DNA of 63,353 bases, filler included, from Folioceros fuciformis (taxonomy: Eukaryota), in the NCBI GenBank assembly GCA_049999805.1. It is 16 parts of 16 records of this genome, joined end to end, with 100 filler letters (N's around TTAATTAATTAA, not from the genome) between each part and the next. Parts side by side here need not be neighbours in the genome. Positions count along the whole stretch, not along the records: positions 29,396 to 42,081 come from JBNGIO010006640.1; 15 more parts are not named here. The stretch is one strand, 5' to 3'. Position numbers and translations under genes: made by a program. The stretch's first letter is position 1, and every line of letters starts with the position of its first letter. The notes under the pieces were generated by a model that saw nothing but the letters and a program-made list of their open reading frames with translations, made no database searches and was not told the DNA's origin. Shown piece after piece: positions 1-63,353 of the stretch.

Positions 1-3000
1 CTAGTTACTACCATTGACTCCATAATCCATGGCCTGCAAAGTCTAAGCCTGAACTCAGTAGCAACTGTCAGTATGGCGACTACTATTGCACCTAAGGCCA
101 CATATACATCAGAGTTGAAGGAAAAAGACCGTTTTAATGGTATCAAATACCCTGTATGGCGTATTCGCATGAAAGCTACCTTGACAGCTCGACATGTCTG
201 AAATATTGTCGATGGTACAAACAGAAGACCAGACCCCAACGCCATACCTCCTCCCACAGCAGAAAAGATAACTAAATAGGAAGAACTAAACAGCATCGCA
301 ATTGCCCTTCTTATTGGAGAACTGGATGCTGATCTCGTCCCAGAAGTTGAATTCCTAACCAATGCTTCAGAGATATGGGATCAACTAGAGAAGACATATC
401 AAGTTAAAAATGTGTTAACTTTGTGCGCTTTGAAGCATGAATTCTACAATCTACGTATGAGAGAGGGAGAGAAAGTTGCTGTATTCACAAGCAAATTCAG
501 ACATTTGAGGGCACAGATCACTTCGTTAACTGGCATTCCGATGTCTGAGGTTGATTCTGTTGCCGAAGTACTGACTAGACTCCCTCCTTCCTACCAGACC
601 TTTGTGACCAGCCAGAATGGCCCAATACGCCATGCAAGTGCTTCTGTTGCCTCTGGAAGTACAAGCACAGTCACATTAGAAGATGTGATTGGGGCTCTGT
701 ACCAGGAAGAACAAAGCAAAACTTTTTCTCAGACTGTTCCTAAGAACAGATCAGAAAAAATACTGGCTATTAACCAAAGGGTTTTTAGAGGAAAGGGAAA
801 AATGTCTGCAAACTCTCATAATAAACCTCTTGCAACAGTTAAGTGCCCTGGAAATTGCAATTGGTGTGGAATTGCAGGCCACTGGGAAAGAGACTGCAGG
901 AGGAAGAAAGCAAGCGAGCCGCAGCGTACACAGAAGAGTGTTGCAGCTGCATCAGCCAAATCTAAAACACAAGGTGACACTAAGTCAGTAGTGAAGATAC
1001 TTACTGTTAGTTTGGCACGTACTTTTCCTGCTGAAGATAGCAGGTTTTTGGACTCCGGTGCAACTTCTCATATTTGGAGAAACAGGGAACTTTTCTATGA
1101 GTTTACCCCCAATTACACAAACGAACGTGTTCTACTTGGTGATGAAACCAACAGGACTAGTCTACCTATTCAGGGTAGTGGGGTCTGCAAGTTCCCTCTG
1201 CATGATGGTTCGATACTTACACTTGAAGATGTATTGTATGTTCCATCAATGGCTAAAAATTTGTTCTCCTTGAGCAAATTGATGCAGATTGGCAAATATG
1301 AGATGAAGGCTACAGAACAAGTTTGCCTTTTCTACCTACAGACCACACCTGAGTTCCCTGTTTTTAAAGGAGTTCTTGAATATGGCTTGTATAGGCTGGA
1401 TGTATATGTTCTCCAACATAAGGCTGCTATGGTTTCCAAACAGTCTGAGCATCTTGCTGTCATGTGGCATGCACGATTGGGACATGTTAATAGGCGTAAG
1501 CTGTTAGACATGTCCCTACAAGACTGTCATAATGAGCAATTACCTCAAGTATTCAAGGAGCTACCTCCTTGTGAAGCCTGTATAATCGCGAAACAGAAGG
1601 AACATCCATTCCCCTCAACAGCCTCCTACAAAGCCACAGAAATTCTTGAGTTAGTACATGCCGATATCTCAGGCAAGATACAAGTTGCTTCATTAGGTGG
1701 AGCTTTGTATTACCTGTGTATTACGGACGACTACTCTCGTTATACTTGGACGTTTCCACTACACCTCAAAAGTGATACCTTTGAGATGTTTCAGGAATGG
1801 TTACAGTTAGTAGAAAGACAAACTGGCAAACTTCTCAAGTGTCTTCGGACTGATAATGGCACTGAATTTGTGAACCGTACTTTTGATTCCTATCTGCGAG
1901 ATAAAGGCATACAACGTCAACTCACTGTACCATACACACCACAACAAAACGGTGTTGCAGAAAGAAAGAATCAAACACTTCTGGCTATGACCAGAAGTAT
2001 GCTACTATGGGCAGGCTTACCCCAAACTTTTTGGGCTGAAGCTATTGTAGCTGCCACTTACATTTTGAATCGGCTCTTTACCAGTTCGATCTCCTCCCGG
2101 ACTCCCTATGAAGTTATGTGGAATAGAAAGCCAAGCTTACTTCACCTTCGTGTTTTTGGCTCTAAGGCTTTTGCTCTCGTTCCGGGGGAGAAACGTCGCA
2201 AGTTGGATCCTCGAGCCCAAGCCCTCATATTTGTAGGATACAATGAGCGATCAAAGGCATACAAACTGTATGACCCTGTCAACAATTGTGTAGTGTTAGC
2301 TCGTTCAGTCACTTTCTTGGAAACTCAGCAACCTCAACTACTCAATCAGCCATTATTACAACCGCCTCCAGAAGACTTACTTTCCGATGCTGAACCACTT
2401 GATTCATCATATCCTTCTAATGTTGCTGATTAATTGCTTGAGGATGCTGTTGTTGACCCTCCTGTCCAAACATATACCCCACCTGTTCAAACTGATCAGG
2501 AGGGAAACGAACATCCTGCTGTGTTTGAACAGGATCCCCCTACTGCAAATTTACAAGTCGTTAAGGAGCCCTTACCTATTGATCCAGCTGCAAAGGGAGT
2601 ACCTTTACCTGAACATAGGACAGTGGAAGATGTGCCCCAACCTGCACAGCCTGATCCAGTAGTTGATCCTCCCCGTAGATCTAGCAGAAATAGGCTACCT
2701 TCTGAACAATGGAAAGAACCTAGATATGAGTCCATTGATTTCAGAACTTCATATGCAAATGCTTGCCATTCAGCTTCAAGTACAATACACCTAGAACCTA
2801 AGACACTTGACGAGGCATTTTCTGGCCCTGATAAGAACAAATGGAAGTTTGCCGTCGATGATGAGTACAATTCTCTCATTAAGAATCATACTTGGGTGCT
2901 AGCAGATCTCCCCAAGGGCAGAAAACCGATATCCTGTAAATGGGTATTCAAACTTAAGTTAAATGCCAAAAGAGAGATTGCAAGACACAAAGCCAGACTA

Positions 3001-3699
3001 GTTGCTAGAGGTTTTACTCAGGTTGAAGGTCTGGATTATCAAGAAACATTCTCACCTGTTGTCCGAGCTCAATCTATAAGGATGATCTTGGCTCTGGCTG
3101 CTGAACTGAATCTTGACCTTCACCAAATGGACGTGTGTACTGCATATTTGTATGGGGCATTAAACGAAGAACTTTATATGATACAACCTGAAGGCTACGA
3201 AGATAAACAGCACCCAAATAAGGTCCTCAAGTTGCTGAAAACCATATTTGACTTGAAGCAGAGTGGCCGAATATGGTACCTCACTATCCATGAGTATCTT
3301 CTTGCCAATTCCTTTATACAGAGTGTTGCTAATGGCACAGTATACAAGATCACTCGTGGACAGCACTTTCTTATACTGGCCATATATGTTGATGACTTGA
3401 TTCTGGCAACAAACCACCAACCTTTGTTAGCAGAAGTCAAGAGTGTGCTGAGCAGCAAGTTTGATATGAAGGATATAGGAGAGTTGAAATTCTGTTTAGG
3501 AATACAACTCCTACGTGTTAGATCAGAAGGGTTGCTAATAATCATTACCAATATGTCCAGGAACTGTTAGTAAAATTTAAACTTGAGCAAGCACGCCCTG
3601 CAACTACACCCATGGCTATAGGAATGAAGCTTACCAGCCTACAGTGTCCCCAGGAGTGTGATGAGATAAGAGAAATGGCCACAGTCCCCTACCGGCAAG
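1..3699 (+). mobile_element. Ty1/Copia LTR retrotransposon, internal region (gag-PR-IN-RT), defective copy A
   Basis: Zn knuckle CNWCGIAGHWERDC, protease FLDSGATSH, integrase HARLGH..CEAC/DDYSR/DNGTEF/ERKN, RT YVDD, in Copia domain order. Stops at ~199 (TGA), ~277 (TAG) and 2431 (TAA); frameshift near 3545. Confidence 0.96.
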
Positions 3700-3799
3700 N
3701 NNNNNNNNNNNNNNNNNNNNNNNNNNNNNNNNNNNNNNNNNNNTTAATTAATTAANNNNNNNNNNNNNNNNNNNNNNNNNNNNNNNNNNNNNNNNNNNN
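3700..3799. other. Artificial contig-joining spacer N44-TTAATTAATTAA-N44 (first of 15; others start at 7399, 11473, 13071, 14687, 17280, 23915, 29296, 42082, 48637, 49802, 55458, 57002, 58528, 59826)
   Basis: Identical 100-bp structure each time; TTAATTAATTAA gives stops in all six frames. Confidence 0.98.
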
Positions 3800-6700
3800 A
3801 TGCTGATCTCGTCCCAGAAGTTGAATTCCTAACCAATGCTTCAGAGATATGGGATCAACTAGAGAAGACATATCAAGTTAAAAATGTGTTAACTTTGTGC
3901 GCTTTGAAGCACGAATTCTACAATCTACGTATGAGAGAGGGAGAGAAAGTTGCTGTATTCACAAGCAAATTCAGACATTTGAGGGCACAGATCACTTCGT
4001 TAACTGGCATTCCGATGTCTGAGGTTGATTCTGTTGCCGAAGTACTGACCAGACTCCCTCCTTCCTACCAGACCTTTGTGACCAGCCAGAATGGCCCAAT
4101 ACGCCATGCAAGTGCTTCTGTTGCCTCTGGAAGTTCAAGCACAGTCACATTAGAAGATGTGATTGGGGCTCTGTACCAGGAAGAACAAAGCAAAACTTTT
4201 TCTCAGACTGTTCCTAAGAACAGATCAGAAAAAATACTGGCTATTAACCAAAGGGTTTTTAGAGGAAAGGGAAAAATGTCTGCAAACTCTCATAATAAAC
4301 CTCTTGCAACAGTTAAGCGCCCTGGAAATTGCAATTGGTGTGGAATTGCAGGCCACTGGGAAAGAGACTGCAGGAGGAAGAAAGCAAGCGAGCCGCAGCG
4401 TACACAGAAGAGTGTTGCAGCTGCATCAGCCAAATCTAAAACACAAGGTGACACTAAGTCAGTAGTGAAGATACTTACTGTTAGTTTGGCACGTACTTTT
4501 CCTGCTGAAGACATCTGGTTTTTGGACTCCGGTGCAACTTCTCATATCTGCAGAAACAGGGAACTTTTCTATGAGTTTACCCCCAATTACACAAACAAAC
4601 GTGTTCTACTTGGTGATGAAACCAACAGGACTAGTCTACCTATTCAGGGTAGTGGGGTCTGCAAGTTCCCTTTGCATGAGGGTTCGATACTTACACTTGA
4701 AGATGTATTGTATGTTCCATCAATGGCTAAAAATTTGTTCTCCTTGAGCAAATTGATGCAGATTGGCAAATATGAGATGAAGGCTACAGAACAAGTTTGC
4801 CTTTTCTACCTACAGACCACACCTGAGTTCCTTGTTTTTAAAGGAGTTCTTGAATATGGCTTGTATAGGCTGGATGTATATGTTCTCCAACATAAGGCTA
4901 CTATGGTTTCCAAACAGTCTGAGCATCTTGCTGTCATGTGGCATGCACGATTGGGACATGTTAATAGGCGTAAGCTGTTAGACATGTCCCTACAAGACTG
5001 TCATAATGAGCAATTACCTCAAGTATTCAAGGAGCTACCTCCTTGTGAAGCCTGTATAATCGCGAAACAGAAGGAACATCCATTCCCCTCAACAGCCTCC
5101 TACAGAGCCACAGAAATTCTTGAGTTAGTACATGCCGATATCTCAGGCAAGATACAAGTTGCTTCATTAGGTGGAGCTTTGTATTACCTGTGTATTACGG
5201 ACGACTACTCTCGTTATACTTGGACGTTTCCACTACACCTCAAAAGTGATACCTTTGAGATGTTTCAGGAATGGTTACAGTTAGTAGAAAGACAAACTGG
5301 CAAACTTCTCAAGTGTCTTCGGACTGATAATGGCACTGAATTTGTGAACCGTACTATTGATTCCTATCTGCAAGATAAAGGCATACAACGTCAACTCACT
5401 GTACCATACACACCACAACAAAACGGTGCTGCAGAAAGAAAGAATCAAACACTTCTGGCTATGACCAGAAGTATGCTACTATGGGCAGGCTTACCCCAAA
5501 CTTTTTGGGCTGAAGCTAATGTAGCTGCCACTTACATTTTGAATCGGCTCTTTACCAGTTCGATCTCCTCCCGGACTCCCTATGAAGCTATGTGGAATAG
5601 AAAGCCAAGCTTACTTCACCTTCGTGTTTTTGGCTCTAAGGCTTTTGCTCTCGTTCCGGGGGAGAAACGTCGCAAGTTGGATCCTCGAGCCCAAGCCCTC
5701 ATATTTGTAGGATACAGTGAGCGATCGAAGGCATACAAATTGTATGACCCTGTCAACAATTGTGTAGTGTTAGCTCGTTCAGTCACTTTCTTGGAAACTC
5801 AGCAACCTCAACTACTCAATCAACCATTATTACAACCGCCTCCAGAAGACTTACTTTCCGCTGCTGAACCACTTGATTCATCATATCCTTCTGATGCTGT
5901 TGATGAATTGCTTGAGGATGCTGATGTTGACCCTCCTGTCCAAACATATACCCCACCTGTTCATACTGATCAGGAGGGAAATGAACATCCTGCTGTGTTC
6001 GAACAGGATCCCCCTGCTGCAAATTTACAGGTCGTTAAGGAGCCCTTACCTATTGATCCAACTGCAGAGGGAGTACCTTTACCTGAACATAGGACAGTGG
6101 AAGATGTGCCCCAACCTGCACAGCCTGATCCAGTAGCTGATCCTCCCCGTAGATCTAGCAGAAATAGGCTACCTTCCGAACAATGGAAAGAACCTAGATA
6201 TGAGTCCATTGATTTCAGAACTTCATATGCAAATGCTTGCCATTCAGCTTCAAGTACAATACACCTAGAACCTAAAACACTTGACGAGGCATTTTCTGGC
6301 CCAAACAAGGACAAATGGAAGTTTGCCGTCGATGATGAATACAATTCTCTCATTAAGAATCATACTTGGGTGCTAGCAGATCTCCCCAAGGGCAGAAAAC
6401 CGATATCCTGTAAATGGGTATTCAAACTTAAGTTAAATGCCAAAGGAGAGATTGCAAGACACAAAGCCAGACTAGTTGCTAGAGGTTTTACTCAGGTTGA
6501 GGGTCTGGATTATCAAGAAACATTCTCACCTGTTGTCCGAGCTCAATCTATAAGGATGATCTTGGCTCTGGCTGCTGAACTGAATCTTGACCTTCAACAA
6601 ATGGACGTGTGTACTGCATATTTGTATGGGGCATTGAACGAAGAACTTTATATGATACAACCTGAAGGCTATGAAGATAAACAGCACCCAAATAAGGTCC

Positions 6701-7398
6701 TCAAGTTGCTGAAAACCATATATGGCTTGAAGCAGAGTGGCCGAATCTAGTACCTCACTATCCATGAGTATCTTCTTGCCAATTCCTTTATACAGAGTGT
6801 TGCTGATGGCACAGTATACAAGATCACTCGTGGACAGCACTTTCTTATACTGGCCATATATGTTGATGACTTGATTCTAGCAACAAACCACCAACCTTTG
6901 TTAGCAGAAGTCAAGAGTGTGCTGAGCAGCAAGTTTGATATGAAGGATATAGGAGAGTTGAAATTCTGTTTAGGAATACAACTCCTACGTGTTAGATCAG
7001 AAGGGTTGCTAATAATCATTACCAATATGTCCAGGAACTGTTAGTAAAATTTAAACTTGAGCAAGCACGCCCTGCAACTACACCCATGGCTATAGGAATG
7101 AAGCTTACCAGCCTACAGTGTCCCCAGGAGTGTGATGAGATAAGAGAAATGGCCACAGTCCCCTACCGGCAAGCTGTAGGCAGTTTACTATTTATTGCCA
7201 ACTGGACAAGGCCGGATATACAATATGCGGTCAGCACCTTGTCACAATTTCTGGAGAACCCCGGCAGGGCTCATTGGGTGGCAGTTAAGAGGGTGATTCG
7301 TTATTTAAAGGGTACAGAATACACCGGGCTTACTTGCAAATCATTTGGCATTGGAAGACTTACCCCAACTGGTTTTACAGATGCCGATTGGGCCTCTG
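3800..7398 (+). mobile_element. Ty1/Copia internal region, defective copy B, near-identical to copy A, extends into RNase H
   Basis: ORF 3886-6750 matches copy A with scattered substitutions. TGG>TAG at 6748, same frameshift near 7020, then RPDI and GFTDADWA (start of RNase H). Confidence 0.96.
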
Positions 7399-7995
7399 NN
7401 NNNNNNNNNNNNNNNNNNNNNNNNNNNNNNNNNNNNNNNNNNTTAATTAATTAANNNNNNNNNNNNNNNNNNNNNNNNNNNNNNNNNNNNNNNNNNNNAT
7501 TTCCCCCTTTCCTCAATGAACCTGTGAAGCCCATAGGTGCTTGCCGAATACCGTGGGTGCCTGTCAACACAAGATCTCCAACAAGCCCAGCCGCGAAACT
7601 GAAAAGATCGCTCTTGTTGGTGAGCTCGCCAGTTATGTAGTGCCCGCCATCACTAGCTCGTCAGCATCAGCGGGTGCGAGAGCCTGGGCACATTTCCCTC
7701 GATTGTCAAGAGATCTGTGAAAGGACCGGACGAGGTCAAGCCACCCTGAAGGGTGAACCGTGCTCAAACCGTGTGAAACCGAAATCCGTGCTCCTTCCCA
7801 AAGACTGCAGGGCAGCTTCATGTTGGTCTTACAAGTTCGTGCGGAGGCAGACGACTGAGTGAAAGCTACACCATGGTGTCTGGCATCCTACAAAAAATGG
7901 TGGCATCCTCGACAATGTGGCCAACAGTTAGAATGAGCGAGTCGCCTGAGCATGGTGAAAGAACAAGACTAGAGGCGAACCTAGGCTCAAGAGCC

Positions 7996-10900
7996 TCAGT
8001 ACGCACGAGGCCCGTCATCCGCATAGAAAATTTGGGAAGGCTGCTCTGTGCTGTAGCCAGAATAGCTGGAGGTGCTAGTGGGGCCGGGGTTGATGTCCGA
8101 GGTATTTAGGGTAATGCTGTCGCTGTTTTTCCCGCCGCTGGACTGGACCCATTGTGCTTGTTGCCCTCCGAACTCCAGTTCCAGAGTCTGGGTGAGTTCG
8201 GCCACCACCTTGCTCATGCCCGGTCTGACAGAGGAAGAAATTTGCACGCAGCTCATGGCGATTTCTGCAAACCTCCACAACGACTCCAGCTTGTAGTCCC
8301 CTTTGAGAGCGGGATCCACCACCGATGCAAGGCTTCCAGTGTTCATGGCGGCCCTCACCTGTGACTCAAATCGGCACACACAACGATGAGTTTTGTGCTG
8401 TGAATGTTGGAATGGCAGGTAAAGAGAGGATGAGGACTCTCACCCTGTCCACGATGAACCTTTGAGGACCCTCCTGTAGAATGGGTGGGTGCCCACACAG
8501 GATCTCCAACAACACCACTCCGAAACTGTAGACATCACTCTTGTCGGTGAGCATGCCTGTTGTGTTGTACCTGCGAACAACCCCACCACCCACCATTAGC
8601 AGCTGCGGAAGGATCCGATCCCTCGACTTGTGCAACTGAGTATGTGGTAGAGGATAGGAAGTAACTCACTCCGGGTCCAGATATCCTAGGGTGCCCTTCA
8701 CCATGGTCATCACGTGGGTTTGTTCATGGTCTGTGAGCTTGGACAACCCAAAGTCTGCCATTTTGGCTTCTAGATTGCTGTTCAAGAGGATGTTGCTGCT
8801 TTTCACATCCCTGTGAAAGATTGCTGGGCTGCAACCGTGGTGAAGATATTCCAGACCTACCCACAGGCACGTCAGCGCCAGCTTTAGTCTACCAAGACTT
8901 GCAAAGGAAAGTCCGGCAGGAAGGTTTGAATAGTCCTATAGATTTACCTTTGGCAGCGTCGTGAGCGATCTGGAGTCTTTGTCTCCAGTTCAGAGGAACG
9001 TCCCGTGCGACTCGGCCACCTGCACGCCAGGGGGTGCCCCACGAGTACAATGAATTCACAGCAATTCAGTTGACAGTTCGAATCCAAGAAACATGGTTGC
9101 GAAGGGACGAGCAATGGTTTGCGGAACGGAACTGGCACTTACTGTACAGGCGAGTTCGAAGATCTCCTCCAGACATATACTCATACAAGAGAATGAGTTC
9201 CTTCCCTTCCTCACAGTACCCAACAAGTGACACCAGTTTTTTGTAGTGCACCGTTGACAGAAGATCGATCTAGGAAACAACGACGGGCGCGCCGTCAGTT
9301 CCCCAGCGAGTGCACCTCGAAATCAAGTTTCAGCCTCTATCATCAGGATGCCTGCAACAGGTTGGGGACAAGGCACAGTAAACACCGGTCTGAAATACCT
9401 CGTTGGAGAACTCGTTAAGCCCTTGCTGAGACTTCCCGGACATGACTTTTACGGCAACTTCTTGCTCGTTGAGCAGCCCATAGTAAACTGGTCCAAAGCC
9501 CCCCTCACCGATTTTCCTCGCAAAGTTGTTCGTAGCATCCTTGACGGTGCTCAGAGCAAATGGTTGAGCTTTCCTACTGGTATGATGTGATGGGTTCGAC
9601 ACTGGATACAATGGAGAGGCTACAGCACAGTTCACACAGCAAATTACAGAATGTGACATCCATGTCCACGAGTAGCAACCAGTTGTCAGTTCGGTTGTGC
9701 CACTCACCTACGGTTGAAATGGTAGCTAACGGTGAAGGAGGGTGCGGTCTTTGAGTGGGCGGTCTTTTCCGGCAGAAGCACCAAAGGACGCCCAAAACTA
9801 TGATAATGAGGATGAGGACACCACCCACAACGCCACCAATTACCGGCCCAATGGAACTTTTGCTCTTGGATGTCGTGTTACTCCCGTTTACTCCTGGTGG
9901 TGTAGCTGGTATTGGTGGGCTGAGTGTTGGAGCAGGTGGTGGGACGTCCGGGCAGATCGCATTCGCTGAAGCAACACACTGAAGCTGAACATTACCAGAA
10001 TACCTACAGAAGAACAACCAACCTTCATATGGAGATCAGAAGAACAACCGACCGGAGTTTACAACAAATAAGCGTCTAAACACCGAAAGCTGGGAGGTTG
10101 GAGCTGTTACATTGGTTCGCCCTCACCTGAAGACAGCGTACTGACTCAAGTAGGTGGCAGGGAAGGAGCCACTCAGGTTGTTGTCACTTACATCCCTACA
10201 CCACGGCGGAAGCGCTTTCATCAATTAGCCAACCTCATCACAACAAAAGACACAACATTGCATAACCACACTCCACACGAAGACGAAGTCCAAGTCGCAC
10301 TTACAGACTCGTTAAAGAGGTCAACTGTGGTAACCAAGTGGGCAGAGGGCCAGAGAACCGGTTGTTAGATAGGTTCCTGTCAGTTGCAACCAGAAGAGAT
10401 CATCAGGCAGAGCAAAATGCCCTGGCATCCACGTACAGTTTAACTATCAAGCTCCCGCACAGCCGTCCCTTCGCCTGCTTTTATGCGAACAGACTTGCAA
10501 GAGTCACAGGACAAGCATAGCTTACAGATTTTTAAGACCTGTCAGGCCGGAAATGGTTGTGGGAATAGGGCCGCTGAGACTCTTGCCCGAAAGATCCCTG
10601 CACAAATTGGCAACGTTGCAAAGCAGTCAATTGCTGTCATCGTGCACAATGTTACAAGCTTGTAGAACAAAACGGGCTGGGTAGAACTTCACAAGGCTGT
10701 GACTCCACTGCTAACACAAGTTACACCTTCCCATGGCACAGGACTACACGGATCCCCACTCCACCGAGAGTAGTTGAGAGCCAGCTTTACATCAGCCAGC
10801 GAGGAGGCTGCAATGTAGCACGATCATATCATCACCATACCATAGCTAAACCATGAAAACGAGCAAACCAGGGGCCTTGTCCACGAACTCACCATCTTGC

Positions 10901-12546
10901 GCATTTGTAGACGAACTCATCTTGATGACCTGGTACAGCTCAACTGCATTCACGGCCGGGGGGAGATTCGTTTGCGCATCAGGAAGGAAAGCGAACACCA
11001 TCTCAGGCTCATCCACAGGAACATCATAGCCTTTCGTTCCAAACTGGTATGTAGTGTACTGAGGAACTAAATCAGTGATATTCAGGACATATCCCGGTGG
11101 AGCCTTGGGATAGAAATTCGGCTGGAAGTCTATTACCCGACTGCATAACCCGAAACCAAACCAGGCATAAGAAGCTACCAATTGTGACATGCGCAAGAGG
11201 AAGAAGGACGCCAAGGTCTGCGATGAGGTCACCTGAGTCCTGAAGTCGCACTGTTGTTGAGTTCGGCAAAGAACGTAGAGGCGTAGACCGTAGGAGAAGG
11301 CGTGTCGGGGACAACCACGGTGACGGTGTAGTTGAGCAGAGTGGGATCGGTAACAGCTGACTGCATAACAATGTCGGGAGGATAGTCTATCTGATAAGCT
11401 CCAACGGTGACAATCTGGACTGGAGAGTTAGGATACCCAGGTGCAAAAAGGCTGGACTGTGTGGATCCAGGCNNNNNNNNNNNNNNNNNNNNNNNNNNNN
11501 NNNNNNNNNNNNNNNNTTAATTAATTAANNNNNNNNNNNNNNNNNNNNNNNNNNNNNNNNNNNNNNNNNNNNAAGGATACCTACAAGCACACAGATCGGC
11601 CATGTCAAGGCCGCCTAAGCTGCAGACTGCACTTTCAGGCTCACAGGGGATCCGTACATTGATATCCAACCTGTACGTGGTTGTCTGCTCCCCGAAGTTA
11701 CGCCGGAGGAGCAGGGGCATGATGGTTCTGTCCTCATCCAAATTTGCGTTGTACGAGGCGCTAGTGACCGGCCTGAGCTCCAGGGTGTTGATAAAAGGGT
11801 CGCTGCTGTCCAGCCGGATCAAACAGACACTCATGCTGGGCTTGGTGGCGATGACCATGACCTCGTAATAGGTCGCAGTGTCCGGAGTGGTGTCGATGGT
11901 GACGCGCACCCACACCGTAGCATCCACAGCAATCTGCCGCCACACCCTCTCTCAGGCTCCGCACTCCAGCCAGGTACCAAGCCACACAATCACCTCTGCC
12001 GAGACCGGGGAAAATGGACGCACTACCTGGAAGTTGATGCCGTTTGCTGGCACCGTGGTGTAGTCCCCGAAGTAGAACCAGGCTCGCACCATGTACTGCG
12101 TGTTGTTGACGACGACCAGGTCGTAGCAGTTCTTCACGGGCGATGAGGCGGGGAAGAACCTGAGCGAGGTGAGATCCGTGACCTGGGCGTCCGACGTGGA
12201 CGCCACTTCCCCGGTGGAGATGTAGCTCGCGTCGCTGACGAAGGAGAGGTCGGTGTCGGGATTCGTGTAACTGAAATCCGCATCCGCGCCGCAGTCGATG
12301 CTGATGAACCCTGAACACGCGCGTTTCAGGATTGAGGCACCAGAAAATTCTGGCCTTGTGGGCTGCTGGGCAAAGCTGCGGTGAAAGCAGGAAGCAAGGA
12401 AGGAAGCTTTTGCAGGAAGCAGCAGCAGAGCACGCACCGTTGGTCTGCCCATCGGCAATGCGGACAACGCTTTGCAGCAGCGCAACGCCCACAAGCCACA
12501 GCAACCACCGCCTCCGGCCGCGCAGGCTTAGAGCCGGAGATTCCAT
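7996..12546 (-). CDS. Malectin-like-domain LRR receptor-like kinase (LRR-I / SYMRK-IOS1-like architecture), multi-exon, split over two contigs
   Basis: Signal peptide [24 protein letters not shown]; malectin [53 protein letters not shown] motif (~10750); short LRR exons; [21 protein letters not shown]; kinase [44 protein letters not shown] introns. Confidence 0.93.
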
Positions 12547-13354
12547 CGCCGGGAACTGGAAGATTGCCACAGCCACCTCGTCGCGCGCTGGATCGGGGAG
12601 GTTTTCAATCTCTAATCTACAAGCAGATGCAATCCGGAAATGCTTCACCCAGAACCAACCGCCACGCTTCCCCTCGCTGCTGATCCTGCGACGAACAATG
12701 ATCCAGCCGTGGACCCGCCTCCCCTCGGATTAGGTGGCAGTAACGAGTGCGCTGTACCTCGAACCTTCCGTGAGAGTTTTGCTGCGCGTTGACCCCGTAA
12801 ACGAGGCCGGGTAATGTGAATTACACTGGCAGACATGCCCGCCTAAACTGCACTTTGCAAGCCTGGCATTCATCGTTGATGCGGCGACCGTGGGTCGGCA
12901 CAGCCACTGGGTCGCAGATGCTGGCACACAGAAGGGGGCGCCTGTGCCGTGTGCTTGCACAGACTTTCAGACATTGCTGTGCAGATCAGAGGCGTTTCGA
13001 GAGAAAAGCAAGAGAACATGAGGATTTCCCCCTTTCCTCAATGAACCTGTGAAGCCCATAGGTGCTTGCCNNNNNNNNNNNNNNNNNNNNNNNNNNNNNN
13101 NNNNNNNNNNNNNNTTAATTAATTAANNNNNNNNNNNNNNNNNNNNNNNNNNNNNNNNNNNNNNNNNNNNCCTGATCGGAGCTGGAGGGGAGCCCTCGAA
13201 TCCATCATCGAGTTGATCAAGTCCGACCCTCCATCCACAGCAGCAAGGAACCCCATCGCTCCTTCGTGGGAACGAAACCCAATGTCTCAATGATAGTGGG
13301 ATAAGTGTGGCCACTAAAGGTGGAATCCGTCGGCAATCAGTGCCCGGGGTTTTG

Positions 13355-14686
13355 CCTCCACACTCCTACTTCACTGAAATGCATGAAAGTGAGCCAGCTA
13401 AGTATGTATGTCTTGGGGACGACACCAAGCATAGAATTGAAGGACAGGGTACCATAAACCTTGACCTGGAGCCAGCTCAGCACATAGCAATTCCGGATGT
13501 CCTGTACGTACCTGGCCTGACAAAGAACCTTGTTTCCGTTCGGAAAATCGACCAGTCGGGATGTTATGTTTGTTTTGGAGGAGGCAAATGCATAGTGGAG
13601 ACAGCTGATGGCAACCTTCTGGCTATTGGACACTTGGAGTCCGATGACCTGTACCACCTTGACCTCCAGTCAGCACAAGCCAATGCAGCCAATTCCTCGC
13701 AACCTATACGGCCTTCCAGGACCTATCTCTGGCATCTCAGACTTGGCCATGTCAATTTCAGAAAACTTGTTGACATGCACCAGAAGCGTATGGTGGACGG
13801 GCTCACCTTAGATGAACACAAGGACTTCGGCAAATGTGAAGCCTGCATCCTTGGCAAGCACAAGCGGACTTCGTTCCCCACTGATCCACCAATGAGAGCC
13901 ACTTCACCTCTTGGCCTCGTCCATAGTGACTTGTGTGGACCCCTGCCGAAGTCCCTCGGAGGCAAGGAGTATTTCTTGACGTTCATAGATGATTACACAC
14001 GTTTTTGTGTGGTTTATTTCTTACTCCGTAAATCTGCTACTTTCTCCTGTTTCTTGGAGTACATTAACTGGGCTGAGCTGCAAACGGGTCACAAACTGAA
14101 GGCCCTCAAGAGCGACAATGGCGGTGAATATATTGCAGGAGATTTCCTCAACTTCTGCAAGCAGCAAGGCATTATCAGGCAGTTTACAAATCCGCATACG
14201 CCACAGCAGAATGGAGTGGCCGAAAACAAAAACTGGGGTCTGGAAACCATGGCCTCCAGCATGTTACAGTATGCACAGCTGCCCAAATGCTATTAGGCTG
14301 AAGCTGTTGCTTATGCAGCCTACATTCAGAACCGAATATCTCACAAATCCGTTCCTGGTGCCACGCCATACGAGCTATGGACGGGAAGCAAGCCTAGTGT
14401 ATCTCATATGCGTGTCTTCAGTTCCAAGGCGTATGCACAGATTCCTAAAGACATCAGACGAAAATTCAAGCCAAAGTCAAGCCCCTTCATATTCGTTGGT
14501 TTTACAGAAGGCGTAAAGGGGTTTAAGCTGCTCAACAGGCAAACTACACAAACCGTCCACTCCCGTGATGTAGTATTTGTCGAAGGTGTAGAATCTTTGC
14601 ATACAGTGGGAGCAGATGTCGGTGACTGGCAGCTCTCAGATGAAGACTCACAGGATGAGGACCAGGAGATCCTTGTTGGCGATGTC
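13355..14686 (+). mobile_element. Ty1/Copia fragment (integrase region), same family as 49902-55457
   Basis: LWHLRLGH, CEAC, HSDLCGP, FIDDYTRF, SDNGGEY, PQQNGVAE; TGG>TAG at 14294; SRDVVFVEG shared with 52038-53372. Confidence 0.93.
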
Positions 14687-14786
14687 NNNNNNNNNNNNNN
14701 NNNNNNNNNNNNNNNNNNNNNNNNNNNNNNTTAATTAATTAANNNNNNNNNNNNNNNNNNNNNNNNNNNNNNNNNNNNNNNNNNNN

Positions 14787-15160
14787 TTTTTGGACTGGGC
14801 CGCAACCCTGATGTGTGGGACAATCCAGAGCAATTCGATCCTGAGCGCTTTGCAGCGGGAGGCAGCCCCGATTTGAAAGACCCCGAGTTCAGAATTGCAG
14901 TGTTCGGAGGAGGAAGACGAGGGTGTCCCGGTGCCACGCTCGGCACCCTCGTTGTGCTACTGGGAGTAGCGAGGCTCATCCAATGCTTCGACTGGGCCTG
15001 TCCACCTGGAGCCAAAGTGGACTTGACAGAGGTGTATGGAATGACATGCCCCCTCAAGCACCATCTCGTGGCCATGGGGACGCCTCGCTTGCCTCACCAT
15101 CTCTACGCACATCTGGCCACAGGCCTGAAGGATGCAAGAATCGGACCTGCTCCGATGTAG
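14787..15160 (+). CDS. Cytochrome P450, C-terminal exon portion with heme-binding region
   Basis: [20 protein letters not shown] (PERF motif) and FGGGRRGCPG heme motif; stop at 15158-15160. Confidence 0.93.
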
Positions 15161-15574
15161 TTTGTCATCCCCGACGTAGGATGCCACAAAACCCAAAACA
15201 AGCAACAAGGGTCGGAGATTCGGTTTGCTTTTCATTGTCACATTTTCCTATTTTTAGTTTTTACGCAATCACACTTCCGACAGAGGAAAACCTTTGATTT
15301 ATTTCGGAGTCACACTGTGGACAGAGGAAGCTCATAAAGAGTGCTCATTCTTGAGCACTCTTGATGAGCTTCTTCAGCACTCTTTACGCATATCCGGGTG
15401 GGTTGCTGAACACTGCAGCCAGCAGCACATGCCAAGGCTGCCAGGGCTCTTGAAATCCTATTTAGCTCCAAGAGCTTGGTGCTCTGTATGTAGAGCTGCT
15501 CTACATCCAGACTGAGCAAGTTTGTGTCATTCAAGCTTGATCGACTCGCTCAAGGATCGTCCGCCCAGCACCCA

Positions 15575-17279
15575 ATGGCAAGTTTGTTCACAGTTGCGGT
15601 GGGATTGCTGTTCGTTGCATACAGCTTGTTTGTTCTATTGCCCAGGCGAAAGGCCAAGTCGAACGAAGGCCTCAATCTTCCTCCAGGGCCGCCGGGTCTC
15701 CCCATTGTAGGCAACCTTTTCCAGGTTGGCCCAGAACCGCACAAGACGTTTGATCAGTGGAACCGGCAGTATGGGTCTGTTGTCTTCCTCCGCATGGGCA
15801 GCAGGCCCACTCTGGTCACCAATTCTCCTCACATTGTCAAGGAGATCCTCAAGACGCAGGATCATATCTTCGCATCCAGAGCGCCTACTGTGGCTGCCGA
15901 ATACTTCGCCTATGAGTTCAATGACATCGCCATGGCGCCTTACGGACCGGCGTGGAGGAATGCCAGGCGAATCTGCGTATCGGAGCTCTTGACTCCCAGG
16001 TTTGTGCGAAGTGACCATGTATGTTCAACATCTGTGTATGGATGAAATCATGAAATTCGTTGCCGCCAGCACCGTGTAATATCACAGATTTTCCCATCTG
16101 AGTGTCAGGCGTCTGGAGTTATTCGCAATGTCGAGAAGAGAGGAGGCGGACATCATGGTGCAGCGAATCTGGGAGAACTACCTAGCTGGCAGGGTGACAG
16201 ACCTGCAGATCACGCTTGGAGGCTTCGTCATGAACATCATCACCCGGATGCTCTTCAGCAAGAGCTACTGCAAGGGGAATCCGATGACTGAGACATGCTC
16301 CCAAGAGGCGGACATTCTGAAGATGCTTCACAAATCCTTCCAGCTCATGGGAGCAATGAACATCTCCGATTATCTGCCGTACCTGCGGAGGTTCGACTTG
16401 CAGGTAAGCTGCTAGCCCTGCGGATTTCAGGGGAATTTTCCCGAATCCCTTCTACACGTACTAGAGTGTGCAAATTATGACTTGTGCATGGCATGCCAAG
16501 GCTGATCGTTTTGCACAAGTTCTACAGGGCTATGAGAAGCAGATGCGAGGAATAAGGAAAAAATTAGACAACATGTACGACGGCATCATCGAGGAGCGAA
16601 GGCAGCTCCAGAAACAACATCCTGGAAGCGAGCCTAAGGATTTCGTGGACTTGCTCTTAGCTTCCACCAACGGAAGGCAAGAAGAAGAACGAGCACCCCT
16701 GTCCAACACTGCTGTCAAGGGCATTCTCCATGTAAACCTTTGCTTGCCTCCCCTCTCCTTCTGAACCATCAATTGCAACATCGCGGTGAAAGTTTGTCCG
16801 AGCTGCTAATGCTTGTACGGTATTCAAGAGTGTGCTCTGGGACATGTGCTTGCCAGGACATGATTGCTGCTGGCACTGATACGTCGTCCGTGTCAAGCGA
16901 GTACGTCATGGCCGAGCTCCTGCTCAACCCTAACGTTCTGAAGAAAGCGCAGAGCGAGATCGACGACAAGGTAGGCAAGCACAGGCTGGTGGAGGAATCG
17001 GATGTGATGGACTTGCCGTACTTGCGATGCGTGGTGAAGGAGGCTCAACGACTGCATCCCTCCGGCCCTTTCGTTGTGCCTCGTTTCTCCACGGTCGCCA
17101 CTCAGGTACCTTCTAACAGCCTGCAGGACCTTGCTTGATGTCCTGAAATCGGCAACCCGATTTGTCATTGCAATTTGTGATCACAGGTAGCGGGATATCA
17201 TATTCCGAAAGGGACTACAGTGCTGGCCAGTGTTTTTGGACTGGGCCGCAACCCTGATGTGTGGGACAATCCAGAGCAA
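15575..17279 (+). CDS. Cytochrome P450, CYP71 clan (CYP703-like), exons 1-5; continues into the 14787-15160 sequence
   Basis: Membrane anchor, [14 protein letters not shown] hinge, [13 protein letters not shown]-helix [15 protein letters not shown] ([12 protein letters not shown]); ~80-125 bp GT-AG introns. Confidence 0.92.
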
Positions 17280-17379
17280 NNNNNNNNNNNNNNNNNNNNN
17301 NNNNNNNNNNNNNNNNNNNNNNNTTAATTAATTAANNNNNNNNNNNNNNNNNNNNNNNNNNNNNNNNNNNNNNNNNNNN

Positions 17380-19105
17380 CCGCTCCGGGTGGCGCGGGCG
17401 CTTATGAGTGCCACCAGAGGTAAACCACTCGCCACGCCCAGCCCTTGCCGTTGAATTAGTCGGGGTGGATCTTGTTGAAGGCTGGCTTTCTGCACCTCCT
17501 CGGGCAATCTGAAAGGTCTCAGCTGTTCATCGTCAACCAGAGACCAGCGACGCCGAGATCGCTTACATCGCGTGCGTCCGTGCATGAAACTTCACTCACA
17601 TTGGTTGAACCCCTGTTCTCTTCTCACACCTGCTGCTTGTGTATGTGAGTATCCACATTGGCTGAACCACCAACCTGTTGCTTTCTCCGTACGGTGGATG
17701 GCGTGCTGCATAGGCTGGCTTCAATTCCCGTTTTCGCGTGTTGTTATGTGTGTGCCTAGGGTATCGGCAGTCGGCTCAGCATATCATCGGCGACGCGCTG
17801 TTTTCTGAGGCAGGAGCCGGCTCGGGAGCCGGTTGCGGCGGCGGGTCTGGGGGGATGGTGGTTGTCCGGAACGTGGATCTGTTTGCGTCCTGTGAAGCCT
17901 GTCTGCTGCCCTTCAGGGTGCGTTGCCACATGGCGTATGTGCCATCCGGTGAACGCGTGGTTGGGCTGAGCAAGCTGCCCCGCGTGGCTGAGATGTACGC
18001 CAAGCGCCTGCAGAGCCCAGAGAGATTCGCCGACGAGGTGGTGCAAGCGTTGGCCGATGTTCTGAAGCCTTTTGGTGTTGCCATTGTCGTGGAGTGTTGG
18101 CATCTGCAGTGGCCCATGTCCGCCAGCAACGGCGTGATGGATCCTCCGACTGCCGATAGGATGGGTTGGGTGCCCTCTACGGTGCACGCTGCACGAGGTC
18201 AACTACAGGTTGGTGGCCATCTGTGGGATGAGTTTGTCGCCATGTTGGATGTGGACCTCGGAGTGAGTAGCGCACGGAAGTTCTGTCCGTTCTCTCCTCG
18301 TGTGGGTGATCACGGGGTAGCACGGGGCCTTTCGGAGGCAGGTCTTGGCACCGTTTTGCATGGTGAGCCTTTTCTATTTACCAATGGGTGTGGGCAACGA
18401 CTGTGTGGGCTGTCTGCTCCGTTAGGCTGGGCGCAAAAACCTCCTCTGCCTTCTTTTTCTGAGATGGTTGCTGCTGTCGAGGCTCTACTGTTAGCTGTCG
18501 GGGAGGATCCGGGCAGGGATGGACTGCGTTTCACACCGGAACGGTTTGTTCGCAATCTGCTTGCGTCAACACAAGGCAGTTTTGCAAGTTTGGGGCTCAA
18601 CGGGAGTATCAATGGTGGATTGAATGGCTACAGTAATGGGTGTCACTCCACAGAGTTGGTGGCTGGTTTGATGGTGGTGAATGGGGCAACAGGATCCTTT
18701 TCACTGCAGCAAGATCTGTGTTTTTTGTCACAGTGCGAGCATCATCTGCTCCCGTTTGCTGGCACCGTGCATATTGGCTACTTTGTTGTTCAGGGAGCGC
18801 GTCACATTAATAGATCTGCTCTGCAGAAGATGGTCACAGTTTACAGCCAGAGGTTGCAGGTCCAAGAGCGTCTGACCAGACAGATTGCGGAGGCTGTTGC
18901 TGGATGCAGCGGTGTTCTCGGGGTGATGGTGAAGGTTGAAGCTACTCACATGTGTATGGTATCACGTGGGATAGAGAAGATCGGCAGCACCACAGCCACG
19001 GTTGCAACGCTTGGGAGCTTTGTTCAAGATTCAGCAGCCAGGCTTGCATTTTTGTGCCAAGTGAAGAGAGGTGCTGGAGGCAAAGAAGGATGCGGCTATT
19101 GGTAG
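17380..19105 (+). CDS. GCH1: GTP cyclohydrolase I, plant tandem two-domain type, 5'-truncated
   Basis: PLRVARALMSATR|GY; domain 1 SCEACLLPF, VVGLSKLPRVAEMYAKRLQ; domain 2 GEDPGRDGLRFTPERF, SQCEHHLLPF, RLQVQERLT, HMCMVSRG; intron ~17420-17760. Confidence 0.95.
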
Positions 19106-20325
19106 CATGGTCGATCACTGCATCCTCCTCTGTTGTGCCTATGGCTGGATAGTGTTGGCGACGGAAAGTTGTATCCAGCTGGGGCAGCAGACAGACAACC
19201 AGTTGAGGGATGGTACGGCTGGTGTCTCTGCCCCTGTAGCTCCCAGCAGCTTTCGGTGCTTTGCCCAGTTTGGTTGTGATTGTATTTGAGCAGTTGAAGC
19301 CTGTATGGTTTTTGTGGGGGTTTGTCACACTTGTCCTTGCCATCTGTTTGTGTGAATTGCCTTGCCAGTGTATCATAGTGTTACATACAGTCCGACCTCT
19401 GACAATTTTTTGAGCCACATTTTTTTTTTGAGGGCTCAGTTGATTACTGATCTGAACACTGAACACCTAAACCCAGCTCACCAATTATTTAAGAGCTGGT
19501 ACAATTTTGACCGAGAATCTATTATTTTTATTTAATTTAGGAGAGAAAAACTTGACGCTTTTCTGTTGCGGCTGTTTTGTCGTTTGCCCACTGATCTAAC
19601 GTGTCCAGGAATGGAGGGAGGTTCGTAGATATGGTACATAACAAAGTGCCTGTGCGGGTTGTGACAAAAGAAAAGCATAGAAAAAAGTACCCAGGTCCGG
19701 AGATATGTTGTGAGGAAACGGGAAATGCCCAGTCCGGGCCCTGGACTGCTGTCACCAAAGCGCGGTGCGCACCCGTCTGGTCGAATCATTGGGATTAAAG
19801 TTGTGGGTAGTGGATAGCGTCGTGGGGCCTGGTGTACGAGGAGCCGGACTTCTCAGGAGGTGAAACAACACGGGACCTGAGAGGCGCACTTGTTGCTTGC
19901 GCAGCAAGGCAGGCTCGTGTATTGCAGGGCAGCAGAGAGTGAGGGATGCAACATTGACATACATAGACTGGGAGTCGGGAAAGCGCGATGGTCACATGGC
20001 AAGCATGTGAGCCACTCACAACAGGCTTTACCATGTGATTCTTTTGAGGGCCCCACCAGCATCATTATGATATGTATGCACAAAAGCACAGCCAGGCAGG
20101 CAGAGGGAGGCGGTGGAGAGAGCTCAGAGCATGACAGGCCATTGACAGGCAATGCCCCGCCTGCGCCTGCAGGCAGTGGCACCCAGTTCAGCCCAGGCCA
20201 AGGGCTACTACCCTGCGCCTGCTGCCTCTAATCAATCCAAGCCGTACGACGTGCAGAAGGCTCCAGTCAGTCAAGTCCACGTCCTTGGCCATACATGAAG
20301 TGCTTAGTCGAAGTAGGGACGCTAA

Positions 20326-20355
20326 AGGGCAGGGCAGGGCAGGGCAGGGCAGGGC
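20326..20355 (+). repeat. (AGGGC)n pentanucleotide microsatellite, ~6 units
   Basis: agggcagggcagggcagggcagggcagggc read directly. Confidence 0.9.
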
Positions 20356-23300
20356 ACGTACATACCCTGCGGGACAGCAAGCTTTTATAACCCCTTTTTT
20401 CTCTCATCAGTCCTGACTCTGACCACCACCCCCACGCCATAGATACATGTCCCCCTCCTGCTCCCCCTGATCACTCCTGTAATCTGTAAGCTAATGAAAC
20501 TGCGGCCTGCAGCATGGGGCCCTGCAGCCTGCAGCCTGGAGGTGGGAGCCTACAACCTGCAGCCTGATAGATGACCAGACGCATGATGACGAGCAGCAGC
20601 CCACAGCCCTCACAGGCTCGCCTACTCATACATACCTATGAATGAAATATGCTAGATTGCGTGATGTGCAGATTCCACCGCGCTGCATTGGTGGCACAGG
20701 CTGCCAGCCTCCAGGCTCCTGCTTCCAGGCTTCCAGTCTTCCAGGCTTCCAGTGGCCTCTCACAGTACAGTACCTTCTCGTCTTTTAAGGTGTTTGGTGT
20801 TCCAGAAAATTCAGGAATGTCTTGAATACCTGCAATGGCTGTTGATGATCCCGATGTGGATGGGCCGGAGCCGGAGCCGGAGGCCAGGCCACCAGTCTCG
20901 CCTACCTGTGGCATTCCAGGGCTTCGCTACAGGCTACAGTTACAGTGCGTGGAGTCCCGCCTCCAGGTGGGAACCAGCCCATAGTTATCTGTACCTACTG
21001 CACAGTGTATACACATACGCATTACATGGTGGCAGTATCGTGGTTTGAATTCAAACCTCGCCACCGCCTCTGCCCCATGGGCCACTCGCCACTTCAGTAA
21101 CAGCAAACAGCAAACAAATCTTCGCCATGTTAAATTAGGTAAACAGCAGGACGCGCCAAGATTAGGTGTGTCAGCAGATTTGCCTAACGGTTCTCGGAAC
21201 CAGCGTCCAATCATATGCCTGTACCCAGCACCTACAAGACTCGCTTCTTTCCCGCCCACCTTCATTTTAGCCCGGCATTTTATCGACCCTAGATCGTCCA
21301 TCCACCATGACCAGTAGCAGCTGCCAGCCACAATGGGCCAAACCCCGTTGACATGGTTGCAATTGAAGGCCTTGAGCTGAAAGGGGAGGGGCTCCTTGGG
21401 TTATCTTACCTTTCACTACAACGTAACAGCAACACATATGTACAAGTGGAGCTCCCACTTTGGCAACTCTCCCAAGTCAAGGCAAGCGAGTTGAGGGCCG
21501 AGCTGGTGCACACTGCACAGCACAGCACATCACAGCAAAGCACAGCACTCCACCGCACGGTGGCCTGTGCTGCAAGGAGATGCACGCCATTGGCTGCAGC
21601 ACACATGCCGAGGAGGATCTCCTTCATGCGAGCCTTCAATATCCAGATATGGAAATCGGAGAAGGAATGAAGAGCATGCAGTAGAGCCCTGGAGCGCGAC
21701 ATCCAGACAAAATTTCCAGCGTTTCCATGGCAGCTTTTGCCCATGCCGTTTCTTCCATCACCAATTTCCTTGACGGAGACCAATCGTCTGCTGCAAAAGG
21801 GAAGCCAGTCACACCATGCCACCAAACCCCACCCCCCTTTCCTCCCGGCGTGTTGCACCCGGTTTCCTGTCCAGGCCGTGGCCGTCCCTCTTCACGAACA
21901 TACAGTAACGTCGTCTACAGATACATATATCTAGCTGTCCCACCATAGAAAAGGTGTGACCGACATCCGTCCCGCCAAAAGCTGATGACGACAACAGTGC
22001 TGCTCTGTTGGAACATAAGATCCTTGAATTACTGAGGTGATGTCCATGTCGGGAGCGCCGGTTAACACTTCCTTCGCTCACACAATCTCGCACAATACGC
22101 TCTAGCCTACTTGCACTACACAACAGAGTGTCACACACATCCGATTTCTCCCGGCGAATCGCTTGTCAAGAATCCGAGCTAATCATGCTTCTCTCCCTTT
22201 CCCTTGCCCCTTCCGCATGGCCCAAAGACCGCGCTTGCGGATACCAGGAAACAAGCAAGTGGTTCCAGAACCACATCCATCGCTGGGGGCTGGAGCCAGA
22301 GTTGGCGCTCGGCCAGCTAGGGCTTGCTCGGCTTCGTCCCTGTCCCACCATGCCACCGCCACACTTGTCATGCTGATGTCTTGGTCAGCTCAAGATATTC
22401 CGTCACTCCAGTACCAGGGTTCATGTTCCATCTGGCACCACCAGCAACGAGGAATCCACCCGCAACACGAAACCGCCTCCAGTTCCCCATGGAGCTGGAG
22501 GCGCCATCGCCTCGGAGGCTCAGCCCTCGCCGTCCCTCGGTTCCCGTTCCGTTACTTCACTCCGTGACTCTATGTTCCCCGTTCTCGGTTCTCCGTTTCC
22601 CGTTTCCCGTTTCCCGACACTTGATATCATCCCCCATTACGACGATGATGGGCTTAATAGTAACGGCTGTGCGGGCTATGGCAAGAACCCCGATGGCGAA
22701 ACGGCCGGGAACGGGGAACCGCACATCCCGCGGTTGTACGTGGGCGACCGGGCGGCTTCAAGCCTAATGCTTGCGGCAATAAAGGTGTCTGAAGCCGCTC
22801 CCTTAATTCCAGGGTCAGAGGCCGGACATGGCCTTGGCTTGGCGATACCCAATTGGCAACCAGCATGGCATGCTCCCATGCGCCCCATGCGCGGGATCCG
22901 ATAGCCGCCCCCGCGGGATTTCTCCGGCGCCTGCCCCTGACTGGATAGTCACCGGATACCTACACGCGTCTGCAGCCTATTTTTAGCGACGGGCATGTGC
23001 GTTTCCGTCTGTCGTGCCGATGACAGGGCACTACACGTCCGGACAAGGGCGCTATCCGGCCGGATTGAATAATGCTTTAGGGTTTTCTGGCGCAGCGTTG
23101 CGCCAGTTGCGCCCCTTTCGCCGGTTCCACACCCTCCTCGCTCCAGCTGGAAAGCGGGGATCGCTATCTCTGCTCCGTTTTTCTGCCCCTTCTTCCGGAT
23201 CTGGTTGTTCCAGCAGTAGCAGCAGCAGCACCACGAGCTCCCGGGCGCTCGCGGCAGCAGCTCCACTTTCCCGTGTCGTGCCTCCCAATTTCCGTGCTGC

Positions 23301-24014
23301 TGCAGTTTTCCTCTCGCATGCAATTCGACACCGCATGGCATCTCTGTGACGAGCTTTGTGACCTGCTGCATTCTGCCGCCCCCGGAAGACACGTCCCTGC
23401 GAATTTGCCGTCGGGTCACTGAAGCCTTTCGCGCTTTTGGCGCATTGTCGGAGTTGGGCTGTTCTCTTTCGAGGTGCTTGTAGTTTTCTGGCTTTGCCCC
23501 CTTTGCACTTTCATTTAATTCTTCTCCGCGGTTGTGGGCTGGGTTGGGTTGTGCTTTGCTGCGGTGTGCGCTGGGAGCAAACTGTGTGATCCCAGTCTTT
23601 GCGGGCACTGTACTGAGTTGTTGCAATTCGAAAACTTCCTCCCGTGCTGCACTCGCTGACAGCTTTGTCTCTCCGTCCTATTGGCCAGGGAGGGAGCTCT
23701 GATGTCGATGCAATGTCCTGGTTCCGGAGGAGGCAGTGTGCGCAGTGCTGATAGACTACTGTGATGAGGAATGCAGGTGTTCCTCCTTTCTTGTAATGCC
23801 TACAGGTTGCGCGGCGTGTTTTGTCCTTCCTGATCTGCAGCTCATCTGAGTGATGGTTCCCCTGACGAGAACGTACCGTTTTTCTAGGCCGCTCAGCGCG
23901 CTTCACCTTCTGTANNNNNNNNNNNNNNNNNNNNNNNNNNNNNNNNNNNNNNNNNNNNTTAATTAATTAANNNNNNNNNNNNNNNNNNNNNNNNNNNNNN
24001 NNNNNNNNNNNNNN

Positions 24015-26429
24015 GATCATGGAGCCGGAGAAAGGAGGGAGAAGAGGGCTGTGGTGGTTGGAGGAGGGTGGGCCGGCTTTGGGGCCGCCCACGCCATGGC
24101 CAAGGACGGGTTTCAGGTCACGCTTCTGGACGCAGCCTCGTCCCCGGGGGGCCTCAGCACCGGGTTTAGGACCGCCAACGGGAGGCCCGTGGAGGCCGGT
24201 ATCAAGGGCTTTTGGTGGCAGTACCGGAACATTTTTCAGCTGGTGAAGGAGCTCGGGATTGTAAGGATTGTCCGTGCCTTGATTGTGGTGTAGCATTGAT
24301 GGGTGGCAGCTGACTGGGCTGGAGGGTGTGGGTGTCGCCCCAGCCTTGGCCTTTCACGGATTGGACCAGGAGCGCCTTCTACTCTCCGGTCGGGATCCAG
24401 GTGGAGGCCCCCGTGTTCAGCTCTCTGCCGCGGCTGCCTACCCCGCTCGGTTCCTTCGTCTACACCTCGCCTCACTTCCGGTAATGCACTCACACTTTGG
24501 GGGGCGGTTTGCATCCTGTGCGTGGGAAGTTGACGGATTGCTGCCCATGTTCGAGCAGGTCGCTTCCTATTGCGGACCGCTTGACAGCCCTTCCATTGTT
24601 ACGTGCACTAATCGAGTTTGACACGGTATGTGTGTGTTAGTTAGTGTTAGTCCTGCTGCGCTTTCCATGTGATCTTTGGAGGAAGTGGCATTGAATGTGG
24701 TTGGCTATGTGGCCGCTTGATGAACATTCGGTTGAGCACATGGTGGTGAACATAGGATGAGAACGAGGACTTTCTCCACGTTGCAGGCAGTGATGCAAAA
24801 ATGTTTATTGAGACCTTCGCATAAGGTCGTGTTCAGGATGAGGAGGTGTACAGAAAGTATGATGACATGACTGCGAGGGAGCTCTTTCGGGAGGCAGGTG
24901 TGTCGGCCAGGCTGTATCGCGAGTTCCTGGAGCCCATCTTGCTGGTGACACTTTTTGCACCTGGAGAGCAGCTTTCGGGTGATGCTCCTGACCCATGAGG
25001 TTAGGCTGCTGGCTGTTCGAAGAGATGGCAGTTTCTCAGGCACTGCTCTTCCTGGCATACACGTGTGGCAGCTGCAGCAGCCTTGGGAGCTCTCTACTAC
25101 TACGTTTTAGCCCATCAAGCAGATTTCGACGTATGTTGGTGCAAGGGCTCTGTTGCTGAGAAGATTTTCAAGCCGTGGCTTGCGGAGTTTGTCAAATTGG
25201 GTGGCAAGCTTGAGCATGGCACGCTGGTGAAGTCCGTTGTGGTGGACAAGGGAGCAAATAAGGTGTCTGCAGTCTTGGCAGGTGATCCAACCGTTGACGC
25301 CACGGCGGTTACGTCCATGGCTGTCTCCCTGCCACCCCTTCCTTACATGATGGCTGATGCAACTCGGTTGTGTGTCACACCAGGGTCCAGGACTGGTGCA
25401 GCAACGGTGTACGATGCTGATGTGGTTGTGTTTGCAGTCGGGGTGCAAGCAATGCAGGTACCCGAGGGTGATGCTTGAGAAAGTGGGTTATCGTAGTAAT
25501 GGAGGTGATGAGTGAAGCTTTAAAGGTGTTCCTTGCCTGCCGGTGCGTGTGTGTGTTCCCAGAGGATTGTTGAGTCATCTCCAGGCTTGGCCGAGCGCAG
25601 CGAATTCTCAGCAGTGTTCAACCTGGGAACTGTGGATGTTCTGGCAACCCGGCTATGGCTGGACTGTGTAGTGCCATTGCCGAACCCCTCCAATGTGCTG
25701 GCGGGCTTCGAGTCCACAACTGGAGCAACGTTGTTCGATCTTAATGCTCTGCAGGTATATGCCCCTCGATTCCATTCCTCATCCCCCTCACAGAGCTGAC
25801 ATCATCTCACCAAACCTGCATGTGCTACTTCCTTCTTCGGCAGAGCGATGAGTTCAGAGCACGGCAGGGCAGTGTCATCGAGCTCGACTTCTACCACGCA
25901 AACCAGCTCCTGCCCCTTTCAGATGAGGCCTTGCTCACCAAGGTAATTGGAAGACCTGGCTGCCCCATCTCCTGCTTGGCCAAATACAGCCGTCGTTCGG
26001 TCTCACAGGGATGCCTTCTCTGCATCACAGGTGAGGGCCACTTACCTTGAACGCATCGACAAAAGGTACGCAGAAGCGCGTGTCTTGGACAGTAGCGTAC
26101 TGCGTTTCAAGAACGCCGTGACGCTCTTCGGAGCCGGATCGCACAAGCACATGCCGGCCAGCCGCAGCACGCTATCCAACGTGTTCGTGGCTGGGGACTG
26201 GGTGCGACAAGGGCCCGGCGCCCACGGTGCCCGGGGCCTCTCGCAGGAGAAAGCCTACGTCACCGGACTGCTGGCAGCTAAGGCAGCCGCCCTGAGCCTG
26301 GGAATGGAGTCCACGGTCTCTGTGTTGGACGTTGAGCCCGACGAAACCCACATTGCTGCGGCGAAGCTGACTGCCCAAGGATTGCAGCTCCTCGGGAGGA
26401 AGCTGGGATTCCCTTCGCCTTGCCTGTGA
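24015..26429 (+). CDS. FAD-dependent oxidoreductase (amine oxidase / phytoene-desaturase superfamily), multi-exon, 5'-truncated
   Basis: Rossmann motif VVVGGGWAG..LLDA..PGG, VEAGIKGFWWQYRNIF, YDDMTARELF, LAHQADFDVCWCKG, NVFVAGDWV, SQEKAYVTG; short GT-AG introns. Confidence 0.88.
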
Positions 26430-26944
26430 CTCCTTTCTAGGGTTTTAGTTTTACACAGTTTTTTTTGCAGCAGCGTGCGTATTGTTCCATCTTTGCGTGA
26501 GCGAAGCCCGTGCGCGGGACGTAACTCGTGTGTCAGCACCATTTTCAGAGCATGGGAATTGGATCACGCAGGGCTCTCTGCATGAATTCATTGCCCTGTC
26601 AGGTCAAGTGAACGCGACAGGCATGGCGAGGACGATGCTATCACACCGTCTGCGAAGAACGGAATTCACAACCGCGCATCCCTCTAATAGCTACTCGAAG
26701 CATGTCTTTCCAGGTTCTTCAACTCTTGCACTTGTCATTGCCCACACAAGCGTAGGCATCTGGTGCAACCAAGAACTGTATTCAAGTCTACATGCCCTGC
26801 GCAGGGAATGGAAAGAGTCTTATTACGGAATGCCTGCAGTAGGATTGGGAGAGAGACTCGGTTGTGCGCTGAACGCGGACATAGACCCTACGGCCTCGTG
26901 CATGGTTGCAATTCATAGCAACGTGCGATGGCCGAGCGATGGAC

Positions 26945-27117
26945 GCATCAAGGTGGAGCAGGCAGATGCTATAATTAATTCCCCAAAATCAGACTGCTTG
27001 TGGAACAAGCATGAAGGTCGAGCAGGCGGATGCTATGATTCCCCAAAACGCAGACTGCCACTGGAATAAGCATCATCAAGGTCGAGCAAGTGGATGCCAT
27101 GATTCCCCAAGACTCAG
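26945..27117 (+). repeat. Degenerate tandem repeat, ~65-bp unit x ~3
   Basis: Recurring aaggt(c/g)gagca.g..gatgc.at.attccccaa. Confidence 0.8.
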
Positions 27118-27499
27118 CTTGGATGAATTAGTAAGCTTGCAGGTTATCGATAGCAAGCGTTCAATATTTTGTTGAGGTAGTGGTGAAATAGAAGGCCGTG
27201 GAAATACGTTTCTCTTTGGTGCGTCAGTGACGGACTTCCAATTTGTCCAAAGTGCGTGCCAGTCCTGTAGTCATCTTCTATAATTGACTAAGAGATAGAA
27301 AGAGATGGACATAGAGTTTGAGCTATAGAATCCAATCCTTGACGTTAAAAATATCCTCGAGTCTCAAGCAAGCAGAGCCCTACAGAGGTTTTGTGTGAAG
27401 GCCTGATCTTTATCATCTTCTTCGAAGGACGCGCGTGAGCGTGCGTAAGAGTCTTGCTCAGAAAGAAAGATCTGTAGCAAGCGGGTGAGAATTTCTGAA

Positions 27500-28846
27500 A
27501 TGCGGATTGGAAAGAGGAAGCGGCAGATGGACTCAACAGGCTGTGGCGAAGGAGCGTCAACGTTGCCGGACGATGTTTTATTCGAAATCCAAGCTCGGCT
27601 ACCGATTGTGAGTTTAGTGCGATCACGCGCGGTGTGCAAAACCTGGAAGGAGGCCGTGGATTCTCCGAACTTCTTGGTGCAGGAAAGGCTGAAATGGAGG
27701 GCAAGGACAGGAGTAGGAGCGCGGGAACATATGCTCCTGGTGGTAGGATTTCGACTGGGCGAGTCGGAGAGGACGAAGGCGCCAGCCATGGCCATGGTCT
27801 CCAGCGCCTACGACCCTGCCTCTGACCGTTGGTACGAGCTCCAGGTGGGGCCCGGGCTCTGGTGGTATGAGCCCGAGCCGATCCGCACGCACTACTACGA
27901 GGTCAACCCACACTCAGGTCTACGACTGGTGAAGGAGGAGCACAAAGGGCATGTGCAGTTGACCCGGGCATCCTTGTCTCCGGGTGTGTTGCTGGCGAGA
28001 TCGTGTCGCGATGCAAGAACTAGAGAAAATAAGGTCTTCATTCACATCGGTAATCCTTTGGCGGGATCCTGGGCCAGCTTGCCGAAGTTGCCGGGTGAGT
28101 TGTGTATGTACCATTTGTGCGGCGTGCTGGTAGACACCGTGGCACGGCGCTTGAAGGTGGTGATGGCCGAGAGCAGGCTTGCGCCTTTGCGTCCTTTAGT
28201 CCCCATAGTTCCCGTGGGCACGTCCACATTTGTGTTCGACTCAGCGCTGGGAGCGTGGACTAGAACAAGCACCGACATTCCCCTGCATGATGACTTCCAC
28301 GCGGAGGCTGGGGAGGGAGTATTCATTCGCAACGTGCTCTACTGCCTTACTGTGTCCTGCAATCTGCTAGCCTACGATCTAGAGGCAGCTAGGTGGACGC
28401 ATTTGCGGGTGGGCAACAGTGCTGTCTTCCTCAGCGACGTTCATCACTCCACCCTCCGGCTCGTCAGCGTGCAAGACCGGCTGCTTTGCACGGCGTTCCA
28501 TAGTGAGGACCATATGCTTAACCGTCTGCAGATTTGGGAGGTGGACCTGGCATCTACGGCTTGGAAAGTGGTGGACTTTATGCTTATGCATCCTTACAAG
28601 GACATTGCCCGCCTGTACGTGTGCTCGGTCGTGGCTGCGCCAGACGATGTTGTTTACATCATGCGGGAGAGCGAGGAGAGACAGGACGAGATCACGATTG
28701 TGGCTGTCGATTTTCGACAAAAACTTCCAACTTGGAGGCTACTTCCTTGTTTACGCTACAATGGGTTTACGAGGAAGAGCCTGTACTGCTTTGATCCTTG
28801 GTTGCAATTTGGCACCTGGGATATGGGGTCCCTTCATGAAGAGTAG
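27500..28846 (+). CDS. F-box protein (probably kelch / beta-propeller C-terminus), intronless
   Basis: F-box LPDDVLFEIQARLPIVSLVRSRAVCKTW; AYDPASDRW, NPLAGSWASLP, FVFDSALGAW, LLAYDLEAARW repeats; N-terminal KRKR. Confidence 0.9.
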   Translation: MRIGKRKRQMDSTGCGEGASTLPDDVLFEIQARLPIVSLVRSRAVCKTWKEAVDSPNFLVQERLKWRARTGVGAREHMLLVVGFRLGESERTKAPAMAMVSSAYDPASDRWYELQVGPGLWWYEPEPIRTHYYEVNPHSGLRLVKEEHKGHVQLTRASLSPGVLLARSCRDARTRENKVFIHIGNPLAGSWASLPKLPGELCMYHLCGVLVDTVARRLKVVMAESRLAPLRPLVPIVPVGTSTFVFDSALGAWTRTSTDIPLHDDFHAEAGEGVFIRNVLYCLTVSCNLLAYDLEAARWTHLRVGNSAVFLSDVHHSTLRLVSVQDRLLCTAFHSEDHMLNRLQIWEVDLASTAWKVVDFMLMHPYKDIARLYVCSVVAAPDDVVYIMRESEERQDEITIVAVDFRQKLPTWRLLPCLRYNGFTRKSLYCFDPWLQFGTWDMGSLHEE

Positions 28847-29106
28847 GATTCTCTTAGGACTGCCCTTGCGCTGGGAGATGGGTTCCCTTCTCGAAGAGTA
28901 GGGTTCTCTTAGGACTCCCCCTGCTAGTGGGCCTCCACTTTAAAAGTAGGAGTCTAGGCTTAAAGTAGTAGGCCAGCCTAAGGTAGTAGGCCACGTGAAG
29001 TTGTTAACTGGTTAACGGAGTTGCCACGTAAATGAGGGCACGGGATCATTAGTTAAAGTAGTTAACCCTAGATGGGCCACGGACCTTGTGCAAGCGCGCG
29101 AGATGT

Positions 29107-29295
29107 GGAGTTTTAGAATAGGTTTTAGGCTGCCATAAATATTCTCCCTGCAAGTCTTTGGAGTTTTAGAATAGGTTTTAGGCTGCCATAAATATTCTAC
29201 CTGCAAGTCTTTGCAAGCCGCGGAGTTTTAGAATACGTTTTAGGCTGCCATAAATATTCTCCTTGCAAGTCTTTGCAAGACGCAGAGTTTTAGAA
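29107..29295 (+). repeat. Tandem minisatellite, 53-62-bp unit, at least 3.2 copies, runs into the contig end
   Basis: ggagttttagaata(g/c)gttttaggctgccataaatattct.c.tgcaagtcttt repeated. Confidence 0.92.
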
Positions 29296-29575
29296 NNNNN
29301 NNNNNNNNNNNNNNNNNNNNNNNNNNNNNNNNNNNNNNNTTAATTAATTAANNNNNNNNNNNNNNNNNNNNNNNNNNNNNNNNNNNNNNNNNNNNAACAC
29401 CAACGGTGATTGCAACTCCAGAGCTAGCAGGTGGTCCGGAGTTTGATCCTAGCCATGGTGCCCGCTAGGACTCCGAAGCGTGGAGCAAAATCAATTTTCG
29501 GCTGGGATGTCCTTATTACCACAGTCGGGCTGTAGAGGGCTCGTGGCCTGCTACGATTAGCTCAAGTGACTGACG

Positions 29576-31421
29576 ATGGAGGGATTGACTGAAGCTCAGA
29601 CCCGAACACTAACGCATATCAATGTGGGCGCATCTGTGCTCTCGTTCATCGGATCCGCCTTCATTGTTCTTTGCTACATCTGTTTCAAGGAGTTGCGCAA
29701 GTTTTCGTTCCAGCTGGTGTTCTACCTTGCTCTTTCTGTAAGTGCTAGGAATTCGTGTCGGAATTCGGAAGTCCATCTGCATGATCAGGGGTTTTCTGAG
29801 CCCGATCGATGTCGTTGGACTATTCTTTTGCAGGACATGCTGACCAGCCTCTTCAATCTGCTTGGGTAAGCTTGATAGTCACAGATTCTAATTGTCTGTG
29901 CATCAATTTCTTGTGGTTTTAAACTTCGACAAACCGAGATGCCAGCACATCTCGCCTTAGGTGCCGCAACAATAGAAAACAGAAGCTTGGAGGTTCAAGA
30001 GCCGTGGACTGTTCTTAAGATAGGCCATCTTCTATCACCTGTCAAGCTAAATCTGATTGGCAGCATGGCAGTGACCCAGGGGAAGGTTTCTTGTGCACTG
30101 TTCAAGGCTACACCACACAGTTCTTTTCAGTGGCATCCTTCCTGTGGACGACAACCATAGCCTTCACTCTTCATCGCACGGTTGTTCGTCACAAGACAGA
30201 TGTGGAGGACCTTGGTCACATCTATCACTTGTATGTCTGGGGTATGTCTCAATTTCAGCTAGCAAAGAGAGATGACACTTTGCATATTCCGAGCTCTGGG
30301 TGTGCGTGCAGAACCGATGCTCCCGGATATCTGATGGTGAATTTGTGACGTATTCTCTTATCAGTGTCCTCGCTGGTCATGACCATCATACCATCAATTG
30401 CAAATGACTATGGACCGGCCGGTGCTTGGTGCTGGGTCAGGACAGAGACAACTACAGGAAAGGTACGGAAACTCTTCTTGGTTTCCTACATTTGCTGTGT
30501 GGGAGGGCGCGCTGTGCAACCTTCGATGCCAACTATCAAAACTCTGGTTCCAGGTCCTGCGGTTTATCACATTCTATGTTCCTCTTTGGGGAGCTATACT
30601 GTTCAATGGAACAGTTTACTTTCAAGTCATTCGCATGATAAATCACGCAACCCGCGTAAGTATCTCGAATCTTGTCTCCGCCATCAGGGTCAAGCCCGCT
30701 AGTTCCATCTGTCATACATTACTTGATTTAAGCACCTGGTTTTTGCAGATGGCAGTGGGCATGTCTGAACGCCAGCGACAAGTTGAGGTGCGCGCTGATA
30801 TGAAGGTAGGTCACTCAATGCAAAACCTTGTCTGACTGTTTGATGTGGTTGTTGCTTTTAGTATTACCTCGCCGTTACATGCCATTTTGTACAAGTCACT
30901 GTGAACTTCGTTATCATCTTTTCAGGCCATGAACAGGTGGGGCTATTATCCATTGATTTTAATAGGCTCCTGGACATTTGGAACCATCAACCGAATTCAT
31001 GATTTTGTGAAACCACATCAACGGTTGTTCTGGCTGTATTGCCTTCACATTGGCACCGCTGCTCTCATGGTAAGGGCTTCCTGTCTTCGGGTGACTTTTA
31101 GTCCCTGCTCCTGCACGGTAGCCTCTTACATTTCTGTGATTGCAGGGACTCTTCAACTCTATAGCGTATGGGTTGAATGCATCTGTAAGGCGCACACTGC
31201 AAGAAAAATTTGACCTGTGAGTTTTATTTCTGGTTCTGTGCGGGTGACAAGGTAGCTGGTGCCATAACTCGTCGATGCCCGTGTGTGATCGAGTGTTTTT
31301 TTTTCGTAGGTGGTGGCCAGAAAAGTTGAGATGGTGGCAGTCTGGATTTGTGAAGTTAGATCAAGCATTCGCTGAAGGGGAAATGGTGGCACTCCAAGTC
31401 CAGGATGTGCCCAAGAGTTGA
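29576..31421 (+). CDS. GCR1: G-protein-coupled receptor 1-like 7TM protein, multi-exon
   Basis: GASVLSFIGSAFIVLCYICFKELRKFSFQLVFYLALS|DML, QGYTTQFFSVASFLWTTTIAFTLHRTVV, GAWCWV, FITFYVPLW, NRWGYYPLILIGSW, GLFNSIAYGLNASVRR; final exon ends ..DVPKS*. Confidence 0.94.
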
Positions 31422-31695
31422 AAGCCACAATTGTATCTGATCTAGAATAATTTAGGTCCCCTACTCTCTGAACGATTTTGTAACCGATATATGTCCGGAC
31501 AGCGAGATTATTCCCGCACTTCTTTATATGAGTAGATACGTCTTGAACCACAATCTATTCTGTTGGCCCTTGTTAATCTGTGCTACCCAAGGTCTCGGAC
31601 CATGAATAGAATGAGAAACTGTACACCGAGATATCTGAAGTCCGCATGCCCTTCTTTAGGCGACTCTTCTACAAGCACTAGTAGAGTTTCCCTCT

Positions 31696-34600
31696 TCAGC
31701 AGAAAGCAGTCTCTTTTGTCATCTGCGGAGAAGCACAAGTCAACTTCGTTTCACTTGGGCGCTGTTTCTTCTCCTTAACCGAAAAGTTATGGACCAATCC
31801 GTCCATATCTGTCCACCAGCTTAGGCCTGGCTGCTTCCACGCACTCATTCGTTTCCTCTTCACCTGCATGTCATGTGCCTTATCCCACATCTGGGCACCA
31901 TTGTATATGTTGGACATCAACACATACGCCGTCGCATCTTTAGGGTCAAGCTTCACTGCTTCCTTGAAAGCATGGCGCCCCACTTCGACGTTGCTCCACT
32001 TTTGGCAACCACCCAGTAGAGAATGCCAAATGGCGGCGTCAGGTACTACAGGCATTGTCCTCACTAAACCTAGCGCCTTGTCCAATTGTCCTGCACGTCC
32101 CAAGATATCTACCATGCATGTGTAGTGAGCTGTAGTGGGAATGATGCCATACTCTGTGCTCATAGCCTCAAAATACTCTCGCCCCTTTTCCACGAGACCG
32201 GTATGACTACATACGGTTAGTACACTGAGAAATGTGATGCCGTCTGGCTGTAAGCCATCCTCTCTCATTTTAAACACCAAGTCAAACACCACATCACTCT
32301 CTCCCTGTCTGCTGTATCCTGCCACCAGAGCACTCCAGATGCCAACGGTTCTTTCGGGCAAGGCATCAAACGCCTGCTGTGCATCAACCATGCTACCACA
32401 TTTCCCATACATGTTAATTAAACTGCAGACGACAAGCACATCAGTTTGAAGCCCAGATTCTTCGATCTGTTTATGAAGCTGCCTTCCAAAATCCAAAGCT
32501 GCCACATTAGCACATGCCTGCAGCAGACACACAAATGTCATAGAATTGGGTGCAACTATGCCTTCTTCTTGCATAGCTTTGAAAATGTCAAGGGCTTCCT
32601 GCCGCATGCCGTGTTGAGAATAGCCTGCAATCATGGCATTCCACATCACCACAGTTTTTTGACCAAGTTCATCAAATACGCCCTGCGCATCCTCTAAGCT
32701 GCCACACTTTGCGTACATGTTAACCAGACCGCTGGCCACAAACATATCAGCTTGAAGTCCGTCTTCTCTGATCTGCGCATGAAGTTGCTTTCCCTTCTCC
32801 AAACCTGCGTTACCCAAACTAGCACAAGCCTGCAGAAGGCACAAAAATGTCACAAAATCAGGCGCCAAGATGCCTTCTCCTCGCATAGCACTGTAGAGGT
32901 CAAGGGCTTCCTGCCCCATTCCCTGCTTGGAATACCCTGCTATAAGACATGTCCACATCACCACATCTTTTTCATCAAACCCATCAAACACTCGTCGAGC
33001 GTCCTCCAAGCTCCCACATGTTGCATACATCTTTATTAAACTGCTGGCTACAAATAAATCTGCATCGTACCCTTGTTCCCTTATTTGTACATGAAGTTGT
33101 CTCCCCTTCTCCATAGCTGTGGCGCCCAAACTTGCACATGCCTGAAGGACAGGCACAAACGTTAACGAGTCAGGAGGAGTATTGCCTTTGTCTTGCATAG
33201 CACTGAATAGATCAAGAGCTTCCTGCCCCAAGCCCCGCTGAGAATATCCTGCAATCATGGCATTCCAGGTCACCACAGTTTTTTGAGCAAGACTCTCAAA
33301 AAATTTCCTAGCATCTTCTACGCTCCCACACTTTGCATACATATTCACGATGCTGCTGCCTACAACGACATCATCCTGCAGACCCAGTTCCTTAATCTGT
33401 GCATGAATCTGCTTCCCCTCCTCAAGCGCCAGATTTCTCAGATCAGCACATGCCTGTAGGACTGACACCAACGTCAAAGAATTGGGTGCAGCCATGCCTT
33501 CTTCTTGCATAACACTGTAAAGACGAAGAACATCCTGACCCAAGCCTTCCAGAGCATATCCTGCTATCATGGCATTCCACGTCACAACATCTTTCTGGGA
33601 CAGTCCGTCAAACAAGACTCGAGCGCTTTCTAGGCTGCCACACCTTGCATACATGTCTACCAGTTTGTTCGCTACCCCCACATCTGCATGAAGTCCCAGT
33701 CCCCTTATCTGTGCATGAAGCTCCTTCCCCTCTTGCAAAAATGGGGTGCCTCCGCTGGCACATGCCTGAAGGAGGGACCCAAATGTCACAGAGTCCGGTA
33801 TAGATGTGCCCTCTTCTCGCAAAGCTCTGTAGACATCAAGGGCCTCCTGCACCCTGCCCTGCTGAGAATATCCTGCTATCATGGCGTTCCAAGTCACCAC
33901 AGTTTTTCTACCAAGTTCCAGAAACACACCCTGAGCATTCTCTAAAGCCCCACATTTTGCATACATGCTTATCAAACTGCTCGCGATAAAATCATCTGTT
34001 TGAAGTCCTTGTTCCTGAATCTGCGCATGGAGCTGTTTCCCCTGCTCCAGCGCCAGGTTGCCCAAACTTGCACATCCCTGTAGGAGGGACACAAATGTCA
34101 CAGAATTGGGTGCAATGGCACCTTCTTCTTGCATAGATCCGTAAAGATGAAGGGCTTCCTGCCCCATGCCCTGCTGGGAGTACCCTGCAATCATAGCACT
34201 CCATGTCACAACATTCCTTTCACTAAGCCTGTCAAATATTCTTTGAGCGTCTTCCAAGCTACCGCATTTTGCATACATGTTTAGTAAACTGCTGGCTACA
34301 GACACGTCAGCTAGAAGTTCTTGTTCTCTTATTTGAGCATGCAGCTGCTTTCCAGTCTCTAAACCCAAGGTGCCCACACTTGCACACGCTTGCAGGAGGC
34401 AAACAAATGTTACAGAGTTAGGCGTAACATTACTCTCTTCTTGCATAGCTTTGTATACTTGAAGGGCTGCCTGGCCCATCCCCCTGTGAGAATATCCTGC
34501 TATCATGGCACTCCATGTCACCAGATCTTTTTGAGGAAGCCCATCAAATACTCTTTGAGCATCCTCCAAGCTGCCACATTTCACATACATGTTCACCAAG

Positions 34601-36189
34601 CTGTTGGCTACAAACACATCACCCTGGAGCCCTCGTTGTCCAATTTGTGCATGTAACGCCTTCCCTTTCTCCAAAGCGGAGGTGCCTACACTGCTACATG
34701 CGTGCAGGAGGGACACATATGTAAAAGAATCGGGTGAAGTCACACCTTCTTCTTGCATGGCGTTGTAAAGACAAAGGGCTTCCTGCCCCATGCCCTGTTG
34801 GGAATATCCTGCTATCATGGAATTCCATGTCACCACGTTCTTGTCACTCAGTCCATAAAAAATGTCCCGAGCGTCTGCAAGGCTGCCGCACTTTGCATAC
34901 ATGCTTACCAAAGAGCTCGCTACGAACACATCAGGTTCAAGCCCATGTTGTCTAATGTGCGCATGCAGCTGCTTCCCAGTCTCCAGCGCCGAGATGCCCA
35001 AACTTGCACAGCCCTGCAGGAGGCACACAAAAGTCACAGAATCAGGTGAAATGTCGCATTCGCCCTGCATGGTTCTGTACAGATGCAGGGCTTCCTGCCC
35101 CATGCCTTGCTGGGAATAGCCTGCTATCATGGTACTCCATATCACCACATTTTTTTTATCAAGTCTGTCAAACACTCTTTGAGCGTCTTCCAAGCTGCCA
35201 CACTTTGCATACATGTTCAGCAAACTGCTGGCCACAAACAGATCAGCTTCAAGTCCTTGTGCTTTGATAGCTATATGAAGCTGCCTCCCTTTCTCCAAAG
35301 CAGGGGGTCCTACACTTGAACATGCCTGCAGGAGACACACAAACGTCACAGAGTCTAGACAAACCAGCCCCTCTTCTTTCATATCGTTATAAAGACAAAG
35401 CGCTTTGTGCCCCATACCCTGCTGGGAGTATCCAGCTATCATTGCATTCCACGTCACCACATCTTTCTGGGGAAGGCCGTCAAACAATCGTTGAGCGTAG
35501 TCCAGGTGGCCACACTTTGAATACATGTCCACTAAACAGCTAGAGACAAACAGGTCAGGCTCAACTCCAGTATTCAACACATCAGCATGGACCTGCTGCC
35601 CAGATTTTAAGTCCGCTCCCCTCCCACAAGCCTGAAGGGCTGCTACAAATACATGGCCATCCGGCTTCACATTTGAACTGCGCATCCGGTGATATAGTTG
35701 AATGGCCTGCTTATCCAGTCCATGTTTAATATGCGCGGAAATGATGGCAGACCACGTGAAGGCGTCTGGGTTGCTAGTCACAGAAAACACCTCCACAGAT
35801 TCGTGCAACCTAGAATGAGAAGCATACATTCGCAGGATGTGATTGCACAGGAACGTGTCCGACCCATACCCCCCCCTCACGGACAGAGCATGAACACGGC
35901 GACCTAGAGGCAGATCCTTCCTAGCCACACACAGTCTCAGCACCGAATAAAACAGGGATCTGGAAACGTAGCAATCCGTGTGCATCAGCACTCCCAGAGC
36001 CTCCACAGCTTCACTGCACTGCCCATACTGACATAGCCTGCTCACGGTGTCAGCCGTTACGCAAATTTCGTACCCTGCAGACCTGGATGTAGGGACGAGA
36101 CGATCCACATGAACATCAAGAGCATCCAGCTGGGCATTCACCCAAGCTGACTTGTGCAACTTGTCTAGCCTGGAGCACCTTCTGGCCAT
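31696..36189 (-). CDS. Very long PLS-class PPR protein with E domains and truncated DYW:WW-type C-terminus (start codon uncertain)
   Basis: About 12 P-L-S triplets (12 MYxxCG-type S motifs; mostly 37-aa long L motifs), HYTCMVDILGRAG, AYVLMSNIY, then KQPGLSWW..VHNF and a stop with no HxE/CxxC. First in-frame ATG is at 36189; the ORF stays open to 36351. Confidence 0.93.
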   Translation of the reverse strand: MARRCSRLDKLHKSAWVNAQLDALDVHVDRLVPTSRSAGYEICVTADTVSRLCQYGQCSEAVEALGVLMHTDCYVSRSLFYSVLRLCVARKDLPLGRRVHALSVRGGYGSDTFLCNHILRMYASHSRLHESVEVFSVTSNPDAFTWSAIISAHIKHGLDKQAIQLYHRMRSSNVKPDGHVFVAALQACGRGADLKSGQQVHADVLNTGVEPDLFVSSCLVDMYSKCGHLDYAQRLFDGLPQKDVVTWNAMIAGYSQQGMGHKALCLYNDMKEEGLVCLDSVTFVCLLQACSSVGPPALEKGRQLHIAIKAQGLEADLFVASSLLNMYAKCGSLEDAQRVFDRLDKKNVVIWSTMIAGYSQQGMGQEALHLYRTMQGECDISPDSVTFVCLLQGCASLGISALETGKQLHAHIRQHGLEPDVFVASSLVSMYAKCGSLADARDIFYGLSDKNVVTWNSMIAGYSQQGMGQEALCLYNAMQEEGVTSPDSFTYVSLLHACSSVGTSALEKGKALHAQIGQRGLQGDVFVANSLVNMYVKCGSLEDAQRVFDGLPQKDLVTWSAMIAGYSHRGMGQAALQVYKAMQEESNVTPNSVTFVCLLQACASVGTLGLETGKQLHAQIREQELLADVSVASSLLNMYAKCGSLEDAQRIFDRLSERNVVTWSAMIAGYSQQGMGQEALHLYGSMQEEGAIAPNSVTFVSLLQGCASLGNLALEQGKQLHAQIQEQGLQTDDFIASSLISMYAKCGALENAQGVFLELGRKTVVTWNAMIAGYSQQGRVQEALDVYRALREEGTSIPDSVTFGSLLQACASGGTPFLQEGKELHAQIRGLGLHADVGVANKLVDMYARCGSLESARVLFDGLSQKDVVTWNAMIAGYALEGLGQDVLRLYSVMQEEGMAAPNSLTLVSVLQACADLRNLALEEGKQIHAQIKELGLQDDVVVGSSIVNMYAKCGSVEDARKFFESLAQKTVVTWNAMIAGYSQRGLGQEALDLFSAMQDKGNTPPDSLTFVPVLQACASLGATAMEKGRQLHVQIREQGYDADLFVASSLIKMYATCGSLEDARRVFDGFDEKDVVMWTCLIAGYSKQGMGQEALDLYSAMRGEGILAPDFVTFLCLLQACASLGNAGLEKGKQLHAQIREDGLQADMFVASGLVNMYAKCGSLEDAQGVFDELGQKTVVMWNAMIAGYSQHGMRQEALDIFKAMQEEGIVAPNSMTFVCLLQACANVAALDFGRQLHKQIEESGLQTDVLVVCSLINMYGKCGSMVDAQQAFDALPERTVGIWSALVAGYSRQGESDVVFDLVFKMREDGLQPDGITFLSVLTVCSHTGLVEKGREYFEAMSTEYGIIPTTAHYTCMVDILGRAGQLDKALGLVRTMPVVPDAAIWHSLLGGCQKWSNVEVGRHAFKEAVKLDPKDATAYVLMSNIYNGAQMWDKAHDMQVKRKRMSAWKQPGLSWWTDMDGLVHNFSVKEKKQRPSETKLTCASPQMTKETAFC

Positions 36190-37193
36190 GGAATTCCCTT
36201 TGTCGGAACGTAGGCGGATGGCAGCTATTCGACAAGAGCTCCAGGTGGCCAAAGTACTTGTTTCCAGCCACACATCCTGTCGAACCGATTGCCTTCCTTT
36301 CCAAGGTGCTGCGCCAAGCGCCTTCTTCGTTCGGCGATTCTTGGTGTCCAAATGTCAGGAGAACACCATCTGTCAACCTCCCGATATCCATGGCGTAGAC
36401 CCACCCCCTGCAGCTGGAACACAAGACGCTTCTACCACCCACAACATGACCTGAGGAGTTTCCGCAGCCCCCTGGCCTCCAAACCATAAACGTAGATGCG
36501 GAGCATGCCATACTAGACCAATTCTCTGTCGAGATCATCCGCTATATCCATTAGACTATGGGCAACACTCCAGGGACATCCACCAGTGTGTTGGCGGCCC
36601 TTGCAAGCATGCAGGATGGAAAACGTGTGGACGGCCAAAATTGTGATCGACAAACGTCACATCAGGGCCTTGTCACTGAGGCAGTTGAGGTGTATGGAGC
36701 ATATGCGTTGGAAGCTCTCCGGGCCTGTGCAAAGGGGCTCGGACTTTGGAATCTGGGTAGCAGACACTTGACTTTTTGGCCAGTGGATTTGAGAATGGGC
36801 TGTTTGTACGTGATCATTTTTCGATCATGAAGTCCAAGTGCATGTGTCGCAGGTGGCCAGAAAACGCTTAACAAGTTTGGACAGAAAGATCTGCAGGCCT
36901 ACCATCTAACCAGCCTGCCTAGAAGGGTGTATGACACCTGGATCTCGATTCAATTTAATTCAAAAATATGGTGATGTCCCTCACACAAACCCCCCAAAGC
37001 TCTGTCACAAACACATGACAGAGAATCCCCGGAATCTCTGAAGCCTTCGTTCTGCTGTGAGTGACGGATCAGGTTTCGCATCCACTTAATCTCGGATGTT
37101 GAACGGGATCGGTTTATAAAGCACCCTCGTACCCAAGAGAAATCGGAAAGTTCTTGGGCCTAGACAGTTGAGTGATATCGAGTTCTTCTCTCC

Positions 37194-39803
37194 TTACAGT
37201 CGACCCTTACAACTGCAAGACCCAGCTGCGAATCGATGTACACGGTACCCGTCCCTCACAACAAAGTCCCTCTGTTCAAGCCTTGACATGATCTCCGTGG
37301 AACTGTGGCAGTCACTACACATGCGTAGATTTTTCGTTACCACCAGGGGTGTCCCACTCGGAGTGTTCAGGAGACCAAATGCCAGAGCTAGCTTCTCAGC
37401 ATGACCACAAAGCACGTCTTCCTTTCCCTGTTCACACAGTGGCTTCAACACCAATTTTGTGTCGGGCACGTGGCCTCCTTCCTCCTTCAGACGTGCATTC
37501 GTGCTCTGTACCTTGAGGGCAATATCCTGTCCCCTTTCTCCCACAAGAAATCTATGCACCTGGTTGTTCACCTCAATAGTAGCCACTGCAGGTTTCTTGG
37601 TAGCTCCTGATACCGTTCTCCGTCTTTCAATTCTGTCTACATCGGTCCACCTACCGGCATCTGCGTAGGCATTGGCCATGAGCACATACGCAGACGCTCT
37701 TTGAGCGTCCAGCCTAACAATGCTTTCAAAACACCACAACGCCCTCTGTATATCCCCGTGATTTTTGCAGGCATTCAACAAAGACATCAACCCCACAACA
37801 TTATTTTGGCTCTCGCACGACAACAGAATCTTCTCCGCCTCCTTCAAATGACCTGCGCGCCCAAGAAGATCAATCATGCAATTGTGATGCTCAATAGTAG
37901 GTTTTATGCCATGCTGATCAGCCATGGAACCAAAGTGCTTGCGACCCTCAATGACCAATCCCTGATGACTGCATGCTGCTAGAAGGCAAGTAAAAGTAGC
38001 ATCATCAGGCCGAATACCGGCAACTAACATCTCCTCGAAACAAGCTAGTGCTCTCTGACCATCATCACAACTACCATACCCAGATATCAGAGCATTCCAT
38101 GTCACAACATCCTTTTTGGCCAAGCTATCAAAAACACGTAGTGCATCTTCCAGTTGACCACATTTTGCATACATGTCCACCAGGCAGTTGCCCAAGACTA
38201 CGTTATCCAGCAGTCCTCTTTCTACAATTTGTGCGTGCAGCTGCCTGCCCTTCTGTAAGGCACCAGTGCTTGCACAAGCTTTCAGAAGGCAAGCAAAAGT
38301 AACATCGTCAGCCAAAATGAGGCCCTCCTCCTGCATTCGTGCATAGACAACAAGCGCCTCTTGGCCGAGTCCTTGCTGTGCATACCCAGCAATCAGCGCT
38401 GTCCATGTCACGACATTCTTTGTCGCCATGCCGTCAAAAACCTGACGAGCATCTTCCAGTTCCCCACATTTTGAATACATGTCCACCAGGCAGGTGCCCA
38501 TCAGTGTATCATTCAGCAGTCCTCGTTCGACGATCTGTGAGTGCAGCTTCCTGCCCTTCTGCACAGCACCCGTGCTTGCACAGACTTTTAGAAGGCAAGC
38601 AAAAGTCACATGGTTAGCAAGAACCAGGGTCTCCTGCTCCATTTGTCCATACATAGCAAGTGCTTCTCGGCTGAGCCCTTGCTGCGCATACCCAGCAATC
38701 AGGGTCGTCCATGTCACCACATCCTTTGTAGCCATGCTGTCAAAAACCTGGCGTGCGTCTTGCAGATCACCACATTTTGCATACATGTCCACTAGGCAGG
38801 TGCCTACAATCAAGCCAGTAGGGATGCCACTGCGCAATACATCACAGTGCACTTTTCTGCCAGATTCCAAGTCGCCGGCAAATGCACATGCTTGAAGGGC
38901 AGCCACAAAAACGTGAGCATCCGCTTTCACTCCTGATCTACGCATCTCATGGTACAGCTGTATGGCCTCATTAGGCTTGCCATGCTTAGCATGTGCCGAA
39001 ATTATGGAAAACCACATAAAGGCATTTGGTTTGCCCACCTTGGTGAACACATCTAGGGCCTCCTCCACCCTACCTCCACTCGCATACATGCGCAATATAT
39101 GGTTCCCCAGAAATGCATTCGACTCGTGCCCAAGTCTGATAGTGAGATCATGTACTCGTCGCCCCAAACCCAAATTCTTCTTCGCTGTACACAATTTCAG
39201 CACAGTGTAAAACAGAGACGGAGAAATAGCAGAGGCTGTCTGCGCCAGGGATTCCAGGGCTCCCACGGCCTCGGAAAGCTGCCCCTGCTTGCACAACGTG
39301 CTCACAGTTCCAGCCGTCACGACGCCCATTTTCAATCCTGCCCGCCTGTCAGGTACATTCTTAAGCGGAAAGCAGCTCAGCGTTGAAGAGGAGGCACCAT
39401 GACCCGTCTGCATGTCCAAGGAATCGAGCTGCTCATCAACACAGGCCGGTTTGGACCTGTTGTTTAACCACAGGACCTCGCCAGACCCCTTACGCCGGAA
39501 GTCAGGCGAACCGGAGCGGTTTTCATCTCGCCTGCTATCGCACCACATGGTACGATCCGGAAAAAATTGCTGCCACAAGTGCTCCTGCTCCTGGCGACTA
39601 CCATCGCTGGAAAGCCTATGTCCTCCCACAAATTTGCTCGGAAGTGGAAGTGCTGGGCTCCCTACACTCCCGCACCTGGAGGATTGGTTATTGTTCAGAG
39701 GTTGATTCCCTTTGGTGAGATGAACGGGAGCTTCTCGTAGAATCCCTGTACATACGCCAATTTCTTGGATCCACAGCGGGTCACGTTGGCATACCGCGGA
39801 CAT
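37194..39803 (-). CDS. PLS-PPR protein with DYW:KP (GRP-like, ends GRL) deaminase domain and N-terminal PDF-like motif; candidate U-to-C editing factor
   Basis: PLS repeats, KKPAVATIEV, HAEKLA, KNLRMCSDCH, C-terminus SCSCKGRL*; N-terminal LWQQFF..WCDSR..SPDFRRK..LWL. Confidence 0.94.
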   Translation of the reverse strand: MSAVCQRDPLWIQEIGVCTGILREAPVHLTKGNQPLNNNQSSRCGSVGSPALPLPSKFVGGHRLSSDGSRQEQEHLWQQFFPDRTMWCDSRRDENRSGSPDFRRKGSGEVLWLNNRSKPACVDEQLDSLDMQTGHGASSSTLSCFPLKNVPDRRAGLKMGVVTAGTVSTLCKQGQLSEAVGALESLAQTASAISPSLFYTVLKLCTAKKNLGLGRRVHDLTIRLGHESNAFLGNHILRMYASGGRVEEALDVFTKVGKPNAFMWFSIISAHAKHGKPNEAIQLYHEMRRSGVKADAHVFVAALQACAFAGDLESGRKVHCDVLRSGIPTGLIVGTCLVDMYAKCGDLQDARQVFDSMATKDVVTWTTLIAGYAQQGLSREALAMYGQMEQETLVLANHVTFACLLKVCASTGAVQKGRKLHSQIVERGLLNDTLMGTCLVDMYSKCGELEDARQVFDGMATKNVVTWTALIAGYAQQGLGQEALVVYARMQEEGLILADDVTFACLLKACASTGALQKGRQLHAQIVERGLLDNVVLGNCLVDMYAKCGQLEDALRVFDSLAKKDVVTWNALISGYGSCDDGQRALACFEEMLVAGIRPDDATFTCLLAACSHQGLVIEGRKHFGSMADQHGIKPTIEHHNCMIDLLGRAGHLKEAEKILLSCESQNNVVGLMSLLNACKNHGDIQRALWCFESIVRLDAQRASAYVLMANAYADAGRWTDVDRIERRRTVSGATKKPAVATIEVNNQVHRFLVGERGQDIALKVQSTNARLKEEGGHVPDTKLVLKPLCEQGKEDVLCGHAEKLALAFGLLNTPSGTPLVVTKNLRMCSDCHSSTEIMSRLEQRDFVVRDGYRVHRFAAGSCSCKGRL

Positions 39804-40224
39804 CCTTCAAGCACCGCAGTCCGGAGTTCACTCGCCCAGTAGCAGCACATGCACTATGACATGATGCCCAGGTACTGTGTGTGAGCATTCTAGAGACCGG
39901 CAACTGAGTTCATCGTCGGTAAGGCACCTAGGTAAAACGAGAACGGTTTCAAAGTTTCGGATACACGCAGCAGCCCGAATGTCAAGTAGGCTTATTCAAG
40001 GCCTGTCCTGACTAGATCAGTCCTATACAGTTTGCTCGTCGCACAAGGGAGAGGTTCATTCGCTTCTGAACTCCAAGCCTGCCTATTATGATGAAGGGAA
40101 ACCTGTTGGCCATCCACGTCCATGTCTCAGTTTGGGAAGGGATGAACCTAGAAATGTTCACCCACAAGAGAGCAAGCAATTTTCTCTGGCATACACAGTG
40201 GCAAACGCCTGTACTTCATTACTA

Positions 40225-42081
40225 TCACGGTCGACCCTTACAACTGCAGGATCCAGCAGCGAATCGATGCACACGGTACCCATCCCTAACAACAATGTCT
40301 CTTTGTTCGAGCCTTGACATAATCTCTGTGGAACTGTGGCAGTCATTGCACATGCGTAGATTTTTGGTGACCACTAAAGGTGACCCACTGGGAGTGTTCA
40401 AGAGACCAAACGCCAGGGCTAGCTTCTCAGCATGCCCACACAGCAACTCCTCCTTCTCCTGCTCACACAGTGACTTCAACACCAAATTTGTTTGAGGTAC
40501 GTGGCCTCCTTCATGCTTCACTCGTGCATTTGTACTCTCTACCTTGAGCGCGATATCCTCTCTCCTTTCTCCAACCAGGAATCGATGTACCTGCTTGTTC
40601 ACCTCAATGGTTGCCACTGCAGGCTTCTTGTTCGCTCCTGCTACCATTCTCTGTCTTTCAATCCTGTCCACATCGGTCCACTTACCTGCATCTGCGTAAG
40701 CATTGGCCATGAGCACATACGCAGACGCCCTTTCAGGATCAAGGCTCACAATACTTTCAAAACACCGCGCCGCCCTCTCTACATCCCCGTGACTTTTGGA
40801 CGCGTTCAACAAAGACGTCAACCCCACAACATTACTTTGACCATCGGACCACAAGAGCATCTTTTCTGCCTCATCTAAATGGCCTGCACGTCCAAGAAGA
40901 TCAACCATGCAATTGTGATGCTCGACAGTAGGTTTAATGCCATACTGTTCAGCCATGGAATCAAAGTGCTTGCGACCCTCATTGACCAGTCCCTGATGAC
41001 TGCATGCAGCCAGAAGGCAGGTAAATGTAGCAACATCAGGCTGAACACCAGCAACTAGCATTTCCTCGAAACAAGCTAGTGCTTTGTGACCGTCATCACA
41101 ACTACCATACCCAGATATCAGGGCATTCCATGTTACCACATTCTTCGTGGCCAGGCTGTCAAACACCCAGCGTGCATATTCCAAGTCACCACATTTCGCA
41201 TACATGTCCACCAGGCAGTTGCCCAACACAACTTTATGGAGCAATCCTCTCTCAACAATCTGTGCGTGCAGCTGCCTGCCCTTCTGTAGAGCACCAGTGC
41301 TTGAACAGGCCTTCAGAAGGCAAGCGAAAGTAACATCGTCAGCCAAAACGAGGCCCTCCTGCTCCATTTGTTCATACACAACAAGTGCCTCATGGCCAAG
41401 TGCCTGCTGTGCATACCCAGCTATCAGCGCTGTCCACGTTACAACATTTTTTGTGGGCATATTGTCAAAAGCCTGGCGTGCATCTGCAGGCTCACCACAT
41501 TTAGCATACATGTCCACCAGGCAGGTGCCCACCTGTATGTCATCAAGCAGTCCTCTTTCAACAATCTGTGAGTGCAGCTGCCTGCCCTTCTGTAAGGCGC
41601 CAGTGGTCGCACAGGCCTTCAAGAGGCAAGCAAAAGTAACATTGTCGGCCACCAGCAGGCCCTCCTCCTCCATTTGTGCATAAACAACAAGTGCTTCTTT
41701 GCCAAGCCCTTGCTGTGCATACACAGCAATCAGCGCCGTCCATGTCACTACATTCTTTGTGGTCAAGCTGTCAAAAATCCGTCGCGCATCTTCCAGTTCA
41801 CCACATTTTGCATACATATGAGTCAGGCAATTGCCCAGCGCTACGTCATTCAGCAATCCTCTTTCAGCCATCTGTGAGTGCAACTCCCTGCCCTCCTGTA
41901 AAGCCCCAGTGCTTGCACAAGCCTTCAGAAGGCAAGCAAAAGTAACATCATCGGCCAAAATGAGGCCCTCCTCCTCCATTTGTCCATACAGGACAAGCGC
42001 CTCGTGACCAAGTCCTGCATGCGAATACCCAGCAATTAGTGCCGTCCATGTCACCACATCCTTCGTGGCCAAGCTTTCAAA
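40225..42081 (-). CDS. PLS-PPR protein with DYW:KP GRP-type domain, 5'-truncated by contig end
   Basis: KKPAVATIEV, HAEKLA, CNDCH, ends SCSCKGRP*; close paralog of 37194-39803. Confidence 0.95.
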   Translation of the reverse strand, partial: FESLATKDVVTWTALIAGYSHAGLGHEALVLYGQMEEEGLILADDVTFACLLKACASTGALQEGRELHSQMAERGLLNDVALGNCLTHMYAKCGELEDARRIFDSLTTKNVVTWTALIAVYAQQGLGKEALVVYAQMEEEGLLVADNVTFACLLKACATTGALQKGRQLHSQIVERGLLDDIQVGTCLVDMYAKCGEPADARQAFDNMPTKNVVTWTALIAGYAQQALGHEALVVYEQMEQEGLVLADDVTFACLLKACSSTGALQKGRQLHAQIVERGLLHKVVLGNCLVDMYAKCGDLEYARWVFDSLATKNVVTWNALISGYGSCDDGHKALACFEEMLVAGVQPDVATFTCLLAACSHQGLVNEGRKHFDSMAEQYGIKPTVEHHNCMVDLLGRAGHLDEAEKMLLWSDGQSNVVGLTSLLNASKSHGDVERAARCFESIVSLDPERASAYVLMANAYADAGKWTDVDRIERQRMVAGANKKPAVATIEVNKQVHRFLVGERREDIALKVESTNARVKHEGGHVPQTNLVLKSLCEQEKEELLCGHAEKLALAFGLLNTPSGSPLVVTKNLRMCNDCHSSTEIMSRLEQRDIVVRDGYRVHRFAAGSCSCKGRP

Positions 42082-42228
42082 NNNNNNNNNNNNNNNNNNN
42101 NNNNNNNNNNNNNNNNNNNNNNNNNTTAATTAATTAANNNNNNNNNNNNNNNNNNNNNNNNNNNNNNNNNNNNNNNNNNNNATCAGAGTAACCCTAGTGG
42201 CGTGGTTACAGACTTTTCAGTCTTAACA

Positions 42229-42240
42229 CACCCCCTTAAC
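42229..42240 (-). promoter_or_regulatory. Polypurine tract (PPT) of Copia
   Basis: Minus strand GTTAAGGGGGTG immediately before TGTTAAGA (3' LTR start). Confidence 0.85.
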
Positions 42241-42572
42241 CACGACACGGTCAGAACTCCAGCAACAATGATCAGCACAGCAGGGCATCTGGCGATCTCA
42301 AGCTGTGCACTTGCCATCGCATTGTTCTTGCTCGCCAATCACATACAGAAGAGACTGCGGAAAGAAGCGCGCAAGGCACAAGCACGAAAATACAAGAGAA
42401 AACTGGAAGCAAGAAGGCTGATCGCCCTAGCAGGATGGGACATTGAGCTGGTGGAGAGATTAGCAGCAGGAGCGCGAATCCCATTGCCAGAATAACAGCA
42501 GGCCATGCGACTGGATGCAGGCGTGAAGGCTTCATCCGCAAAGACCTGGTGCGCTCCCCAGCAGATTTCATG

Positions 42573-45500
42573 TCAACTGGATGGGAGATACTCAAGGGAA
42601 TCGGTAATCCCCATCTCTTCAAGAAAGAACATATGCTTAGCCTTAGAAAGAGCCTTGGTAAGCAAGTCGGCTAGGTTTAGATCTGTTGGGATGTATTCAA
42701 TCTTCACAATCTTGCGCTCAACTGAATGTCGCACAAAATGGTGCTGGATTCCGATATGTTTCGTCCGGGCATGGAAACGAGGGTTGCCGACTAACGCTAT
42801 TGTCGATTGGTTGTCACAATACACGCGGGTTGGTTGAGCCTGTGGAAACTGAAGATCTGCAAGGAAACTGCGGGCCCATACTGCCTCCTTCGCTGAATCA
42901 GTCAAGGCCTTGTATTCAGCCTCGGTGGAGGAAAGGGCTATAGTGACTTGCTTTTTCGTACTCCAGGTGACCACAGCACCACATAAAGTGAAACAGTAAG
43001 CTGAAAGGCTGCGACGAGTCTCTGGATCGGAAGCCCAGTCGGCATCAGCGAAGCCTTGAAGAACAAAGTCAGACTCTGGAGAAGTACCTCGGTAACAAAC
43101 TCCATATGTTGACGTGCCCTTCAAATACCGCAGAATGCGTTTAACAGCACCCCAATGCTCTTTGCCAGGTTTTTCGAGGAACTGCGAAACACAGCTGACG
43201 GCATGCTGGATGTCGGGACGGGTCCAGCAAGCTATATAATTAAGACAGCCAACGGCATGGCGGTAAGGAACTTCTGCCATGTCCTGGAATTCAGCATCTG
43301 TCTGTGGAGAGTGTGCAGAAGTAAGCCTTGCACCAACTACTCCCGGGGTACTAACGGGTTTTGCTTGATCAAGATGGAAACGTCGCAGGGTTTCATTTAT
43401 ATACTTTGTCTGGTGCAGAATAAGAGTCTTCTGAGCACGATCCCTTAGGAGCTGAACTCCAAGCACAAAAGTAAGAGCTCCGATGTCTTTCATCTCGTAT
43501 TGTTTGTGAAGCATCTGCTTAATCCAATCCATGAGCTCTCGGCTATCTGATGCTAGAATGGCATCATCAACATAGAGAGCTAGAATAACAATGTGTCCGT
43601 GCCTAATGTGGATGTAGACGTTGGAATCAGCAGAGCTCTGTGTGAAACCTATCGATTTGAGGTAAGCATCGATAGTTTTATACCATTCCCTTGCACTTTG
43701 TTTAAGCCCGTATATCGTTTTCTTAAGCTTGCAAACCCAAGTTGGATGCTGAGGATCTACGAAGCCCTCCGGCTGTTCCATAAAAATATCTTCTTCCAGC
43801 TCCCCATAAAGGAAAGCCGTTGATACGTCCATCTGTTCTAGATCCCAGTCACGAGCAGCTGCTAAAGCTAGAATCATCCTGATGGATTGAGTTTTGACCA
43901 CAGGGCTAAAGGTATCTGTGTAGTCTACACCAGCCACTTGGGAAAACCCTCGAGCAACGAGTCTGGACTTGTATCTTGCAATATGTCCTTGAGCATTCAG
44001 TTTATGCTTAAATACCCACTTGCAACTGACGGCCTTACGGCCAGCAGGTAAAGGGCACAGCTCCCAAGTTCCATTTTTAACAAGTGAATTGTATTCATCT
44101 TGTATAGAGGGAAGCCACTTATCTTTGTCGCGACCGGTAATGGCCTCCTTATAGGATCTGGGCTCAGGAGGATGCTCCAAGGAAGAGGAGAAAACGGCAG
44201 GTAAACTCGTGACCAACCTGGTAGATCTAGTGTTCCGAAAATCAATAGCTTCGTATGGTCTTTCCTGCCACTGAGATCTAGGGTTCCGTGTCCTGCTAGG
44301 ATACCTAGGCTCGGCAGGGATGGGAATATCCGGAACAGGAGGATCTTGGTCATCATCTGAAGCAACAATATTCTCGTCCAGTGAATCAGTCAGAGGGGCT
44401 GGAGACACTACAGCAGTAGGTAAGTCTTCAGAGTGTGCTGCGAGAGGTTCATTCAAGTCATCATCAGACATAATCAAATCTGCAGGTGTGGAGGCATCCT
44501 CCTGTTGTTGATCAGGCAAAGGAGATGCCAGCGGAGAAGTAGGCTGCGGATTTTCAGATGATGGTAAGGGATCACCCCCTGAACCACTAGCAGGCATTCC
44601 CTCTGAAGAAGAAACCATATATAGGTCGTGAGGAAATTCGGAAACAGAAGTGTCAAAATCATCCGCAGTAAAGACGGGAGGAGGTACATCAGCAGGATGA
44701 GAAACAGCAGGTTGAGTAAGCTCCTTGAAAGTGACACTGCGGGCATAAATACATGACCGAGAAATAGGGTCATAAAGCTTGTAAGCCTTGGTCTCTTCAC
44801 CATAACCAACAAAAATATAGGGCAGTGCACGGGCATCTAACTTCTTGCGTTTTTCTGCAGGAACATAGGCATATGCAGGAGACCCAAAGACACGAAGATG
44901 GAGTATGCTGGGTCGACGCTGCCACATAACTTCGAACGGAGTACGCCCTGGTACAGAATCCGTAAGTAGACGATTCAAAATATATGTTGCTGTAACAACA
45001 GCCTCTGCCCAGTACGATTTGGGCAGGCCAGACCACTGAAGCATGCTGCGAGTCATGCCCAGCTGAGTTTGCTGACGACGTTCGGCTACACCGTTTTGTT
45101 GTTGGGTGTAGGGAACAGCAAGCTGGCGTAGGATGCCACGGTCTGCAAGAAACTGGTCAAAAGCTGGATTCACAAACTCGCCCCCGTTGTCAGAACGCAA
45201 GCAGCGAAGAAGCCGACCCGTCTGACGCTGAACCATGGGAAGCCACTCTTGAAATACCAGGAAGGTATCTGATTTCTTAGTAAGAGGATATGTCCAGCAG
45301 TATCTGCTATAGTCGTCAATCAAGGTGAGGTAGTAATTGGAGCCTCCCAAAGAAGGAACATGTATCTTGCCAGATATGTCCGTGTGCACAAGATCAAGGA
45401 CGTTAGAGGTCCTGTGAGCAACAGCAGTTGGAAAAGGTAACTCCTTTTGCTTGGCCAAAATACATGAGTCACAAAGGGGAAGTTCCTTGAAACATTTAGG

Positions 45501-47504
45501 CAGCGGCTCCCTATAGCAGTCCACAGTGGACATTTTTAGAAGTCTGTTTTTGTTTGCATGTCCTAAACGAGCATGCCAAAGTAGGGCTAACGAGGACTGT
45601 GTGTTGGCAGCCACAGAAACCCTGTGCGCAGGTTGACAACATATGTCCAGCTTATAAAGGTCATCGACCAAGATCCCTCGAGCTAGGGGAACGCCTTGTG
45701 CAGCATCTGTGTGCGTAAGCGTGCAACCAGATACCGAAAAGCTGAGATTAAATTTTCGAAGCTTCATAAGCTGGCTAACGGACAGGAGGTGCTTGGCCAT
45801 GGTAGGGACATATAAGACGTGATCAAGCTGAAGAGCGGTGCCATCCTTCAGTTGAAAGGTACAAGAGCCTTTGCCGTGAATCTTAAGGCCTGTCTGTGAA
45901 AGTTCATCTCCCAGAAGAACCTTCTCATTTGTTCTTGTAGGAATGAAATTAGTAAGCAGGTTCTTATTGTGGCAAATATGGGAAGTTGCTCCCGAATCCA
46001 GATACCACGAATCAGGTTCACAAACGGAAATGTGATGACACACAGTCATCACCACAGGCGGCTTGCTGGAGGAAGAAGACCTGTCTTTGGAAACTGAATG
46101 CGCCTCAACCACCTTCTGGGTCTTCTCGGCCTTTTTCGGTTCTCCATTTTTCTTCTTCTTGCATTCACGTTCCCAGTGCCCTGGGATGCCACACCAATTA
46201 CATGAGCCTGCCCGCTTGCCAGATACTGGTTTGGAAGCACCAACACCAGACGTGTGTTTTCCTTTCCCTTGAAATTTTTGTTTATTCAAGTAAAGGACCT
46301 TATCAACCTTTGTCTTTCCAGGTGAATGGTGGCCCCGACTTTGCTCTTCTTGGAGTAAGGCGCCAACCACTTCAGTGAATGAAATCTGGGGAGCCAATCC
46401 AAGAGCTGCAGCTTGCTGTGCAGCATTGAGAATGGCACCGTAGCTGGATACAAAGGATTGATAACTGGGAGGCAAGCTGCTTAGTAATTGTGCAACGGCA
46501 TTGACATCATCAAGTTGTGTCCCCAATGAAATCAGCTGGGAACGTAAGAGCCTGAACTTGGCAACAAAGGTACCAACTTTCTCACCCTCCTTCATGCGCA
46601 GGGAGAATAGCTCGGTTCGTACGTGGCACAGGGTATGAATGTTCCTCACATCATGTGTCTGTGCCAGTTGCTTCCAGATGTCCTCAGCCTTTAAGAGATA
46701 AGCAACATCGGGAACAAGCACTTCATCCAGCCCACTAATGAGCAAAGCACGAGCAACACTGTTTGCATTAACCCACCTGTCTCTATCATCCTGAGTAGCA
46801 GTGGGTTGAGGTTCAGGGTACTGTCCTGTCACAACGGACCAAACGTGTCGAGCTTCAAGTGCAGCTCGCATACGCACACTCCAGACAGGGTATTTAGTTC
46901 CATTAAACCTGTCACGTTCTTTGAACTCAATGGTATAGGCAGGCTGATAAACGTGCTGTGGTGTCGTTGGTGAACCAGGACCAGGAGATGTCGGTTGTAC
47001 AGGAGGAACAGGAGGAACGGGCGGTGGTGGATTAGAAGATGGTACAGGAGGAAATGTAGGTGGAGGTGGCACGGGCGGGACTTGTACATAGCCAGCTGGG
47101 CCACCATACGAACCATAATTTCCACTAAGACCTGTGTACCAATTTGGAATCCCGAAGCCTCCCGGTGCAGCATATAGACCAGCCAGAGGATTCGGAAACA
47201 ATCCACCGCTTCCGAGAGCAGGCGCACCAGGTATGTGCTGGGCGCTTTCCCCAGGCACATTAGAGACACCCCCTGCCGCAGGAACTCTGCCAGGAACGGT
47301 GGCTCCCCCTGTATTCCCTGTCCCGAATCTCCCGAGAGGAGTCTGAGTTCCGTGAGCTTGTGCAGCGACGCCTCCAGGATGGCCCGCAGTCGAAGCAGGA
47401 GAGCTTCCACCACCTCCCGTGCGCGTTGCGGGAGAGGCCAAGCCGTCTGCTTCTGCCGAGTCATCCTCGTCACCAGAACCAAACTGTATCCCCCTGGTAC
47501 TCAT
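42573..47504 (-). CDS. Copia Gag-Pol polyprotein (gag, Zn knuckle, protease, integrase, RT, RNase H), 1643 aa
   Basis: CNWCGIPGHWEREC, WYLDSGATSH, LWHARLGH, DDYSR, SDNGGEF, LVARGFSQ, LYVDD, FADADWA, SSTEAEY, RTKHI, ADLLTKAL. Confidence 0.97.
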   Translation of the reverse strand: MSTRGIQFGSGDEDDSAEADGLASPATRTGGGGSSPASTAGHPGGVAAQAHGTQTPLGRFGTGNTGGATVPGRVPAAGGVSNVPGESAQHIPGAPALGSGGLFPNPLAGLYAAPGGFGIPNWYTGLSGNYGSYGGPAGYVQVPPVPPPPTFPPVPSSNPPPPVPPVPPVQPTSPGPGSPTTPQHVYQPAYTIEFKERDRFNGTKYPVWSVRMRAALEARHVWSVVTGQYPEPQPTATQDDRDRWVNANSVARALLISGLDEVLVPDVAYLLKAEDIWKQLAQTHDVRNIHTLCHVRTELFSLRMKEGEKVGTFVAKFRLLRSQLISLGTQLDDVNAVAQLLSSLPPSYQSFVSSYGAILNAAQQAAALGLAPQISFTEVVGALLQEEQSRGHHSPGKTKVDKVLYLNKQKFQGKGKHTSGVGASKPVSGKRAGSCNWCGIPGHWERECKKKKNGEPKKAEKTQKVVEAHSVSKDRSSSSSKPPVVMTVCHHISVCEPDSWYLDSGATSHICHNKNLLTNFIPTRTNEKVLLGDELSQTGLKIHGKGSCTFQLKDGTALQLDHVLYVPTMAKHLLSVSQLMKLRKFNLSFSVSGCTLTHTDAAQGVPLARGILVDDLYKLDICCQPAHRVSVAANTQSSLALLWHARLGHANKNRLLKMSTVDCYREPLPKCFKELPLCDSCILAKQKELPFPTAVAHRTSNVLDLVHTDISGKIHVPSLGGSNYYLTLIDDYSRYCWTYPLTKKSDTFLVFQEWLPMVQRQTGRLLRCLRSDNGGEFVNPAFDQFLADRGILRQLAVPYTQQQNGVAERRQQTQLGMTRSMLQWSGLPKSYWAEAVVTATYILNRLLTDSVPGRTPFEVMWQRRPSILHLRVFGSPAYAYVPAEKRKKLDARALPYIFVGYGEETKAYKLYDPISRSCIYARSVTFKELTQPAVSHPADVPPPVFTADDFDTSVSEFPHDLYMVSSSEGMPASGSGGDPLPSSENPQPTSPLASPLPDQQQEDASTPADLIMSDDDLNEPLAAHSEDLPTAVVSPAPLTDSLDENIVASDDDQDPPVPDIPIPAEPRYPSRTRNPRSQWQERPYEAIDFRNTRSTRLVTSLPAVFSSSLEHPPEPRSYKEAITGRDKDKWLPSIQDEYNSLVKNGTWELCPLPAGRKAVSCKWVFKHKLNAQGHIARYKSRLVARGFSQVAGVDYTDTFSPVVKTQSIRMILALAAARDWDLEQMDVSTAFLYGELEEDIFMEQPEGFVDPQHPTWVCKLKKTIYGLKQSAREWYKTIDAYLKSIGFTQSSADSNVYIHIRHGHIVILALYVDDAILASDSRELMDWIKQMLHKQYEMKDIGALTFVLGVQLLRDRAQKTLILHQTKYINETLRRFHLDQAKPVSTPGVVGARLTSAHSPQTDAEFQDMAEVPYRHAVGCLNYIACWTRPDIQHAVSCVSQFLEKPGKEHWGAVKRILRYLKGTSTYGVCYRGTSPESDFVLQGFADADWASDPETRRSLSAYCFTLCGAVVTWSTKKQVTIALSSTEAEYKALTDSAKEAVWARSFLADLQFPQAQPTRVYCDNQSTIALVGNPRFHARTKHIGIQHHFVRHSVERKIVKIEYIPTDLNLADLLTKALSKAKHMFFLEEMGITDSLEYLPSS

Positions 47505-48577
47505 CGCCGAAGAGATTCACAACTGCAAGGTCCAACTGTAGACCTTCGAATGAAGGTCTAAGGCCGCGAGACGAGACGGTTACAGGTAAGTACCGGTTGA
47601 GATACGCGCCTGTATGCCCCTTGCACTGACGCGATTGTGTCTCGCTGCAGGAGAATGGAGAGGCGCAACGATCGGATGCGCCCCTTCGTATCTGACATTT
47701 CCTGGACTCGCACGCCGAGCGCTGAGCACGAATCCAGCCAAATTCAGAAAGGTAAGGATCTGCGAACTCCCTTCCGATGTGTGGATGCCTTGTAGAAGTC
47801 GTGATTTACAGCAGGCTCGAAATCAGCTACTGATTGTGCATCCTTTAAATTGCTTCCAAGTAGAAACCCATCCAGAAGAGACTTCAGAATTACGCATCTG
47901 TTGATCAAATTGCGCACTTGAAACTGCAGGTTGCTGAAGTCATGGAGCCGCAGTTTGATCCCTGGACAGAATGCTGGCTTGCAATTGTTGAAGCAGGGCT
48001 GCACAGTGTGACGAATTCCACAAGGACGTCTCCCTGTCTGTACAGGTCTGTGACGAGCAGATCGCTGATCAAAACGAGTCACTTGTCGAACATTTTGAGA
48101 ATTTTGTTTCCAAGAAACATTCGAATCGAATCCAGGAAACAAGATTTTGTTCTCAAAATTACGACGACGCATTTTTGCCTGATTTTTCCACTCTGCTCAT
48201 CGCGGGATTCTAGCAGATGTATTCACTGTAAGATATAGGTAGCATTATCTAGGAGGAAAAGTGCTGACACATGATCCAGAGACCATAAAATTATGATATG
48301 TGGATTATCTGTTCTCATCTTTTCTTCCTAAATACATATGGCTAGACCTACATAAGCTCCGCTTTAATCAGATAATTGCAGCGGAAAAATGTAATCAGGT
48401 CTAGACATTTGAATATGTGTGTGGAAGAGAAATTTGGTGACTGCAGAATCCAAAAATCACATAATTGTGATTAATGGATATTGTAGTCCTCATTTTTCCT
48501 TCGACATATATACATTTTTATGTGTAGACAAAACTTTCTACAAATATATATATCAAATCAAATATCTAGAAACATGA

Positions 48578-48589
48578 GCTCTGATACCA
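48578..48589 (-). promoter_or_regulatory. Primer-binding site complementary to tRNA-iMet 3' end
   Basis: Minus strand TGGTATCAGAGC directly after the LTR ..CA end. Confidence 0.92.
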
Positions 48590-48736
48590 TGTTAGGATTT
48601 TGGTAAAGCGGAGCTTAGAAAATCACATGATTAGCANNNNNNNNNNNNNNNNNNNNNNNNNNNNNNNNNNNNNNNNNNNNTTAATTAATTAANNNNNNNN
48701 NNNNNNNNNNNNNNNNNNNNNNNNNNNNNNNNNNNN

Positions 48737-49801
48737 TGATAATAGCATCCTCTCTGCCTCATCTAATTGGCCAGCACGCCCAAGCAGATCAATCATGCAG
48801 GTGTGATGCTCAACAGTAGGTATGACACCATGCTGTTCAGCCATGGAATCAAAGAGCTTGCGACCCTCCTGGACAAGATCCCCATGACTGCATGCTACTA
48901 GAAGGCAAGTAAAAGTAGCATCGTCAGGATGAACACCGGCAGCTAACATCTCCTCAAAACAAGCTAGCGCCTTGCGACCTTCATCACAAGCACCATACCC
49001 AGCAATCAGGGCTGTCCATGTAACCACATTCTTTCTGTTCATGCTGTCAAACACCTGGCGGGCATATTCCAGCTCACCACATTTTGCATACATGTCCACC
49101 AGACAGGTTCCCACCACAACATTATCCAGCACACCTCTGTTGACAATCTGTGAGTGGAGCTCCCTGCCCTTCTGCAAGGCACCAGTGCTTCCACAGGCCT
49201 TCAGAAGGCAAGCAAAAGTAACATCATTAGCCAAAACGAGGCCTGCCTCCTCCATCTGTGCATACACAACAAGCGCCTCTTCGCCGAGTCCTTGCTGTGC
49301 ATACCCAGCGATCATGGCATTCCAACTCACCACATCCTTCGAGGTCATGCCGTCGAAAATCCGGCGGGCACATTCCAGCTCACCACATTTTGCATACATG
49401 TCCACCAGGCAGTTTCCCACCACTATATTATACAGCAATTCTCTCTTGACAATTTGCGAGTGAAGCTCCCTGCCCTTCTGCAAGGCACCAGTGCTTCCAC
49501 AGGCGTTCAAAATGCATGCAAAAGTAACATCATCAGCCAAAACGCAACCTGCCTGCTCCATCTGTCCATACACAACAAGCGCCTCTTGCCCGAGCCCTTG
49601 TTGTGCATACCCAGCAATCAGGGCGTTCCAGGTAACCACATTCTTCGTGTCCATGCTGTCAAAAACCTGGCGTGCATCTTCCAGCTCACCACATTTTGCA
49701 TACATGTCCACCAGGCAGTTTCCCACCACAACATCATCCAGCAGTTCTCTCTTAACAATCTGTGAGTGGAGCTCCCTGCCCTTCTGCAAGGCACCAGTGC
49801 T
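48737..49801 (-). CDS. PLS-PPR protein fragment, same family as the GRP-type genes; both ends in gaps
   Basis: VVVG(N/T)CLVDMYAKCGELE, DDVTFACLLKAC, HHTCMIDLLGRAG repeats. Confidence 0.92.
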
Positions 49802-49901
49802 NNNNNNNNNNNNNNNNNNNNNNNNNNNNNNNNNNNNNNNNNNNNTTAATTAATTAANNNNNNNNNNNNNNNNNNNNNNNNNNNNNNNNNNNNNNNNNNN
49901 N

Positions 49902-52900
49902 GCCCTAAGCCTGTCTCTCTGGGTTAGTAGACATAACCTACCCTAACACTCCCACTCAGGTGAGAGGGCTAGTCCTATATTCATTTATATGTATATTGTC
50001 TATTGTTTACTATCTAATAACGAAATGCTTCGAATCACCTAATGATCGAAACGACATGGCAGCATATTTAAAGAAACTTAGGAAAAACCTAAGCCTAACG
50101 CCCGCTCTCTCGGGCTAGCAGTTTTGCGGCTCATTCTTCGATTGCGCTCCAGATGCTTGTGCTTTCGTCCTCGCCTGGCTATGCCCGTGCTCGTTCGAGC
50201 TGCCGATCGGGCACCCTGTTCCACTTGATGTGTTCTCCTGCAGCGCGCAGTCCAAGGCCGGCAGCATGCTGGTAGTGCCTGATGCGAACAAGTCCCTTAG
50301 TCAGGATATCAGCCGTCATTTCCTCCGTCGGTCAGTAGACAATCTCAGCAATTCCAGCTGCTACTACTTCCCTGATGTAGTGGTGCTGGATTTCTATATG
50401 TTTCGTCCTTGCATGATACCTGGGATTCATGCTGAGGGCAATCGCGCTTTGATTGTCACAGAAGAGGCTGACCGGCAATCTTTGTTCTACTCCTAGCTCC
50501 TGCAGGGCTTCGACTGTCCATGTCACCTCTTTGCAGGCCTCCGTCAGGCTCTTGTTCTCGGCCTCTGTCGAGGAGAGTGCGATTGTGTTCTGCCTTCTAC
50601 TGCTCCAGCCCACAACACCTCCAGCAAGCAGGGTAACGTAACTTGAGATGCTTTTCCTGCTGTCAGGGTCGCTTGCCCAGTCTGCGTCGCTGTACTGCAA
50701 TGCATCCTTGGATTTCGAGCTGTACAGAATGTCCTAGTCATAGGTTGCTGCTATGTATCTGTATAGTCTGTCCTTGAGGTTGTTGTGGTGTAGGTTTGGA
50801 TTGGACACGAACCTCGAGGTCAGTCCAGAGCTGAATGCAAGGTCTGGATGAGACCCTATCATCATATGCATAATACTTCCATTTCTGGAAGGGTACTGCT
50901 GCACTTTCTCCACATCCTCTGCAGGTATGTCTCCTACCTGTGCATAGTACTTGGTATTTTGCTCAACAGGGGTGGAGATAGGTTTGCAGCTACTCATCCC
51001 GTATCTAACTAGAATCTCCCGTGCATGCTTTGTTTGGTGCAAGAAGACTGTGCCATCTTTGCGATTTCGAAGCAGCTGCATGCTAAGGCAGAATGCCAGT
51101 GGTCCTCCAGCAGTTATTTTGAATGCTCTGCTCAGCTGCTGTCTCAGGCCCTCAATCATACGAACAAAGGTGCTCATGATTATAATGTCGTCGACATATA
51201 TGGCAAGTGCCAGAAACTCCGTTCTTTCTCGCTTTATATACACATTGCTGTCAGCGTTAACGTTTGCATAGGCAATTGACTTCAAGTAGTTGTCTATGCG
51301 CGAGTACCAGGCCCTTGGGCTCCGCTTGAGCCCGTACAAACATTTGTGCAGCTTGCAGACTGGATTTCGCAGGCTGCCAGGGATGTCCACTCCTGAAGGC
51401 ACACTCATATAAATCTCCTCTTGGAGATTGCCATACAAGAAGGTGGTGGTAACATCTAATTGCTCCAGTTCGTAGTCTCCCACTGCTGCTAGTGCTACGA
51501 AAAATCTTAGAGTTGTTAGCTTGACTACGGGGCTAAATGTGTCCTCATAGTCGACTCCAGGGATTTGTGAGTACCCCTTTGCCACCACCCTTGCTTTGTA
51601 TCTGTCTATACTACCATCTGCCCTCAATTTGAGCTTGAATACCCACTTGGACCTGACAGCCTTGCGATGTGCAAGTAGGCTTGTTAGGGACCAGGTTTTA
51701 TTCTCATACAATGAGGCTAGCTCAAAGTCGATGGCCTTTTGCCATAACTTTGCATCCGGGCATGCTAATGCTTCCTCATAGGTCTGTGGCTCAAAAGCCT
51801 TCAAATATGCTGCTAGGCAATACGTAAGATGTGACTTTGTTCCGGAAACCAACAAAGACACGTTCGGACTAACCGTACCGATTAGCTGTTAGATCCTTCT
51901 TGCGCTTGGCTCCTTCCTCAGCTGCGTGCATCACATCCATGTCGAAGGACACATGGCTAATCGGAGACTCATACAATGCCTGATTCCGTACTGCTCTCCC
52001 AGGAGTCTTTGCAAGTGTCCGAAGGATGGGTCTCAGCTTAGCTACTGCTAGTTGCTGTGGGATTGCTTGTGCTTGCATAGGTACAGGTGTAGGCACCTGC
52101 TGCTGCTGACCTTGTTGTTGTGGTGCAGGCAGCTGGTACCTGCAGGTCACCGGCGAGAAACTCCTCTTGGTCTTCTGAGGAGTCATCTTCTTCATTATCC
52201 CACTCTGAGCTGGCTTCTTCTCCCACTGTGTGATCAGGGTCAGCTCCTTCAACAAACACCACATCTCGTGAATGTGTCGTGTTCCTTGTTTGTCTGTTCA
52301 GCACCTTGTAACCCTTAATGCATTCGGTAAAGCCCACAAAAATCCATTCCTTCGATTTAGGCTCGAATTTCTTGCGAATGTGTTTATGGACCTGTGCATA
52401 GACTATGGAGCCAAAAACTCGCATATGAGATACATTTGGTCTCCTTCCCGTCCATAGCTCGTATGGAGTTTTCTCCGGCACACTGCTGTGAGCTATCCGA
52501 TTTTGAATATAAGTGGCATAGGCCACTGCCTCTGCCTCTGCCCAATAGCTTCTGGGCAGGGCTACATGCTGCAGCATGCTCGAAGCTTATGTCTCCAGGT
52601 CAGCATTTTTGTGTTCTGCTACTCCATTCTGCTGCGGGGTGTGTGCATTTGTGAGCTGTCTAACAATGCCATGTTGTGTGCAGTAGGCATTGAACTCCCC
52701 GGATGTATACTCGCCACCATTATCGGTGCGGAGTTGCTTCAGCTTATATCCGGTTTGTAGCTCTGCCCAAGCTTTGTACTCCAGGAAGCAGGAATAAGTT
52801 TCAGATTTGAGGCGGAGGAAGTAGAATACGCAGAATCTTGTATAGTCATCTATAAAAGTAAGGAAACATTCCTTCCCGCCAAGTGACTTGGGCAGAGGCC

Positions 52901-55457
52901 CACATACATTGCTATGTACTAACTGTAGAACCTCTGTGGCCCTTGTGGAGGCATCTATAGGAAAAGGAGTCCTTTTATGCTTGCCGAGGACACAGGATTT
53001 GCACATACCAACATTATCACGCTTGTCTAAGGTGAGCCCGTCCACCATCTTGTGCTTGTTCATGTGTACCAGTTTGCGATAATTTGTATGGCCTAGGCGG
53101 AGATGCCATAAATATGTTTGAGATGGCTTAGCAAAGCTGGATGACGACTGAACAGCATGAGCCTGTGCTGTCTGCAGATCGAGATGATACAAATCGTCAT
53201 TTTGCAAATGGCCAGTTGCAAGGAGAGTCCCTTTGCTCAACTCTATCACACAGTTGCCTCCTCCAAAGCATATAAAGTAGCCGGACTGATCGATCTTTCT
53301 CACCGAGACTAAATTCTTCGTAAGTCCCGGAACATAAAGCACATCTGGAATTTCAACATGCTGAGATGGCATGAGATCCAGTCTTATGGTCCCCTAACCT
53401 TCAATGGGGTGCTTGGTATCATCCCCTAAGCACACATACTCTGCTGGTGTGCTGCTCCTTAAGTCAGTAAAATAGGCCAGGTGAGGAGTCATGGGTTGTG
53501 AGGCGCCACTATCTATATACTAGGCATGTGCTGGTTGATTGGCATAGCATGATACCACGTTACAGGAGTGATGTAACCTGATGGCATCAAGAGACGATGT
53601 GGGAGGCTTCACTACTTGGGTAAGGAATGCTCTGCTGTACTTACTCATTGTTATAGCTAAGTGGCCTGCAAATGGGCCACTTTCTCCAGATAGTCGCTTA
53701 CGACACACTTCCCATGTGTGATTTTGCAGGACACAGAACCCACATGGAGGCTTTGGCCTAGTGCTGCTAGGCTGCTAGGGTCGGAATCCTCCTTGACCTC
53801 CACGTCCTCGTGCAAAAGGACGGCCTCGGCCTCGACCTCTAAACGGTCGGTTCATATATAGTGCCTTGTCATTGCTGCTGCTAGAAATAGATGTGTTGGC
53901 TGTCTTTCTCCTAGACTCCTCAGTTAACATTGCAGCGATGACTCGATTCACGGTGAGTGTAGGTACATCCTGGAGAGCATGGACAACACTGGACCAGGAA
54001 TCTGGCAGTGTTGTTAGGAAGAAGACCGCCATAAACTCTTCCTCCAAAAAGAAACCAGCAGATTGCATCTTGCCTCTCCAGGTCCGAAACTCAAGGACAA
54101 GCTTGTCCACAGGGTCACCATCAGCCATCTTTAATCCGGTAAACTGCTTGAGGACATAAGTTTGCAGCATGAGGTCACGTGAATCGTAGACCATTAGAAC
54201 TTGTTTCCACCAATCTGCTGCTGTCTCTTCTGCTCCTTGGAAAACATCTATGTGCGTGCTCTTCACCCTAAAGTGCAGGAGCGTTCTTGCCAACTGGTCA
54301 TCCTCCTCCCATTTCGCAAGAGCATCACGATCTGCTGCTGCTGGCTTGGGTGTGGGGACTAGTGGCGTTCCCACACCATATACTTGTGCCCAGAGTTTGT
54401 GAGACTTGAAGATCTCGACCATCCTGAATTTCCAGACATGGAAATTCGTTCCATCGAATTTGTCCTCCTTGGGAAGATTTGGGTTGGAGGACAGAGTGGT
54501 TGGTTGCTGTTGTTGGGCCATGTTGTAGGAGGTTGCTTAGATCACAAGAGGAACATACGTAGCCCGGACGGAAAATGGGCTGCGTTGGTGAGTAGCAAAG
54601 CTGCAAGGTAATTTTCAGCACTTCAACTTCACGGATGTCATACTCTTCTCTGATGTAATATGAAATGTGGGCAGCATACTGATGTAGTAATGCTGCTTCA
54701 GGTTGTGTGGAAAATAAGTCACGAAGGTGACTGAGAAGCAAGGAATATATTGTAGGTGCTGATGCAAGTAGATATAAATTAAATATGCAGAAGCTTGCGG
54801 TTAGCATCTTGTCATACTAGATCTGAAACATTGAAAGTGCTCTAGTCGTATCCATCCAGGGCAGGGTACCCTTGCAGGATATTTGTGGCCATAAGCTCCA
54901 TGATTATGCTGATTTTGTTCCACACTTGCTGCCAACGGTTGGGGCCAAGAGAGCAAAGGTATTCTTCGTCCCTAGCCTTAAGCCATTCTTTTAGGCTTTG
55001 TTGACGTTGAGCCCTCCTTGCTAGTCTTTCTCTTTTCCTAATTTCTGGCATATCTGTTGCTAACAGGCAGGATTGAGTGCATTCTTGTAGGCGGAGTACC
55101 TGAAGGCATTTGCACACAAAGGTGTCGTTACAACAGATTACGCCCGTCCAGAATATTTAGAAAAAGAGCGCTAGATTAGATAGAGGGTTGCAAAGCCAGG
55201 AGGCATGAGAAAAATTTGCGCAAAATTCCAGAAAGCCGGAATAATCGCATTGGCGTGCACGTTAGGTTTGCGCACGTCACGGATTACCACAGCTCTGATA
55301 CCATGATCAGGATCAGACGCTAAAGGCGCGCCACTGTATTAGCATAAAGAAAAGGTGAATACAGCGCTGTGGTCTCGTGACCTTGACGCGGTGACGGTTA
55401 GGGTTTCCTTACCGTCTAGCCCTAAGCCTGTCTCTCTGGGTTAGTAGACATAACCTA
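49902..55457 (-). mobile_element. Degenerate full-length Ty1/Copia element with short (~160 bp) LTRs
   Basis: Direct repeat 49902-49940 = 55419-55457; PBS 55292-55303; PPT TGAGTGGGAG near 49949-49958. gag 53775-54521, CGFCVLQNHTWEVC knuckle, YIDSG protease, integrase 52038-53372, RT 50734-51861, RNase H 50332-50700; several stops and frameshifts. Confidence 0.94.
55292..55303 (-). promoter_or_regulatory. tRNA-iMet primer-binding site
   Basis: Minus strand TGGTATCAGAGC next to the LTR end (plus strand TGATCAGG.. from 55304). Confidence 0.9.
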
Positions 55458-55557
55458 NNNNNNNNNNNNNNNNNNNNNNNNNNNNNNNNNNNNNNNNNNN
55501 NTTAATTAATTAANNNNNNNNNNNNNNNNNNNNNNNNNNNNNNNNNNNNNNNNNNNN

Positions 55558-58140
55558 AGCTGGAATGACCCAAGTTGGCAGAGCAGGCAGGTCGGGGCCG
55601 AATTCGGTGGCCTGGCTGCAGGATCCCGAGCAGGGGTTGGCAGTGCAGGATGGCGGGATCCAGGCTGGCTGGCCTGGATCGTGGTGGACAGGCGGCCTGG
55701 GCTAAGCGGCTAGGAGGGTGTCGTGTGGCCAGCTAGCCGGATCCGGAAGCAGGCGGTAGGCAGGCGGCTTGCAGGGGCTGGCGAGCAGCCTGGCTGCTGA
55801 GNNNNNNNNNNNNNNNNNNNNNNNNNNNNNNNNNNNNNNNNNNNNNNNNNNNNNNNNNNNNNNNNNNNNNNNNNNNNNNNNNNNNNNNNNNNNNNNNNNN
55901 NCAGCCTGGCTGCTGAGGGTGGCAGGGGCCCTAGCAGCACAGAAACTCGGCTGCAAGCAAGTAGCCAGGTCCAGCTGCACGTGGATCCAGGATGGTCAGG
56001 CCTGGGCAGGACTAGCGGATTGGGCTGGGGCCGACCTGGCTGCAGCTGAAGGTGGTCAGGCAGAGCAAAATCCAGACATGTCCGGCTGCTGGAGTCCGAG
56101 TAGGCAGCTGGGATGACCCAAGTCGGCCAAGCGAGCTGCGCGTGGATCCAGGATGGTCAGGCCTGGGCAGGACTAGAGGATTGGGCTAGGGCCGACCTGG
56201 CTGCAGCTGAAGGTGGTCAGGCATAGCAAAATCCAGACATGTCCGGCTGCTGGAGTCCGAGTAGGCAGCTGNNNNNNNNNNNNNNNNNNNNNNNNNNNNN
56301 NNNNNNNNNNNNNNNNNNNNNNNNNNNNNNNNNNNNNNNNNNNNNNNNNNNNNNNNNNNNNNNNNNNNNNNCCGACCTTGCTGCAGTTGAAGGTGGTCCG
56401 GCAGAGCAAAATCCAGACATGTCCGGCTGCTGGAGTCCAAGTAGGCAGCTGGAATGACCCAAGTCGGTAGAGCAGGCAGGTCGGGGCTGAATTCGGTGGC
56501 ATGGCTGCAAGATCCTGAGCAGGGGTTGGCAGTGCAGGATGGCGGGATCCAAGCAGGCTGGCCTGGATCGTGGAGTCCAAGTAGGTAGCTGGAATGACCC
56601 AAGTCGGCAGAGCAGGCAGGTCGGGGCCGAATTCGGTGGCCTGGCTGCAGGATCCCGAGCAGGGGTTGGCAGTGCAGGATGGCGGGATCCAGGCTGGCTG
56701 GCTTGGATCATGGTGGACAGGCGGCCTGGGCTAAGCGGCTAGCTAGCCGGATACGGAAGCAGGCGGTCCAGCAGCGGCTGAGGGTGGGCAGGGGCCCCAG
56801 CAGCGTAGAAACTCGGCTGCAAGCAAGTGGCCAGGACCAGTTGCGCGTGGATCCAGGATGGTCAGGCCTGGGCAAGACTAGCGGATTGGGCTGGGGCTGA
56901 CCTGGCTGCAGCTGAAGGTGGTCAGCCAGAGCAAAATCCAGACATGTCCGGCTACTGGAGTCCGAGTAGGCAGCTGGGATGACCCAAGTCGGCCAAGCGA
57001 GNNNNNNNNNNNNNNNNNNNNNNNNNNNNNNNNNNNNNNNNNNNNTTAATTAATTAANNNNNNNNNNNNNNNNNNNNNNNNNNNNNNNNNNNNNNNNNNN
57101 NAGCTGGAATGACCCAAGTTGGCAGAGCAGGCAGGTCGGGGCCGAATTTGGTGGCTTGGCTACAGGATCACGAGCAGGGGTTGGTAGTGCAGGATGGCGG
57201 GATCCAGGCAGGCTGGCCTGGATCGTGGTGGATAGGCGGCCTGGGCTAAGCGGCTAGGAGGGTGTCGTGTGGCCAGCTAGCCGGATCCGGAAGCAGGCGG
57301 TAGGCAGGCGGCTTGCAGGGGCTGGCGAGCAGCCTGGCTGCTGAGGGTGGGCAGGGGCCCTAGCAACGCAGAAACTCGGCTGCAAGCAAGTAGCCAGGTC
57401 CAGCTGCGCGTGGATCCAGGATGGTCAGGCTTGGGCAGGACTAGCGGATTGGGCTGGGGCCGACCTGGCTGCATCTGAAGGTGGTCCGGTAGAGCAAAAT
57501 CCAGACATGTCCGGCTGCTGGAGTCCAAGTAGGCAGCTAGAATGACCCAAGTCGGTAGAGCAGGCAGGTCGGGGCCGAATTCGGTGGCCTGGCTGCAGGA
57601 TCCTGAGTAGGGGTTGGCAGTGCAGAATGGCGGGATCCAAGCAGGCTGGCCTGGATCGTGGAGTCCAAGTAGGNNNNNNNNNNNNNNNNNNNNNNNNNNN
57701 NNNNNNNNNNNNNNNNNNNNNNNNNNNNNNNNNNNNNNNNNNNNNNNNNNNNNNNNNNNNNNNNNNNNNNNNNCGAGCAGGGGTTGGCAGTGCAGGATGG
57801 CGGGATCCAGGCTGGCTGGCCTGGATCGTGGTGGACAGGCGGCCTGGGCTAAGCGGCTAGGAGGGTGTCATGTGGCCAGCTAGCCGGATCCGAAAGCAGG
57901 CGGTCCAGCAGCGGCTGAGGGTGGGCAGGGGCCCCAGCAGCGCAGAAACTGGGCTACAAGCAAGTGGCCAGGACCAGCTGCGCGTGGATCCAGGATGGTC
58001 AGGCCTGGGCAAGACTAGCGGATTGGGCTGGGGCCGACCTCGCTGCAGTTGAAGGTGGTTAGGCCGAGCAAAATCCAGACATGTCCGGCTGCTGGAGTCC
58101 GAGTAGGCAGTTAGGATGACCCAAGTCGGCCAAGCGAGCC
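55558..58140. repeat. GC-rich composite tandem repeat / satellite (interleaved ~140-bp and ~160-bp modules), gapped assembly
   Basis: Recurring agctggaatgacccaagtcgg.agagcaggcaggtcggggccgaattcggtggc.. and gtggatccaggatggtcaggcctgggca.gactagcggattgggctgggg..gcaaaatccagacatgtccggctgctggagtcc; three 100-N gaps; more diverged tail to 58527. Confidence 0.92.
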
Positions 58141-58627
58141 TCGGGTTGATCCAGGTTGTGCTTGCAATGCTGGCTGGCAAGTGAGGTTCAGGCTAGGCGG
58201 CCGCTAGCCAGCTACAGAGGTAGATCGGGACGTAGCAGGATGGCTAGCCGATATGGGGGCAAAGCACCTGGGGCTGGTTGGCTGGATGCATCTAGAGGCC
58301 CCTAGGGCGGTGCCGAGTTCAGCCTTCCAGGATGGCCCGGCTGGTTAGCAAGGGAGTATGTTACGAGGAGATGATCGCTGGAGACCGGGCTGGCATATCC
58401 AGGCGCTGGTCGACCTGGGGAGCAGGCTGGAGGCTAACGGATTCCGGAAAGCAGGAGGTCGGTAGAGCAGGCAGGGGGGCTGGGTTGATCCGCTAGCAGG
58501 GGTGGTTGCAGGCGAATCCAGGTAGGCNNNNNNNNNNNNNNNNNNNNNNNNNNNNNNNNNNNNNNNNNNNNTTAATTAATTAANNNNNNNNNNNNNNNNN
58601 NNNNNNNNNNNNNNNNNNNNNNNNNNN

Positions 58628-60104
58628 GGGGCTCCAAGCTGATTTGCTGGTCGCGAATAGCCTGGTGGACGTGTACGCTAAGTGCGGCAGCTTGGAGCAT
58701 GCACGAGGAGTGTTTGATGGGTTGCTCGTGAAGGATGTGGTGTCGTGGAATGCTATGATTGCAGGATATTTCCAGCAGGGTCTCGGCCAAGGGGCCCTTG
58801 CTGTGTACGCTCTTATGGTGGAGGAGGCAGTGACTGAGCCCAATCGTGTCACGTATCTGAGCCTCCTTCAAGCATGCGCCAGTGTCGGGGCTCTGCACCA
58901 GGGAAAGCGGCTTCATGCACATATTCAGCAGAGAGGATTGGGAGCGGATGTTGGGATTGGGAACGCCTTGGTTGACATGTACTGCAAATGTGGCAGTCTA
59001 GGTGATGCCTCCTCTGTGTTTCACAGCATGGCCAGACGAGATGTGGTAACGTGGAATGCTCTACTCACCGGTTATGCTCAACATGGGAATGCTGAACTGG
59101 CCATGCAAGGTTTCCGGCAGATGCGCAGAGAGGGTGTGGAACCGGATGACACTACTTTTCTGACTCTTCTAGTGGCCTGCAGTCACGAGGGCTTAGTGTG
59201 CGAGGGCCAGCAGTTCTTGAGAGTCATGGTGGAGGAATATGGAATTGCGGTAACTGAAAGCCACCGGAATTGTATGGTGGACTTGCTTGCGCGCTCGGGA
59301 TTCCTGGAGGGGGCAGAAGAAATTCTAGAAACCATGACATTCCAAAGTTACGTGGTGGGGTGGAGAAGTCTGCTCAATGCCTGCAAGATGCATGGTGACC
59401 TCAAACGGGGAAAGCTTTGTTTTGACCGCCTGGTGGAACTGGAACCTGACAACGCTGCATCTTATGTTCTCATGGGCAACATATACGCAAATGCTGGCAG
59501 ATGGGAGGATGTGGAAAGAGTAGAAAGGTGTAGAAGAAGTGCAGGTGCGTGGAAGAAGCCAGGGAAAGCATGCATCGAGGTGAAGAATATGGTGCATGAG
59601 TTCACAGTCGGGGAAGAGAGAGCCGATATATCTCCCAAGCTGAAGAGCGTGAACGCAAGGCTGAAGGAGGAAGGAGGGCATGTGCCACAAATATCCTTAG
59701 TGCTCAAGGCAGTGTCTGAGCAGGAGAAGGAGGATTCCTTGTGTGGACATGCAGAGAAGCTGGCCTTAGCGTATGGACTTGTCAACACTCCCGATGGCAC
59801 GACGTTGTTGGTCACCAAGAACCTTNNNNNNNNNNNNNNNNNNNNNNNNNNNNNNNNNNNNNNNNNNNNTTAATTAATTAANNNNNNNNNNNNNNNNNNN
59901 NNNNNNNNNNNNNNNNNNNNNNNNNTTGTCAACACTCCCGATGGCACGACGTTGTTGGTCACCAAGAACCTTCGCATGTGCAATGACTGTCACAGCAGCA
60001 CCAAGATCATGTCACGACTTGAACAGCGAGACATCATCGTCAGAGATGCCCACCGCGTACACCGCTTTGTGAACGGATCTTGTTCATGTGGGGATCGGCA
60101 TTAG
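58628..60104 (+). CDS. PLS-PPR protein with DYW:KP DRH-type domain, 5'-truncated; spans two contigs overlapping by 47 bp
   Basis: [16 protein letters not shown]; 59779-59825 = 59926-59972 continues as [24 protein letters not shown] (TAG 60102-60104). Confidence 0.93.
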
Positions 60105-61239
60105 CTGTCTCCTGGGTGTGCTGGCGTGCAACGTGACGTTAAGCAGGGATATGGTCGGCAGTCGAAGCTGGAGTGTATGGTCAAGGATGTAGCACGGAAG
60201 TCTGCCTGGTAAATGATGTGCTTGGGAGAGCCTGTTAACAATCCATGAGGTCCGAAGAGGGGCCGTTTTGGGTCCACCAACACCGAGCCGTTGGCAGAAG
60301 CCCTCACACTACACTGTTTGAGCCGTCTACTCCATTCTTTGGTTCTCTCCCATGCACAAACAAACAGAGCCTCTCCTGGAATCGTATGGAAGTGTATTGG
60401 AGAGCTGGACATCTCAAGAGACCAGGCTTGCTCACGCTGAGGGTGAGAAAACCACCAAATAAGAACGACTCATACTCGAAAGAAACTAATCGTCACTGTT
60501 TAATGTTCCAAAACGTGCCATAACTCTTTACTGGAAGCAAAGAAAAGCAGGTCTATAGTGGTGCAGAAGAAGCCAAGCCAAGACAGTCGAGCCTTGCTTT
60601 CCATGGAGGCAAGTGCCTCGTGGTATAAGAAGTCTAGCTGCCTGGCTGCTTTGTTGTTGTGCGAATGCCTCTTGTTGTTTCGATGGTCATCTCCATGGAG
60701 AATACTTGCTGTTGTGTAAATGCAATGTACGAGAGGATAGGGGTTGCGCGCATGGGGACTAACCTGATCTCCGCCTCGATCACTGCATAAAGAAAAGCTT
60801 CTGTGCGCTCCAATCTTGACCTAATTCCTGGTCTTGTGGCTCAAATACTACTCGACAGCTTTGTCAAAGAAACACACAGCTGAAGTATTTTATTATTCTT
60901 ATTATTATTAATCAAATATATATTAATTACTGAATTTAATCTCTTTCTACATGTGGGGATTGGATTGGTTTTGGTATCTGCTAAACTCATTACTCTTATT
61001 AAGTATCCAAACAAATCTTAGTTACCAAATCAAGTTTAGAGTTTGATGTTTATATTGGTTCAGTGCTTTCACGGCCATTTATGTGTAATTTGCTCGCTTC
61101 CTCTGTCCCGCGACGGAATTCCATCCATGGTTCCCGCCGTCACCAAAATCCTTGCTCTTGGATGGATGCGGCGGGGTTGGAGTTGCAATAACTTGGCTGT
61201 GCCTATTATGTAGGCAGGAAGGGAAGCCGAAGCTTATGC

Positions 61240-63105
61240 ATGGCGACTTTTTACGACCTTTGTGTAGAGTATGATGGGGTACCGGAGCAGTCAAGGAGGG
61301 AGGTGGCGGCCATGGCTTGGCAGCTTGGCTACACCGGCATCGCCTTTAATCACGTTGTGGGGGGACTCATCGGCGACAAGGACAGATGCAAAATTGTGCC
61401 TATTCAGCTCAGCTCTCTGGAGGCTGCAGCACCTGGGATTGCAGAGGCAGCAGCGTTTCACCATAAGCTGCTGGGTGTGCCACCAGGCACTCAATTCCGG
61501 CAGTACAGCAGAGTGACGGTTTTGCTGGACGATTCCACTGCTGCCGGTGTCATCATCAACTCGTCTCCTGCGCTCAAGTCTTATGACTTGCTGGCCGTGG
61601 AACCTACCACTCTCAAGTCATTTGTGCGGGCATGTCACGATTTGGAGGTGTGTTCTCCTCTCCCTTAATGCTCTTAGGTCAGAAACTCGTGGAGATAGTC
61701 ATGGCGGGATTGTTTGTGACCCTCGAACTCGGTGACGTCAGGTTGATATCATCTCTGTGGACTTCAGCCAGAGGCTCCCCTTCCGCTTGAAGCAGGCCGT
61801 GGTCAAAGCTGCGGTGGAGGTACGTAGTGAGTGAGATGCAGCGCTCTGGAATTCATGGCCTGCTCATGGCGCTGACGGTTTCTGAATCCTGCTTTTTCCA
61901 GCGCGGCATCGTCTTTGAGATTAAGTACGGGCGGGCAATATTCGATCCCGAGGTTAGGAGAGAAGTCTTTGCCAATGCTCAGGTAAGGTGACTATTTGGT
62001 AATCCCTTGTCTGCTGGTTGTTGCTGCTTCGCAGTGTCGTGGTGCCGTTTGATGTGACTCTGTTGGGAGGTGAGTTGCAGATGCTGCAAGGCTGGACAAG
62101 GGGGAGGAACATTGTGCTGACCAGTGGTGCTGCAAATGGGATGGAGCTAAGGGGACCCAACGATGCTGCCAATTTGTCCACGCTTTTTGGTCTGACTCCG
62201 GAATTTGCAAAGGCTGCTGTTTCCAAAAATTGCAGGTACTAGCTTACCTCAGTATTGTGCCCATAGTCCTCGTATGCTATGCAGTGCGTGCCAATCAGGT
62301 TTGTTGTCTGCTGCGGCACTTCTGGTCTCTAAGCGAAGGGACCTGGTTTTTTCTTAGGTCAGCTCTTCTGCGTGGAGTCACACGCAGGAAGACATGTAAA
62401 GGCTCCATTTGTGTGGAGCGTTGTGAGCCAGATGGCAATCTGGGGTCTGATAAACTCCTCTTCAATGTCCCCACAGTTTGGGATCCGCTTGTGAGTGTCC
62501 TTGCCGAAGAGCCAAGAAAGGCTGCTCTTGTGACCGCTGCACCGAAGGTTCTCAAGGGCTTGGACGAAAATGATGACTTGATGAAACCAATGAACATCAC
62601 TAAACTGTTGGAGCAAGCTGTAGAAGGAGATGAATCTGCAGCTGACGTAGATGTGGCCTCTGCAGCTGATGCGGATCTGGCTGGTGCAGCTGACTTGGAT
62701 CCGGCTGATGCACCTGAGGAAGATAAGACTGGTGGAGTTGAGCATGAGGTAGAGCATGGCGATGAAGAGACTGTGGTCCAGAGACCTGGTGCGCCAGTAG
62801 AGTCGCTGGAAAGCATGAGGGTACGGGACCATCTTCTCAAAACAGGTATCAGACCCTATATTTTGGCAAAGCATGAGGGTGCACTTGTAGGAAAGCAGAA
62901 GACTCGAGCAAAACGAAAGGCTCCAGATGAAAATGGGAATTCGCAGAAACGTGCGAAGGGTGTATCCCTCATAGTTAAGATGCAAAATAGAACCCGAAAG
63001 CTTGCAGTTGGTCAACAGAAACGGGTTCCGGTCACCGATAAGGCACAGGCTTCAGTCGGTCAAAGGAAAAGACAGAAGACAGGAAAGAAGCAAAAGGGTC
63101 GTTAA
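61240..63105 (+). CDS. RPP30: RNase P/MRP protein subunit p30, about 5 exons, acidic then basic low-complexity C-terminus
   Basis: MATFYDL, LGYTGIAFNH, FRQYSRVTV, SYDLLAVEP, VDIISVDFSQRLPFRLK, RGIVFEIKY, TRGRNIVLTSGA, ELRGPNDAANL..LFGL. Confidence 0.92.
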
Positions 63106-63353
63106 GCAAAGCGGTAAGGGTCCTATACTTTCACCTCTGTCGACATTCAAAAGGCTCGAAGTCAGGCTATTGGTAAGTGTCTGTTTGTTTGCTTTGAGAG
63201 CTTACTTTCCCTCATACATCATCTGATCACTCTTGTTGTTCTTAAGCAGGAATCAACAGCCGCCTTCCCCAATCTGGAAGAGAGCAGGACCTATCCATGG
63301 CAAGTCGGGGCTCCAAGCTGATTTGCTGGTCGCGAATAGCCTGGTGGACGTGT

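Follow-up and report, generated by a model that had tools for sequence, protein, structure and literature searches.

A candidate editing factor of Folioceros fuciformis with an OSB-type PDF motif ahead of its PPR array

The PPR editing factors of early-diverging land plants are believed to do without the helper proteins known from seed plants, and they are being developed as programmable C-to-U and U-to-C RNA editors. In hornworts, the HxE(x)nCxxC site of the DYW:KP proteins reads HAE, not HSE, their C-terminal triplet is GRP or DRH in place of DYW, the PG-box region differs, and a GRP subgroup is recognized, according to the passages of PMC9478123 that describe them. The relevant passage of PMC13386178 describes MORFs as trans-acting and confined to seed plants. 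Accessory domains of PPR proteins include the RRM of PPR4, which a passage of PMC9459714 places at the N-terminus.

The OSB proteins carry the PDF motif, which is approximately 50 aa long and is defined by a Pro-Asp-Phe signature in the passage of the review PMC6963530 that introduces it. Review passages also state that the OSB1 PDF motif suffices for ssDNA binding (PMC6963530, PMC4166229, PMC6451138), that OSB1 and OSB2 prefer ssDNA over RNA (PMC4166229), and that AtOSB2 forms a tetramer (PMC6963530). Pfam has no model of the PDF motif, and an OSB-family survey retained only proteins that also had an OB-like domain, according to passages of PMC13393729. Domain surveys of this kind would have missed an architecture in which the PDF motif precedes PPR repeats. 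The sequence-only reading of the locus described here was aware of no description of this architecture, and our full-text literature search likewise found no published description, although supplements may hold a mention.

Domain layout of the ORF

The window that we analysed is a stretch of 63,353 nucleotides of Folioceros fuciformis DNA, filler included. An ORF on its minus strand contains, in this order, a leader, a PDF module, a linker, a PLS-type PPR array, an E motif and a DYW:KP domain (Table 1). The motif string quoted in the sequence-only reading was found on the minus strand, in frame within this ATG-to-stop ORF and ahead of the PPR-E-DYW:KP body; the interval assigned to it, 39414..39578 (residues 76-130), includes the motif and extends four residues beyond the quoted 51-residue string. 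The Pfam matches on the ORF are strong for PPR (E = 1.6e-74), E_motif (1.6e-12) and DYW_deaminase (2.1e-31), with PPR matching nine stretches of the array and PPR_2 seven, and a search with residues 1-158 returned no family at E ≤ 1 and no SSB domain (PF00436).

Table 1. Features of the PDF-PPR ORF, in positions of the window
Feature	Position	Strand	Basis
Whole ORF, 869 aa + stop	37194..39803	minus	ORF call, translation, Pfam
Leader, residues 1-65	39609..39803	minus	predicted disordered, poorly conserved
PDF module, residues 66-134	39402..39608	minus	OSB homology, predicted fold, conservation
PDF conserved core, residues 76-126, 51 aa	39426..39578	minus	
Linker, residues 135-163	39315..39401	minus	predicted disordered, poorly conserved
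PPR repeat array, residues about 164-681	37761..39314	minus	Pfam, predicted helix pairs
E motif (Pfam PF20431), residues 682-744	37572..37760	minus	Pfam
KPAVA box, residues 737-741, at end of E motif	37581..37595	minus	
DYW-family deaminase domain, residues 777-867	37203..37475	minus	Pfam; HAE 801-803, CSDCH 829-833

The KPAVA box stands in place of the PG box, no match to PG.S was found, and the pattern KPAxA is presumably the KP-type box that replaces it. The deaminase site begins with HAE at residue 801 and continues with CSDCH at residue 829, and the C-terminal triplet is GRL, compared with GRP in P0150, the closest relative. Judged by these features, the ORF appears to encode a PPR protein of the PLS class whose E motif is followed by a DYW:KP domain of the hornwort 'GRP' kind, and its product is a candidate U-to-C organelle RNA-editing factor.

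The 165 codons before the first PPR helix are open in the ORF frame and are interrupted by stops in both other frames; in-frame ATGs lie inside the ORF at residues 86, 132 and 159. The leader is a putative organelle presequence, and three of its first 24 residues are acidic, an uncommon trait in a presequence. Because the contigs of the one run (X1) that covers the ORF stretch also span the intergenic DNA at 39566-40282 and 36600-36804, they are uninformative on the transcription, start site and introns of the ORF.

Within the window, neither tblastn nor the PDF profile run on all six frames found a second PDF copy. The neighbouring paralogue at 31696-36189 keeps at most the last (C-terminal) helix of the PDF module, which indicates that the module can be lost, and a blastn comparison of the 5′ regions of the PDF-PPR gene and this neighbour gave no match in the stretch before the ATG of the neighbour. 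Two TE-truncated paralogues lack an N-terminus altogether, and a tandem paralogue at 40225-41979 ends in GRP.

Homology, conservation and predicted fold of the PDF module

A word-indexed protein search with residues 60-140, run at near as well as shorter lengths, returned no match at E ≤ 10. These blanks are attributable to the index limit, as an index-free phmmer search then recovered the family. With residues 1-165 as the query against 1.84 billion representatives, phmmer retrieved 219 proteins at E ≤ 1e-3, including 38 at ≤ 1e-10 and three at ≤ 1e-30, with a best E-value of 5.9e-39. Among the 150 matches listed of the 219, the best-scoring stretches lie at query residues ~19-158, nearly all inside ~60-145, the matches are centred on residues ~65-135, and 14 are PPR proteins. 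Three of ten non-PPR matches that we looked up are named OSB proteins (OSB3 of Chenopodium and Amborella, OSB1 of Populus), and the other seven are unnamed or 'hypothetical', with one (Coptis) being a kinesin-domain model. A search with profile A1 gave 83 matches, of which 14 are PPR proteins and 69 are not; by our count of the matches listed, the SSB domain (PF00436) is present in 65 of these 69, and many are named OSB1, OSB2 or OSB4.

An HMM derived from OSB proteins alone had been proposed as the check on this homology. Built from 74 PDF segments of 64 OSB-type proteins, it scored the ORF at 56.9 bits, compared with a maximum of 8.3 bits over 2000 shuffles of the same 70 residues. The Pro-Asp-Phe signature itself is present as P100-D101-F102 in the core of ~50 aa. 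On this sequence evidence, residues 76-126 are confirmed as genuinely homologous to the PDF motif of OSB proteins. The reading that the PDF consensus is matched by chance, to which we give virtually no credence, is refuted by the database-wide E-values and by the OSB-only profile against the shuffles.

Residue alignments were based on whole proteins, and the column statistics and the tree on excised PDF segments. Compared with 419 other PDF copies, the copy in the ORF keeps all of the near-invariant W, W, D, R, K, P-D-F, L-W, P and W positions except at three residues: E94 is K in 98% of the other copies, C121 is W in 93% and C in none, and R84 is P in 89%. A Cys at the position of C88 is known from other natural copies as well. 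Overall, this copy matches 17 of 25 consensus columns; the median over copies is 20, and 17% of copies match equally few or fewer. The two Trp-to-Cys replacements that had been noted from the sequence, C88 and C121, are both real; the departures at E94 and R84 had been overlooked.

Against P0150, residues 76-126 are 51% identical and residues 166-869 are 50.7% identical, whereas the flanks of the motif reach only 23% (residues 1-65), 10% (66-75) and 23% (127-165). This comparison with the closest relative shows, at the sequence level, that conservation of the PDF motif equals that of the PPR body. P0150 itself has RDF in place of PDF and a 2-residue insertion, and among 27 PDF-PPR proteins the OSB-profile score is lowest for the ORF product, P0150 and P0071 (51-58 vs 72-88 bits).

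The structure prediction that had been suggested as a further check gave a confident result. AlphaFold2 models the PDF module as a folded alpha/beta unit (helix, three short strands, helix), with a pLDDT of 82.8 when the module is modelled alone. In a model of residues 1-330, the module scores 74-92, residues 1-64 and 134-156 fall below 50, and the repeats from residue 164 exceed 90. The module is predicted to fold by itself, with disorder on both sides, in the leader and in a linker of ~25 aa. Foldseek found no match to the module in the PDB at E ≤ 0.001, and the best Z that VIA-align reached over 48,161 chains was 3.9, with none at ≥ 5. For the modelled module, no known fold can be named, and the absence of a match does not make the fold new.

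Distribution of PDF-PPR proteins

In at least 28 database representatives, a PPR array is preceded on its N-terminal side by one, two or three PDF copies. The named sources, which fall within 27 of the 28, are Sphagnum, Riccia, Diphasiastrum, Selaginella, Adiantum, Ceratopteris and Pteridium, and the 28th is an angiosperm gene model that is probably merged. The PDF motif is N-terminal to the repeats in all 36 PPR-type sequences, cluster mates and the ORF included, and in 27 further PPR proteins, drawn from five plant lineages, a short variable leader precedes the in-frame module. The C-termini of the PDF-PPR representatives comprise canonical DYW, E-type and short non-editing forms.

The expectation that the motif would occur in many PLS PPR proteins was borne out in lycophytes and ferns and also in Sphagnum and Riccia. 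A special link to the DYW:KP type is not supported: of eight DYW-bearing PDF-PPR proteins, only the ORF product and P0150 are KP and six are of the HSE...DYW form, other PDF-PPR proteins are E-type, and those of Riccia have neither E nor DYW. By its sequence distribution, the PDF-PPR fusion is neither unique to this ORF nor KP-specific. These sequences show that the 'PDF then PPR' architecture recurs among hornwort-type proteins and those of mosses, liverworts, lycophytes and ferns, combined with any C-terminus.

In a tree of 420 PDF segments, the PPR-borne motifs cluster: the label changes 12 times, compared with a mean of 32.1 after shuffling, and none of 500 shuffles was as low as 12. The tree is built on 65 columns with most forks unresolved, and it bears on clustering rather than on the number or direction of fusions. 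The cluster mates P0152-P0158, P0255 and P0257 were left out of it, as were identical segments and those that covered less than 50 positions of the profile. Among the 'other' tips inside the PPR groups are several short fragments, which may be N-termini of PPR proteins.

Proposed role and comparison with known systems

We consider it moderately probable, taking the whole reading together, that the ORF encodes a PDF-bearing PLS PPR-E-DYW:KP protein in which a tethered unspecific single-strand binder serves as a general accessory. After removal of the presequence, the mature protein would still carry the PDF module, flexibly tethered and binding single strands without sequence specificity. The N-terminal repeats of PPR proteins read the 5′ end of the target; therefore, the module would be located on the 5′ side of the PPR footprint. 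It may hold neighbouring unpaired RNA, or it may hold the protein on the ssDNA of the nucleoid or of a transcription bubble, and either form of holding would raise affinity or local concentration. The RNA-holding version is weakened by the preference of OSB1 and OSB2 for ssDNA over RNA in the review passages (PMC4166229). In either version, the module would be a general PPR accessory that stands outside the U-to-C chemistry.

The departures of this copy could also mean that the fusion is old and functional elsewhere, and that in the hornwort-type GRP lineage the module is an inactive, drifting relic. The charge reversal at E94, the loss of Trp at C121 and the change of P to R at residue 84 point in this direction, as do the low OSB-profile scores of the ORF product, P0150 and P0071, the RDF and the insertion of P0150, the neighbouring paralogue with at most the C-terminal helix and the two TE-truncated paralogues without an N-terminus. 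However, the motif of this protein (P0001) is as similar to that of P0150 as the PPR bodies are, far above the flanks; the frame is intact, the fold is confidently predicted, and 17% of natural copies fit the consensus no better. We hold such decay to be unlikely. A still smaller probability is given to the module lying outside the mature protein, through a downstream start at M132 or M159 or through removal with the transit peptide. The in-frame ATGs and a leader unlike a textbook presequence are consistent with this, but the 165 codons are open in the ORF frame only, the order of short variable leader and in-frame module recurs in 27 further PPR proteins of five lineages, and the peak of sequence conservation falls exactly on the module; in our view this reading is very improbable.

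Loss or removal aside, the module could be present and serve oligomerisation or docking to another organelle factor (for example, OSB, Whirly or the nucleoid proteome) instead of direct nucleic-acid binding. The tetrameric state given for AtOSB2 in PMC6963530 would suit this, and the invariant W77, W87, F102, L111 and W112, mostly aromatic or hydrophobic, fit an interface and base stacking alike; moreover, no solved fold resembles the module, and hence the fold provides no hint. Against a protein-protein module stand the sufficiency of the OSB1 PDF motif for ssDNA binding, as the reviews state it, and the conserved R91, K94 (in the family) and K105, which suit phosphate contacts. We judge it improbable, and single-strand binding by the tethered module is the reading that we retain.

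If this reading is true, a conserved single-strand-binding module on natural factors of five plant lineages would be a new PPR accessory domain and a first physical link from the OSB-type DNA-maintenance toolkit to RNA processing, and the PDF module would be a candidate part for better designer editors. The suggestion of the sequence-only reading that the module stands in, in cis, for MORF-type cofactors absent from bryophytes is pure inference and is not supported. A wider and doubtful proposal, to which we assign a low probability, is that PDF-PPR proteins are an undescribed ancient land-plant class that was lost in seed plants, in which the tethered binder shared with OSB proteins would couple processing or editing to the nucleoid or the transcription bubble, or would replace MORF-type help in cis.

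Compared with OSB1-4, the ORF product shares a module of ~50 aa with conserved LW, FF, W.D.R, PDF, LW and P.WV...L, and like the OSB proteins it is presumably organellar. Unlike them, it has no central OB-fold/SSB-like domain, and has PPR, E and DYW instead. The PDF motif of OSB proteins is C-terminal, after the OB-like domain, whereas the ORF has a single N-terminal copy followed by the PPR array; K94 and W121 of the family are E and C in the ORF, and in the PDF tree the PPR-borne copies cluster apart from most OSB-borne copies. The likeness to the hornwort PPR-DYW:KP GRP subgroup extends over the PPR array, E motif, KPAVA, HAE and CxDCH; the end, GRL, is similar to the GRP of P0150 and of the tandem paralogue. 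The ORF differs from this subgroup in having an N-terminal extra domain, of which the relevant passages of the hornwort DYW:KP descriptions make no mention (PMC9478123, PMC11845758, PMC11332814). With MORF/RIP proteins, the likeness would lie only in the proposed help in substrate holding by a PLS-type PPR protein; PDF-PPR proteins were found only outside seed plants, bar the one probably merged gene model, whereas MORFs belong to seed plants. The list of PPR accessory domains in the relevant passage of PMC9459714 does not include PDF, and the listed accessories sit on P-class proteins, whereas PDF here sits on PLS/E/DYW proteins. The PDF-PPR protein resembles the PPR proteins with accessory domains (RRM in PPR4, SMR, LAGLIDADG, NYN, CBS, SAP) in that a helical-repeat reader of RNA is combined with a small nucleic-acid-related module.

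Architecture and neighbourhood of the reading frame

The main ORF encodes 869 aa from ATG to stop and lies within a PPR gene cluster that is interrupted by Ty1/copia elements. Its frame is open across all 165 codons ahead of the first PPR helix, and both other frames contain stops there. The sequence-only reading had placed an OSB-type PDF motif in this stretch; the 51 residues that it quoted are residues 76-126 (39426..39578), and its interval overran them by four residues. Over residues 1-158, Pfam gave no family at a cut-off as loose as E<=1.

PMC9478123 describes the DYW:KP type as differing from the canonical DYW:PG type in the PG-box region, the HxE site (with a KP-specific Ala) and the last triplet, and hornwort DYW:KP proteins comprise the DRH and GRP subgroups. 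The main ORF carries KPAVA at residues 737-741, HAE at 801 and CSDCH at 829, and ends in GRL; GRP is the last triplet of both P0150, its closest database relative, and the tandem paralogue at 40225-41979. Because of these features, the body of the main ORF is classed as a GRP-type DYW:KP protein, and a hornwort is the most likely source of the window.

Features of the main ORF and its surroundings, with positions along the window unless residues are given
Feature	Position (strand)	Remarks
Main ORF	37194..39803 (-)	
PPR, nine stretches	in main ORF (-)	Pfam
E motif	residues 682-744 of main ORF (-)	Pfam
DYW-family deaminase domain	residues 777-867 of main ORF (-)	Pfam
E-type PPR, neighbour of main ORF	31696-36189 (-)	1497 aa
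GRP-type PPR-DYW:KP paralogue	40231-42081 (-)	74% identical to residues 253-868 of main ORF; ends GRP; without N-terminus
Copia gag-pol ORF	42573-47504 (-)	1643 aa; apparently intact Ty1/copia; beside the truncated paralogue
PPR-DYW:KP fragment (GRP-type)	48737-49801 (-)	
PPR-DYW:KP fragment (GRP-type)	58629-60098 (+)	
Further copia fragments	457-2433, 3931-6750, 13379-14296 (+)	integrase, RVT_2, gag-pre-integrase
GTP cyclohydrolase I domain ORF	17855-19105 (+)	E 8.6e-67
F-box domain ORF	27500-28846 (+)	E 2.7e-9

The N-terminal region is missing from the paralogue and both fragments (40231-42081, 48737-49801 and 58629-60098), each of which adjoins copia sequence or masked runs. Within its first ~30 residues, the 1497-aa neighbour has a stretch that blastp aligns to residues 113-135 of the main ORF, where the module ends in its last helix, and the conserved Trp is retained. 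The earlier two thirds of the motif left no trace there or upstream, and the stretch may be the remnant of a truncated module. Paired 44-N runs split by 12 bases occur at 14 places in the window (e.g., 3700-3743 with 3756-3799 and 42082-42125 with 42138-42181), together with three 100-N runs. These runs look like masking or scaffolding marks; many lie next to transposon ORFs, and two PPR fragments have their 5′ sides obscured by them. The GTP cyclohydrolase I and F-box ORFs look like ordinary nuclear genes between transposons.

Homology, fold and state of the PDF module

Queried with residues 1-165, phmmer searched 1.84 billion cluster representatives and matched 219 proteins at E<=1e-3; of these, 38 reached <=1e-10 and 3 reached <=1e-30. 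Among the best 150 of the 219, the best-scoring stretch always fell within query residues ~19-158, nearly always ~60-145, and many targets had multiple matching stretches (up to 13), as expected for OSB proteins, which carry repeated PDF motifs. Ten hits of non-PPR type were checked for source names: three are named as OSB proteins (OSB3 in Chenopodium quinoa and in Amborella, OSB1 in Populus), and seven had no name or were "hypothetical", one of them, from Coptis, a kinesin-domain model. Profile A1, built from 27 sequences, matched 83 proteins in a 5.8-billion collection; among the 69 of them that are not PPR proteins, Pfam SSB (PF00436) was counted in 65, and many bear the name OSB1, OSB2 or OSB4. 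The OSB-derived profile that the sequence-only reading had called for was made from 74 PDF segments out of 64 OSB-type proteins, and it gave the main ORF 56.9 bits, whereas 2000 shuffled versions of the 70-residue piece reached at most 8.3. The only gap in the alignment to OSB copies is a one-residue indel, which those copies typically show. The PDF homology of the motif is thereby confirmed.

Between the main ORF and P0150, identity is 51% (26/51) over residues 76-126 and 50.7% (357/704) over the PPR-E-DYW body, compared with 23% (1-65), 10% (66-75) and 23% (127-165) in the flanks. Conservation therefore peaks on the module, the pattern expected of a functional domain between presequence and linker. 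The proposed structure prediction also favoured a folded unit: with A1, AlphaFold2 modelled the 70-residue piece as helix, short strands and helix (mean pLDDT 82.8, pTM 0.62). For residues 1-330, modelled with an alignment of 18 PDF-PPR proteins (A2), pLDDT was below 50 for 1-64 and 134-156, 74-92 in the module and above 90 in the PPR helices from 164. The predicted picture is of a folded module on a flexible linker. Foldseek found no solved structure like the modelled module, and the best VIA-align Z was 3.9.

A real rival to a functional domain is that the module is decaying in this lineage, because substitutions fall at near-invariant positions and the OSB-profile scores are the lowest found. 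Compared with 419 other PDF segments, the main ORF departs at three positions: E94 stands at a site that is K in 98% of them, C121 at one that is W in 93% and C in none, and R84 at one that is P in 89%. The main ORF, P0150 and another database protein, P0071, score lowest of 27 PDF-PPR proteins (51-58 bits vs 72-88). Over the 25 columns with a consensus of at least 60%, the main ORF keeps 17, compared with a median of 20 in the others, 17% of which keep 17 or fewer; the variant C88, at the second residue of "WW", is present in other natural copies too.

In sequencing run X1, which is DNA-like, summed contig depth is 1502 over the motif core (39414-39547) vs 84 and 206 in adjoining bins; of two single-copy contigs, one ends at 39495 and the other begins at 39566. 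The X1 organism could have many loci with a near-identical PDF core, which is only a lead, as contig depth cannot rank gene parts.

Recurrence and origin of the PDF-PPR fusion

The fusion is real and recurrent. A PPR body (blastp to residues 166-869, E<1e-5) is present in 14 of the best 150 of the 219 phmmer matches, and PPR Pfam families in a further 14 of the 83 A1-profile matches. Named sources are Diphasiastrum complanatum (6 different clusters) and Selaginella, the ferns Adiantum capillus-veneris (3 clusters), A. nelumboides, Ceratopteris richardii and Pteridium aquilinum, and, among mosses and liverworts, several Sphagnum species, Riccia fluitans and R. sorocarpa. [quoted passage not shown] The only angiosperm case, P0255 of Kingdonia, has an SSB domain (85-179), a PDF motif (213-269) and then PPRs, an order suggesting that the gene model has run an OSB gene and a PPR gene together. 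In another angiosperm model (P0072, Coptis), PDF or OSB sequence adjoins a kinesin motor; the Kingdonia models P0003 and P0255 have 13 PDF repeats in 1160 aa or PDF/OSB joined to a PPR array. These three are probably merged neighbouring genes, and a multi-repeat OSB among them may be real.

The C-termini vary. DYW:KP is found in the main ORF and P0150, canonical HSE...CxDCH...DYW in six proteins (Sphagnum, Diphasiastrum and one JGI/NCBI cluster) and the E motif alone in others; the Riccia proteins (458 aa), from a genus placed among the marchantioids, have neither E nor DYW. The module is thus not tied to the KP type. A special KP link and the proposed substitution for MORF cofactors are not supported; the homology and fusion claims of the sequence-only reading stand. 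RNA editing is missing from marchantioid liverworts, according to PMC6865856. If that lack extends to Riccia, the module has no fixed tie to editing either.

A FastTree phylogeny was built from 65 columns of 420 PDF segments, of which 33 are PPR-borne; on it the PPR label changes 12 times, compared with a mean of 32.1 under shuffling, where 0/500 runs came as low. All but one of the 33 PPR-borne copies (32) lie in two groups, together with short fragments that are possibly PPR N-termini themselves. The pattern agrees with one or a few old fusions that then spread as the PPR family did; the 65-column tree is too short for more.

Relation to known OSB and PPR proteins

Full-text literature searches turned up no paper that connects PPR proteins with the PDF motif or OSB, and a prior mention elsewhere is possible. 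A moss PPR review lists RRM, LAGLIDADG, SMR, NYN, CBS and SAP as accessory domains, PDF not among them (PMC9459714), and a 2026 kingdom-wide editing-factor survey has neither OSB nor PDF as a term (PMC13386178). A 2026 OSB-family survey required a PDF and an OB-like domain together, a rule that would have removed PDF-PPR proteins (PMC13393729).

According to reviews (PMC6963530, PMC4166229 and PMC6451138), the PDF motif of OSB1 is enough for ssDNA binding, its OB-like fold is not, and OSB1 and OSB2 prefer ssDNA over dsDNA or RNA. By analogy with OSB, the module on PPR proteins may act as a tethered, unspecific single-strand binder placed 5′ of the PPR footprint, where it could add affinity for unpaired RNA or, alternatively, anchor the factor on the ssDNA of nucleoids or transcription bubbles.
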